Under the pieces are notes generated by a model. That model did not search any database. It was given only the letters and a program-made list of their open reading frames with translations, and was not told the origin of the DNA. From Prorocentrum cordatum (taxonomy: Eukaryota), in contig CAUYUJ010000315.1 of the NCBI GenBank assembly GCA_963575745.1, forward strand, positions 62,001 through 115,464: DNA of 53,464 nucleotides, written 5' to 3'. Numbering within the stretch: position 1 is the stretch's first letter; every line of letters begins with the position of its first letter. Both the position numbers and the translations under genes were made by a program. Shown here one piece after another: positions 1 to 53,464 of this stretch.

Positions 1-2700
1 TCCGTAACAATTCGTAATCGCGCGCCGGCGGGCGGACTTGCCAAACCCAAAAAACAGGATACCACACCACTGGTTGTTTGATTTGTTCGGGAACCTTGAT
101 CTTGAATCCATTACGGAATCGACGGTCTGTGCTCTACGGATTTCGACATGCGCGCGCGACGCTGCGCGCGTGTCCACTCCGTCGCATCTGTTGCCAAGGA
201 TTGCCGAATATTCCAACGCGCGCGCGGCATTATTTGACAGGGATGACAAAGGGAGAAGTCGACACTGGCCTGCATGGAGAGGTGTGTATTCATCGTAACA
301 TGAACGATATTCTTTTTTCACTAGAGAATCATGTGGTGCAAATCACCCTGCTGAGCTGGAAATTGTCAACACCACTGCTCGCGCAATCCTCCCACCCACC
401 AGTCCGCAATGTGGTTTGCATAAACCCATGCGGCGGCGACTGCGATGAGTGCTTGGTGTTGGCTAATGCATCTCTGCGGCCGCGCTAGCCCGCGCATGGT
501 GGCGCGCGCAGCGGCAGGCTAAATTTGCGCAACCGACGCGGCCGCGGTGGCGCGGACCGCTGGGCACTTCCCAGCGGGCACTTCAGTGTGAGTCAGCGAC
601 TTGGGCGGGCACGATATCATGGCAACGTCGACAACGGTAGACTCGATGATGATAGTAGCGATGCTGGTGACGATGATGGCGACGACGAATGCCAAGGCCA
701 ATGACGGCGCGGATGCTGATCACGCCGACGACGATGACGGCGTTCTCGCGTCGGTGATAAAGGTCTTGGGAAAAGTTCGACATGCGCGCGGCCGACGTGC
801 GAGTGGCCCGCATGGCATTACTTGACACGGATCGTGCCCCCCCCAGCACGCGCGCAAAGGCGTTCGACTGATTTCGACATGCGGCGCAAGGGGCCCGTTT
901 GGAATAATTCATTGAACAGGTTGATAACTGTTAGCTGTTCACGAACTCGCAACAATGCGAGCGCAAGCTTGTTCGAAAACTGGCGTTGCACAGCTATCTG
1001 TTTTCCTATGCTTTCGGGACTCTCGATTTTTACATCCGGACGAAACCTAACATGTTTGAAGAATTTCGGCATGCGCGCGCGACGACGCGCGCGTGCCAAT
1101 TTCGTCCCATGTGTTGCAAAGGAATCTTGCGACAGCACGCGCGCAGGGGCGTTCGAACGATTTCGACGTGCGCGCGCGAAAGGCCCGCCTGGCAGCAATT
1201 TAAGAGAAAATGAAAACCCGATGGTTCGCTCAAGGACTTGCCAAAAGGGCGGGCGCAAGCTTGTTTTATATTTCTCGTTGCGAAGCAGTTTTTTATGTTT
1301 TAAAAATGTTCTCGGGGTACTCGAATTTAAAATCCTTGCGCCACCTAAGGCTGTTAAAAGAGTTTGGCATCCGCGCGCGACGACGCGCGCTTGTGCTCGT
1401 CGTCCCTTTGTTGCAAGCGATTCTTGAACATGCTTGATGTTTTCGAAAAACGAGTGCGCCCGCATCTCATGTTTGGCAGAGGATGAGGGGAAACGATACC
1501 GACTTGCCTGGGGTGGTACGGATTCATATTCAGAGTGGACAATTGGGCAGAACCATACGTACATTGCAATACGAAGAATGGTACTTTAATTCCAGGGGGT
1601 AGAGACTTTTGCTTGGAGTTGGCTGGTGCATCTCTGCGGCCGCGCTATCCCGCGCACGCTCGCAAGCGCAGCGGCAAGATAGTCTGGCGCTGCCGACGTG
1701 GTGGCTGTGGCGCTGACCGCTGCGTACTTCCCAACGGGCACTTCAGTGCGAGTCGGCGACTCGGGCTGGAGCGGTATCGTGGCAACGTCGACAACGGTAG
1801 ACGCGATGATGATGGTAGCGATGCTGGTGACGATAGTGGCAACGATGACGGCAAGGCCAATGACGGCGCCGATGTCGATCACGCCGACGGTGATGACGGC
1901 GCCGTCGCGTCGGCGACGAAGGTTTTGGAGGGAGTTCGGCGTGCGTGCGCGGCCGACGTGTGAGAGCGGCCCGCATGGCATGACTTGAAAGGGATCGTGC
2001 TCCCCCCCCAGCACGCGCGCAAGAGCATTTGAACGATTTCGACGTGCGGTGCGAGGGGCCTGTTTGGCAGAATGTCTTAAACATGTTGAAAAACCGATAG
2101 TTTCCTTAAGAACTCACAGGAGCGCGAGCGCAGGCTTGTCTGAAAAATTGTGTTGCATAACCATGTGCTTGTTCAGGACACACTATGGATCCTTACGAAA
2201 CCTAGCGTTCTGGAAGGATTTCGGCATGCGCGCGCGACGACGCGCGCGCGTGCACTTCGTCCCTTTGCTTGCAGAGGATTCTTCCGACAGCACGCGCGCA
2301 AGGGCGTTCGAGCGATTCCGACATGCGTGCGCGAGAGGCCAGTTTGATAGCAAGTTATGAATGTTGAAAAACCGGTGGTTGCAGGAGCCCGAACGCAAAC
2401 TTTTTTGGACAACTTTTGTTGCGAAATCATGTTTTGTATGTTTGCGGGACATTCGATTCCGAAATCCATCGGGAACCTACGGGTTTGGGGAATTCCGGCA
2501 TGCGCGCGCGACGACACGCGCGCGTGCACTTCGACCGATGTTTTTGCAAGGGATGTTTGAAAATTAATGAATTCCGACAAACGAGAGCGCGCGCATCGCT
2601 TTTTTTCTGCAGAAGACGAAAGGGGAACGATATCGGTCTGTCTGGGATGGTATGAATTCATATCTAGGATGAAGCGGAAGCATACGTAAATTGTAATACG
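1..2700. repeat. Diverged tandem repeat, ~1.16 kb unit, about 2.3 copies, with internal palindromic CATGCGCGCGCGACGACGCGCGCG sub-repeats
   Basis: TGCATCTCTGCGGCCGCGCTA at ~467 and ~1627; GGCAACGTCGACAACGGTAGAC at 621 and 1781 (offset 1160); similar unit ends at ~250-300, ~1490-1530 and ~2620-2665. Confidence 0.8.
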
Positions 2701-3374
2701 AAAAATGGGGCGGTTAAATCCTGGGGGGGGGAATCCTAATACTTATTTAGCATGGAGAACCTATGCTGTGAATTCTAGATGGAGCTATGCACGGAGCCAC
2801 CAGGCCGACAATCAGGCCCACACCACGGGCGGCGACAAGCGGCGACGAGGCGGCGACGGCGGCAACATAGCCGCCAGACCGCCGTTCAGGGCCAGCTCTA
2901 TAAAACAGCAGTAAGAACCCCTAGGTCCTAGGTGCAAACAACGTTTGGCAAATGATACGACGTACTTGCGAAAGAAAACAGGAGAGAAACCCACATGTTG
3001 GAAAGGAACTGCCCTACATCCATGCAACAGTTGGACTGCTTGAGACGCTTGGACGTGGCGCGAAGACGCGAACCTCATGTCGAAAACGAGCCGCCCTCCT
3101 GTGTGCGCGGCGCCGAGGCGAGCGCTCCATTGTGAACACGGCCCGTCCTCAACCCGGGAAGCTGTCGGAGATGTCGAGCTTCAGAATCGGAAGCAGTTGC
3201 GAACTCGCAGGCCAAACGCCTGGCCCGATCCAACGACGCATCTAGCCGAACGACGGGGTATCATTTCCACTGGGAAGAAGGATGGAAGAGGAAGAAGACG
3301 AAGAGGCGAACAGGAGGTTGACAAGGTCAGTCGTGAGCGAAACATCTGGCAACAGCTCGAAGCACGAAGGCGGA

Positions 3375-4260
3375 GAAGGTGGGAGAGGAGGAGGAAGAGG
3401 AGAAGGAGGAGGAGGAGGAGGAGGAGGAAAAGGAGGAGGAAGAAGAAGCGGAGGAGGATGAACGGGAGGACGGGGCAGGAGGAGGAGGAGGAGGCGGAAG
3501 AGGAGCAGAAGGAACAGGAGGAGGAGGAGGAGCAGATGGAGTTGGAGGAGCAGGTGATGGATGAATGTGAGGTCGAGGACGGGGGACGAGGGAGAAGGGG
3601 AGGACTCCCTCCATCTCCCATGACCTCTCTGTCGTCGTCTCCCTCCTCCTCCTCCTCCTCCTCCTCCTCATCATCATCATCACCATCGTCATCAGCATCA
3701 GCATCAGCATCAAGCATCAGCTCTCATCATCCCATCATCATATCATCAATCATCATCCTCAATCATCATCATCGTCATCGTCATCATAATAATCATCAGC
3801 CGCATCGCATCATTGAAATCTACATCCTCGATCATCATTCATATCCTCATCATCATATCATCAACATCATTCAGCATCATATAACTTTTTTTTTTTTCAT
3901 CAACATCATAATGATCAATCATCATCTCATCATCATTACATCATCCCCCCTCCTCCTATTAATCCTCAATCCTCCTGCTCCTCCTGATGCTACTCCTCAT
4001 GCTCTGCCGTCCTTCCGTCCGCCCAGCCTCCCGCCTCCACCGCCGAGGCCGCCGCAAAGGCACCTCCTACACCTCCTCCTCAGCCTACTGCACCTCCTAA
4101 TCCACATCCAGTCCTCCTCCACATCACTCAAGCCTCACTCCCTCATCGCTCCTCATTTGTTTTGGATTCCCCTTTTTCTTTTTGGGTTTATTTTTTTTTC
4201 ACCTCCTCCTCCACTCCTCTCCACCTCCTCGTCCTCCTCCCCTCCTCCTCCACCTACTTC
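3375..4260. repeat. Low-complexity (GAG)n, (CTC)n and (CAT)n tracts
   Basis: Seen directly; gives spurious poly-E/R/S/H ORFs. Confidence 0.9.
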
Positions 4261-4864
4261 GCTCCTCCAGCTCCTCGCCTACCCTCCGACCGCGCTCCTT
4301 CCGAGTCGACCCGCCGGGGGCCCGCGCTCCGAGCCCCTCCGGCGCGCCCCGCGGCGCCGCACGCGCCACAGCACGCGCCTCGCGTTCCCCCCGCCGACGC
4401 CGCGCCGGCGGCGTCCTCCGGCGGCGGCGCCACCCCCGCGTCGGCGCAGGCCAGCCGCCGCGCAAGCGCGCGCGGGCGGCGACCGAGGACGCCGCCCGAG
4501 GGGCTGTCTCCGGTGGCGGCGGCGCCGCCGCCGCGTCGGCGCAGGGCCGGCGGGCCCGCAGCCGCGCGCGCGGGCGCCGCGAGGACGCCGCCGTGCGCCA
4601 GCGGGCGCCGCGAGGACGCCGCCGACGCCGAAGGCGGCGTCGTCGGTCAGCGGCGGCGCGGAGGGGGCGGCAGGTTGGTGCCAGCCCGCGGCCTCGCGGG
4701 GGGCGGCGCCCTCGCGGGGCGCGCCGCGGGCGGCGGCGCCGGGCTGCTGCACGCGCGCCAAGGGCGGCTGCGCCGCCTGCCGCGGGCGGGGGAGCTGTCG
4801 CGGTGCGCTCGCTCACTGTGCGCGCGCTGTCGTCGAGGGGCGCGCCATCGACCCCAGACGTGCT

Positions 4865-5000
4865 CGCGTCGTGGAAAAATCACGACGAGAAATGTTCGGC
4901 TGTTCTCGGCCTCCGGGGGCTCTCGACGGGTCTCGGGACCGTCGAAAAATCGACTCGGGATGAAAAACGGGCCCTGGAGAAAGAAAGGGTCGGGGCTTCG
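4865..5000. mobile_element. One arm of a dispersed foldback/MITE family (family R/F)
   Basis: Similar to 21422-21600 and to the reverse complement of 7790-7930, 10560-10720 and 11700-11850. Confidence 0.65.
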
Positions 5001-5719
5001 GGGGGGGGGGGGGGGGCAAATGGACAAAATCGAACCATCGCATATCTGTGCCTACATCCCCAGGACAAAAGTTTGTTTCCCTCGGGCCTGGAACGGGCGT
5101 CGTCAGGAGAAGCAGCGGACCGCACGACTGCAATCGAGGTTGATCTGATTTCAGGATGTGCGGATCCAGCATCGGTAATTACGTTGGGGTGGGTGTGATT
5201 TCCGTCCGCGTGGATCTGAAATCCGTTTTCTCCAAATCGAATGCCCGATCAATGTTCTCCAAATCTGATCGGTTTTTGCTTCACCACTATTTAAACTTAC
5301 TATGTTTAATTCGAGCGGGGAACTGGGCGGAAGCCAGATCCAAGACCTCAAAGCCTGTCCGCGTTACGATTGTACGGTCATGGGGGTTACGTATGCTTCG
5401 TGGTGAGGCGGTTCGCACCTCGAAAGGAACATCTCTCGTTCAAGGATGCCGCTTTCCCTGCCTGCCCCCCCCGTTCCCTCCGGATTCCCTCTTCATGCCC
5501 CCTTTCCTCCGAAAGCCCTCGTGGATGCGCTCCTTCCCTCTGGACGCCAGGGTCCCGCTCCTGTCCTCTCCCCCCTGAGCAAAAGGTAAATACAACAAGC
5601 CGCCGCCAGGCCTTTACACAAACTCATTCAAGGCCAAATCTTGGAGCATATGGCCTCCTGGCCCGTCCAGGAGACGTCGTGCACTAGCCAGGGGGTGGCG
5701 CATATGCTTGCCTTCTCGA

Positions 5720-6524
5720 GGAGGAAGGAGGAGGAGGAGGAGGAGGAGGAGGAGGAGGAGGAGGAGGAGGAGGAGGAGGAGGAGGAGGAGGAGGAGGAGG
5801 AGGAGGGGAGGGGAGGAGGACGAGGAGGAGGAGGAGAAGGAGGAGGAGGAGGAGGAGGGGCGAGAAGGGGCGAGCATGGACGAGGAGAGACGAGGAAGGA
5901 GGGGGAGGAGGAGGAAGAAGAGGAGGAGAAGGAAGAGGAGATGGAGATGACGGAGGAGGACGAGGAGGATGAGGAGGAGGAAAAATAATGCAAGGAGGAA
6001 CCAGAAGGGAAGGAGGAGGCGGAGGAGGCGGAGGAGGAGGAGGAGGAGGTAATGGAGGAGGAGGAGGATGAGAAGGACGAGGATATGGAGGAGGAGGAGA
6101 AGGAGGAGAAGGAAGAGGAGGAGGAGGGGCGAGCATGGACGATGAGAGACGAGGGAGGAGGATGATGATGATGATGAGGAGGAGGAGAAGGAGGAGGAGG
6201 AGGAGATGGAGGAGGACGAGGAAAAGGAGGAGGAGGAGGAGGGGCGAGGAGAAGCGAGGAGGAGAAAGAGCAGGAGGAGGAGGAGGAGGAGAAGAGTAAT
6301 AATACTACTCCTAAGAGTAATAATCATAATAATAATGCTTTAATATAAAAATAATAATAGTACTACTAATAACAACAACAAGAATAATAATAGTAATACT
6401 AATAATGATTTTGATAATAATGCAACCAATAAGCAGCATAGCAATCACATTACACATAATAGTAATACTAATACTACTACTAATAGTAGTAGTAGTAGTA
6501 GTAGTAGTGGTAGTAGTAGTAGTC

Positions 6525-6611
<87 letters not shown>

Positions 6612-7570
6612 CAAGCAATACTAATACTAATCGTACTAACACTACTAATAGTAATAATGCTAATAATAATAATAGTAATAATAATAAAACAATAATAATA
6701 ATATTATTATTATTAATAATATTAATAATAATAACAATAATAATAATAATAAATAATGATAATAATACTGATGATGATGATGATAATAATTTAAATATTA
6801 ATAATAATACTGATGATAATAATAATAATAATAAGAAGAAGAAGAAGACTACGAATAAGAAACATAATAATAATGAGAAGGAGGAGGAGGATCTGGAGGA
6901 GGAGGAGGAGGAGGAGGAGGAAGAGAAGGAGTAGGAGGAAGAGGAGAAAAAGGAGGAGGAGGATATGAAGGCGGATATGGAGGAGAGGAGGAGGATGACC
7001 AGGAGGAGGAGGAACGCGGGAGGGGAGGGGGGGAGGAGGAGGAGGAGGAGGAGGAGGAGGAAGGAGGAGGAGGAAGGACGAAGAGGAGGAGAACGAGGAG
7101 ATGGAGGAGGAGGAGGGAGGAGGAGGAGGAGGAGGGAGGAGGGAAGGACCAGGCGGATGAGGAGGCGAGGAGGAGGAGAAGAGAGAGAGGAGGAGGAACA
7201 TAATGAGTTGGCAGGAAGAGTAAGAGGAGGGGGATATGGAGGGGAGGAGAATAGCGCGGAGGAGGAGGAGGAGAAGGAGGAGGAGGGGCCGCGAAGCGGT
7301 AGGAGGAGGATGGAGGAGAAGGAGGACGAGGAGAGGAGGAGGAGGCGGAGATAGGAAGAGAGGAGGGAGGAGAGGAGGAGGGGAGGAGGAGGAGGAGGAG
7401 GAGGATGAGGACCGGAGGAGGAGGAGGAGGAGGAGGGGGAGCAGGAGAAGCGGGGGAGCAGTAGAAGGAGGAGCAGCAGGAGGAGGTGGACCACAAGGAG
7501 GAGGAGGAGGAGGAGGACAAGGAGGAGGAGGAGGAGGAGGAGGAGGAGGAGGAGGAGGAGGATGAAGAGG
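5720..7570. repeat. Compound microsatellite: (GAG)n 5720-6295, (AAT)n/(TAG)n 6296-6870, (GAG)n 6875-7570
   Basis: Seen directly. Confidence 0.95.
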
Positions 7571-7789
7571 CGGAGGGCAACGTTCCACGACCTTTTCTGC
7601 CTTCAGGCCTCCAGGCTTTCAAGCTTTCAGGAGGACAAAGGAGGGAAGAGGAGGGACGAGGAGGGACGAGGAAGGAGGCGCCGGAGGAGGACGAAGAGGA
7701 GGAGTATGCAGGAGGAGGGAAGAGGAGGGACGACGAGGAGGAACGACGAGGAGGGAGGAGGGAGGAGGCAGGAAGAAGGCTTGCCCCCT

Positions 7790-7930
7790 GGCGCCCCGGA
7801 AATCTCGACCCCTTCCCCGAGACTGGTTTCCATCCTGAGCGCCTTTTCAGCAGTCCTGGGGCTTGGCGAGGGCCCCCAGAAGCCGAAGATAGTGGACAGC
7901 CTCCCGTCGTGATTTTTCACGACCCGAGGC
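7790..7930. mobile_element. Opposite-orientation arm of foldback family R/F
   Basis: Reverse-complement similarity to 4865-5000 (CCGTCGTGATTTTTCACGAC vs GTCGTGGAAAAATCACGACG). Confidence 0.6.
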
Positions 7931-8493
7931 GTACCATAAACATACACTGTCCGCGCGGACTTCTTGGATCGGCGCTGGACCCCGCCTCCCCTGGCGCGCG
8001 GAGCGCGCCACGTGCGGCGCCAGAGGCGCCGCTAGGGGGGCCCCAGGGCGATCCCGCGACTCGCGTGGAGCTATGGAAGATCATCAACGTCCGCTGCCGC
8101 TCCTGGCCCTCGAGCAGGCGGCCGGGCCACGAGCGAACCCGCCGCCTCCGCCCCGCCGCCGCCGCGGCTCGCCGAGGGCCTCCCGCGCGCGCGCCCGTCG
8201 GCCGCCGGCGGCGCCGCGCGGCCGCCGCCCGCCGCGGCGCCGGGCGCCTCGCCGCGGGCGGCTCTGGCGCGCCGCATGGGCGCGTCCGCGGGGCGCGCGG
8301 CGGGCCCGCGCGCGGCGCCGCGCTCGGCCGGCCGCCGCCCGCGGCGCCCTCGGCGCGCACCCGCCCGCGCAGTCGGCGGCGGGCGCCGCGGTGCGCGCGG
8401 TGGCGGCGCGGCGCGCGGCGGCTGCGCGCGGGGGGCGGCGCCGCCGCGCGTCGGCGCCGGGGAGCCTCGGGAGGAGGACGAGGAGGAGGGCCA

Positions 8494-8704
8494 ATATCTA
8501 GGGGAGCAAGAGGTGGCAGAAGCATAAAAACTCGGAGGTCGCGCGGACTTCTCGGCACGGGCGCTGGGGCCCCCCTCCGGCGCCTGCGGCGCCGCCCCTG
8601 GCGCGCTCCGCGCGCCAGGGGAGGGGGGGTCCAACGCCGATCCGAGAAATCCGCGCGGACCTCCGAGTTTTTATGCTTATGCCACTTTTCGTTCCCCTAA
8701 ATAT
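8494..8704. mobile_element. MITE with ~75-bp terminal inverted repeats and ATAT ends
   Basis: ATATCTAGGGGAGCAAGAGGTGGCAGAAGCATAAAAACTCGGAGGTC ... GACCTCCGAGTTTTTATGCTTATGCCACTTTTCGTTCCCCTAAATAT; partial inverted relative at ~7950-8055. Confidence 0.8.
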
Positions 8705-8979
8705 GCGGCTACCCTTGACTCGAGTTCGCCGTTGCTGGGCCTCCCGGGAGGCCCTCGTCGCCGCGGCCGGACTCGCCCCGCAGTTCTGGCCAGAGCGCAC
8801 CCCAGGCGAGGCCCGTGGAGCAGCGGGATCGCCCCGGCGCCGATGGCCAAGCTCGCCGATCCTGGCTGGGCCCAGGTTCGGTGCAGATGCTGCCTGCCCA
8901 GGCCAGGAAGGCGTCTGCGCCGATCCTGGGCCCAGGAGGGGCCTGGCCACGGGTTGGACTCCGAGTGCGTGGCTCGTGC

Positions 8980-9507
8980 CCTGCGGAGCCTGCCCGCGAG
9001 GTCGGCGAAGCGGTGCTGCAGGTGCTGGCGCATGCGCTCGAACTCGTGCTGGTGCCGGGCGTCCGCCTCCTGCAGCCGCCGGTGGAGGCCCTCCAGCAGG
9101 CCGTCGACGTCGTGCTGGTCTCGCCGCCGGTGGCGGCCCCAGGCGGCCCGCCAGCCGTGGTCGAGCCTCTCGACGGAGTCCTCCACGGCGCAGAGCCGGC
9201 TCATGCCCAGCTCGACCTCGCCCACGCACTCGCTCAGGGCCTGGACGGAGCCCTCCACGGCGCAGAGCCGGCTCATGCCGAGCTCGACCTCGCCCACGCA
9301 CTCGCTCAGCACCCTGCCCTGCTCGCCAGCGGTCTGCTCGACCAGCGCCCACAGCTCGTCCACCCGCCGATCGGCGTCGCTGGCGCGGCGCGCCGCGCCC
9401 TCGCAGGCTGCCAGCCGCCGTTGCCACGAGTCGAACGCGGCCCTGTCGGCGAGGACCCTGTCACACGAGTCCTGCAGGCGCTGGACGTCGGGCATGACCC
9501 GAGCGAC
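8980..9507 (-). CDS. Probable exon of a coiled-coil protein (VARVMPDVQRLQDSCDRVLADR...HEFERMRQHLQHRFADL) with an internal 72-bp duplication
   Basis: Protein-like heptad-rich translation with high GC3; CAG|G acceptor at 9508-9510; GC donor near 8979; joins in phase 0 to the upstream exon. Confidence 0.6.
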
Positions 9508-9842
9508 CTGGCGTCGCAAAAGCTTGCGCAGCAGGCGCACACGGTGACACATCTCCACATGAGCAATCCAGGGACACGTATATCCCTCGTCCAGGGCTCT
9601 GCGGGCCCATCGGGAGATAAGAAACTCTCGCGGGGCACCCGTTGGCAGGCCAATTGCTCTTTTGGCGTGCCCGCCGTGCACCGACGCCCGCCGGCGAGCT
9701 TGTTTCTCTGCCTCCACTGAGTGGGCTGAGCCCGCTGGCCCTTCGGTGGTGATCGATGCACGGTCGCCCTTCCCCGGGGCCCAAGAACCCTCCGCCCGAG
9801 GGGGGCGTCTGTGCCTATTCGCCGCGGGGTGGCCGGAAAGGC

Positions 9843-10099
9843 CTGCTCCACCAGCGGCCCCACGCCCCGGACGCTCTCCAGGCGCTGCTCGACGGCGGCC
9901 AGGCGCTGCGCGATGCCGTCCCTCCAGGCCCGCTGCCGGGCGCCCTCGGCGGACCGCTGCGCCTCGAAGCGCCGCTCCGAGGCCTCCAGGCGGCAGAGCA
10001 GCCGGCGCTCCAGCGCGCCCAGGGCGCCCTGCGCCTTGTGGGGCCGGCCGAGAGTCTGCGCCGTCGCGCTGCTGCCTACCGACGTGGGCCCCGAGAGGT
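9843..10099 (-). CDS. Probable upstream exon of the same coiled-coil protein (GALGALERRLLCRLEASERRFEAQ...GPLVEQ); 5' boundary uncertain (10028 or 10099)
   Basis: CAG|GC donor at 9843/9842; removing the 335-bp GC-AG intron (9508-9842) gives in-frame ...VEQ|VARV... Confidence 0.5.
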
Positions 10100-10389
10100 C
10101 TGGACGCAAGTGGCACGGCAGGTTCGTGTCGCGACGGCTTCGGCGCTGGTGTCTGACACCGCGTGGAGATCGCCAGAGCGTTCCACAATGGACGATTCGG
10201 AGCCACCAGCGGCGTTCAACCTTGAACGCCCGGGGGTGGTCTCCGTACGGACACGATACGAACCTACCATAAGGCTCTTGGGCTGCGCACAGACCTCCCC
10301 CCCAGGTAGTCACAGCTGGCCTCAACACCCCCCCCCCCGAGTGGTCGGGAGGCGGTCTCAACACCCTGGCGCCGCCTCTGGCGGCGCCC

Positions 10390-10720
10390 AGGCTTCCGGC
10401 TGTCTCCAGCCTTCGGGGGGTCCCCGCCGGGCCCCAGGGCTCTCAAGACACCGCCCGGGCTGAACACCTGGCCCCTAGGACAGGGCCGGGACTTCCAGGG
10501 ACAGCGCCTGGAACACATATCAGGACGTCGCCCCAAAGATCCGACGTCGTGTTCTTTTGTCAATACGGGGTCCCCAGAAGTCTCGACCCACTGCCCAGGA
10601 CCAGCTTGACGTCCTGAGTCGATTCTTGACGCTCCCGAGGCCTGGCGAAGGCCTCTGGAGGCCGAAAACGGCGAAAAACCTCCGTCTTGATTTTTTCGAT
10701 GCGCTGGATCTCTGGGGCAT
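10390..10720. mobile_element. Complete foldback element of family R/F (imperfect ~330-bp palindrome, apex ~10535)
   Basis: Left half resembles 21465-21600 directly; right half resembles the reverse complement of 21422-21530. Confidence 0.65.
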
Positions 10721-10789
10721 GGCACAATTTCTCATCCCGAGCCGCTTCCCCAAGACAGGTCTCTCGTCCCGAGCCGCTCTGCCGGGCGA

Positions 10790-11525
10790 GGGCCCCCATA
10801 GGTGCCGAAACCTGCCAGGAGGCCTCGGAGGCCTCGCCGCCCGTCGTGGTGCGCGCTCGCTCCCAGGAGGATAACGACGCCTTGCCAAGAAGGAACTGTG
10901 GGAACTGTGCATGAGCGACAGCGAAAGTCGCATCCCCGAAGGGAGCACTTAGGCAAATAACTGCGACGGAACGGGACAAGGGCAAGTCGCCTGGCCCACT
11001 CGCGGCCGCCTTCCTTGAGGCGGTGTGCCGCTCCGGTGGTGCTGCGAAGAATCGAAATCCTCGCCTCGAGGAGGAGGAGGAGGAGGAGGAGGAGGAGGAG
11101 GAGGAGGAGGAGGAGGTAGCTGGCCTTGGAAAGATGGCGCGCAACGTCGCTCTCCGGAGAGAAGCATGCTGACCTCGCGAGGCGATCCCCCCCCCGCGAG
11201 AGGGCCCCGTCCGTGCGCGCCGTTCCCCCCCCGCGAGAGGGCGTCTTCGGTGCACGCGATCCCCCAAGGGGGGGCCGGCGGCGCCACGTCGCACGCCGTC
11301 TTCTCGACGCCAACCTGGAGGCCTCGAGGGGGCGGGGGAATCGCGCCGCATCACGGATGCGTCGCCGATGAAGCGCCATCGGCGATGCATCGGCGATGTG
11401 TCGGCGCTTTCGGCGTGGAGGAAATCTCGGGCTCCACATCGGCTGCCTGGATCGCCGAGGCATCGGCGACTCGGCGCGATCCTCCGACCCTATCTGCTCG
11501 GACCCCACCTGAGAAGCCTGGACGA
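10790..11525. repeat. Dispersed repeat (GATGCATCGGCGATG family); second copy at ~15090-15550
   Basis: Shared blocks GCCGGGCGAGGGCCC..GGTGCC..CCTGCCAG and GGCTCCACATC..CGATCCT.CGACCC.ATCTGCTCGGACC. Confidence 0.65.
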
Positions 11526-11699
11526 AAGTGAGTGGGGGAGGAGGTGAAGGAGGAGGAGAAGGAGTAGAGGAGGAGGAGGAGGAGGAGGAGGAGGAGGTGG
11601 TGGAGGAGGAGGAGCAGGAGGTGGAGGAGGAGGAGGAGGAGAAGGAGGAGGAGAAGAAGGACCCGGACCCTCGACATCATGATGTTTGGCATAACATCG

Positions 11700-11850
11700 A
11701 CCCTCAGAGATCTCGAGAATCTCGACCCATCCCAGGGGACTGGCTTTTCATCCCGAGTCGTTTTTGTTCACGGCCCCGAGGCCGAGCGAGGGTCCCCCGA
11801 GGCTGAAAACACCGAAATACCTCCCGCCGCGCTGCTTTCATGACCCGAGA
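11700..11850. mobile_element. Arm of foldback family R/F
   Basis: TCATCCCGAGTCGTTTTT..CGGCCCCGAG matches the reverse complement of ~4930-4965. Confidence 0.55.
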
Positions 11851-11905
11851 GGCTCTGCGGAGGCGGGGGGCGAGGATCGGGCGGGTGGCAATGGCTTGAA
11901 TGTGG

Positions 11906-12080
11906 CTACCTACCAGACCACCCCAACCCAATCCGAAGACCCGAATTTCGGGATATTTCGGGTTTGGGGGGGTAATTACGGGTTCCGTATGTGTCTTCTC
12001 GATGTTCCCCGACCCCCCCCCACTGGAAATGGAGGGCAAATTGAGGCCTTCGGGTTGGGTTGGGGTGGTTTGGTGGGTGG
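11906..12080. mobile_element. MITE with ~40-bp terminal inverted repeats
   Basis: CTACCTACCAGACCACCCCAACCCAATCCGAAG ... CTTCGGGTTGGGTTGGGGTGGTTTGGTGGGTGG. Confidence 0.7.
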
Positions 12081-12477
12081 TGAAAATGGGGGGCCACATG
12101 AGCGAAGTCGGGAGCCTTGCCAACGGGCGCAGTCGAAGCAGTCTGGTGCTCCAGCCAATTCTCTATCCTCGCTCTGCCCCCAGTAGGGGGGCAGAGCGAA
12201 AGGGACCTGAAGCAGCCGTTTGGGCCTCCTTTGGGGCCCCTGCTGGCTCCGAAGGGGGCCCCCACTACCATTAAGTCGGGCCTGTCCCCCATACAGGGGG
12301 ATTTTCGACGAAGAATACAAAATTATCCCGGCAAAGCAACCTAACAGCGATGTGTAGAAGCATATCTGGAAGCATTCTCCTTAAGATTCAGATCCGAATC
12401 CAGTTGTAAAATTATGCTGTTCTCACAATCGCAGTCGCATTCGCGATGACAGTCGCAGTGGCAACGGCATTCGCAAT

Positions 12478-12968
12478 CACAGCCTCAGCCTCAGCCTGCC
12501 TGAGTATCAGCCTGCCTCACTCTCAGCCTCAGCCTGCCTCAGCCTGCCTCAGCCTCAACCTCAGCCTGCTTCAGCCTCAGCCTCAGTCTGCCTTCAGCCT
12601 CAGCCTCAGCCTCAGCCTCAGCCTCAGCCTCAGCCTCAGGCTGCCTCAGCATCAGCCTGCCTCAGCCCCACCCTCAGCCTGCCTCAGCCTCAGCCTCAGC
12701 CTGCCTTCAGCCTCAGCCTCAGCCTCAGCCTCAGCCTCAGTCTCAGCCTCAGCCTGCCTCAGCCTCAGCCTGCATCAGCATCAGCCTCAGCTTCAGCCTC
12801 AGCCTGCCTCAGCGTCTGCCTCAGCCTCAGTCTGCCTTCAGCCTCGGCCTCAGCCTCAGCCTGCCTCAGCCTCAGCCTGCCTCAGCCTCAGCCTCTGCCT
12901 CAGCCTGCCTCAGCCTCAGCCTCAGCCTGCCTCAGCCTCAGCGTCAGCCTCAGCCTCAGTGCCTCAGC
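12478..12968. repeat. (CAGCCT)n hexamer satellite
   Basis: Seen directly. Confidence 0.95.
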
Positions 12969-13300
12969 CTCCGGGCATTCAAAATGTGGCCCAGGAATGG
13001 AGTTCTGGGAAGTCGAAGAACACGAAGCGGCCTACAGTTGGCTCCGGGCATTCAAAATGCGGCCCGGGAATGGTGTTCTGGGAAGTCCAAGAGCACGAAG
13101 TGGCCTACAGTTGGATCCGGGCATCCAAAATGTGGCCCGGGAATGGAGTTCTGGGAAGTCGAAGACCACGAAGTGGCCTACAGTTGGCTCCGGGCATCCA
13201 AAATGCACGCCGGGAATAAAGTTCTGGGAAGTCGAAGAGCACGAAGTGGCCTACAGTTGGCTCCGGGCATCCAAAATGTACGCCGGGGATGGAGTTCTAG
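12969..13300. repeat. 73-bp tandem repeat, ~4.5 copies
   Basis: CCGGGCAT recurs at 12971, 13044, 13117, 13190 and 13263. Confidence 0.9.
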
Positions 13301-13827
13301 CAGCGCCAAGAGCGATTTTGCGAGGATGTTCCAAGCGATTTGGGCTTCGGCGGCACCGCCCCGGGTCCCGCCCCGACCCCCCTGTGGAGTCATCTGCTGC
13401 TCTCTTTTGAGACCACTAGAAACCTATCAGCAAAAGCTGTTACGTAAATACCACAAAGATAATCCAAAAATAATCCAAAAATGGTCTGGGGACTATTTTA
13501 GGGTATTGTTTGACCTTGTTGGGGTATTTTTGGTGTATTTTTTATGTTTCGTCGACAATCCCCCTGTAGGGGGACACGCCCGACAGAACATTACCACCTG
13601 CTGAGCATTTTCTTTGGGTGGAGGGCAAAGGGTGTGAAATCCGAGCATTTTCTTTGGGTGGAGGGCAAAGGGTGTGAAATCCGAGATGCAGCCTCGATTG
13701 GTTCTCGAGGCTTGAGTCTGCAAAAGGTGGATCACAAGACGGATGGACCCTCGAGGTGCAAAAGAGCCCACATGGATCTCGCCCCGAGCCCTCCACCCTC
13801 AGGAAATGCTCAGACCAGAACGAGTGG

Positions 13828-14001
13828 TAAAACGACGCGAAGATCGGGACAAAATCGGATCGGGATAACTCGAAATCTCTGAGAATCGGCTGGTTTGGAG
13901 GATGTATTGGGCGCCGCGGCCGCTCTCAGAGCGTTCCGGAACGCTCTGAGAGCGCTCCGGAACGCTCTGGAGCGATTTATCCCGATCCTAGCCCTGTTTT
14001 A
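13828..14001 (+). mobile_element. MITE family B (TA-flanked, imperfect TIR TAAAAC..GATCGGGA)
   Basis: Near-identical inverted copy at 38380-38552; internal palindrome CTCTCAGAGCGTTCCGGAACGCTCTGAGAG. Confidence 0.85.
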
Positions 14002-14252
14002 AGTGGAGCTCCTCCGCCGCCAGCTCCGGCTCCCGCCCGCCCGCGCCCAGCGCGCGCGGCTCCTGGCTCCGCGCGCGCGGCTCCGCGGCGGCCCCGCGCG
14101 GCTCCTCCGCCGGCCCCTCGCCGGGGCGGCGGGGGTCGCCGGCGGACGCCCCGGGCTGGTCGGCGGCGCCCGCGACCGCCGCCTGTGCACCGTGCGCCGC
14201 CCTCGTCGTCGACGACCGACGGCCGACGGCCGACGGCCGACGGCCGACGAGC

Positions 14253-14284
<32 letters not shown>

Positions 14285-14289
14285 CGACG

Positions 14290-14346
<57 letters not shown>

Positions 14347-14558
14347 CCCAGCGACAGCTGCTGACAGGCATCCCGGGGCGAGAAGGCCTCCAGGAACCAA
14401 CGAGGGCGCCCGACGACTTCCAGCAGCTCCTGGGAAACCAGGGGCGAGAGCAGAACACACGAGGCGAGAGAAGGATGGCCGGGAAGGTTTCGCGACAAGC
14501 AGCTTCACGACAAGGAAGAGACATATTCACGACAAGCAAACCCACGTTCGTCACCCAG

Positions 14559-14963
14559 TTTCGCCGCCCACTGTCGCCGCCCACTTTCGCCGCCCACTTT
14601 CGCCGCCCACTTTCGCCGCCCACTTTCGCCGCCCACTTTCGCGCCGCCCACTTTCGCCACCCACTCTCGCCGCCCACTTTCGCCACCCACGTTCGCCACC
14701 CACTTTCGCCGCCCACTTTCGCCACCCACTTTCGCCGCCCACGTTCGCTACAGTGGGCGGCGAAAGTGGGTGGCGAAAGTGGGTGGCGAAAGTGGGTGGC
14801 GAAAGTGGGCGGCGAAAGTGGGTGGCGAAAGTGGGCGGCGAAAGGGGCGGCGAAAGTGGGCGGCGAAAGTGGGCGGCGAAAGGGGGCGGCGAAAGTGGGC
14901 GGCGAAAGTGGGCGGCGAAAGTGGGCGGCGAAAGTGGGCGGCGAAAGTGGGCGGCGAAAGTGG
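14559..14963. repeat. Head-to-head 13-bp minisatellite (TTTCGCCGCCCAC)n then (GTGGGCGGCGAAA)n, forming a ~400-bp foldback
   Basis: Orientation switches at ~14750. Confidence 0.9.
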
Positions 14964-15544
14964 GCCGCGCCTCTCGACGGCCCCGGGTCCCAGCGGGCGA
15001 AAGCCTCCCGTCGCACGCCTTTGCTCGCGGCGAGCGGCCGCGAGCGCCATGCCTCGCGAGCGGAGCGCGCCTGCCTGGCTTTCCTCCCGAGTCACTCTTG
15101 GACGGCCCCCAGGCGCCGGGCGAGGGCCCAAGGTGCCAAACACCTGCCAGAGTGCCTTTTCGAGTAGGAGGAGGGGGAGGAGAGGAGGAGGGAGGAGGAG
15201 GAGGAGGAGGAGGAGGAGGAGGAGGAGGAGGAGGAAGGAGAGGAGGAGGAGAGGAGGAGGAGGGAGGAGAAGAAGAAGGATCCGAGTCGCTTTTGGACGG
15301 CCCTGGGCGCCTGGCGAGTGCCCAAGGTGCCAAACACCTCCCACAGTGCCTTTCTCGAGGCCTCCCAGATGCGGCCCGAGCCGATGGGATCGGAAGATCG
15401 CGGAGCATCGTCGATGCATCACTGATGCATCGGCGCCGTCGGCGTGGGGAAATCATGGCTCCACATCCAGCCGCATCATCGATGCATCGGCGATGCGGAG
15501 CGATCCTTCGACCCCATCTGCTCGGACCTCATCTGGGAGGTCTG

Positions 15545-16515
15545 GAGGAGGAGGAGGAGAGGAGGGAGGAGGAGGAGGAGGAGGAGGAGGAGGATGAGAG
15601 GAGAGGAGGAGGAGGAGAGGAGGAGGAGGAGGAGCCGAGGAGGAGGGGGAGAAGAGGGGGGGAGGAGAGGAAGGAGGAGGAGGAGGAGGAGGCCGAGGAG
15701 GATGAAGAGGGGGAGGAAGGGGGGGGAGAAGGAGGAGGAAGGAGGAGGAGGAGTAGGAGGAGGAGGAGGAGGAGGAGGAGAAGGAGGAGGAGGAGGAGGA
15801 GGAGGAGCAGGAGGAGGGAGGAGGAGGAGGAGCAGGACGAGGAGGAGGAGGAGGAGCAGGAGGAGGAGGAGGAAGAGGAGGAGGAGGATCAGGATGAGGA
15901 GGGAGGAAGACAAGGAGGACCCATCTAGGAGGCCTGGATTTGTATGCTCGAGCCAGCGAGAGGGCCCGCGAAGGCCTGCGCGCCCGGCACGCGCGGCGGG
16001 CCCCAGGCACCCTCCGCGCGGAGGCCCTCCGAGGCGCCGCCGGCCAGCGCGCCGGCCGCGGGCCGCAGGCTGCCCAGGCTCCACGAGCTGGACAGGGAGT
16101 GCCGGGCGGCGCCCTCGCGGCCCAGGCGGTCCAGCGCGGTCGGGGCCTCGCTGGGGGGGCGACGACGACGACGACGACGCCGCGACGCCGACGACGCCGC
16201 GACGACGACGACGATGACGACCTCCTGCTCGTCCTCCTCCTCCTCCTCCACCACCTCCTTCTCCTCCTCCTCCTCCTCCTCCTCTTCCTCCTCCTCATCC
16301 TCCTCCGCCATCTCCTCCGCCTCCTCCTCCTCCTCCTCCTCCTCTCCTCCTCCTCCTCCTCCTCTCTCCCCGCCTCCACCTCCGTCTGCGCCTCCGTCTC
16401 CGCCCGTCTCCGCCTCCGTCTCCGCTTCCGCCTCCGCTTCCGCCTCCTCCTCCGCCTTCTCATCCTCCTCCTCCTCCTCCTCCTCCTCCTCCTCCTCCTC
16501 CTCCTCCTCCTCCTC
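15545..16515. repeat. (GAG)n and (CTC)n tracts flanking a GC-rich island at ~15950-16160
   Basis: Seen directly. Confidence 0.85.
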
Positions 16516-16631
16516 CATACCTATACGACCGCCCTGCGGGCGAGAAGGAGGTTGGTGGGGATTGAGATCAAATGCCCACCCTGACTGACCTCCAGCCTGT
16601 CACCTTGATCTCATCTCTCTCTTTCTCTCTG

Positions 16632-16665
<34 letters not shown>

Positions 16666-16669
16666 AGAC

Positions 16670-17145
16670 AAGAAAAGATGGATTGGATTGGCCCACCGCA
16701 GGCGCAGAAACAAATGAATTGATGGGTTGGGTTGGATGGATTGGATTGGGTGGGATAAGATAAGATGGGACAAGATGGGTTGGATAAGATAATATGGGTT
16801 GGATTGGACAAGATTGATTGGATAAGATCAGCTGGATTGGGAAAGAAAGCCCGCCGCAGGCGCCGTCAAAAATGAATTGATGGATTGGGTTGGATGGATT
16901 GTGTTTGGATGGGATAAGACGGATTGGATAAGATAAGATGGGTTGGATTGGAGGAAACGGATTGGATAAGATAAGATGGATTGGATTGGCCCGCCGCAGG
17001 CGCAGAAACAAATGAATTGATGGGTTGGGTTGGGTGGATTAGATTGGGTGGGATAAGATAAGGTTGGACAAGATAAAATCGATTGGATTGGACAAGATGG
17101 GTTGGATATGACAAGCTGGATTGGATAAGAAAGCCCACCGCAAGC
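16670..17145. repeat. GGATT/GGATAAGAT pentamer satellite with ~150-bp higher-order unit
   Basis: CCGCAGGCGC..AAATGAATTGATGG recurs at ~16696, ~16853 and ~16993. Confidence 0.85.
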
Positions 17146-17622
17146 ACCGAAAAAAATGGTTTATGAAATTAGCGACATGCGTTAGCGTCGGGACGCCCGG
17201 GACACCCGGGGCACCCAGGACACCGCCCGGCCCAACTGGGACACCTCCCCGCCACCGGCGGACGGGAAACGGACTTTCGCTCTTACTGACACCCGGGACA
17301 CCTGGGACACCGCCAGGCCCAACTGGGACACCTCCCAGCCACTGGCGGACGGGAGCGGACTTTCGCTCCTATTTTGGCCTAGCTACAGGAGGATCACGCG
17401 CAGCTTCGCCTCGCCCGCACGCGCGACACGAACATGAAACCGAAACCGATTTCCCGGTGGGGGGTCTCCGTTTCACTGCGATCTCACCCCGCAACCTCCG
17501 ATGTTTCTCCTCCTCCTCCTCTTCCTCCTCCTCCCCCTCCTTCTGCTCCTCCTCCTCCTCCTCCTCCTCCTCCTCCTCCTCCTCCTCCTCCTCCTCCTCT
17601 TCTCATCCTCTGCCTCCCTTTT

Positions 17623-19548
17623 ATCCGCCGACCCCTTGTGGGTCTCTAGGCGTGTGAGACAGTTCCCCCCCATATTCCCCCCCACCCCAGGGACCCCAAA
17701 CCGGAGATTTGACCCCCCCCCTCGCCGACGACGAGCGCGTCACGGGGCTTTTCTGGGCCCACAAGGGGCTCAAGACGAGCCAAGAAGGCTTCAAGACGCT
17801 TCCAAGACGGCCCACGAGGGCCCCGAGACGCCAAACGAGCGCTCCAAGACGCCCAAGATGGCCCAAAGACGGGCTAAGAGGCCTCCTAGACGGCCCAAGA
17901 GGTCCCCACGAGGCCCCAAGAGGCCTCCAAGATGCGTCCCAAGAGGGTCCTTAAACGCAGAAGTTGGCACATTCCCTTCGTAAAACGTATATTTTTCACA
18001 TATTCGCCTGTTGGGCTTTCCGATGCTCCCAGACGGCCCCAAATGCCCCCAAGACCGCCCCAAGACGGCCCAAGAAACCTCAAAGAGGGTCCCAAGATAG
18101 CCCAAGAGGGCCCCAAGACGGCCCAACAGGCGTCCAAGACGGCCCAAGAGGGCCCCGAAGACGGCCCCAAGAGCGCTCCAGGAGCGCTCCAAGTGGCCCC
18201 CAAGAGAGCTCAATATGGTCCCAGACGGTCCAAGAGCGATCGAAGACACCGAAGATGGCCTCCAGACGGCCCAAGATGCCCCCAAGAGGCCCCAAGAGGC
18301 ATCGAAGATGCGCCCCAAGAGGGCCTCTAAACTCAAAAAGTTGGCCCGCCCCCCTCGTAAAACGTGGACTCGTTCCATAAATTCGCCTTTGGGGCTTTCC
18401 GACGCTCCCAGACGAGACCGCACCAGGACGGTCCAAGAAACCTCTAAGAGGGCCCCAAGACAGCCCAAGAGGGCCCCAAGACGGCCCAACAGGCGCCGAA
18501 GACGGCCCAAGAGAGCCCCGAAAACGGCCCCATGAGCGTTCCAGGAGCGCTCCAAGTGGCTTCCAGGAGAGCTCAACATGGTCCCACACGGCCCAGAAGC
18601 GATCGAAGACACCCGAGATGGCCTCCAGCTGGCCCAAGACGCCCCCAAGGGGCATCCAAGATGCGTCCCAAGAGGGTCCCCACACGCAAAAAAATGCTCA
18701 TTTCCTTCGTAAAGCGTATATGTTGCACGACTTCGTCTCGTGGGCTTTCCGACGCCCCCGAAGACCGCCCCAAGACGGCCCAAGAGGCCCCCAAGACGGC
18801 CCCACGACGGCCCAAGATGGCCCCAAGACGGCCCAAGAGGTCCCCAAGACGGCCCAAGAAGGCCCCAAGACAGCACCAAGAGGGGCCCAAGAGGGCAACC
18901 AAAAATTCAAAAATCTAGCTTTCTGCCCCCACGAGCCCCAGAGGGCCCCAAGAGTGCCCCAAGAGGCCGCCAGAGGCCCCCAAGAGGCCGCCAAGACGCC
19001 CCAAGGAGCCCCCAAGAGGCCCCCAGGAGGCCCCCCAAACACCCCCAGACGCTTCCGTATTGCGAGCCGTCAAGCCAACTGCAATGCACTCCGCGCATAC
19101 AACCTTACTCTTCCTCGCGACGTGCTCACTATCTTGCTGGGCGCTAAGGTGCTGCTGCCGCGCGAACTGTTTCGTGCGCGCTGCGAACGTCAACAGCCTC
19201 TTCACCCGTTTCGACTCATCTGCCACATCTTTCGCGGTGATGCCTCGCTGATCACAGCTTCCGCACGCTACTCTTGCTCCGTTCGTCTTCCGGTGGTCCT
19301 CCACTTGGTTGCGGGTCGAAAGGCCGACCTCCTAGAAGGACACCCCGCACCCGGGTGCACAGCACGGAAGGCGCTCGCAAAACACGCCCCAGACCACCGG
19401 CATCACGCAAACATTTGGACCCCCTACGTATCTGCCACCACCCGCGCGCGACACCGCACCCTCACACAAAACGCCGCTGGCCAGAAACTCCTGGCCTCGC
19501 AACACTCACACAAGGGGTCGGCGGATGTGGCGTAAGCCTGTAGAATCA
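17623..19548 (+). mobile_element. Non-autonomous Helitron2/Helentron-like element with asymmetric inverted repeats, containing CCAAGA(C/G)GGC satellite
   Basis: 5' ATCCGCCGACCCCTTGTG (17623-17640) is a perfect inverted match to CACAAGGGGTCGGCGGAT (19509-19526), followed by hairpin GGC-GTAA-GCC and AGAATCATT; same architecture at 36139-37668. Confidence 0.55.
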
Positions 19549-21421
19549 TTACATCGCACCAGACTTATGGGCGTCGGTGGTCTAGGGACCTTTCCCTTAC
19601 AACCATTTCTTTCCCGTCGGGGAGGAGTTTACCCCTCCCCTTTACCCCCTCCCCTGGACTTGGACAGGGGGGTCCGCGAGGGGTTGGAGCGTTCAAGATG
19701 GCCCAAGACGGCTCCAAAAATGCCTCAGAGAGCCCAAGATGACCTCCAAGATGGCTCAAGATTTTTTTTGGAGAAGAAGGAGGGGCAAACAGGAGGGGAC
19801 GACCGCAACAGCACTCGAATCACCTGTGCACTCCGTGGCGACACGCGGCAGAGATTGACCAGCGGCCTCATTTACAACCACATCCAAGAAGTAAAAAGGC
19901 ATTGGCGAGAAGAACTGAAATGGCCGGCCGCGTAGACGTCACCACATTCAGGGGGAAGGGGAAGAGGAGGGGGTTGACGACGAGGAGGAGGAAAAGGAGA
20001 CGAGAACGGACAGTGGCGCTGTGTGTGTGTGCATAAAACCCCTATGGCCCCAGCGACCATTTATATAATGAGGCCTCACAGAACAACTCAAGACAGGAAC
20101 CCGCAGTGCATACCAATTTGAAGACCATGCGATGGCGTGGCAGAGAGAAAGCATCCCCAGATGCCTATGAAGCGAGAAGCAGAGGCGGGAAAGGGGAGGG
20201 AGGCGGAAAGCAGAAGGCGAGAAGGAGGAGGAAGAAACACACGATAACTAACTTGAAGCTCCTGGCATGCCCGTGAGCACGGGTGGCAAGCAGTATTGCA
20301 CTAAATCTGGGCGCGGGGCACGCGTCAGAGTAATGATGCAACGTAATGAAACTAGGGCGGCCGTGAGAGAGCCAAGCCCCGCCCGGAGCACTGTGCAAGC
20401 CTAAGGCGGACCCTGGGAACCCAGGGTGGCGGCCTACAAGGTCGGGCAGTACCGGGCGAGGAAGCGGCCTCGACCTGGATGCAAGCAGTGCCACTGCACC
20501 AATCCGGAGAAAGACCAGGGGGGGGAGGGAAAGCAGCTGCGCGCTCGTGCCGAGCGTCCTGGGGCAAAACTGTGCTGACTGCAGCGCCCTGGGGCGACCT
20601 AGTTAAACGGTCGTTTTTATTACATATATATATATATATGAAGAAATAGAGAGAGAGAGAGAGAGAGAAAAAAAAAAAAGAGAGAGAGATTGAGATTGAG
20701 AGGGAGAGAAAGAGAGAGAGAGAGAGAGAGAGACAGGAGGCCGAATGCCAGCCGCTTGGGCAGCTGCGCGACGCGCCGAGCAGCAGCAGGGGTGAGAAGA
20801 GTGGCCCAGTCAGGGCTCCCGTGCCGGTAGAGCTCGAGCGCAGCTTCGCGAAGCAGAACGGGAGGGCCCCGCCAGTCGAGCTGCCGAGGAGCGACAGCGA
20901 GGTCGGGACACACACCCGAGAGGCCAGACCGCGGGCCGGGCCCCCGGCCGAAGGGCTCAAAGTAGAACCGCCTCTCCCGATCCGAGGCGCGCGCCTTGCG
21001 ACCCAGCTGCGCGACCACCGACCAGAGCCACATCCGGAGCCACCTGCGCCAGGGCAGAGTGAGAGAGTGAGAGAAAGTGAGAGAGAGAGAGAGGGAGAGA
21101 GAGGTTCGCCTGCGCCCGCTGGAGGAGGGAACTGCCTTCGGGCCGGAGCTCGCCCCATTCGCTGGCGCGCCTGCGTGCCTGGCGCTGCCCGTGGATGGAC
21201 TGGTCGCTCCGAGCATCGCTCGAGCAGCAGGCGGGCCCGGCGCCTGGAGGCGCGGGAGGCCTCGGGGAGGGCGCCGCCCCCGCCCGGAGAGGCAGGAGCG
21301 CGCAGCGCCAGTCGAGCGCCCCCTCCTGCCGACAACCCATCCCTCGAGTGAGGTCGGCCACCGCGCGGCGCTTGCGCCTCTCGGAGCCAGCGCCGCGCGC
21401 GACCGCCAGGCTCCAGGTGGA

Positions 21422-21600
21422 GACCCAGACATGATGGCGTCGTAAAAAAATCCGGACGGGAGGTTTTTCGCTATTTTCGGCCCATGGGGGTCCTCGCCGG
21501 GCCTCGGGGCCGTCAAAAAACGAATCATGACGAAAAACCGGCCCCGGGGAAAGGGTCTGGACTTCCAGGGGCGCCGTCCTGAAAAAAATCAGGACGTCGC
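21422..21600. mobile_element. Half of foldback family R/F, ending at its apex where the RdRp sequence begins
   Basis: Ends ...ATCAGGACGTCGC as at 10517-10530. Confidence 0.65.
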
Positions 21601-23103
21601 ATGTCTGGGGAGCCTGGCCCCAGGGCCGAAGGAGTCGGAGGCCCAAGGGTGGGGCTGCAGGGTGGTGGAGGGGGGGAGGAGCGGGCAGGCTGTCCAGCCC
21701 TGGGAGGTGTAGATGACCTTCAGGTGCTCGGCGGCGTCGGCCCCGACGATGCCCTTCTCGGGGTGGCCGATCCCCAGACGCTCAAGCTGTCTGAAGTAGC
21801 GGGCGGCGCCCTCCGGGTTGGCGAAGCAGGCGAGCAGGTCGTCGCCGAGCACGGCCTCCTCCACGGCCGTGGCGCTCACGGTCTCCAGGAGCGCGAGGTG
21901 CAGGGCCCAGGGGAGGATGCTGTCCAGGCCCTGGGTGGCACGCCACCCGGAGCCGACCCCCCGGTCGGCCGTGAACGCTTCGCCCCCAGCGGTGAAGCGC
22001 GCGGCGTGCAGGACGTGGAGCCCGTGGTCCAGGGCCTGCTGCCACTCCGCCTGCGTGCTGCCAGCCTCCCCTGGCAGCCGCCCCACCAGCATGGCCAGCA
22101 GCCGGTGGGCCCTCTCGACTGTGCCCCACCGAGGCAGCTGGTCGAACTTCTTGGTGTCCGCTGAGATGCAGCCGCACTTGCCGCGCAAGCGTCGGACGAT
22201 CCGCTCCCGGCGCGCGAGCGAGTCGGCGCTCGTCTCCCAGACGACCGGGAGCACGCCCGGGAGGACCCGCTCCATGCGCTGGAGGAGGTAGCCCTCCCGG
22301 AGGGCGACCTGGGCCAGCGAGGGCACCGCGTCTCTCCACTTGCCCGTCTCCCTCTTGACGAGGGAGCGCACCGCGGGAGGGGCGAAGTCGTCGGGAAGGC
22401 GCCAGCCGTGGCCGCACCCACCCTCCGCCAGCAGCCCGAGCCACCCGGCACACTTGGTTCCCTCCAGGGCAGAGGCGCCCTTGGAGAGAGCAGCACCCTC
22501 AGGCGTTCGCAGGGCCGACTTCCCGAGCGAACCCGCTGTTCCCCACTTGCCGGAGAGGACGAACTCGCCCCAGGGCACCCACGGCTGCCCTCCCGGCTGG
22601 CCTCCACGATAGCGGCCCTCCATGATCGCGAGCCCCCTGTGGAACAGCCAGTTGACCTCCCGAGCCTGGGCCCGGGCCAGGCCGGGTTGGTCAGGGCCGA
22701 CCAGCCAGCGCCTCAGCCTTTCGAGAGTCAGCTTGCCGTCCTTGTCGGTCCGGGCCGGATCGGGCATCGAGCCGAAAAAAGTGTCGAGGCCTTGAACGAA
22801 CCATATCCAACCCCCGTCCGGCAGACGGGAGTCGGCCTGGTCCCTGTGCTTCCAGAAGGCGCCAACCTTGCCGAGGATGCATTTTAAGTGGTGGGTGGAG
22901 GAGGAGGAGAGCTCGGCTTTGAGGAAGAGGCGTTGGGCGTCAGCGCGAACGGGAGAGGGCGTGACATCGAGGATCAGAGCTAGCCGCGCCTCCACAACTG
23001 GGTGGGGCCAGCCACGACGCGTCCAAGGGAGGAGCTTGAGGAGGGCCGGGGGGGGGGGCGGTAGGAGTGGGGCGGGCAGGAGCGGAACCACTCTTCGCTC
23101 CAC
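21589..23103 (-). pseudogene. Endogenous viral element: toti-/giardiavirus-like (Ghabrivirales) RNA-dependent RNA polymerase, C-terminally truncated; probably extends 5' to 23307 via a frameshift
   Basis: Motifs in the correct order: WGTAGS; motif F KRETGKWR (~22332-22356); motif A DTKKFDQ (~22138-22158); motif B GSGWRATQGLD (~21920-21955); motif C GDD (21838-21846); HPEK; AEHLKV; LQPHPW. Confidence 0.88.
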
Positions 23104-23307
23104 TCCACCTGCCCAGGGCTTACGGAGGGGGGAGTGAGCCAGACCTCGTTGTAGCCCCGCTGGACCTCGTCTGCGGCGCGGTCCAGCGGGCCCAGGCCCT
23201 ACTCAGCAGTGGTCCGCCCGCTCGCAGCGAGCGTGCCGTGCGGGTCTGCCAAATGCCGCCGTCGCCTTCGAGATGGGCGTCCGCCCCCTGCCAGACCGGT
23301 GCCCCTC

Positions 23308-24270
23308 GGGAGAGCATGCTACGCATGGAATGAATTGAATAGAAGATGAGGTGTTGGATCCGTGAGTGGATCAGCCTAGACAGTATCATGGTCAGAGGCT
23401 TTGATGCCTCCATTGATTGTGGGTCGGCTATGATGCCAGCCAATGCCCACCCCGTCCCGTATCCAGGGACTTCGCATTCCCCTTTGATGGCAGGATGGGG
23501 AGACGGTCCGCCACCCCCGGCACTGCACGTACTGTGCCGGGTTCGTGGGGATTTTGTTGAATTCTATGAGTGTCCCCTCCCTCCCCTCCCCGCCCCTCTA
23601 CCTCCGCGCCTGGTCCTGTGAGTGGGGAGCCAAGTAACGTATACACCGTTTTGACTCCGAGTCCCGGTGACGATCACAACCTGCAGAGCTTGCACGAGTT
23701 TGCACGAGTTAAGACCAAAGGGTTACCAGGTAAGGTCTGCAGGCGGGAGGTCTGGACTAAAGGGCTACCAACTAGACGTCTGAAGTGGGAGGTCTGGACC
23801 AAAACGTTACCGGTCAGAGCTAGCCCAAGGGTGAAAGGCAGGAGTGACGAGGGGGTAGGGCCTTTTCTGACCGCGAGCCTCTACCAACCCAGTAAGTATA
23901 TGTTGGGGCCTACCCACCTCACATGCATCACAGCCGAGGTGGCCAGTGGCGCGTGCCTTCACGAGCCCAGCTGTCAAACACTGATACAGAGTAGCCCGAA
24001 ACCCCAGTCAAGTGGTCCCGGAACGCGCGCAAGGCCTCGGAGCGCAAGTTGTCCGGAAAAGTGTACTGGGCCACGCGCGCCACGATGCCTAGGATGATAC
24101 CCCGCTTCGTGCTGTCAGGGATGAAGCTGTAGTAGGGCGAGAAACCTTCAAACTCAAAGGCGCCGCCCCTGCCCCCAAGATGTCCGATCGAAGGGCATGC
24201 CTCCACGCTGCCGTCCACGTTAAGCTTAAGGTCAACACCTACGAACTTGAGGCTATCATCTCGTTCGAGC
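23308..24270 (-). repeat. 3' pLTR copy (RT C-terminus + 620-bp 3' UTR)
   Basis: About 19 substitutions vs 28692-29654 counted by eye (~98% identity), constant offset 5384. Confidence 0.95.
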
Positions 24271-26534
24271 GGAAGGGGGTACCGCTCTCCTGCCCGTTGT
24301 GCCAGGCTGCTGGCAATCAGCCCGATGTCCCAAGCCTTCAAGTAGGAAGGGCCTTCCCAAAGAAGGAGGTAACCGTCCATGTACCGCACCTCGAGAAGCC
24401 ACACCACGTGGCCCAAGATCACGGTCTCATATACGCGGCCCCTGCATCCCAAGGGGGGGAGTTCAGGGCCATGCAAGGAGTAGTAGAAGGGAAGGTCGCG
24501 TAAAATTAGCGCCATCCGGGCAAGCGCTGAGCCCATGGGGCCCCCCATCGCCAGGCTCTCCACCTCCATCCCCACCAGCTCCCCCAGCATGAAAAAACCG
24601 GTGCAAAGGTGATGCCGTATAAGCACATCAATGTCATCAATAGTGATGGTCATGCACTGGCCGTGAACTCGGGATGGAGGCGCCCCTGCTGATGATGCTG
24701 CGCGCCTGCCGCGGCGCGCCACGCGGATAGCCTGGATCGACCCTTGCAGGGTAGATCGGTAGAAAGACCAAGCCCGAACGATGAGCTCGTGGGGCACGTT
24801 CGTGAAACAACTGACGACGTCGGAGCCGCATGCTCGGACCGGGGTCGATGGTCCGATCTCGGTAAACTCGCGGAGGAGCTCGATGACGGAGTCGGCCCTG
24901 TGGATGTCAATATGGGCATGCTGTGGGAGGTGGCAGGCCCCGACCCAGTCCAGCGCCCGAGCCGTTGGCGTGTCGAGGCATGCCGCAGGCCACGCCGAAC
25001 GGTTGACGACGGGTCGGCGGTCGTCTGGCTTCGCCCTTTTCTTGTTGGGGGCGCTTGCCCGGGCCATCTTCCAAGCCGATGGCCTGCTGATGCGCCTGGG
25101 CTGCAGTTCCGGCGAGAGCCCAGGAACGTCGGCTGCACGTAGCAGAACGGCCTCCGCAGTGAGGTCGGGGAAGTACCGGTAGTGCGGGCCCGCCCCGTCA
25201 GCCCCAAAAAGTTCATGGCATAGTAGCTGAACTCGCCGCGGGCACTCGGCGACCATTACCCGTCGCGTTTTCTGGAAGGTCTCAATGACGAGGCCCCTCA
25301 GGGAGCGCCGCATCTCGGCCACCTCCGCGTGCGTGATCGGTACAAAATCGAGGCTAGAGGGTGCAAGACCTGCCGCCCCGCAGTAGGTATCCGTCGCCCG
25401 CGCCGCCATCTGCTCCAGCGGCCCAGCGTCCATCCCCATCCCAATGGTCGCAGCCAGGCGTTTGGTGAGCTGGGTGAAACTCTTAAGCAGAATGCTGCGC
25501 TCAGGAACGATCGCAACGTGAGCAGGGGCCGTCCGTAGACGGGACTGGTCGTTATGCCGCGGCCATGTCTCCTGCGGGGCAAAAATGTGGAACTGCCCGT
25601 CCGGCGACTCGACCCGGGGAAGCGCCGGGAAGGCATCGCACAGGCACTCCCATGGTGCCGTCTCGTGAGGCCGTGCGTAGAAGCGCGGCGCATTGCGAAG
25701 TGCCCTGCCAAGCGCGGTGGCCGGACGTGGTGCCACGCCGATGCGAAGGTGGCGCAGCGCTGGCAGTAGCAGGCCGTAGCCGCGCGAACGGCAGTGGACA
25801 ACCATGTCTGATAGTAGTGAGCGTGCCGCCCGCCGGGCGTTCCTGCGTGGAAGCCATGGCAAGCGTACGTGAACCGACGCGCGGGGTCTTGGCCAGCCCC
25901 GGAAGCGCCGAACGCGGTCCAGGAAGATAAGCCCCATGCGACGCGGTGGCCCCTCCGCCACTCGGTGGACTCTGCTCCAGATGGCGTAAAACTCCGCCGG
26001 CGAGACCTTGAAGATATGCCGGCGGCACTGGCCAGACGTAGGTGAGCCGAGCGTGTTGCAGGCGCCGGCTGCCCACCAGCGGACCACATCAGCGCCCTTC
26101 TGCGCGCCGCTCCCTTCTCGTAGCGATTGGGGAGTGTCCTGAGCGAACTTGCGGTGCTGAGTTGGCCGCGCCGGAGGTGTGGGAGGGCAGTAGGTGTAGT
26201 ATTGGCGGGGCCGCCGCCCGCGTGGCCCCTGACTGTCCAGGAGTCGCTGTACGTATGGCTCATTCAGTGGAGGGTGCATCGTGTCTATGACGTGCCTTTC
26301 CAATGCCAAGAGCTCTGCGTCGTCCTGGGCGCGACCGATGGGCGTGAAGATTAGCGACGAAGAAGCCTTTGGGAGGTCGCCCCCAAAGAGAGCTGAGAGA
26401 AAGAGCATGTACGGTTGTGGCCTGTAGTTGCCTGGATAGAGTAGTCCCTGTAGGTGTCGGCGCACGCGGGCTTGGAAGTCGACCGTCTTGCCAACGTAGT
26501 AATGCTTATGCCAGGGACTCCATATTATGTACAC
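23928..26534 (-). CDS. PLE ORF2: GIY-YIG endonuclease + CxC..H linker + reverse transcriptase (catalytic YMDD appears as YMDG)
   Basis: VYIIW..YYVGKT..RVRRH..LE..I...HPPLNE; WECLC...FHIF; RPVVN; SDVVSCFTNVPH; LAMGGPMGSALA; RYMDG; LKFVGVDL. Confidence 0.88.
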   Translation of the reverse strand: MYIIWSPWHKHYYVGKTVDFQARVRRHLQGLLYPGNYRPQPYMLFLSALFGGDLPKASSSLIFTPIGRAQDDAELLALERHVIDTMHPPLNEPYVQRLLDSQGPRGRRPRQYYTYCPPTPPARPTQHRKFAQDTPQSLREGSGAQKGADVVRWWAAGACNTLGSPTSGQCRRHIFKVSPAEFYAIWSRVHRVAEGPPRRMGLIFLDRVRRFRGWPRPRASVHVRLPWLPRRNARRAARSLLSDMVVHCRSRGYGLLLPALRHLRIGVAPRPATALGRALRNAPRFYARPHETAPWECLCDAFPALPRVESPDGQFHIFAPQETWPRHNDQSRLRTAPAHVAIVPERSILLKSFTQLTKRLAATIGMGMDAGPLEQMAARATDTYCGAAGLAPSSLDFVPITHAEVAEMRRSLRGLVIETFQKTRRVMVAECPRRVQLLCHELFGADGAGPHYRYFPDLTAEAVLLRAADVPGLSPELQPRRISRPSAWKMARASAPNKKRAKPDDRRPVVNRSAWPAACLDTPTARALDWVGACHLPQHAHIDIHRADSVIELLREFTEIGPSTPVRACGSDVVSCFTNVPHELIVRAWSFYRSTLQGSIQAIRVARRGRRAASSAGAPPSRVHGQCMTITIDDIDVLIRHHLCTGFFMLGELVGMEVESLAMGGPMGSALARMALILRDLPFYYSLHGPELPPLGCRGRVYETVILGHVVWLLEVRYMDGYLLLWEGPSYLKAWDIGLIASSLAQRAGERYPLPLERDDSLKFVGVDLKLNVDGSVEACPSIGHLGGRGGAFEFEGFSPYYSFIPDSTKRGIILGIVARVAQYTFPDNLRSEALRAFRDHLTGVSGYSVSVFDSWAREGTRHWPPRL

Positions 26535-26869
26535 GACAAATTCAGCATGCAGGAGGTCCGGCGACGGTGGCCATTAGAGGATGGGAGTGAGGATGCAAGT
26601 GTGCGGAGCTTGCTGTAGAAGGCGGTGGTGGAGGACATCAGGAAGGGTGCGGTGAGAGCAATGCCCATGCGAATGAGTGCAAAAATGCATGGCCATACGA
26701 AGACATTCTCGGCGTACACGCTGTGGAGGGCATGGCGGACCAATGCCAGAGAGGTGATGTTGCAAAATCGGACCTCAGGGGTTCTGGAAATGCATGGCAC
26801 CCCGTCGTCGTGAAGATCCCAAACACCACCGCTTGCGCGGTGCGCTCCTGCGCGTGTACGGGAAGATAG

Positions 26870-28401
26870 TCAAATCTCTGTCGAACGCGTCTTGGCCATG
26901 ATGGCCGCCAGGAGCTGCGACAAGTCCCCCAATCGCTTCTCGTCGAAGCGAACGCCGAGCTCGGACGCCTTGTCCTTGAAGACCGCGAGGACCTTCGGGT
27001 CTGGCTTCTTCGACCGGCCCTTGGGCGCCACGATGGCATCGAGCGCCTTGCGGTAGACTGCAAAGCGTTGCCGATCCGACGCTGGGGAGTCCTCCGTCGG
27101 CACGGCCTCGTCCATGGCCCAGTCGATAGTCTTCGTGTTCCTGGCCTGGTGCACGCGGTCAGGCTTGAACTTTTTGATGTCGTCGAGCGTGTACTGGGTG
27201 ACCGTCTTCTGGGGTGCCCGACCCCCTCCTGAGAGTGCCCGGAGCGTGTGAGCCGACGCAGGCTGCGCCTCAGGGATCGCCTCCGTAGCCTCGACATGCG
27301 CCTGGCCCTGGCCCGCAAGAAGGGCGGCGACCGTGTGGGTCATGTTGGACAGGCACTCGCCTGACGTGGACTGCTCGGCTCGTTTGCACGGGCTCTGGGT
27401 CGAGATCCAAGCTAGGAGGACCGAGAACGAGAAGGTGTCCGAGTCGAGGGTCACGAACGGCACAATATTTTGCAGGTTGCGCCTGGCTTGCGCCCGCATG
27501 ATGTAGGGGCAATGCTCTTCGGCGTTCTGGGAGATCTCCCTCCGGGTCTTGGCGGTGCACAAGGAGATGCACCTGCGCATCATCTCGGCGTTGCATTTCT
27601 TGCGCTCATTGATGAAGTCCTCCGTGCCGAACGGGATGTCGGGCTTGTAGTCGGGGGGGAGGGCGTAAGCCGTCTCCAGAAGCTTAGATGCAACGGCGCC
27701 CCCCGAGAAGAGTAGCTCGCGGACCTCAATGTCGGACAGCTTTTGGATGGCACTCTTGGCGGCCTGCACCCCGCTCTCCGGCGCACCGACGTGGTTGGGT
27801 GGGTAAGCCTGGCCTTGCCCGTGGTCCCTGGTGGCTGGGAGGTCGCGGGGGCCACGGGGGTCCTGTTCCCGGCGCGGAGCCCGATCGAAGTACTGGGCAC
27901 CGTGGTGAGGATCATACTGCCGGCGGGATAGGCCAGCGGCAGGTGGGGCGACCGCGCCGCCGGCGATGCCTTCGGCGTCAGCCCGTGCGCCATCCTGGGG
28001 GCAGCCCCGATCGGCGAGGCAGGCGGTGGCTTCCTTGGGAGTCCGGGGCTTTGCGCAGGGCAGTCCCTGGCGAGGTGTCCGCGGATGCCACAGTTAGGGC
28101 AGAGCAGGCGGTCTGGTGAGAGGGGCCGGGTGGGGGCCTCATGGTGGCCACCCGTGGTCCGCGGCATGAGCCTGTGATGGTCACGTGCCCTGGACCTGGA
28201 CCTAGACCTATGATGGTCGCGGCCCATCCCCGCCGCGGGCCTGTGATGGCCCCGTGCGATGGGTTTGGACCTAGACCTATGATGGTCACGGCCCGACTTT
28301 GCCCTATGATGGGAAGGTTGGTCGCGGTAGAGGTCGTCACGGTAGCCCTTGGGGTCGAAGTCGCCCTTCGCCTGACGCTGCCCATGTCCACGGTCCGCCA
28401 T
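26870..28401 (-). CDS. PLE ORF1: R/S/H-rich N-terminus, CCHC zinc knuckle (CPNCGIRGHLARDC, 28060-28101), helical C-terminal region; one frameshift at ~27930-28050
   Basis: ATG at 28401 (MADRGHG); second frame open from 28093 to the TGA at 26870-26872. Confidence 0.65.
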
Positions 28402-28691
28402 GCTGCAAGCGAGTCTCCTGCGGCGCCGCTTGGGGGGGTCCTGTGAGCGAGGTAAGTCGGAAACCTGTACCCTTGGGCAGAAGAGGCGGTGGAGAGGGGA
28501 AGCGGGAGGGGAGGGGGAAGGAAGGGCGACAGAGGGGAGAAACAGAACAGGAGGGGGAGAGAACGAAGAACGAGCCAGGATGCAGGAGCAACGAGGCCCT
28601 CCCATTCCCTTTGAATTCAATGAGTTCTATGAATTCTATGACAGGCACTGGACGGCCGGCAGGGGACTGAGTCCCGTTCACGGCCCAATCA

Positions 28692-29654
28692 GGGAGAGCA
28701 TGCTACGCATGGAATGAATTGAGTAGAAGATGAGGTGTTGGATCCGTGAGTGGATCGGCCTAGACAGTATCATGGTCAGATGCTTTGATGCCTCCATTGA
28801 TTGTGGGTCGGCTATGATGCCAGCCAATGCCCACCCCGTCCCGTCTCCAGGGACTTCGCATCCCCCTTTGATGGCAGGATGGGGAGACGGTCCGCCACCC
28901 CCGGCACTGCACGTACTGTGCCGGGTTCGTGGGGATTTTGTTGAATTCTATGAGTGTCCCCTCCCTCCCCTCCCCGTCCCTCTACCTCCGCGCCTGGTCC
29001 TGTGAGTGGGAAGCCAAGTAACGTATACGCCGTTTTGACTCCGAGTCCCGGTGACGATCACAACCTGCAGAGCTTGCACGAGTTTGCACGAGTTAAGACC
29101 AAAGGGTTACCAGGTAAGGTCTGCAGGCGGGAGGTCTGGACCAAAGGGTTACCAACTAGACGTCTGAAGTGGGAGGTCTGGACCAAAACGTTACCGGTCA
29201 GAGCTAGCCCAAGGGTGAAAGGCAGGAGTGACGAGGGGTTAGGGCCTTTTCTGGCCGCGAGCCTCTACCAACCCAGTAAGTATATGTTGGGGCCTACCCA
29301 CCTCACATGCATCACAGCTGAGGTGGCCAGTGGCGCGTGCCTTCACGAGCCCAGCTGTCAAACACTGATACAGGGTAGCCCGAAACCCCCGTCAAGTGGC
29401 CCCGGAACGCGCGCAAGGCCTCGGAGCGCAAGTTGTCCGGAAAAGTGTACTGGGCCACGCGCGCCACGATGCCTAGGATGATACCCCGCTTCGTGCTGTC
29501 AGGGATGAAGCTGCAGTAGGGCGAGAAACCTTCAAACTCAAAGGCGCCGCCCCTGCCCCCAAGATGTCCGATCGAAGGGCATGCCGCCACGCTGCCGTCC
29601 ACGTTAAGCTCAAGGTCAACACCTACGAACTTGAGGCTATCATCTCGTTCGAGC
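28692..29654 (-). repeat. 5' pLTR (5'-truncated tandem copy of the PLE)
   Basis: Direct repeat of 23308-24270; 4-nt GAGC microhomology with the flanking 45-bp duplication at 29651-29721. Confidence 0.95.
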
Positions 29655-30188
29655 ACGCCCCGGGTCGCGTGCGCAATCGGCGGGCCCCGCCCCGGGAGCA
29701 CGCCCCGGGTCGCGTGCGCAACCGGGGGCTCCGCCGAACCCCGGGAACCTCTCCAGAGCACGTAGCGCCAGTCCTGGCTCGGCACCTGCGGGGGCATGAG
29801 CGGGCAGCGTGATTGCCAACAAAAAAGCGCCCCGTGGGGAAGCGTGAAAATGGCGCGCCAGCCACTCCGTAAACGGACGGTGCGACCTATTTTCTCCGAA
29901 ATGCGCACGCCAACGAAACGTGCAATTGCCCCAGACGCGGGTAAAACGGGGGGCAGGAAAGGGAGGGAGGGAAGGAGGGAGGGAGGGGGGGAGGGGGGAA
30001 CGCCACTGCCGAGCGCTGAAATCCGCGCCGTGCTTGGAAACAATGGCACGAGCCGTCGCGGGGAGACCGTCGCGTCCAGTGCGCGGCGCGCGGCCCCGGA
30101 GCGCTACGGCAGGTTTGCCAAAAAGTCCACGGCCTGAGACGCCAACCCCTGGGGGGGCCGCAAGCCCGCGGGGAGGCCGGGAACCGCC

Positions 30189-30240
<52 letters not shown>

Positions 30241-30261
30241 CGACCGACGACCGACGACGAC

Positions 30262-30293
<32 letters not shown>

Positions 30294-30558
30294 AACAACG
30301 ACGCCAACGACAGGGGAGGAGGGGAGAGGAAGGGAGAGGAGGGCAAGAGGAGAAGGGGGAAGGGGGGAGGAGAGGGAAAGGAGCGGTCCCCTGCCCCCCA
30401 AGGGCTTGAGGCCCCCAGGGGGGACGCGGGTGGCGCGCGGCTGACGTCGCTGCATAACCAGGCGGGCGGCCAGCATTCAAGGAGGAAAGGGAGGAGCTGA
30501 GGAGAGACGGAGAGGCGGGGATAGGAAGACGTGCTTGCAAAACTGCAAATCAACCCCA

Positions 30559-33430
30559 CTAACCTAGGGCTCGCTGGGAGGCAGGGTGCCCCCTAACGAG
30601 CTCGCGAACGCACTGGGGCAACGCCTCGCGCGCTGCTGGTCCAGCACCAACGCCGCCGTGCCGGGAAAGACGATGCACTTTGTACACAGCTGCGGTGCGC
30701 AACGCCTTGCGAACGAGAAGCCCTGGCTCAGCCGTCACGCGGCGGAGCGGCATGTCCAACAGCAAGAAGCAACTCGTGCAATCTCGGCGGGACCCCGGGC
30801 GGCGGAGCCCCAGCGAGGTCTGCGCAAACCGCCGCGCGGTTGGGCACGCCGCGTAGTGCTCGATGGAATCTGGGGCAGCGGAACCGCGGAATATGCATAG
30901 GTCCAGATGATGGCATCGACCTTGCATGCGTCGATATGAAGCCCACCCATTCCACAAAGAGCACCAGACAGCCGCCCATGTGCGAGGAGTGACCCGCGCT
31001 CCGAGCTCGCTGAGGGCCGCGAGGCAGCGCTCCGCCCGGCAGCGGGGGAATTGAGAGACGTCCCACACTATGAGTTTGTGACGAGTGCGCCACTCCATTC
31101 GGGACTAGACACCCCTGGGCAAGGTGGCGAGGGCGGCCCGCTGAAAACCACGTCGCGCTGCGGCTGCCGTGCTGCTGCAAAAGGGGCGGAGCTCGCCGCG
31201 CGCCAGCTCGCCTTCCGAGGCTTCGGGGCGAATCCCACTGGCCGCGAAGTGCGCCGCCGCGGCCTCGAGATGAAAGACGAACGATCGCTGAAACCACGAC
31301 GGCCAACGCGCAATGCGATCCAAGTGCTCCGTATCCCGCATGCACAAGCGCAGCTCACGCGACCGCTCGGCCACGCGAAGGCCGTCGGGCTGGCCTTCCT
31401 GGTGCGCCACCCGGAAGCGGCAGGCCAGCGAGAGCCTCGCAGCGTCGGGGAAGTCCTTCGTGAAGCCGAACCCCCGCAAATCGTGTAGATCTGCAGGAGT
31501 GCACCAGAATCCAGGGCCAGGGACGAGAGCTCGGAGAGCCGCAGCTTCGGTTTGCCCCCACGCAGGCGGCAAGTTGCCCAGTTGCAACAAGAACGCAATA
31601 ACCGGGATAATGTACACGCTGTACGCCAACGCGGTAAGGAGTAGTCCGCCTCCCGCGGCACCCCAATCCCGAGAGCGTTCGAGGACCTTCTTGAGCGGCT
31701 TCGTGAAGGCGAGATCGCCGCGTTCTGGGCCGAGTACAAATCCCAAGTGCTTCGCATGCAGCTCCACCTTGATGCCTGCCCACGCCGCGAAGCGCTCGGA
31801 TACAAATCTGGCCAGAAGAGTTGTGCTTGAGGTGAGAACGGCACGATCACCGTCTTCGGCAAGTTTAGCCGAAGGCCAGATATGCGTGAGAACTCCTCGG
31901 AGACCCCGACCAGCGTCGGAAACGCCGCAATGCCCGAGGGGAGCACAACGGCAACGTCGCCCGCGCAGGCGCGCACAATCGCCCCCGGCACGAGGCGCTG
32001 TATTCGACGAAGCAAGACATCAACAGCAGCTGCGAAAAGAAGGAGCGAAAGAGGGCAACCTTGTCGTATACCTGCCAAAAGCTCGAAGCCGTCGTGCTCC
32101 CTGCCGCCCACTACCAGCGTGCACTTGTTGTGCGCGTACAGCGCTGCCTCGAAGTTGAGGACCCACTGAGGCAGGCCAACGGCAGCGAGGGCCTCTCGCA
32201 GAAATGCATGGGCTACGCTGGGAAACGCAGCCTTGAAGTCGAAGGAGACTGCCAGGCCAGCGTCGTCGCGAAGAGCCGTCTGCATCACGGCGAGGTCAAC
32301 ATCAACAACGTTCGCAAGCATCGAGCGGCCGCCGACGAACCCGCGCTGGCAGCTGCAGATCCACGAGGCCAGCGGAGGCTCGATTCTGAGCCGGATGGCG
32401 TTGGCGAGGAGTCACTGTCTACGATGTTCAAAGGGCGGGTGTCCAGGGTCGTAGTATTCTCCAACGTCTGCATCTGTCCCAGTAGGCGCCTTGGGCAGAA
32501 ACACCATCAAGCTGCTGTTGAAACCGGTGGACACGTCGGATCCACGGAGGAAGTCGCCCAGAGCTGGAGAGCCAGGGTCCGTCGCCACGCGTTGAAGAAC
32601 CTTGAACAAAATGTCCACGGCCACTGGGCCCAACAGTCTCCAGGACAATAAGGGAATTCCATCCGGCCCAGGCGCGGAGTCTGGAGATGAATCCAGAGCT
32701 GCTTGCACATCGCCCTGGCGGGGCTGCCGCGCCTGATCTCCTGGCGGGGGGAGACCGTCGGAAGTTGCGTCTTCCTGTAGCCACCGCCTCAGCGCCTGGC
32801 GATCCACCCGGCACGACGCAAACGTAGCCGACCAGTGACTACGAAGAGCATCCGCCATCGCCTCTGGGTCCGTGACGACCTCGCCGCGGGCGTTCCGCAC
32901 AGCAGGCAACGACGTCGGCCTGCCCGGGGAGAGTCCACGAAGCATCTGGAACAATCGATCTCGTCTGTGGCCCCGCGTGGGGTCCGCAGCAGCAGCCCCG
33001 GACAGCTCCGCAAGTTGCCCGACGGCGGCTTCGCGCGCCAGGCCCACGGCGCGCTGGCGGAACGGACCGAGACCGGCGCCCCGGAGACGCAGCAGAGCCA
33101 TTGGGTCAGCAACCAAGGTCTGCAAATGCGGGTACAGCCGCAGACATCGACGCATCTGGCCTGCGCGGCCATCTTCAACCGCCCGTGCAAACCGCACCGC
33201 GAGCCCAACTTTGTCGTCAACCTCTGGCGGGGCCACGCCGGCCCGATCCCTCCCGGCAGCCATGCGGTCCGACACTGTCCGAATAGCCTGCTTCAACAAC
33301 TGCAAGCAGCGCAAGGGGCACGACGGTTCGGCATCCTGCCCGACGAGCTCGTGGAACTCCTCCGCCACCCGGCCAGGCCACGCAGGACCACGAAGCAGGT
33401 GAGCAGGCACTGGACGAGGCTCGTCTCGTT
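30559..33430 (-). pseudogene. LINE ORF2 linker + RT + C-terminal zinc-knuckle region, several frameshifts
   Basis: SAPGPDGIP; VFLPK; RPLNIVD; QRGFVGGRSM; FDFKAAFPSV; GIRQGCPLS; CAGD (decayed YADD); GLRLNLPKT; KHLG; DSIEHYAAC. Confidence 0.88.
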
Positions 33431-34130
33431 CACGGGCAGGGCGAAGACGTCCAACAGTTCGCTGTTGGTCGAGCTCACTTCGCCGGCCACTCTCCACGCT
33501 GTTTGGCATCTCTGCGAGGAGGCCGTCAACACCAAGGCCAAGATGGTGACAATCCGCACCGCCGTCGACACAGAGCAATGGCGGGAAGTGATGAACCAGA
33601 CGATCACGGACGACGCCGCCAGCGCCATCTTGAGGGTCCGTTATCGCCCTTCTCGGCGGGGCGGCCGGCTGTGGGCTTCGCCCTCCGCTACTCCTCAGCA
33701 GCTCGCGGCCCTCTGCCGCAAAGGCGCCGGGTCGAGCCAGCAGCCCAGTGGGCATACGGTCTCAACGTTGACAGTCAATGGCTTCCTTGGGCACGATCCA
33801 GCTCGTATCATCAGGGGTCTCATGGCGGTGATTCGGGACCGCTCGGGCGTGAACTTGAGGGGGCAGAGCGCGGGGGGCGAGCTGATCAACAGCTGGCGAC
33901 GGGTGGCGGACGTCGACCCCTCTGCGCACCCAGGCCAGGTTCGATTGTAGATCGCTTCATTAAACGACGCCCAGGCGGTCCTTGATGATGTCAACGGTCG
34001 CGCCGTGCAGCTGGGTACGGATCTGGTCAGCGTCAGCATCACCAACGACGAAATCGAGACGCAGCAAGGAAACGTCCATCGGGGGCGGGGTCGCCGGGGC
34101 CCTGTCCCCGGGGAGCGACGCCCGGCTTGA
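33430..34130 (+). pseudogene. C-terminal part of LINE ORF1 (inverted segment), one internal TAG at 33948-33950
   Basis: Protein-like frame (SLLVELTSPATLHAVW...VSVSITNDEIETQQGN) directly upstream of the APE ORF. Confidence 0.6.
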
Positions 34131-35275
34131 GCCCAACGGAGACGCTAATTGAGGTCTACACCATGGCCGGCTCCCGGTTCTGGATGTTGGATCTCGTTTT
34201 GCATGCTCGTCGCATTGACCATGGCGACGTTCCTCTTTGCATTCGTCCTCTTTCTCCTCATTTGCTACGTGCTCGTGCTGCTCATCTCCACGCCTGTGCC
34301 GATGCAGGCGCTGACACGCATGGTGGACTCGAGGCCGACGTGTCCTCGGCGACGCGGCTGCCCTCAGTGCCTCCTGCGCGTCCTGCGCCACGCCTGCGTG
34401 GTCGACGAGTACCCCGCCCCCCGCCGCTGCCGCCAGGACAGGCGAGGCTACCTGGCAGCGGGGGTCTTCCCAGCGGCGACGCACGCCCCGCCGAGCATGG
34501 GCTGGTGATGGCCCCCTTCCGCGGAGAGCTCCAGGGCGCTGCCTGGAATACCCAGGCCCTCTTCGCTCGGAAGCGGTCCCGCCACATGGCCAAGGACCAC
34601 TACGTACGACGGCTTTTCCGCGATCGGGACTTTGTGCTGCTGTCCGAGACCCATGGCCTGGAGCGCGAGGGATTGGCGTGGGGTTGCCCAGGAGACAGCC
34701 GGGCATGGTTCTCCCCGGGCACTTCGCGCAGAGCCGGAATCGGCATCGTGGTCAAGTCAAGTTTCCTCCAGCAGTTCGACTCGGAGCTGACGTCGTGGGA
34801 GGAGCTGGTCCCCGGGAGGGCTGGCGTACTTCATCTGGCAGGCCCGCGAAGCGCGTTGGATTTGTACTCCGTGTACTTCACTGCCGGGTCGCACGCCTCA
34901 GGCGTCGTGCAGCCCCGCGGCACCACCGCCCAGGACGTCTCCGAAGCGCAGGCTCGCCAGCAGCGGGAGGCCATGCGACGTCGCCCGGCGGCGGCCATGT
35001 CCCCATCGGGTTCGGTGCTGCCGATCGTCGCGGAGGACTTCAATTGGGTGGCTGACGCGCGGGACCGTTACGCCAAGACGACCGCCGAGTACACTGGACA
35101 CAGGGATGCTGGCCACGAGCGGCACTTCCATTCGGTCTTGTCTCAGCCCTATGGGTTGTTCGAGCTCCGGCAGCCGGCGATGACGCAGGAGAACGCCAGC
35201 TCCAGGTCCAGACTCGACCGCATCTATTGGAATCAGCCCTTGGCTGAGCAGCTGGATCGTCGCATCTGCTGCGCT
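34127..35275 (+). pseudogene. LINE ORF2 N-terminus: apurinic-type endonuclease, truncated before the SDH motif
   Basis: AAWNTQAL; VLLSETH; AGIGIVV; VPGR; YSVY; AEDFN; SRLDRIY. Confidence 0.88.
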
Positions 35276-36120
35276 TCCAAGATAGCTCAAGATAGCCCAA
35301 GATGCCTCCAGATGGCTCCCAAGATGCTCCAAGAGGCTCCAAGAACGCTCCAAGACGGCTCCAGGTGGCCATGGAGCCTCTCCAGGATGCCGCCAAGAGG
35401 CCATGAACCTGGCGCGAACCCAATTCGGGAAAAGTTTCCTACTGCATGGGCGCAGTACTTGGCATTGCTTGGCATTCTTCGCATTGATTGGCATTGCGGG
35501 CAAGGCAAAATTAAGAGGCACCAACCTTTAAGCAAGTAAGAGCTCCTTCGGCAAGACAAATTGGGGAAATAGGAAGCACCAGGGGCGGGGAACCCGAGGA
35601 ACCCGAGGAACCTCCGAGCAATGGGCAAAATAACAATAGGAGGCACCAACCTTTAACCATAGAGCCAAGTAAGAACCCCTTAGGCAAGCCTGTCTTTAAC
35701 CAGAACAACCTTCCAAAACCTAAGGGAAATCAATGTGTTTTGCTGTCTCGCCTTGTCGCTTCCGATGGCCTTCCGAGGCCTCAGGATGTCTCCAAGATGG
35801 CCCAAGAGGGCTCCAAGAGGGACCCAACCTCCAAGACGGCCCCCAAAGCGCCCAAGAGCGCTCCAAGGGCGCCCCAAGAGTCGATCTTAGGCACTCTCGA
35901 GGAACAGTGCTAATTGAGACCCGCCCCTTCTTTAGTCGATGTCTTCCAAGATGGCTCCAAGAGCGCCCCTAAAGCTCCCAAGAACGTCCAACGAGGGCCT
36001 CAAGAGGGCCCAGACGGCCCCAAGATGCGCCCAAGGGGCATCCAAGAGGCTCCCAAGAGATCCCCAAGAGGCCTTAAGAGGACCCCCGAGGCACCCGAGA
36101 CGCTCAAAGACTGCCTTCGG
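35276..36120. repeat. CCAAGA-type satellite fragments and GTAAGAACCCC-type repeat ends
   Basis: CCAAGATGGC/CCAAGAGG units; GTAAGAACCCCT at ~35669, also at ~2910. Confidence 0.7.
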
Positions 36121-36138
36121 CATCGGAGCATATGTCAA

Positions 36139-37668
36139 ATCCGCCGACCCCTTGGGGATCATCGGCGTGTGAGATGCTTCCCCCTCCCCAAACCCCTCCC
36201 CCGGGAGCCCGGTCCGGTCGATTTGGAGGGGGGGGGGGGGTCCGGCGCGAGCGGGGGGGGTCCGGGACGAGCGACTCACGGGGCTTTTCCGGGCCCAAGA
36301 GGGCCTCAAGACGGGCCAAGAAGCCCCCAAGAGGCCTCCAAGACGGCCCACGAAGGCTCCGAGACGCCAAACGACCGGTCCAAGACGCCCACGATGGCCC
36401 CAAGACGGGCCAAGAGGTCTCCAAGACGGCCTCCGAGGTCCCAAACAAGCCTCCCAAGAGGGCCCAAAGAGTCTAAAATTGTTGATTTTCCCGAGTGTTT
36501 TTCTACGTTTCTTGCTTTCCCGCCTTTCCGGCTTCCCGACGCTCCAAGACGGCCAAAGAGGCCCCAAAGATAGCCCCAAGATGGCCCAAGAGGCCCCCAA
36601 GACGGCCTCCAGACGGCCCAAGACGGCCCCAAGACGGCCCAAGAGGTCCCCAAGACGGCCCAAGAGGGCCGATTTGGAGGGGGGGAGGGGGCCGGGACGA
36701 GCGCAGCACGGCCGGGACGAGCGGTTCCAGGGCTTTTCCGGGCCCAAGAGGGCCTCAAGACGGGCCAAGAAGCCCCCAAGAGGCCTCCAAGACGGCCCAC
36801 GAAGGCTCCGAGACGCCAAACGACCGGGCCAAGACGCCCACGATGGCCCCAAGACGGGCCCCAAGGAGGACGAGTGACGCTCGCAGCGTCACTCGTCCTC
36901 CTCCTCCTCCTCCTCCTCCTCATCCTCCTCCCACTCCTCCGAATACCCCAGCCTGCCCAATAACGGATCAGCCCCAGTTTCGAAATCCACAACTTACGTC
37001 CAGCATCCGCCGACCCCGCAGAAATCGAGGTGCCGTGGCGCTTCCATCTAGTGAACATGCCTCCAATTTGGCACACCCCGCACGCGGCAACTTGAATGAA
37101 AGGCCCCAAAACCCGAGTATACGCGCGGTTCCCCGCGAACATTGGGCACGTCCCTCATAGATTTCGTGGCTCCACGGCGCGCTCCAACCATAGCCCCAGT
37201 ACCCGCGGTCCCGTAAACTTCCAACCCCAAGCGCACACACACGTCGATCGTGTCGTGGCTCCAGAATACGTCCACCGTGGGGCCCAGTGGGAAGATTCGC
37301 ATGCAAGTATACCCCATGCCGGCACACCCTTTGCACGCGCCGTGGCCTCGCACATGGCCAAGTTGACCCATAATGACTCCTGGACAGTCCCCCAAAAAAA
37401 CTCCCGACCGCTACCGAAACGGCTCGAAGACATTCCCGAGCCCAACCTGGCTCCATTATGCCTCTCAGATGGCCCCAGATGAGACCACGACCGCCCGCGG
37501 TGTCGCCGTCCGCTCGGACACCCCCGCGGAACTGCCCGAGCCCCTCTGGCAGTGGCGGCGAACAGACACCAAACAAATATCACTCGCCTTTTCACCCCTT
37601 CGCAGCTTCTACTGCCCCCCGATTGGCATAAACAAGGGGTCGGCGGTGTGGCGTAAGCCTAAGAATCA
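36139..37668 (+). mobile_element. Second Helitron2/Helentron-like element (possibly nested with another 5' end at ~37004)
   Basis: ATCCGCCGACCCCTTG ... CAAGGGGTCGGCGG-TGT-GGCGTAAGCC-TAAGAATCATT; first ~300 bp align with 17623-17870. Confidence 0.55.
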
Positions 37669-38379
37669 TTCAACATCTGTTCCCGCCGCTTCTGCGGCCC
37701 GCGCACGCTTCCTAGGCCGCCCTACTACTGCGTGCTGCTACACTTCCCTCACTCGGGAAACTCGCCTGAGAATCGTTTCTGGATGGGCTGCTGCGGATAC
37801 TTGTTGGTTAGCAGCCGCAGGCGAGAGCGCCAGCGGCGAGTAAGGTCCAAGCGGACCGCGCGGGGGCCTAAAACCCTGCTGCAGATACGCGGAGCGTCAA
37901 GAATTATTACCAATTCTCATCATGTTCCTCCACCTCCTTCTCACCACCTCCAAATCCTCCTGACAATCATCCGTCATCCTCATCATCATGCTCCTGATCA
38001 TCCTCCTTACCGGTCCTCCTCTCTCATCCTCCTCGTACCTACTCCTTCCGTCTTCCTCCTCGTCCCCCGCCGCCGCCTCCTCCTTCTTCTTCTCGATCCC
38101 TGCTGCTGCTCCTCCGCCTCCTCCTCCTCCGCCTCCTCCTCATTCCTCCTCCTCCTCCTCATTCCTCCTCCTCCTCCTCCTCCTCCTCCTCCTCCTCCGC
38201 CTCCTCCTCCTCCTCCTCCTCCTCCTCGCGCCCCCTTCTCCTCCAAACCAAATTCATCACGAAGCACCCACTAATTACTACAGCGACGACGGCAGCAAGG
38301 GCTGCGACTACTGCAAAGTCCGGGCCGTGACGACCGGCGAGTTGGCTTCCGACACCACGCGGACCGCTCAACCGCGAGC

Positions 38380-38552
38380 TAAAACAGGGCTAGGATCGGG
38401 ATAAATCGCTCCAGAGCGTTCCGGAGCGCTCTCAGAGCGTTCCGGAACGCTCTGGAGCGGCCACGGCGCCCAATACATCCTCCAAACCCGCCGATTCTCA
38501 GAGATTTCGAGTTATCCCGATCCGATTTTGTCCCGATCTTCGCGTCGTTTTA
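38380..38552 (-). mobile_element. MITE family B, inverted copy
   Basis: Reverse complement of 13828-14001. Confidence 0.85.
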
Positions 38553-39331
38553 CGAGCGATCGCGGCCTTCCGCTCGCGCAGGACCGTTCGACGAGATCTG
38601 CCGCCTCCAGGCCCCGGGCGGCGTGCCCGCGGCAGGGCCCCCGCCGCGCCCGCGCAGCGCGGGCCCTGCCGCACTGCTGCTGCGGGCCCGGACCTCTCGG
38701 CCCGAGCCGGCCCTTCCTCCGAGCCCCTTCCTGGCGCCCCGACTCCAGATCCGCCCTACTTTGGCTTCTTTCCTCCTCCTCCTCCTCCTCCTCCTCCTCC
38801 TCCTCCTCCTCCTCCTCCTGCTGCTGCGTGTGCGGGGCGGCTGCTGGGCAGAGCGGGCCGACAGAGCCCTGACTCCAGATCCGCCCTACTTTGGCTTTTT
38901 TCCCCCAACTTAAAACTGTGTCGGAAGTCCACCTAGAGGAGGCCGAACACGTAGGGCGGACAGTTCTGCACCCAGCAGAAAGTAGGGCGGAGATCCACAG
39001 AAGCAGGGCGGAGAAACAGCAGCAGAAAAGCAGGGCGGAAATCGGCATCAGCGGGGCTCGAAAAGTGAGGCGGAAATTCCAAGCCCTACCTATACGAACT
39101 TCCCCAAAGTGGGGCGGATCCGGAGTCAGGGCGGCCCCGAGGCCCGAAACCGGCCCCCAGGGGGGCCCAGAAACGGGGCCATAGACCAGCCGCCTCGAGA
39201 ATGCCCGAGGCGCCGCGTGCCCGAGGCGGCTGCCGCGCCTGCCGAGAGAGAGGGGGGCAGGGTCCGTCCTCGCTCGGCCCCGCAGGCGCACGTGTGGCGC
39301 GCCTTGTCTCTGCATGCTCACGCCAAGCGTA

Positions 39332-39508
39332 AGTCGGGCCTGTCCCCCTACAGGGGGATTTTCGACGAAAAATTATATATAAAAGAATAGTCCAAAAATA
39401 GTCTGGGGACTATTTTGGGGGTATTATTCTCTGACCTTTTTGGGGTACTTTTGGGGGATTTTTCATTTCTCGTCGAAAATATCCCCCTGTAGGGGGACAC
39501 GCCCGACA
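39332..39508. mobile_element. MITE family A, short form, TA-flanked
   Basis: TA|AGTCGGGCCTGTCCCCCTACAGGGGGAT ... ATCCCCCTGTAGGGGGACACGCCCGACA|TA. Confidence 0.85.
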
Positions 39509-40614
39509 TAAGGCTATGCACAGGGAGGCCGCGAGGGCGCCAGCCTTCGCGGGCAGGGGCGCGCGCCCGCCTGGCTCGTCTCGGGTCTCTCTCCGGCAGC
39601 CGCGCGGGGCGAGCCGGGCACCTCTCTTGTAGGCCCTCGGCGAGGCTCGGCTGTCGGAGCGGCTCCCGGAGCCGACGAAGTGAGGAGGAGAAGACGCTGC
39701 GAGAAACCTCGAAACGTAATGCTTACCCTCCTAACTCGAAACGTAATGCTTACCCTCCTAACCCTCCTCCTATAACTCCTTACCCACCCAATGTAAGAAC
39801 TTTCGGGGGTCCGCGCGGAACCTCGAAACGTAATGTCTACTCAGACTGTCTCTCCTCCTTAGTCTCGCTCGAGAAAAGGCACGAGGACCGTGCTCGGGCG
39901 TGCGTTGGCCCTGCTGAGCGCAAACCCGGCTCAGTCGATTTTCGGAAAGCTGCTCTGCAGCTTGTTGCGTGGCTCCCCAAAGCCAACTCAGCCAATACGT
40001 GTAAGGCCACCTCTGGGGTCTCGAGCGGCTCCCAAACCCAGCGCAGCCAAGCTCTAGCCTTGCATCATCCTGCAGGGTCCAGCGCTCTGGCTGAGCCCTG
40101 TTTGCGCTGAGCTCCGTCACGCGAGCCCCAGCGTGCAGCCGAAAACGTGCAGCCTCCAGACCCGTCCCGGGGTGTGTTCGGACCAGGATCTCGAGAAGCA
40201 GCCAGCCACGGCGATGCGAACCCCTCCCAGAAGGCCCACTGAGTGCCAAAACCGTCCGGAACCCTCGCGTCTCGAAGGTCGAACTCGAACCCGCCGCCGA
40301 AAACGTTGCGAGGCGGGGATTTCTCCGTGTCCACCACCTGGGGAACCGGCCCCAGCAAGCGGTGGATATACATATGTTTTGGAACCAGGAGGGCCGAACC
40401 CACATATATGTGTATGGTTATATATATATATATATATATATACATACATACAGGGCCGGGGACCCCACAAAAGCGGCACACGGTGCCCCCCCCCCCCAAA
40501 CGAATTTCGGCCTCCCCGAACCTCTGGGGCGCTCCTGCAGGGTGTTTCCGTGGATCTCCGGTCCTCCTGGACCCCCCAGGCAGGTCTGTCCTGCGAGTCC
40601 GACGCGAAAACAGA

Positions 40615-41185
40615 AGCCCCCACGACGGCCAAAGAGGGCCCCGAGACACCCAAAGATCGGCCCAAGACGCCCAATATGGGCCCAAGACTGCCCAACAGGC
40701 CTCCAAGACGCCCCAAGAGACCTCCAAGAGGCCTCCCAAGAGAGCCCCGAGAGGCTGAAATGGTTGATTTTTGTAAGTGTTTTTCTATGTTTTTAGCCTT
40801 CTCGCTTTTTCCGCTTCCCCACGCTCCAACACGGCCCAAGAGGCTCCCTAGATCGCCCCAGTACTGCCCAAGAGGCCCCCAATAAGGCCCCAACACGGTC
40901 CAGGAGGGCTCCGAGACCGCCCAAGAGGCGCCCAAGGCGGCCCAAGAGAGCACCAAGACGGCCCCAAGAGAGGCCCAAGAGGGCGCACAAAAATTCAAAA
41001 CTGAGTTTTCCGCCGCGAGAGGGCCCCGAGAGGCCCCAAGAGGGCCCCATGAGGCCCCAAGAAGCTCCCCAGAGGCCCCAAGGAGCCCCCAAGAGGTCCC
41101 CAAGAGGCCCCAAAAAGATCCCAAGAGGCCCACAAACAGCCCCCAAGAGGCTTCAAAACTGCCTCCAAGAGGCCCCCGAGAGGCG
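40615..41185. repeat. CCAAGA(C/G)GGC satellite
   Basis: Same units as 17770-19050 and 36290-36870. Confidence 0.85.
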
Positions 41186-42254
41186 TACCACGAGTTCCCA
41201 ACACGGCGGTCTCCTCCTCTCATTATCCCTTCTCTTTGTCGTCGCCTTCTTCGTCGTCGTCGTCGTTGTCCTCGTCCCCATCCTCTTCCTCGTCTTCATC
41301 CTCCTCCTTCTCCTCCTCCTCGTCCTCCTCCTCCTCCTCCTCCTCCTCCTCCTCCTCCTCCTCCTCCTTCTCCTCATCCTCTCACGCTCTTCCGGTTCAG
41401 CTCAATCGGCACAGGACTGAGGAGGAGAAACAGGAGGAGAAGCAGGAGGAAGGGTGGGAAAGAAACGGGCACAGGAGAATACGAGGAAAAATAGAACGAG
41501 GAACACTTTCGCGTGCGACTTCACGCAAGTCTAAGTTCAGGGGTGCCCTGAGCAGAGGTGTTCAGACCACTCCTCGCTTGAAACTTCCTCGCCCGGCTGA
41601 CTTCGGATATGCCCTCCCCTGAGCGGAGGTGTTCAGGCCATTTTCACCCGGGACGTCCTGGCAACACTGACCTCGGCGACGCACTGTCCCACGGTAGTCT
41701 GACCACGTTTGCCTGATACCCTCGCGCCTTATAGTGGCGCGATGATATGAGCACCAGGTCAGGCCACTACCGCCTGATATACGAATGTGTATGCGCACAC
41801 ATAGTTACACTGACCATTTGCATATACATGTACATATCCATACAAACGTATACATATATGTACATATGTACTATGCATTCATAGACGCATGTGTGCGCAT
41901 GTACGCACGCTCGCACTCCGTTAGCGTGCGAATGCCAAAGGACCAAGGTGCATGGCGCGCAGCGCCAATGCAGTCTTGTATATATATATATATCCATATC
42001 CATATCCATATCCATATCCATACCCAGATCTATATCCATATCCACCGCTAGCCGAAGTCCCGCCGTCGTCGTCGTCGTCGTCGTCGTTTTCGTCGTCCGC
42101 CGGCAGCCACCGAGAGGGTTCGTCGCTGCGGCGCCCCCGCGCGTGCCGCGCGCCGCGGGCCTCCGGGGAGCCCAGCGCCGACAGGCTCGCCCAGGCCCGG
42201 CCCTGGCCCGGCGCGGGTGCGGCCTCGCCGCAGCAGCAAAGAGCAGCGGCTGAG

Positions 42255-42454
42255 AAGGAGGAGGGGGAGGAACGGGAGGAGGAGGAAGAGGAGGAGGAGG
42301 AGGAGGAGGAAGAGGAGGAGGAGGAGGAGGAGCAGGAGGAGGAGGAGGAGGAGGAGGACGAGGAGGAGGAGGAGGAGGAGGAGAGGGACGGGAGGAGGAG
42401 GAGGAGGAGGAGGGAGGAGGAGGAGGAGGAAGGAGGACGGATGAGGGGGAGGAG

Positions 42455-42499
<45 letters not shown>

Positions 42500-42680
42500 C
42501 GATGATGATGCTGATGATGAAGAGGAGGAAGAGGAGGAGGAGGAGGAGGAAGAGGAGGAGGAGGAGGAGGAGGAGGAGGGAGGAGGAGAAGGGAGGAGCG
42601 AGGAGGTGGGAGAGACAGGAGGAGGCAGAGACGAGGGAGGAGCGAGGAGGCAGGAGGGAAAAGGGAGGAGGGAAAGGGGG
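42255..42680. repeat. (GAG)n and (GAT)n microsatellite
   Basis: Seen directly. Confidence 0.95.
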
Positions 42681-42762
42681 AGGTGCCAGAAAACCATTCC
42701 TGGGACTTCACCCATACGCACCCTTCAAGCATTCGCAAACTTTTCAAGCGCAGAGGCGAATG

Positions 42763-42858
42763 TGTGATTATGATGCGTTTTAGCACAAAAAGGGGCCCCT
42801 AGAGGTCTAACGGCAGCGAGTGGTGCATATACGCACGTGACACATTCATTATCTGACA
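42763..42858 (-). repeat. 3' LTR (96 bp)
   Basis: TGTGATTATGATGCGTTTTAGC...TATCTGACA; matches 51893-51993. Confidence 0.85.
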
Positions 42859-43129
42859 CCCGTGAAACTTTATCACGAGCTAGCCGGCAGACCGCGCAGT
42901 ACCGCTGGTCTCAGCAAGCCAAGAGGGGCAATAAAAGGAGTACTCCCATATGGGGATTACTCAAATCAAAGGCAGCCAGGGCTCAGTCACTCACTTCCCC
43001 GATAAGATAAAATTCATCCTGGCCCTCGCCAGTTGTTTCTTGACCTTCTTTAAGGTAGATTCAGGGTCTGGGGTTACGTCATGCGAACTTGTACGCAAGA
43101 TCTTCACACATGAATATGTAGGCATATTC

Positions 43130-44290
43130 TTTGTCAGACAACCAACAGCCATACTACTTGTACCGATCCACCGGATCTTATCACAAAATATGCGTGGATG
43201 AAAAATCTCTACTTCTTCCGCTCCACTAGCCCAAATACCTCCAACTACTCAAATCGATACTCAAGCGCTTATCTTTAGTCTTACCCATAGTTGGGGTAAT
43301 GAGATGTTCCTCAAGGTTTCTGCAATCCGTCATCCATACGTGTCTCATAGACATTGCTGATGTGTCTTCCCAGTTGGTTCGCAGCTTCTTTCTTGCGTCA
43401 AGCATCCCACGCGCATCTGCGATGGCGGCACGAATGCGTGCACCAGATTCTACATCCCATAAACAAGCCAGGGTCTCTGCTTGTAGTGTAGATTTACATA
43501 CTCGACTGATAACTTTACTCGATATACATATAGGGTGAACATGATCACTGCTCCTTTCGATGAATCCAGATCCTGCGAGTCCATTGAGCCTAGCCCTCTG
43601 CGACCTGAGAGGCTCGATTCTACCCTTGACAATGTCCTCTTCTCCTGCCCAGCTGGCGTTAGTAACAGTAAGAACTTTCATATATTGATTACACTTAACA
43701 GCTCCACCTTGAATACTGACCCGCAGTCAGCGGACTGAGTTGCTTCTTCTAATGCACGGTTAGTTTCCTTGGGATGGAGTACCTTAGCGTGGCGCACTGC
43801 AGTCGGCAGTCTGCAGTCTGATCACGCGATACAATAGCTCAGGTTTACACTGACGTGTAAGCCATGACAAAGCACCTGCGACCGATCTAAGCTGCGCTGT
43901 CTCGCCCTCGAAGCAGGCATGATACGATCCTCCTTCAGACCATAAGCTTCAAACCTTCTGCGAATTTCTGCCACGAGCCTCGTCCTGCGTCGCGCGTGCC
44001 ATAGACAGGCATACGCGCGATAAGTGCTCCACCATCCGGTATTCCTTCGAGTCCGTTGGTCGGTGGCCTGAGCAGCATGAGGCAGTCGAGTTCCTGCCCC
44101 TGGAAGTGCGCAGATGCAATGTCGGCACACTTGAGCGTCTTCTTCGTGCCGGCAGCCCATGAGACTATCAACCTTAGCCCTTCGAGTTCGCACGTTGGCG
44201 AATCCGCGCGGACACCCAGCGACCCTTCCAGATCTCCACGCACGACGAATCTACTTTTGTACTGCGGTGCATCCGGAGGTCCATCTGCTC
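43130..44290 (-). pseudogene. pol: Copia RT (internal deletion removes the catalytic motif) and RNase H
   Basis: KSRFVVRG; ADSPT; ADIASAHFQG; VYGTRDAGR; LRSVAGALSWL; TNASW; RVCKSTLQAE; TDCRNL; DKRLSID. Confidence 0.85.
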
Positions 44291-45319
44291 TACGGAGATC
44301 TTTAGCTTCTTCTTAGCTTGCGGCTTGTGAACGGTGCGCTCATTGTAGAATCCGACAAGCAGCTCATGTGGCTTAACAGCGAGTGAAGCTTCTCTACGAG
44401 CTAGAAGATCCATGCCAAGCCCTGATGTTCCGGCCCTGCGCATGGCCTCCAGCAGTGGGTTCGCAGGTTCGGGAGCTGGCTCCAAAGCAGAATCGGAAAC
44501 CCTCCCGGAACTACCATCGGCATCCTCGACTCTTCTGCGCATCACTTCGTTGCGACTCTGTATGCCGTGCGGGGCGTCGTCTAGTAACGACCTCTTAGGG
44601 GGGCGTTCGAGTCACCTGTGACGACCTCGACGCGGGCGGCGCAGTGGCGACCATTCCATCTGAGAGTTCATCTTCTTCCATTTGGCGAAATGCTTTCTCT
44701 ATGAACTCGGGGTCTTCTGGGATCCCCGGCAGCTCTTCCGTCGCCATGGGATGTTCTTGCGCAGAATGCTATTGCGCCCGTGGTTCTGGCAGCTCACGTC
44801 GCTCGTCCACGAATGACTGCTGTTGCCCGTCTGGAGGTGCACGCCTCTCGACACCGCCGCCATGGTGCTGAAAGAGATGTTGGTAAGCCAACGCTTCCGC
44901 CGCAGTACACGGTCGCAGCCTGTCGACAGCCACGCAGACAGGTATCAAATTCCCTCTGTGATAACCCATGCGCTCTTGCCATCGAATCCGACGATACGTG
45001 AACCAATGCTCTACAAAGCGGTAACCTCGCCGTCGGTCGGCCTCTTGCGACAGCATACTACATCGCCTACATGATATTATCCAGCTGGCGGTGTTGCCTT
45101 TCGGAATGCGGCCCTTGCCGTCCCACTCCCGACGTCGCGTGCTGCGAATGCTTTTCTGGCAGACGCCCGGGTCGCAGCCTGGCGAGAAAACTCGTCGGCC
45201 CCGTCCTCTGCAACATTCGCTTTCAGTCCTAAGTCGAAAGCTTGCTCGTCGTCGAATTGACTCCCTGGGGCGCGAGGCATCTTCCCGAGTGCCCACTGAG
45301 CAGGCGCAAATCCGCCGAC

Positions 45320-45970
45320 TCATGACATCTTATTCTTCGTGTTGTCGACTTCTGATGCAGTGGGGATGACTTCATCGAATCTGGAAACATTCTTGTCGTA
45401 CACCACCTTCTTGAACATATTCTTCCAAAGTCCACCGTGTCTCTCGGTGCGGCCTATCTGATCTGGAGACCCGACTCCGGCGCCGCGGAGGTCGATCCCT
45501 TGACTCCTAACCCATTGCAGAAACACTTCTCCGTTGTGCAGTCCACGGTCCAACATCATTCTTGTGGGCTTGGCTGTCCATGCACACCAGCGCTGCTGAA
45601 GTGCAGCGAGACATGCTCTCGAAGTTGGCGCATCGCCTCCCCACTTGACAAAGATCACACGCTGAAATGTTGTACCCTGGCACACTGTGTTCAAGAAGGT
45701 GTAACGTTCTCCACTGTTGCCCTTCACTTTTAGACAGTCGATGCCGACTTCATGGTTGAAGCAGAACTTCTTGGGCAAGGCAACCTTGTGTGTCTGGGCT
45801 AGCGGTATGTGATGTTCGCGAGATTGACATCGATAAGTCGTGGCGGCTTCAATGTAGTCCGATGACATCCCGGAGATTCTCAATGGCTGCACGAGAACAC
45901 GAATAGGCACATCACCAAACTGTCTGTGCAGCCGTCTAATGGCGATCCTTGTGCGGAGAGGGATCTGCAA
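45320..45970 (-). pseudogene. pol: Copia integrase (decayed HHCC + DDE core)
   Basis: RRLHRQFGD; FNHEVGID; LNTVCQGTTFQ; MLDRG; QIGRTERHGG. Confidence 0.85.
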
Positions 45971-47981
45971 CCACGCTTTCCTTATCTTTCCTTCGTGCTT
46001 CGGCTCGCCAGGTAGGCTGATTTGTTCCAATATATATTTGTCCTCATCTCGCAAGCGTTCCTTGGAGACTGCAGCGACGTCGTCATCCCTGATGGCCGCG
46101 CCCACATCGCCTCGAACTCTCTCCTCTGCGGCTTCAGCGGGGAAAGCTGCAAGTGCAAGTATATCCAGTCTAACTTTCTGACCTAACTCTCTGAGGAACT
46201 CAGGGAATTTCTGACTCGCGATGTCCGAGTCCGACTCGAGGTACGAGTTCAGCGCGCTTGTGACCTCGAGGCCTGAGCAACTGGGCTCGTAACAAAGCGC
46301 AACAGTTAGAGGACCACTATCGTGAGCCATACCACAGGAAAAATTACTGGTCACATGATGATTTGATGATGATGTGTAGGCGACAACGAGATCAGGATTG
46401 CGCTCGACGGTGTCATTTGCCACCGAAGGCCCCCGTTCTGGGCGCGCCACAGCGTCGCTCGAGGCTGGGCAGGCGAACGCGACGCCGACGACGTAGAGCA
46501 GCACCCCGGCCAGGTTGGCCCCCACTCGTCCGCGAAGCGGATCGGTGTTCCTGATCACCTTCTCGACGATATCCTTGTCGGTAGCAGACGTGCCTGGCGC
46601 GGACAGCTCGGCAACGCACGCAGATAACAACTCATCTTACATACTGATGGTACACAGTCCAGAGCAGTAGTTGGCACGACGTTTAGCATTCATAGTAGTC
46701 GTCTCATGCGGACCCAGCTGCAGCGTCGTGCACAAATACGATGTTCCGTCAATGCGGGTCCTCGGAGGTTGCGCAAATACTGCTACTCGATCGGGCTCCT
46801 CAGCATCCACAGAAGAACTCATGGCAACGCGATCTTCGATGCGCTTCCAGGACTGGGCGTCCCTGGAGCGACCCGTAGAACTCTTCTTCCAAGAAGACCA
46901 TGCCGGCGGGAACTTCATCTGAGTGTTGACCGGGTCAATTCTGCAGCTCACACGCACCAATTTCCCAGCGCCCTGCTCTCCCGCGCGGCCCTTCGACCCC
47001 TCTGATGGGAACGATCGAGAATCGACGTGCGTGATGAAGTTCCTCTTCTTGTCGTGCTCGAAAAGCGAATCCAGCTGAGCTGCGCCAACTGCAAGCGGCT
47101 CGGAGTCCACGACTGGATCTCCAGCCCGCTCACCGCCCACCGTGGCCAGGTCCCTCTCGACAGGAGAAGTCGGGGATCCTGAACGAGACGCACGGAGTCT
47201 TGCTCGATTCGTCGTCGCTGATGGCGGCAACAGTACTCGCCGGAGGCGGTGGTGGTGGCGGCAGCGGCTCTACCCTGCGCGGCGGCTCCGGCGGCGGAGG
47301 CTGCAGAGGAGCTCTGTGAACGCGTGCAGGCGGCGGTCCGTCCGGCTGCCTCGGCGCGAGGACAGCGGGCTTGTGTTTTTGTGGCGGCATCATAGGAGGC
47401 ATCCCAAGAGGGCGGATGATCGCGCCCGGAGGTGCAGGTTCGCCCGGTGACAGACCCGTCAACTTGCTGGCGCTGCCCATGCGAGCCTTCTCCTTCGACG
47501 CGACGTCGCCATCGCCCCGCGAATCGCGCGCCTGATGTGAAGGGGGCGACGCAGTGGCAGAAGACGATGCGGCGACGGGCGGTGGCGAAGCAGCAGCAGC
47601 AATAGAAATACTACCACCAACAGATTTGGGCAATGCACCGATTCCTGCACACGCACGAGCATAACTTACAAATCGCATACAATCTGCAGGCGGCCTCTTG
47701 TCCTCGTGACAGATCCTCAAATAGAATTGCAGATCGCGCCCAGCATATCGCCTCATCGCGGTCTTGAAATCAGCCTCAGCATAGTCAGCGCCGAGACGTT
47801 CACGTCAGATCGTTCTGACGTGTTCACGGATGACAGTGGCCACGCCATTGTCATCGACTCCGTCACGCACACTCGATGAAGCGCGAGATCTCTTCTCCTC
47901 CCTCCTGGCCAGCTCAGCCTCGTCACGGGGTCTGCGCTCGGCAGGCGGCTCAGGAACTGGAGGCGGCGGTGCACTGAACTT

Positions 47982-48461
47982 CTAAGGATTCAATAAAGAG
48001 CGAAACCATCTTGTCAGCCGCAGAATTCGCCACCTCACGGGCCAATCGGATAAGTGGCAGCAATCATCACGTTCTCCGTTGCAAGTGCGTTTGGGCCACT
48101 CATGCCGACTCAAGCGTGCAGAACTGCATTCAATGTTGCACTGCTTCAAGAACTGCTTAACGCCATAACTGACAGCAACACAGCGATGCCGACCATAACG
48201 ACAGATGGCAACAATGCACACAGACTGCGAGGACGTGTTCTTCGCCAAAGATCTTCCCACATACTCAGCGATGCCAACAAAATGTTCGTTCCCAACTGAA
48301 TTGCGTAAGATATTCGGGCGATGACCGATATGGCGCGTGTGAGTTGGGTCGTTCAGAGCCCTGGCGCACACCAACGCGTACCGATCATAGTTCGCCATAT
48401 TATCATCAGCAGCAACGAGCGCATCTATGATGGCATTGCCGTCGCGCCCCGTGGTAGTCAT
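47982..48461 (-). CDS. Extra domain within the Copia pol region resembling the RapZ C-terminal domain
   Basis: ARALNDP..HIGHRPNI..F..IVAICRYGRHRCVAV resembles the RapZ-C pattern RxLxNP..G..IAIGCTGGxHRSVA. Confidence 0.5.
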   Translation of the reverse strand: MTTTGRDGNAIIDALVAADDNMANYDRYALVCARALNDPTHTRHIGHRPNILRNSVGNEHFVGIAEYVGRSLAKNTSSQSVCIVAICRYGRHRCVAVSYGVKQFLKQCNIECSSARLSRHEWPKRTCNGERDDCCHLSDWPVRWRILRLTRWFRSLLNP

Positions 48462-49136
48462 CTGTCATCTAGTGACTGGGGCGGCGACGACGGCGGCTGT
48501 GCTCCCTCTGCATTGTCGACCCCGAGCACCCCGGGTCGTTCTCGAAGTTCTCCAAGCCCAGCGCGATCACAACAAACCTCGAGCCCTGCGGCGTGGGGCG
48601 AGCACCAGCCCCAGCAGCCGCGGCAGCGACCCGTGCGTCCTCGTCGCCACTGGAGTGATCAGCGGGCGCAGGCACATGCGTGATCCCGTCGTCACTGGAG
48701 CGATCGACGACAGCAGGCGGCGCGGCGAGAGCAAGCGGCGCAGCGAGGCCGGCGGGAGCTGCGCAGCACGGCTTGTCACTGCTAAGGTACGGAATGTGCA
48801 ACGGACGAACGGGACTCCGCAACGCGCCCTGGGTCAAACTGATCGAGACGAACGGTGAGAAGACCTGAGCGAGCACAACGACGCATCTCTACCTCACCTT
48901 CCTGACTCAAGAGAGCGCGGCCATTGGCGAGATCCTTCGCGCGGCCGAGGGGGGGCCAGTGCAGGAAGAGACAACAAGAGAGGAGCATGATCCGAATCTT
49001 TCAACTGATGCGACTCGAGACACCCACTCACGGCGCCACGAGAACCAACGATGCGAAACGGAAAACTCGTCATACCTGTCGTCTCACTCCCTGCCTGCCC
49101 TCCTATGCAGCTGCATGCATTGCGCTGTCTGCGAAC

Positions 49137-49376
49137 TCATTTAGGATAGAAACCCAGCTTCTCGAAATTATCCTCTGCGTTGAGAGCCCGGGCTTTACCG
49201 CGGCTGCAGGAATTGCAACCCTCGTCTAGGATAACCCAAACACCGTCGTCCTTGAAGACATCGACCGCGCGAAGCGTAGAAAGAGCCGAAACGTCGGTCG
49301 AAACATTCTGCACTGGAGCCAAGATAAAACCGACGAGACTGTGATCTGCGACCTCTGCGACGCAGTCGCGGATCAA
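49137..49376 (-). pseudogene. pol: Copia aspartic protease
   Basis: WVILDEGCNSC motif. Confidence 0.7.
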
Positions 49377-50519
49377 GGAATTTAGTTCACCTGTGCTAGT
49401 GTCACCCGTATCATCGCAAGTGTCAACATAACGTTTAGTGAAAGCCTTTAGTACAACCTCTAGCTCTATAGAGGTGATGCGGCGATCATCCTCAATCCTA
49501 TTCTTAATTGCTTATGCTTGGATGTTGCTGGAGCGTTCAACTTTCTTACTTAGCTGTTGCTTTCTTGTCTTCCGTTAGCTTCCTGGGCTGCTTGTCGATA
49601 TATGTCGGGCAGCGACAACACTGCGCACGAACAACACCTGGAGTGCTGCCGCGGTTGTCCACGAGATCGCGCGGACACTCACCCGGAGAGCGCAGCGCCG
49701 CGTACCTCTCCCGAGAAAATCTTACAACCTCGAGCACGAGGATGAGGCGGCAGGGGACCTGGGTGTCTCCAGTTCAGGCCAGAAGAAGAACTCGAAGAAG
49801 GCAAAACTTTGCCACTGGAAACTTTCGGCCCCGAGGCCCTCGCAAACTGTCCGTCTTCTTTCCGAATGAAGTTGCTGCTGGCCCATCCTAAGAACAGAAC
49901 CAGATCCTCACGTGGTTTCTTCACCTTGCGATGCCAGCCCACGTGATCTGGAGTATCCCTGAGAGCACGACCATAACTAAGCCCTCTGCGCTGACCCGAA
50001 GCAAACGCAGCATCCTGACCACGAACAGAGATGGGATCCGAAACAGATCGCCCCCTCAACTCCTCAGCAGAAACGCTAGCCATAGAATGAGATTCGGTCG
50101 AGCGAACAGCCATGAACCCAATGGCATCTCCCTCGGCCTCTTCAGAGGTCTGGAGACTCTTCTCCTGGAGCTCTGGAGGTCCCTGAACCGGAGCGGCTTC
50201 GGTCATTCCCATGCAACTCACGCAGACATGACTCTCGACGTGGTTGCGCTGCAATCTACACTGCCCGTCGCAATTCCCCCCCTCGCGCGCGAATGCCCTG
50301 TGACGCATGACGCGAGAAGAGAAAAAACAACAGAAACGAGAAACGCCAGGATCCATCCTCATCCGCTCCTCCTTGCTCCTAATGATACGACGAGGGATTG
50401 ATGGTGATGCAGCAACAGAACTGGCGGATGCGAACTCTCGTTCGACATCGTCCTCGCGCAACTGGACACGGCGCTCGCCACTGTCTCCAGTGTGCGCTAC
50501 CACTGCCGCCCTGGGCTTG

Positions 50520-51762
50520 CCCGTGCATTCAGGGCCCCTGGACCAGCGGCCTGTTTCGTGGCAAGTCTTGGATTCCGAACGTTTTTTTATATGCAAAAAA
50601 TCCTGGAGCCGCTTCTTGCGACCTTCCAGGGGAGGTCCTCCCTTGCCGCCTCCCTTGGGCGACCAGGGCGTTCAGTGGTAGCCCTTGCCTCCGCCCCTTC
50701 CCTTGCCCTTGCCCCTCCCTTTGGTGCCAAGGTTGGCGACCGAGTCCTCTTGGATCGCGTCAGAAGCTTCCTCCTCCGTGTATCCGGCCTGCACCACCTC
50801 GACGTCGAGCTCGCTGCTATCCTGGACAGGGGCCCAGTGAGCATGCGATTCCTCGTCGACGCGGGTGTGTTCGTCGGAGCATTCGTCCCAGGCCGCATCG
50901 TCCCGGCCGTGCTCTGGCGCATAGCCGGACGCGAAGTATCCGTAGGGACTCAGCTCCTCAGGGCAATGCTCCTCCTGCTCGTGCCATCCATCATCAGCAG
51001 TGTAGAAGGCGTGATGTGGCCTGGAGAAGCACACCTTGCCCTTGCCCATGCTCCTGTTCTGGTAGCTGGGTCTGGGCTGCGTCCACGTCGAAGAGCTGGA
51101 GCCATACCAGACTCACCCTTGCATTTTTGGTGGATGTGTATGCGGCCGTGCTGGAGGATCAAGACGTCCTTGATCTTGTCGAAGGCTGTCACATGTCCCG
51201 TGGATGTCAACTCCATCGGACTCTCGGAAGGCGAGAGGCTTGCATGGTCCAAGAAAAGGGAGCCAAGCAGATCGCCGCTCATCAAGATCTCAGGATCTAA
51301 CTTGGAGACAAGTTTCCACCAGCGCTTCCTTCGGGATGTGTACGAGACAATGGACTCACCGCGCTGCCGCAGCAGTGGTCCATATGGCATCCGCCCAACC
51401 TGGAACAGGATCTTCGCTTCCTGCGCCTCGATGGGGAAGAGTGAAGTACGAATCGCCAGCACCAGCTGATCGATCCCGTTCGGAGTCAGAAGCACGTCCT
51501 TACCGATATCCATGGCAGTATCGAATGCGTCACCTCTGAGGCCTTCTACAACCTTGTTGACAGCTGAGGTGATCAAATGTTGCTGCGGTGCACCCATCTC
51601 TTGATCCACTGAGGCCAAGGCGGCACTCATGCGCATCTCTGTGCGGAATTCCCACTCGTGGAAGTTGTTCACCGTGCCGTCGTAGATGTAGGAGCCACTC
51701 TTCGTCTCGGACCGCGTCAGCGCGTCGGCGCTCGGCCGATAGCGAAGAGAAGAAAATGCCAT
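50520..51762 (-). pseudogene. gag: Copia Gag (frameshifted), with KG-rich tract and decayed zinc knuckle
   Basis: IYDG..FHEWEFR; EGLRGDAF; LLRQRGESIVSY.SRRKRWW; KGKGRGGGKG; TCHETGRW...EC. Confidence 0.82.
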
Positions 51763-51879
51763 GGCGCAGGGCTCACCCCCCTAGCGAGGGGAACTGCCAG
51801 TACAGAAAATAAAGGGATCTAGTGCGACACTCTCTGACGAGACGTGCGCGCAGTGGTACGGTACGGGGATCGTGTGGTA

Positions 51880-51891
51880 GCTCCGCTACCA
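51880..51891 (-). promoter_or_regulatory. Primer-binding site TGGTAGCGGAGC (tRNA-iMet-like)
   Basis: 1 nt inside the 5' LTR; complementary to a tRNA 3' end ...GCUACCA. Confidence 0.7.
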
Positions 51892-51892
51892 G

Positions 51893-51993
51893 TGTGATTA
51901 TGATGCGTTTTAGCGCAATGGCAAAAAGGGCCCCTAGAGGTCAAACGGCAACGAATGGTGCATATACACACGTGAAACATGCACTATCTCACA
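51893..51993 (-). repeat. 5' LTR (101 bp, TGTGA...TCACA)
   Basis: Direct repeat of 42763-42858. Confidence 0.85.
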
Positions 51994-52420
51994 AACGGGC
52001 TGAGGCGAGAACCACATTTTGAAAAGGAGCCGCCCGCCATCTTTGAACTTGCTGTAACTTTGAAAACGAATGTGCGCGGCGCTGAGGCGAGAGCCACAAT
52101 TTGAAACAAACGCTCTCCATCCAAGTTGCTGCAAACTTGTAAAGCGAATGTGCGCGGCACTGAGTCGAGAGCCACGTGTTTAAGGACGACCTCACTCCAC
52201 CTTCAAAGCTGATGCAAACCTTCAAGCTTTAAGACGAGTGTGCGCGCCGCTAAAACGAGAACCACATTTTGAAAACGACCCGCTCTCCATCCGTGAAGCC
52301 GTCGCAGTTGTTGACGATCGAGTACGCGTGTCCCTCAGGCAAGAGCCACATGTTGAAAACGACGTGCCCTCCATACGTGGAAGATGTGGATCAGACTGAA
52401 GGGGACGTCTCAGGCAAAAC
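51994..52420. repeat. ~80-bp diverged tandem satellite; related sequence at ~42720-42762 suggests the Copia inserted into it
   Basis: GCTGAGGCGAGA.CCACA..TTGAAA..CTCCATC recurs; CGAATGTG motif on both sides. Confidence 0.7.
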
Positions 52421-53079
52421 GCCCGGCCCACCCTAGCGACACGCGTCCAGGGTAGCGACAGGGAGGAGTCACTTATGAAGAACGTGGATGGAGGAGGTAG
52501 TTTTATGAGGAGGACACAGAGGACAACGAGGACGCGGAGGAGGATGAGGAGAAGGAGAGAGGAGACAAAAGGAGAAGAGAGGAGACAGGAGGATAATAAA
52601 GGAGACAGGAGGAGAAGAGAGGAGACAGGAGGAGGAGGAGGAGGAGGAGGAGGAGGAAAAGGAGGAGGACGAGGAGGAGGAGGAGGAGGAGGAGGAGGAG
52701 AGGTGGCGGAGGAGGAGGAGGAGTCTACGAGGGGGCGGGGCGCCTTTAGTCAGTCTTTCGAAATTGTTGAACGACCTCGGGGTCGGGCCGAGCGAGCATC
52801 GTCTAACCTGCCCATATCCCTACTGGAGTGGCCCCCCTGGCCGATTTCCCCTCCCCCCCCCTTCATGGTGATATAGGATGCAGGCTGTTCCCTTCGGGTT
52901 TCGAGGGGCATATCCCCAACTGGGGCGGGGATCAGGACGGGAATGGGCATCGGTTGAAACATACTGACGTCCGCAGGGCCCCCACCCTTAGGGCCCCACC
53001 CTTGAGCCGCCGGGCTCCGTCTCCCGCCGGGGGAGCCCGGCGCCGCTGCGGGCCGCTGCGGCGGGGACGCCGCCGCCCT

Positions 53080-53370
53080 CCGCCCCCCTCCGACGCCCAG
53101 ACCGCACCCCGAGGTGGGACAAGTCGGCGAGGACATCCGAGAGCGCGGATGGGGATGGGGGCGGGGATCGGACCAACGTCACGGGGCGCCCTCCGACGCC
53201 CAGATCGCACCCCGAGGTGGGACAAGATGGGGATGGGGATGGGGACGGGGATGGGCATGGGGATGGGGATAGGGGATGGAGATAATTAGGGGATGGGGAC
53301 GGGGATGGAGATGGGGATGGGGACGGGGATGGGGGATGGTTGGGGGTGGGAATGGGGGCGGGGATCGGTT
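53080..53370. repeat. (GGGGAT)n tracts with a duplicated ~38-bp unit
   Basis: CCCTCCGACGCCCAGA.CGCACCCCGAGGTGGGACAAG at ~53085 and ~53189. Confidence 0.8.
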
Positions 53371-53464
53371 CAGCGGCACGGGGCGTGGCCCCGAGCGCGG
53401 CTGGGGCCTCGCAGTGCAGCGACCCGCCCGAGCGGCTCCGCGCCAGCGCGGGCGCAGCGGGGGC

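What the first reader, a model, noticed from the sequence alone, without database searches (positions are those of the whole stretch)
21589..23307. Endogenised dsRNA-virus (toti-/giardiavirus-like) RdRp in a dinoflagellate-like genome
Seen: a 504-codon open frame with all palm motifs in order (WGTAGS, KRETGKWR, DTKKFDQ, SGWRATQGLD, GDD, HPEK, AEHLKV, LQPHPW) and an intact GDD. Established: these signatures (K.E.GK.R, SGWR.T..LD, EFLR, LQRKPW) characterise Ghabrivirales toti-/giardiavirus-like RdRps, which have no DNA stage. Inference: this is a non-retroviral endogenous element from a divergent, GC-rich and possibly undescribed virus of this host. A second frame (GPLDRAADEVQRGYNEVWLTPP...EEWFRSCPPHSYRPPP) can be joined at the G11 run (23048-23058), extending viral coding towards 23307 with one TAG.
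Basis: partly seen in the sequence, partly recalled or inferred. Interest (0 to 1): 0.9.

Follow-up and report, generated by a model that had tools for sequence, protein, structure and literature searches.

The report
Fossil dsRNA-virus polymerase in algal genome
A piece of the copying enzyme of a totivirus-like double-stranded RNA virus has been written into the DNA of a GC-rich marine protist, probably a dinoflagellate, where it sits among jumping genes as a decaying relic that records a past infection by a little-known virus group.

Summary
A profile of 29 relatives, built without the window, scores it E = 7e-45. It fails Pfam RdRP_4 on its own (14.2 bits, cut-off 22), but 25 of 30 aligned family members match RdRP_4. 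A pLDDT-73 model matches toti-like, Giardia lamblia virus and related RdRps best.

Three closest-clade or related viral contigs of about 5.4 kb have the two-ORF totivirus layout.

Integration in DNA is shown inside the window:
- A 186-bp high-copy MITE (21424-21609, perfect 10-bp inverted ends, 2-bp duplication) splits the polymerase. Read without it, the frame runs on and the profile match extends to 21308.
- A Penelope-like retroelement (23308-29653) abuts the 5' side.

The element is a relic. It has no start codon, no capsid and no last third of the polymerase, and 12 of 39 otherwise conserved positions are changed.

The extension to 23307 and the frame join at the G11 run have only weak support. 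The dinoflagellate host was not tested here.

This is a new member of a known kind (toti-like endogenous viral element) and of moderate interest. I found no report of one in dinoflagellates.

The parts
21610..23004 (-). Core of the virus-derived RdRp (fingers and palm, motifs F, A, B, C, D, E) in one open frame; part of the stop-to-stop ORF 21592-23202
   Evidence: Profile of 29 relatives: E 7e-45, profile positions 105-526. BLASTP to the RdRp of viral contig L002: 1e-21, residues 31-531 against 153-617. tblastn of 24 of 24 viral-contig RdRps hits only this stretch. Model with pLDDT 73.
23005..23202 (-). Upstream end of the open frame, with the C11/G11 run at 23048-23058. Possible N-terminal polymerase sequence, reading frame unsettled.
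   Evidence: Included in the long BLASTP alignment to L002 but outside the profile alignment. The main frame against the L002 N-terminus is no better than shuffles (102 of 300 reach it).
22983..23198 (-). Weak, collinear similarity to the N-terminal part of the L001/L002 polymerases.
   Evidence: E 0.09 to L001 residues 9-41. Profile E 4.3 at positions 72-102. Local score 43 against L002 residues 139-162, reached by 9 of 300 shuffles.
21424..21609 (.). 186-bp MITE inserted into the polymerase. Perfect 10-bp terminal inverted repeats; 2-bp target duplication at 21422-21423 and 21610-21611. It supplies the last 7 codons and the stop of the ORF.
   Evidence: Ends and flanks printed. Word depth in the thousands in runs X1 and X2, with loose ends at 21424 and 21609. 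Four diverged copies (72-76%) elsewhere in the window.
21308..21421 (-). Continuation of the polymerase behind the MITE (start of the thumb), shifted by two bases only because of the 188 inserted bases
   Evidence: Second-best of 1035 ORFs, E 0.001, profile positions 553-594, collinear. With the 186 + 2 bases left out, one alignment spans positions 105-594 and the score rises from 149.2 to 173.6 bits.
21258..21314 (-). Possible last trace of the polymerase in a third frame (a T/A-P-x3-G-G-x-G motif), implying a further frameshift near 21308
   Evidence: Profile positions 592-616, score -1.9 bits, E 0.26 among 4 sequences; collinear but not significant.
23308..29653 (-). Penelope-like retroelement in partial tandem, same strand as the polymerase, its 3' end touching the polymerase's 5' side. 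Pseudo-LTRs at 23308-24269 and 28692-29653. ORF 23928-26573 has an N-terminal GIY-YIG and a CxC motif. ORF 27580-28626 has a zinc knuckle.
   Evidence: 962-nt direct repeats with 19 differences. GIY-YIG 25.8 bits, above the cut-off of 22.6. zf-CCHC 23.7 bits. Nearest Atlas clusters carry GIY-YIG and RVT_1. Organisation as described for N-terminal-endonuclease PLEs (PMC8557442, passages).
21040..21111 (.). (GA)n-type microsatellite just beyond the last trace of the polymerase
   Evidence: Repeat family D1; translation.

Best explanation
This is a non-retroviral endogenous viral element. It is a DNA copy of an internal part of the RdRp gene of a totivirus-like (order Ghabrivirales) double-stranded RNA virus, lying in the nuclear genome of a GC-rich marine protist, probably a dinoflagellate.

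Shown:
- The sequence is a viral RdRp of the toti-like kind.
- It lies in DNA. A host MITE later inserted into it, and a Penelope-like retroelement abuts its 5' side.
- It lacks a start codon, the first ~150 and last ~240 residues of the polymerase, and any capsid gene.

Inferred:
- A plus-strand transcript of a persistent cytoplasmic virus was reverse-transcribed by a host retroelement enzyme and joined to the chromosome.
- The insertion is young. The frame is open for 685 codons once the MITE is ignored, and the codon periodicity is strong (GC3 87%).
- It is now an inert, decaying relic, not a working polymerase.
For: Viral RdRp:
- phmmer against 1.84 billion representatives gave 6 hits. The best was 4.5e-19. 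Three of the six pass Pfam RdRP_4's cut-off, P0004 with 65 bits.
- 25 of 30 members of alignment A5 match RdRP_4 at E <= 0.001.
- The profile of six sequences hit 37 PDB sequences, all viral RNA polymerases, best 1.7e-5.
- The profile without the window scored the ORF 7e-45.

Toti-like:
- The AlphaFold model has pLDDT 73 and pTM 0.78.
- In BFVD, all 50 listed matches have E between 1.3e-15 and 6e-12 and TMq 0.55-0.74. Of these, 34 carry a name: 15 have 'toti' in the name, 2 are Giardia lamblia virus, and others are piscine myocarditis virus, a chrysovirus, a botybirnavirus and Yado-nushi virus. None is named for another RdRp lineage.
- Solved non-toti RdRps fit less well, TMq 0.39-0.53.
- Relatives L002, L005 and L015 are 5.3-5.5-kb contigs with an ~810-850-aa ORF1 overlapping an ~800-900-aa RdRp ORF2.

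In DNA:
- The MITE has 10-bp inverted ends and a 2-bp duplication and is high-copy in public runs.
- Leaving out 186 + 2 bases restores one frame and one alignment across profile positions 105-594.
- The Penelope-like element's pseudo-LTRs lie directly beside the polymerase.
- Identical 171-173-nt pieces of the polymerase occur in runs X1 and X3, both guessed to be DNA.

Relic:
- There is no Met before residue ~194.
- No capsid or C-terminal homology turns up anywhere in the window, using all ORFs of 120 aa or more from 24 viral contigs and the profile.
- The window keeps the consensus in 27 of 42 columns that are at least 90% conserved in relatives. Three of the 15 misses lie beyond the MITE.

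Clade:
- The window groups with L001, L002, P0003 and the Amphidinium carterae transcript P0008 (SH-aLRT 100).
Against: - The protein itself does not reach Pfam's RdRP_4 cut-off: 14.2 bits against 22, E 0.022.
- Word-index searches found nothing.
- The language-model Atlas puts it nearest to RdRp clusters whose known members are mostly Pisuviricota, not Duplornaviricota.
- ORF1 of the related contigs matches no capsid family: Pfam for L002, L005 and L015; L009's ORF1 hit only a phospholipase A2-like domain. PDB sequences were tried for L002 only.
- No named reference viruses could be put in the tree. The tree is a quick search without bootstraps, and the window's branch is very long (2.22 against a median of 0.38) with deviant composition.
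- No contig in the public runs spans either junction.
- The whole genome is not held, so copy number and paralogues are unknown.
- Host identity was not tested here.
Confidence: 0.86

Rival explanations
1. The polymerase fragment and the Penelope-like element entered together. The element's reverse transcriptase started on viral RNA, jumped to the 3' end of an element RNA, copied it, and jumped once more. One event then produced 5'-[truncated element]-[full element]-[viral fragment]-3'. This refines the best explanation; it concerns the route of integration and is not an alternative to the fragment being an EVE.
For: - The order and shared strand are exactly as this model predicts. The 962-nt 3' part of the element (29653 to 28692) is followed by the full unit (28691 to 23308) and then the viral fragment.
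- 23308 is the element's canonical end. In other copies in X1 and X2 it is preceded by the tandem junction.
- No remainder of the virus lies on the far side of the element.
- Both parts look young: 19 of 962 pseudo-LTR differences, an intact 881-codon element ORF, and an open viral frame.
- Partial tandems are the norm for these elements, and retrotransposition of host genes in trans is cited for them (PMC8557442, passages).
Against: - A later, independent insertion of the element at or into the fragment gives the same junction.
- Viral homology is undetectable for the ~180 bases next to the junction.
- Target duplications of such elements are often indiscernible (PMC8557442), so their absence says little.
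- A LINE-type RT and an endonuclease ORF lie within 12 kb and could equally have been the source of the enzyme.
Confidence: 0.3
2. The fragment is a co-opted host gene, for example a truncated polymerase or RNA source that interferes with related viruses, and selection keeps it open.
For: - The open frame is long: 537 codons, or 685 without the MITE.
- Codon periodicity is strong: GC1 0.71, GC2 0.54, GC3 0.87.
- The catalytic aspartates of motifs A and C are kept.
- A related sequence is present in an Amphidinium carterae transcriptome.
Against: - There is no start codon near the 5' end.
- A MITE interrupts the coding sequence, and a further frame change follows.
- 12 of 39 conserved positions within the ORF are changed, six of them invariant in all relatives that have a residue there.
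- In 70% GC sequence stop codons are rare, so an open frame is weak evidence.
- No orthologues were available for a dN/dS test.
Confidence: 0.08
3. The polymerase is not in the genome at all. A viral cDNA or RNA-derived contig was joined to host DNA by the assembler.
For: No public contig spans the junctions, and cover of the polymerase in the runs laid is only two short pieces.
Against: - A host DNA transposon with inverted ends and a target duplication sits inside the reading frame, and its removal restores the frame exactly. An RNA virus genome would not carry this.
- The flanks on both sides are host repeats found at high depth in the same runs.
Confidence: 0.03
4. The donor virus belonged to another RdRp lineage (for example Pisuviricota such as partiti-, picobirna- or sobemo-like viruses), not to the toti-like viruses.
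For: - The nearest Atlas clusters are mostly Pisuviricota where a phylum is known.
- Pfam RdRP_4 also covers non-toti viruses (recalled from the Pfam description).
- The best PDB matches are picobirnavirus, norovirus and HCV polymerases.
Against: - All 34 named BFVD neighbours among the 50 listed are toti-like or allied dsRNA viruses or unclassified. None is a named member of those other lineages, and TM-scores are higher than for any solved RdRp.
- The capsid-first, polymerase-second overlapping layout of L002, L005 and L015 is that of totiviruses.
- No totivirus-like polymerase appeared among the PDB matches returned, so the PDB ranking cannot test this.
Confidence: 0.06

Closest known systems
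Toti-like endogenous viral elements of eukaryotic nuclear genomes (fungi, arthropods, plants; the red alga Chondrus crispus, Rousvoal et al. 2016, seen only as a reference-list entry in PMC9651163; the wider literature is recalled)
   Same: A fragment of a totivirus-like RdRp gene integrated in nuclear DNA, without the rest of the virus, embedded among retroelements and partly decayed.
   Different: The host lineage is a probable dinoflagellate. The donor clade is undescribed, 26-33% identical to its nearest relatives. Integration is documented here by a MITE inside the gene and a Penelope-like element at its edge.
Endogenous +ssRNA dinoRNAV and weivirus-like elements of Symbiodiniaceae (Veglia et al. 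2023, PMC10235124; Virus Evol 2022, PMC9651163; passages read)
   Same: Non-retroviral RNA-virus RdRp fragments in dinoflagellate genomes, near reverse transcriptases and non-LTR elements, degraded, with retroposition proposed as the route.
   Different: Those derive from single-stranded RNA viruses. 'toti' and 'dsRNA' occur 0 times in PMC10235124. 'dsRNA' occurs 0 times in PMC9651163, and 'totivir' occurs once there, in its reference list. The present element is toti-like.
[quoted passage not shown]
   Same: Partial toti-like RdRp sequences tied to dinoflagellates. Triopas is 1,425 nt, had 70 reads, was not confirmed by RT-PCR and carries an antisense ORF, as GC-rich sequence does here.
   Different: They were reported as exogenous viruses from transcriptomes.
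Viral contig L002 (IMG/VR, 5358 nt) and its clade (L001, P0003, P0008)
   Same: Nearest sequence relatives. L002 gives the full genome plan: ORF1 of 809 aa and an overlapping RdRp ORF2 of 899 aa.
   Different: L002 is 54% GC and complete. The window's copy is 70% GC, covers only L002 RdRp residues ~139/153 to ~650, and is interrupted.

Membership tests
Viral RNA-dependent RNA polymerase (palm-domain RdRp) | Motifs F, A (D-x4-D type), B (S-G-x3-T), C (G-D-D), D, E in this order | tested here: met
   All are present in order in the translation and aligned to motifs A-C of HCV NS5B by the profile. D283, F287, D288, G349, S352, W354, T357, G387, D388 and D389 of the 471-aa core agree with the family consensus.
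Viral RNA-dependent RNA polymerase (palm-domain RdRp) | Right-hand polymerase fold | tested here: met
   Model with pLDDT 73 and pTM 0.78. At least 500 matches at E <= 0.001 in both BFVD and PDB; all rows shown are viral RNA polymerases or unnamed entries.
Pfam PF02123 RdRP_4 | Score at or above the curated gathering cut-off (22 bits) | tested here: not met
   14.2 bits, E 0.022, over residues 418-478 only; 0 families for the 471-aa core at E <= 0.001. Relatives do pass: 25 of 30 alignment members at E <= 0.001, P0004 with 65 bits. Membership is therefore by transitive homology.
Toti-like viruses (order Ghabrivirales) | RdRp closest to those of recognised toti-like viruses | tested here: met
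   Of the top 50 BFVD rows, 34 are named: 15 with 'toti' in the name, 2 Giardia lamblia virus, and others piscine myocarditis virus, chrysovirus, botybirnavirus and Yado-nushi virus. This rests on structure ranking only; no tree with named references was possible.
Toti-like viruses (order Ghabrivirales) | Single ~5-kb genome with a 5' capsid ORF overlapping a 3' RdRp ORF (checked in relatives, since the window holds a fragment) | tested here: inconclusive
   The layout is met in L002, L005 and L015. ORF1 has no match to any capsid family (Pfam; PDB), so its capsid nature is inferred from position and size.
Non-retroviral endogenous viral element | Virus-derived sequence physically continuous with host chromosomal DNA | tested here: met
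   A host MITE lies inside the coding sequence, with inverted ends and a target duplication, and the frame is restored on its removal. A Penelope-like element is directly adjacent. Junction-spanning reads were not obtained.
Non-retroviral endogenous viral element | Donor virus family has no DNA stage | not testable with these tools
   This follows from established knowledge of dsRNA totiviruses (recalled).
Co-opted (domesticated) viral gene | Complete ORF with start codon, expression, purifying selection | tested here: not met
   No start codon, MITE interruption, loss of N- and C-terminal parts, 12 of 39 conserved positions changed. Expression and dN/dS could not be tested.
Penelope-like elements with N-terminal endonuclease (Naiad/Chlamys type), for the neighbouring element | N-terminal GIY-YIG, CxC linker, C-terminal RT, partial-tandem pseudo-LTRs | tested here: inconclusive
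   GIY-YIG scores 25.8 bits at residues 13-44. A C-L-C motif is visible in the translation. There are 962-nt pseudo-LTRs. No Pfam RVT_1 hit for the ORF and no PDB hit. The RT is supported only by Atlas neighbours carrying RVT_1 in 18-77% of members.

The most novel reading that the evidence does not exclude
The locus is a single chimeric cDNA. A Penelope-like element's reverse transcriptase copied a totivirus transcript and then jumped onto its own RNA. This would be a direct footprint of how a dsRNA virus enters a genome, through a retroelement class not so far implicated in this as far as I recall (not searched). As a corollary, the toti-like 'viruses' reported from dinoflagellates only as scant partial transcripts may be transcripts of such endogenous copies and not free viruses. 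Examples are Triopas ghabri-like virus 1 and the Amphidinium carterae transcript P0008, which reads GDE where relatives have GDD.
Probability: 0.25. Interest if true: 0.6.

Novelty: new member of a known kind. Interest (0 to 1): 0.45.

Why it matters
- It links an undescribed clade of toti-like viruses to a dinoflagellate-type host. One member of the clade is an apparently complete 5.4-kb genome known only from environmental data. Few RNA viruses are known for such hosts, and those few mostly come from transcriptomes.
- It warns that partial, low-abundance toti-like contigs from dinoflagellate transcriptomes need checking against the genome before they are called viruses.
- The MITE inside the gene is a clean internal proof of integration that needs no extra sequencing.
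- The arrangement beside a Penelope-like element offers a testable route of capture.
- Toti-like endogenous elements are well known in other eukaryotes, so the finding extends a known phenomenon and does not open a new one.

Tried and rejected
**Searches that found nothing**
- Word-index protein searches with the ORF, with a six-sequence alignment and with the L002 polymerase found nothing beyond L002 itself. No source names were obtained.
- The own genome is not held, so paralogues and capsid fragments elsewhere could not be sought.
- tblastn against phage records: no match.
- Metagenome and second viral-contig scans with the five-member clade returned only L001 and L002, with L025 being the same contig as L002.

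**Structure**
- The first structure model, from 6 sequences, was too poor to use (pLDDT 42).

**Capsid or further polymerase parts in the window**
- None was found, using all ORFs of 120 aa or more from 24 viral contigs at E <= 0.5 and the profile.
- A score of 57 between a third frame at 23000-23160 and a proline-rich stretch 200 residues from the end of L002 ORF1 was reached by 0 of 300 shuffles. It is not collinear with the polymerase and overlaps the same bases, so I take it as low complexity.

**Public runs**
- No RNA holder was listed. Shares were small (0.13, 0.08, 0.05). No contig bridges a junction. Most of the polymerase has no cover in the runs laid.

**Host identity**
- The dinoflagellate spliced-leader motif (recalled) is absent from the window with up to 3 mismatches.
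- Rfam and tRNA scans found nothing.

**Other**
- The non-viral tail of P0003 looked to me like the end of a LINE reverse transcriptase (recalled resemblance). It has no Pfam hit and no similarity to the window's RT ORF, so I dropped it.
- One pattern search for further MITE copies used too short a gap and found nothing, not even the known copy. blastn then found four diverged copies.
Full report
**1. What is there**

On the minus strand an open frame runs from 23202 to 21592, 537 codons with the stop at 21589-21591. The G11 run at 23048-23058 is there. So is the second frame, with its single TAG.

The stretch is 70.7% GC with strong codon periodicity: GC1 0.73, GC2 0.56, GC3 0.84 over the ORF, and GC3 0.87 over the core. 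The window as a whole is 61% GC.

Long open frames are common in such sequence. Mononucleotide shuffles gave a mean longest frame of 231 codons. None of 2000 shuffles reached 537; the largest was 501.

**2. Is it a viral polymerase?**

Direct tests on the protein alone are weak:
- Pfam RdRP_4 scores 14.2 bits (E 0.022), under its cut-off of 22.
- Nothing turns up among PDB sequences.
- Nothing turns up in the word-index searches.

The full HMMER pass over 1.84 billion representatives found 6 relatives, with E-values from 4.5e-19 to 9.8e-4. Three of them pass RdRP_4's cut-off; P0004 scores 65 bits over profile positions 83-460 of 465.

IMG/VR gave 24 further loci. Of the 30 aligned family members, 25 match RdRP_4 and 13 match RdRP_1 at E <= 0.001.

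A profile of six members hit 37 PDB sequences, all viral RNA polymerases, with motifs A to C aligned to HCV NS5B at E 1.7e-5.

I built a profile from the 29 relatives without the window's own row. It scored the ORF E = 7e-45 (149 bits, profile positions 105-526) among all 1035 six-frame ORFs of 25 aa or more in the window.

**3. Which kind of polymerase?**

With the 30-sequence alignment, AlphaFold gave a usable model (pLDDT 73, pTM 0.78). The first attempt, with six sequences, did not (pLDDT 42).

Against BFVD:
- The 50 rows shown have E from 1.3e-15 to 6e-12 and TMq from 0.55 to 0.74.
- 34 rows carry a name, and 15 of those have 'toti' in it.
- Two are Giardia lamblia virus.
- The rest include piscine myocarditis virus, a chrysovirus, a botybirnavirus, Yado-nushi virus and various unclassified dsRNA viruses.
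- None is named for a picorna-, flavi-, sobemo- or partiti-like virus.

Solved structures fit less well. Picobirnavirus, norovirus, rotavirus VP1, HCV and Lassa polymerases give TMq 0.39-0.53.

Three related contigs of 5.3-5.5 kb (L002, L005, L015) have an ORF1 of about 810-850 aa overlapping an RdRp ORF2 of about 800-900 aa, which is the totivirus plan. L009 is longer, with a 1691-aa ORF1.

Three results count against a toti-like placement:
- The Atlas language-model search puts the protein nearest to RdRp clusters that are mostly Pisuviricota where a phylum is known.
- ORF1 of the relatives matches no capsid family.
- I could not obtain named reference sequences for a tree.

**4. Nearest relatives**

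In a quick IQ-TREE search (all 30 rows kept, 491 columns, SH-aLRT only, midpoint root) the window falls in a five-row clade with support 100. The other members are:
- viral contigs L001 and L002;
- P0003, from an ENA-sourced 3954-nt contig;
- P0008, a transcript from the EukProt set of Amphidinium carterae.

The window's branch is very long, 2.22 against a median of 0.38, and its amino-acid make-up deviates.

P0008 reads GDE where the family has GDD and departs in motif B. P0005 is a 186-aa relative of residues 147-272 and lies on a 39.5-kb contig. Both look more like endogenous copies than free viruses, but I could not fetch their DNA.

**5. Proof of integration, and the true downstream end**

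Public runs show that 21385-21618 is covered at word depths in the thousands. Loose ends sit at 21424 and 21609.

That stretch is a 186-bp MITE with these features:
- perfect 10-bp terminal inverted repeats;
- a 2-bp duplication on either side;
- four diverged copies (72-76%) elsewhere in the window.

Polymerase homology stops exactly at 21610.

The second-best ORF of the whole-window profile search lies directly behind the MITE. It covers 21433-21308 in another frame and aligns collinearly to profile positions 553-594, with E 0.001.

I read the two sides together by coordinates, leaving out the 186 bases and one copy of the duplication. Three things follow:
- The frame stays open for 685 codons.
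- One alignment covers profile positions 105-594.
- The score rises from 149.2 to 173.6 bits.

The residues just before the MITE (ending GARL) and just after it (starting STWSLAVARG) correspond to consecutive residues of L002 (SAL, then DSWSLLVARG). An RNA virus genome cannot carry a host DNA transposon, so this settles that the sequence is in chromosomal DNA. It also shows that the stop at 21589 is not the element's end.

Near 21308 the frame changes again. A weak, collinear trace follows to about 21258 (E 0.26 among 4 sequences). After that nothing is recognisable up to a (GA)n microsatellite at 21040-21111.

About 240 profile positions of the C-terminal part are missing.

**6. The upstream side**

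Direct repeats of 962 nt lie at 23308-24269 and 28692-29653 and differ at 19 positions, 14 of them transitions. They are the pseudo-LTRs of a Penelope-like element in partial tandem, on the same strand as the polymerase.

The element has these parts:
- an 881-codon ORF with an N-terminal GIY-YIG domain (25.8 bits) and a CxC motif;
- an upstream ORF with a zinc knuckle;
- Atlas neighbours that carry GIY-YIG and RVT_1.

This organisation matches the N-terminal-endonuclease PLEs of Craig et al. 2021 (PMC8557442, passages). No RT domain was detected directly, however.

The element's 3' end touches the polymerase's 5' side at 23307/23308.

Between 23307 and about 23125 I find nothing viral.

Its score of 43 was reached by 9 of 300 shuffles; the main frame's score of 31 was reached by 102 of 300. 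There were 15 comparisons and I made no correction. Other scores for the second frame are E 0.09 to L001 and profile E 4.3. The frame join at the G11 run is therefore possible but not shown.

No capsid or further polymerase sequence lies beyond the element from 29654 onward.

**7. State of the gene**

- There is no methionine before about residue 194. This fits a polymerase that the virus makes as a fusion or by frameshifting, and it means the fragment cannot be translated on its own.
- In 42 columns that are at least 90% conserved in the 29 relatives, the window keeps the consensus in 27.
- Three of the 15 misses are columns beyond the MITE, where the residues are in fact present.
- The other 12 are real changes. 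Six are at positions invariant in all relatives that have a residue there.
- The catalytic aspartates of motifs A and C and the S-G-x3-T of motif B are intact.
- The open frame and strong periodicity argue for a young insertion from a GC-rich donor. The MITE, the frame changes and the altered conserved positions argue against a working enzyme.

**8. Mechanism**

*Shown:* a toti-like polymerase fragment in DNA, later hit by a MITE and flanked by a retroelement.

*Inferred:* a plus-strand viral transcript was reverse-transcribed by a host retroelement enzyme.

The layout on the coding strand is 5'-truncated element, then full element, then 5'-truncated viral fragment. That is what successive template jumps of the Penelope-like RT would give if it started on viral RNA. 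PLEs form partial tandems as a rule and are cited as retrotransposing host genes in trans (PMC8557442).

An independent later insertion of the element gives the same junction. A LINE-type RT (31068-32411) and an endonuclease ORF (33989-35539) are also near. I give the chimera model about 0.3.

**9. Host**

I could not test it:
- No genome is held.
- The spliced-leader motif is absent from the window.
- Rfam and tRNA scans found nothing.

The leads are the Amphidinium transcript in the clade and earlier, unchecked notes of this scan on the same genome. Those notes report a LINE that begins with the dinoflagellate spliced leader and call the genome Prorocentrum-like.

Runs X1 (organism coded) and X3 (an estuary metagenome), both guessed to be DNA, each hold one piece of the polymerase identical to the window: 173 nt in X1 and 171 nt in X3.

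**10. Literature**

What I saw (all as passages found by term search, plus search listings):
- Endogenous RNA-virus elements of dinoflagellates are described for +ssRNA viruses (PMC10235124 and PMC9651163). 'toti' and 'dsRNA' occur 0 times in PMC10235124. In PMC9651163 'dsRNA' occurs 0 times and 'totivir' occurs once, in a reference to Chondrus crispus.
- Toti-like viruses tied to dinoflagellates are Arion toti-like virus (PMC9927876) and Triopas ghabri-like virus 1 (PMC9599419).
- Triopas is 1,425 nt, had 70 reads, was RT-PCR negative and has an antisense ORF.

Four full-text searches returned no paper describing a toti-like endogenous element in a dinoflagellate. Supplements were not read. 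Subscription journals are outside the library.

Toti-like endogenous elements in fungi, arthropods and plants are long known (recalled).

**11. Verdict**

The boundaries need correcting on both sides. It is a new member of a known kind and of moderate interest.

Noticed in passing
window 23308-29653: Penelope-like retroelement with N-terminal GIY-YIG, a CxC motif and 962-nt pseudo-LTRs (19 differences), plus an upstream zinc-knuckle ORF. The paper describing this PLE type does not mention dinoflagellates (0 occurrences).
   Followed up: partly
window 21424-21609; diverged copies at 7790-7917, 10416-10531, 10532-10696, 11724-11826: A 186-bp MITE family with 10-bp perfect inverted ends and a 2-bp target duplication, present at word depths in the thousands in two public runs and also in an estuary metagenome. 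Its autonomous partner is unknown.
   Followed up: partly
window 31068-32411 (-) and 33989-35539 (+): A reverse-transcriptase ORF (RVT_1, 1.4e-14) and an endonuclease/exonuclease/phosphatase ORF (2.8e-6) on opposite strands. These are further non-LTR retroelement remains in what looks like a nest of transposons.
   Followed up: no
P0008 (Amphidinium carterae, EukProt) and P0005 (39.5-kb ENA contig): P0008 is a transcript with GDE in place of GDD and an altered motif B. P0005 is a short polymerase fragment on a long contig that shares a ~10-residue insertion with the window's copy. Both suggest further endogenous copies of this virus clade in other protists.
   Followed up: partly
L009 3-5075: A more distant relative on an 8.5-kb viral contig has a 1691-aa ORF1 with a phospholipase A2-like domain (30 bits, cut-off 23.9) ahead of the RdRp.
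   Followed up: no
window 29654-29760: Directly beyond the Penelope-like element the flank looks like a short GC-rich tandem repeat of about 45 nt; this is seen only by eye in the alignment.
   Followed up: no

What the first reader, a model, noticed from the sequence alone, without database searches (positions are those of the whole stretch)
21589..29654. Viral RdRp co-oriented with, and joined to, the 3' end of a Penelope-like element: candidate PLE-mediated virus capture
Seen (minus strand): 5'-truncated PLE copy (963 bp), then full PLE (5384 bp), then the RdRp region with no poly(A) or recognisable repeat between 23308 and the RdRp. The far side (29655 onward) looks non-viral and has a 4-nt GAGC microhomology at the truncation. 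Established: PLE partial tandems are thought to arise from RT template jumps, and target-primed RT copies the 3'-most template first. Inference: the RT may have copied viral plus-strand RNA, then jumped to PLE RNA twice. If the PLE had simply inserted into an existing EVE, upstream viral sequence should lie beyond 29654. RNA-virus endogenisation is mostly attributed to LTR elements and L1; a PLE route would be new as far as I know, and read-through transcripts could supply antiviral small RNAs.
Basis: partly seen in the sequence, partly recalled or inferred. Interest (0 to 1): 0.88.

Follow-up and report, generated by a model that had tools for sequence, protein, structure and literature searches.

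The report
Virus polymerase relic beside Penelope-like retrotransposon
A piece of the polymerase gene of a toti-like double-stranded RNA virus sits in a probable dinoflagellate genome directly behind a Penelope-like jumping gene pointing the same way, which could mean that the jumping gene's enzyme copied the virus into the genome, but the sequence alone cannot separate that from two unrelated insertions.

Summary
On the minus strand a 963-bp 5'-truncated copy (29654-28692) precedes a 5384-bp unit (28691-23308) of a retrotransposon with an N-terminal GIY-YIG nuclease, the Naiad/Chlamys type of Penelope-like element (PLE). A toti-like viral RdRp follows in the same orientation.

New points:
It is split by a 186-nt MITE-like insert (21609-21424) and continues to about 21216.
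- Viral homology reaches up to 23111 (E 0.004) in another frame, so only 115-196 nt next to the PLE end are unassigned.
- Relatives are 5-kb capsid-plus-RdRp viruses, so both ends of the viral piece are internal to the virus genome.
- The PLE copy is defective: two frameshifts, and YMDG where the family has YMDD.
- The far side of the PLE shows no viral homology and no codon periodicity, but the capsid homology test is insensitive.
- No target-site duplication frames either the PLE or the composite. No second copy, empty site or bridging read could be obtained.

PLE-mediated capture is neither shown nor refuted. I put independent juxtaposition at about 0.5 and a coupled reverse-transcription event at about 0.3 (0.2 PLE-driven, 0.1 other).

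The parts
28692..29654 (-). 5'-truncated upstream PLE copy (pseudo-LTR), 963 bp. Its first 4 nt (29651-29654) are a microhomology with the flank.
   Evidence: 98.0% identical to 23308-24270 (19 mismatches, 0 gaps)
23308..28691 (-). One 5384-bp PLE unit, defective. The 5' end is at 28691 and the 3' end at 23308 (...GCATGCTCTCCC).
   Evidence: Tandem junction 28692/28691. Contigs of runs X1 and X2 cross this junction by 30 nt (table 8, records 7 and 15). Family contigs carry one extra base after 27921 and after 26574 (table 4).
26870..28626 (-). PLE upstream ORF, split here into two frames (28626-27580 with a CCHC zinc knuckle at 28101-28057; 28093-26870).
   Evidence: zf-CCHC PF00098, 4.7e-5. 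table 4 (+T after 27921 in X1, X3, X4). The frame arithmetic is mine.
23928..26573 (-). PLE ORF2, 881 codons. GIY-YIG nuclease at 26537-26442, CxC motif at 25646-25638, RT-like motifs CFTNVPH (24809-24789) and GGPMGS (24545-24528), and motif C RYMDG (24386-24372; the family has YMDD). The family's start Met lies 21 codons upstream in another frame.
   Evidence: PF01541, 1.4e-5; I-TevI/UvrC GIY-YIG fold, TM 0.6-0.7 on the target; 8 homologues, 40-44% identical, 3 labelled Prorocentrum cordatum; consensus
23193..23307 (-). Unassigned spacer between the PLE 3' end and the first supported viral sequence. It may be the last codons of the viral capsid ORF, or host DNA.
   Evidence: No significant periodicity. 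A capsid C-terminal profile ranks this piece 3rd of 1154, E 0.29, which is weak.
22990..23192 (-). N-terminal part of the viral RdRp ORF, read in a frame different from the 537-codon frame (a frameshift lies near 23000).
   Evidence: E 0.0042, rank 1 of 1154; aligned 23111-23022, envelope to 23192. (periodicity p about 0.003 in that frame).
21610..22989 (-). RdRp core with motif A (22158-22141), motif B (21951-21934) and motif C GDD (21849-21832).
21424..21609 (-). 186-nt MITE-like insert with 10-bp terminal inverted repeats and a 2-bp TC duplication. It is a high-copy family.
   Evidence: Depth 2643 in X1 against about 0 for neighbouring unique DNA.
21216..21423 (-). Continuation of the RdRp (the W..RG motif region), in the frame expected after a 188-nt interruption.
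   Evidence: E 0.02; E 0.0015, profile positions 521-563 directly after 517; 10 relatives align co-linearly to 21424-21216
29655..30180 (-). Upstream flank of the PLE. No viral signal. It carries a 26-nt unit twice.

Best explanation
The locus holds an endogenous fragment of a toti-like dsRNA virus. The fragment covers the RdRp ORF from about its start to about codon 600 of roughly 800, and possibly the last codons of the capsid ORF. It lies in transposon-dense DNA of a probable dinoflagellate. Immediately upstream and co-oriented sits a defective N-terminal-endonuclease Penelope-like element with its ordinary partial-tandem pseudo-LTR. A MITE-like element later split the RdRp.

I think the juxtaposition most likely comes from separate events. 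The viral fragment was reverse-transcribed and integrated by some host retroelement enzyme; a non-LTR element is the documented route for the closest relative. The PLE then inserted by target-primed reverse transcription into or just upstream of the fragment's 5' end. Its 3' end joined at the nick and its truncated 5' end joined through a 4-nt microhomology. Any upstream viral part was then lost by a target deletion or by recombination between PLE copies, was never there because the viral copy was 5'-truncated, or appears missing because the flank was misplaced by assembly across the 6.3-kb repeat.

Shown: the parts, their order and orientation, the junction sequences, and the defects. Inferred: the order of events and the enzyme responsible.
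For: The partial tandem with 5' truncation is the standard PLE insertion form (PMC8557442, passages read). Contigs of two runs cross the same tandem junction at family depth, so the tandem itself needs no virus-linked template jump.

Both ends of the viral piece are internal to the genome of its relatives. Of the 20 metagenome loci, 16 carry a long ORF1 upstream of the RdRp ORF, and those nearest the window's RdRp are 4.7-5.7 kb with ORF1 of about 710-820 codons. The piece starts near the ORF1/ORF2 boundary and is lost after about codon 600.

No duplication of 9 nt or more lies at the junctions of either the PLE or the composite. The best local alignment of the upstream flank to 21330-20600 scores 25, below the 95th percentile (27) of shuffles.

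115-196 nt between the PLE end and supported viral sequence are unassigned, so a flush junction is not established.

The locus is transposon-dense: a LINE RT at 31068-32411(-), an APE endonuclease at 33989-35536(+) and the MITE-like insert.

The closest relative of this RdRp (P0001, 33% identical) is fused at its 3' side to the post-RT region of a multi-copy RVT_1 retroelement (78% identity over 45 residues). This is the classical non-LTR template-switch order, with the retroelement at the 3' end.

Known Penelope trans-mobilisation needs pseudo-LTRs on both sides of the cargo (PMC3846280, abstract and passages). No third PLE repeat lies downstream of the RdRp in the window.
Against: The far side of the PLE (29655-30060) shows no coding periodicity, whereas the capsid ORFs of 7 relatives share the periodicity of their RdRps over their whole length (in 2 of the 7 the last 300 nt are flat). 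A simple insertion into a contiguous capsid-RdRp copy is therefore disfavoured, and an extra event or a near-boundary hit must be assumed.

This PLE family looks low- to mid-copy (contig depth 4-60 in X1, against thousands for the MITE-like repeat), which makes a chance landing next to a rare viral fragment unlikely in absolute terms.

The PLE ends at its natural 3' terminus, and both elements point the same way. The 34 codons next to the PLE carry a weak resemblance to the capsid C-terminal motif of relatives (rank 3 of 1154, E 0.29).
Confidence: 0.5

Rival explanations
1. PLE-driven capture. A PLE reverse transcriptase primed at a nick copied a fragment of viral plus-strand RNA. At the fragment's 5' end it jumped to the exact 3' end of a PLE RNA and copied it. 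It then either jumped once more, or that RNA already began in a pseudo-LTR. The 5' end was sealed by a 4-nt microhomology.
For: The virus-proximal PLE end is the same terminal base as at the PLE-PLE tandem junction, so both junctions have the same form (donor 5' end to acceptor 3' end). The two elements are co-oriented. The far side is not coding-like and has no viral hit. Viral sequence is supported to within 196 nt and possibly reaches the junction. There is a microhomology at the 5' truncation. Penelope elements are known to move foreign sequence (PMC3846280).
Against: Initiation would have occurred on an RNA without PLE 3' sequences, whereas the known trans-mobilised cargo is framed by pseudo-LTRs (PMC3846280). 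The viral piece has neither the viral 3' end nor the viral 5' end. No duplication frames the composite. The 115-196 nt at the junction are unassigned. This PLE copy is itself defective (YMDG, two frameshifts), although that may be later decay. No second copy or read-level support was found.
Confidence: 0.2
2. A coupled event not driven by the PLE enzyme. Either a LINE-type RT copied viral RNA and switched to an abundant PLE transcript that began in its pseudo-LTR, so the PLE was a passenger. Or free PLE and viral cDNAs were ligated end to end and captured at a chromosome break.
For: It explains the same junction features as the PLE-driven model. Only one switch is needed if the PLE RNA starts inside the pseudo-LTR, as reported for Chlamys-3_cRei and Penelope (PMC8557442, passage read). 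Non-LTR RTs acted on this virus lineage. A LINE lies co-oriented just upstream.
Against: No LINE 3' sequence or tail follows the viral part. There is no poly(A) at the PLE/virus junction although Chlamys transcripts are polyadenylated (PMC8557442, figure legend read). No target-site duplication was found.
Confidence: 0.1
3. The upstream flank is an assembly mis-join. The PLE-virus junction is real, but the 6.3 kb of repeat was bridged to the flank of another PLE copy, so the true far side, possibly capsid-derived, lies elsewhere.
For: The family is multi-copy and copies are 98-99% alike (tables 3 and 8). PLE tandems are known to trouble assemblies (PMC8557442, passage read). No independent contig bridges either outer junction.
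Against: The 19 differences between the two 963-bp copies and the clean microhomology junction are what a real locus would show. Nothing in the window signals a collapse.
Confidence: 0.1

Closest known systems
Naiad/Chlamys N-terminal-endonuclease Penelope-like elements (Craig et al. 2021, PMC8557442; abstract and passages read)
   Same: [quoted passage not shown]
   Different: The host is a probable dinoflagellate; neither 'dinoflagellate' nor 'alveolate' occurs in that paper's text. There is an additional upstream ORF with a CCHC knuckle. No microsatellite lies at the insertion junctions. RT homology was not demonstrated by Pfam, the PDB or a profile-profile comparison.
Penelope-mediated mobilisation of host genes in Adineta vaga (Arkhipova et al. 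2013, PMC3846280; abstract and passages read)
   Same: Foreign sequence physically linked to PLE terminal repeats and attributed to PLE enzymes acting in trans or to template jumps.
   Different: There the cargo lies between pseudo-LTRs and the whole unit is flanked by a target-site duplication. Here the viral piece lies outside the element's 3' end, with no downstream pseudo-LTR and no duplication.
RNA-virus endogenous elements of dinoflagellates near retroelements (Veglia et al. 2023, PMC10235124; Benites et al. 2022, PMC9651163; passages read)
   Same: RdRp-derived fragments in repeat-rich dinoflagellate DNA next to reverse transcriptases, with integration ascribed to host retroelements.
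   Different: Those derive from +ssRNA dinornavirus-like, narna-like and mononegavirus-like lineages, and LINEs are proposed as the agents. Here the source is toti-like and the neighbour is a PLE. No relic spliced leader lies near the RdRp (the motif was recalled).
Non-LTR template-switch chimeras (U6-L1 type; L1-made bornavirus-like elements). Recalled, no paper read.
   Same: Two RNAs copied into one insertion, with junctions that lack homology or have only a few bases of it.
   Different: In those, the retroelement or poly(A) sits at the 3' end because the enzyme starts on its own RNA. Here the retroelement is at the 5' side. P0001, the nearest relative, does show the classical order.
Toti-like viruses associated with dinoflagellate cultures (Arion toti-like virus, PMC9927876; Triopas ghabri-like virus, 10.1101/2022.05.14.491972; passages read)
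   Same: Totiviridae-like RdRps linked to Dinophyceae.
   Different: Those are exogenous transcripts. I did not compare their sequences with this one.

Membership tests
Penelope-like elements, N-terminal EN+ clade (Naiad/Chlamys) | GIY-YIG endonuclease at the N-terminus of the RT-bearing ORF | tested here: met
   Pfam PF01541, 1.4e-5, residues 13-44; 7 of 9 family members hit it. The N-terminal part of the AF2 model matches I-TevI and UvrC GIY-YIG domains (TM 0.62-0.69 on the target, Foldseek probability about 1, E 0.1-0.3).
Penelope-like elements, N-terminal EN+ clade (Naiad/Chlamys) | CxC motif in the linker between EN and RT | tested here: met
   CLC at residues 310-312. The family consensus reads PWxCxCHL. 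This was read by eye, not scored against the published motif.
Penelope-like elements, N-terminal EN+ clade (Naiad/Chlamys) | RT domain of the PLE/TERT lineage | tested here: inconclusive
   No RVT_1 hit at E up to 0.1 in any of the 9 members. No PDB hit with the profile. hhalign against a LINE RT profile gave probability 0.2. The AF2 model has pLDDT below 50 across most of the RT region. In favour: YMDD is the family motif C, motif-A-like CFTNVPH and GxxMGS are present (their PLE-likeness is recalled), and the nearest Atlas clusters carry HTH_animal and RVT_1 (0.93-0.97, a lead only).
Penelope-like elements, N-terminal EN+ clade (Naiad/Chlamys) | Pseudo-LTR from a partial head-to-tail tandem, with 5' truncation | tested here: met
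   A 963-bp truncated copy directly followed by the 5384-bp unit. The same tandem junction appears in contigs of 2 runs.
Penelope-like elements, N-terminal EN+ clade (Naiad/Chlamys) | [quoted passage not shown] | tested here: met
   There is no cysteine between VYIIW and YYVGKT. Rfam found 0 matches at E up to 1 in 20000-31000.
Penelope-like elements, N-terminal EN+ clade (Naiad/Chlamys) | Insertion bias for microsatellites | tested here: not met
   Neither junction of this copy abuts a microsatellite. One copy cannot test a bias.
Toti-like viruses (Ghabrivirales; Pfam RdRP_4) | RdRp of the RdRP_4 type with motifs A-C | tested here: met
   The frame itself misses Pfam. Its homologues P0002 (8e-18), P0001 (6e-8) and P0005 (4.7e-8) hit PF02123. 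The profile without the window row scores it at 1.2e-48. The profile also hits HCV NS5B and picobirnavirus RdRps in the PDB at about 2e-4.
Toti-like viruses (Ghabrivirales; Pfam RdRP_4) | Capsid ORF upstream of, and overlapping, the RdRp ORF on one segment of about 5 kb | tested here: inconclusive
   This holds for 16 of the 20 relatives' contigs; the other 4 are short or partial. In the window no capsid sequence is detectable, and the test is insensitive.
Retroelement-made chimeric retrocopy (single coupled event) | One target-site duplication (or a matching empty site) around the whole composite | tested here: not met
   No shared word of 9 nt or more lies at the junctions. The local alignment score of 25 is below the 95th percentile (27) of shuffles. 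Duplications are often undetectable for Chlamys and Naiad elements (PMC8557442).
Retroelement-made chimeric retrocopy (single coupled event) | Junction flush between the two templates | tested here: inconclusive
   Viral sequence is supported to 23111 (envelope 23192). The stretch 23193-23307 is unassigned.

The most novel reading that the evidence does not exclude
One reverse-transcription event joined a toti-like virus RNA fragment to the exact 3' end of a Penelope-like element RNA and integrated both together. This would make PLEs, or template jumping onto PLE transcripts, a route by which non-retroviral RNA viruses enter eukaryotic genomes. The same end-to-end jump that builds PLE tandems would be the capturing step.
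Probability: 0.3. Interest if true: 0.75.

Novelty: new member of a known kind. Interest (0 to 1): 0.5.

Why it matters
How non-retroviral RNA viruses become genomic DNA is known for only a few enzyme systems: L1 in mammals, LTR elements in mosquitoes, and LINEs proposed in dinoflagellates. If this junction was made in one event, it would add the third major class of retrotransposon to that list and would tie virus capture to the poorly understood PLE tandem-forming mechanism.

Even on the ordinary reading, the locus records three things:
- a toti-like endogenous element in a probable dinoflagellate;
- an N-terminal-endonuclease PLE family in dinoflagellates, a host group not mentioned in the paper that defined the clade;
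- a sister element fused to a non-LTR RT tail, a concrete handle on which enzymes capture this virus lineage.

Tried and rejected
Own-genome search: no genome is held.

Earlier notes of this scan: nothing on this RdRp or this PLE. They gave only the lead that the genome is a GC-rich dinoflagellate.

Public runs: 12 were listed and no RNA holder was listed. Four runs were laid as contigs. The RdRp is essentially uncovered (22038-22471 at depth 0 in all four) and no listed piece bridges 23307/8 or 29654/5, so nothing can be said about copies, alleles or expression.

IMG/VR scans with P0004 and with the window RdRp found no relative.

Capsid search of the whole window, using single capsids and a 7-sequence profile, gave only noise. 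The control shows the test is blind at this distance.

Search for the last 200 or so RdRp codons below 21216 found no consistent hit. Weak codon periodicity in 21039-20751 (p 0.013) remains unexplained.

Relic dinoflagellate spliced leader (motif recalled): 1 match with 3 mismatches at 19746, against 1.3 expected by chance.

Rfam hammerhead or any other family in 20000-31000: none.

RT fold: the AF2 model was too poor in the RT half, so the fold search returned only the GIY-YIG domain.

Atlas search with the tail of P0001: no usable hit.

ORF1/ORF2 frame-layout argument for the spacer: dropped. Either of the two other frames would fit one of the two layouts seen among relatives (+1 in 9 loci, +2 in 6; my arithmetic on the coordinates).

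Base composition as a clock: GC3 is 0.84-0.87 and the GARP fraction 0.38-0.41, the highest of the 26 RdRps compared. A GC-rich virus and long residence in the host both explain this.

Supplements of the papers cited were not opened.

Full report
**What is there**

All features lie on the minus strand. A self-comparison of the window finds one long direct repeat: 23308-24270 equals 28692-29654. It is 963 bp with 19 mismatches (14 transitions) and no gaps, at a spacing of 5384 bp. Reading the junctions gives three results.
- The upstream copy starts inside the element at 29654.
- That copy ends at ...GCATGCTCTCCC (28692) and is followed at once by the element's 5' start (28691).
- The full unit ends with the same bases at 23308.

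The first four bases of the truncated copy (GCTC on the minus strand, 29651-29654) are also the last four of a 26-nt flank unit that occurs twice, at 29651-29676 and 29696-29721.

**The retrotransposon**

The 881-codon frame 26573-23928 has these features.
- It begins with a GIY-YIG nuclease: Pfam 1.4e-5, and 7 of 9 family members hit the same model.
- The N-terminal part of an AlphaFold model matches the I-TevI and UvrC GIY-YIG domains with TM 0.62-0.69 on the target.

That combination, together with the partial tandem, 5' truncation and absence of a hammerhead ribozyme (Rfam none), matches the published description of Naiad/Chlamys PLEs (PMC8557442, abstract and passages read).

I could not demonstrate the RT half by homology.
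- Pfam RVT_1 gave no hit, and the PDB gave none with the profile.
- hhalign against a LINE RT profile gave probability 0.2.
- The model is poor across that half.

What speaks for an RT is the family motif YMDD, motif-level resemblance that I recall as PLE-like, and Atlas neighbours that carry HTH_animal and RVT_1 (a lead only).

Eight homologues at 40-44% identity exist, three of them labelled Prorocentrum cordatum. Earlier notes of this scan call the genome a GC-rich dinoflagellate (unchecked).

This copy is dead.
- Its motif C reads YMDG.
- Family contigs carry an extra T after 27921 and an extra G after 26574 (table 4).
- By my frame arithmetic, the first of these changes splits the upstream CCHC-knuckle ORF.
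- The second puts the ORF2 start Met, which sits 21 codons upstream, out of frame.

Contig joints 29160->26423 (X1) and 23687->26590 (X3) show RT-deleted derivatives of the family.

**The viral part**

The 537-codon frame 23202-21589 has no Pfam hit, no PDB hit by single sequence and no word-indexed homologue. An exhaustive phmmer search gives 6 hits, the best at 4.5e-19. Three of those hits pass Pfam's cut-off for RdRP_4. A profile of the six, built without the window row, scores the frame at 1.2e-48. The profile of all seven sequences, the window's frame included, also hits HCV NS5B and picobirnavirus polymerases in the PDB at about 2e-4. Motifs A, B and C are intact.

One hit comes from Amphidinium carterae. 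Two others lie on contigs of 39.5 kb and 4 kb.

A metagenome scan returned 20 related loci.
- 16 of the 20 have a long ORF1 followed by the RdRp ORF.
- Those most similar to the window's RdRp are 4.7-5.7-kb contigs with an ORF1 of about 710-820 codons overlapping an RdRp ORF of about 800 codons.
- That is the toti-like layout.

**Limits of the viral part**

Downstream limit. Homology in the long frame stops near 21622. A 186-nt element follows at 21609-21424, with perfect 10-bp terminal inverted repeats and a TC duplication. It has related copies at 10416-10696 and 11724-11826 and very high contig depth. Homology then resumes in the frame expected after a 188-nt interruption.
- The profile positions follow on directly (517, then 521-563), at E 0.0015.
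- 10 relatives align co-linearly to 21424-21216.
- Nothing is detectable for the last 200 or so codons.

Upstream limit. A profile of seven viral ORF2 N-termini finds the conserved W-x-E-x-W-F...Y-R-P-P motif at 23111-23022. This is the top hit of 1154 six-frame pieces (E 0.0042; the next best is 0.46) and lies in a frame other than the long one. Codon-position GC periodicity in 23202-22990 is significant in that same frame (p about 0.003). The first 65 or so codons of the '537-codon ORF' are therefore out-of-frame reading, and viral sequence is supported to 23111 (envelope 23192).

The remaining 115-196 nt up to the PLE are unassigned. A capsid C-terminal profile ranks that piece 3rd of 1154 (E 0.29), and I treat this as weak. 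Mapped onto the relatives, the junction lies near the capsid/RdRp boundary, well inside the viral genome.

**The far side**

No RdRp or capsid profile hits anything beyond 29654. The capsid test has no power, however. A profile of seven capsids misses the capsids of eight relatives whose RdRps score 87-217 bits against the RdRp profile, while this RdRp scores 41 bits.

A composition test is more useful.
- The RdRp shows GC1/2/3 of 0.71/0.54/0.87, with a range of 0.19-0.44 in every 240-nt window.
- The capsid ORFs of relatives share their RdRps' pattern over the whole ORF, although in 2 of 7 the last 300 nt are flat.
- The stretch 29655-30060 is flat, with a range of 0.03-0.08.

The nearest 400 nt on the far side therefore do not look like coding sequence of this virus. 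Further upstream come a (GTC)n tract and a co-oriented LINE.

**Weighing the histories**

For a single coupled event:
- The PLE ends at its natural terminus, the same base as at the PLE-PLE junction.
- The two elements are co-oriented.
- The far side is not viral-looking.
- Viral sequence comes to within 196 nt of the junction and perhaps reaches it.
- The family is not abundant (contig depth 4-60, against thousands for the MITE-like repeat), so a chance landing is improbable in absolute terms.

Against a single coupled event:
- The enzyme would have had to start on an RNA that lacks PLE 3' sequences. In the one documented case of Penelope moving foreign genes, the cargo is framed by pseudo-LTRs and a target-site duplication (PMC3846280). 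No third PLE repeat follows the RdRp here.
- The viral piece has neither end of the virus.
- No duplication frames the composite or the PLE alone, though these are often invisible in this clade (PMC8557442).
- The tandem is the ordinary PLE form and is seen at family depth in two runs.
- The junction is not proven flush.
- The upstream flank could be mis-joined across 6.3 kb of repeat.

The nearest relative of this RdRp, P0001, is fused at its 3' side to the post-RT region of a multi-copy RVT_1 element (78% over 45 residues). That is the classical order for a non-LTR enzyme switching from its own RNA to viral RNA, and it shows that other retroelements do capture this lineage.

A rough count of expected chance juxtapositions against expected capture events scales with PLE activity on both sides and comes out within an order of magnitude of parity. 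Clustering of transposons and viral relics in repeat-rich DNA favours chance. I therefore give independent events about 0.5, a coupled event about 0.3 (0.2 PLE-driven, 0.1 other), and an assembly problem about 0.1.

**Literature**

Three full-text searches combining Penelope or Penelope-like with endogenous viral elements, non-retroviral, or template jump/switching returned no paper proposing PLE-mediated endogenisation of an RNA virus. I judged this from titles and abstracts, and from the two passages that hold the terms. This covers the held library only.

Dinoflagellate RNA-virus relics near retroelements are in print (PMC10235124 and PMC9651163, passages read). So are toti-like viruses in dinoflagellate cultures (PMC9927876 and 10.1101/2022.05.14.491972, passages read). 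I did not find a toti-like endogenous element of a dinoflagellate described in those four papers. No supplements were opened.

**Verdict**

The capture idea stays open and is testable with the organism's full assembly and long reads. As it stands, this is a new member of a known kind: an RNA-virus relic beside a retroelement, with an unusually suggestive junction.

Noticed in passing
window 21424-21609; also 10416-10696 and 11724-11826: A 186-nt MITE-like element with perfect 10-bp terminal inverted repeats and a 2-bp duplication. It is very high-copy in four public runs (depth 2643 in X1). Two copies form an inverted pair around 10531.
   Followed up: partly
window 23687-26590 and 26423-29160 (contig joints): Contigs of runs X1 and X3 join across the RT ORF of the PLE. 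RT-deleted, presumably non-autonomous derivatives that keep the upstream ORF and the 3' end therefore exist. This fits the higher depth of 26.4-28.7 kb and 23.3-23.8 kb compared with the RT region.
   Followed up: partly
window 26870-28626 (-): The PLE carries a long upstream ORF with a CCHC zinc knuckle (28101-28057), gag-like. It is split in this copy by a 1-nt difference from the family contigs.
   Followed up: partly
protein P0001 (298 aa, 3954-nt ENA contig): The closest relative of the window's RdRp is a chimera. The RdRp is truncated just after the W..RG motif and continues in frame into the post-RT region of a multi-copy RVT_1 retroelement (78% identical to P0024 residues 249-293).
   Followed up: yes
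window 19000-19867: An extremely high-copy repeat (depth about 4000-6800 in X1). Its flanks in other copies are tandem CAAGATGGCT-like units that end in GGCTCAAG, reminiscent of the 3' end of the dinoflagellate spliced leader (recalled). The single window match, at 19746, is at chance level.
   Followed up: no
window 29651-29721: The flank next to the truncated PLE copy holds a 26-nt unit twice, 45 nt apart, and the second copy overlaps the PLE by the 4-nt microhomology. It might be the 30-40-bp 'tail' extension described for Naiad and Chlamys insertions.
   Followed up: no
window 30559-33761 (-) and 33989-35536 (+): A LINE with an RVT_1 domain is co-oriented with the PLE and the viral piece, and its ORF ends at about 30559 ahead of a (GTC)n tract. 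A second LINE fragment with an APE endonuclease lies on the other strand. Neither is repeated in the window.
   Followed up: partly
window 20751-21039 (-): Weak codon-like GC periodicity (p 0.013) lies downstream of the last detectable RdRp homology, between two (GA)n tracts. It could be decayed RdRp C-terminus.
   Followed up: no
window 28644: Two X1 contigs follow the PLE 3' end and the first 48 nt of the 5' start, then diverge. There is either a variant 5' region or an alternative terminus in some copies.
   Followed up: no
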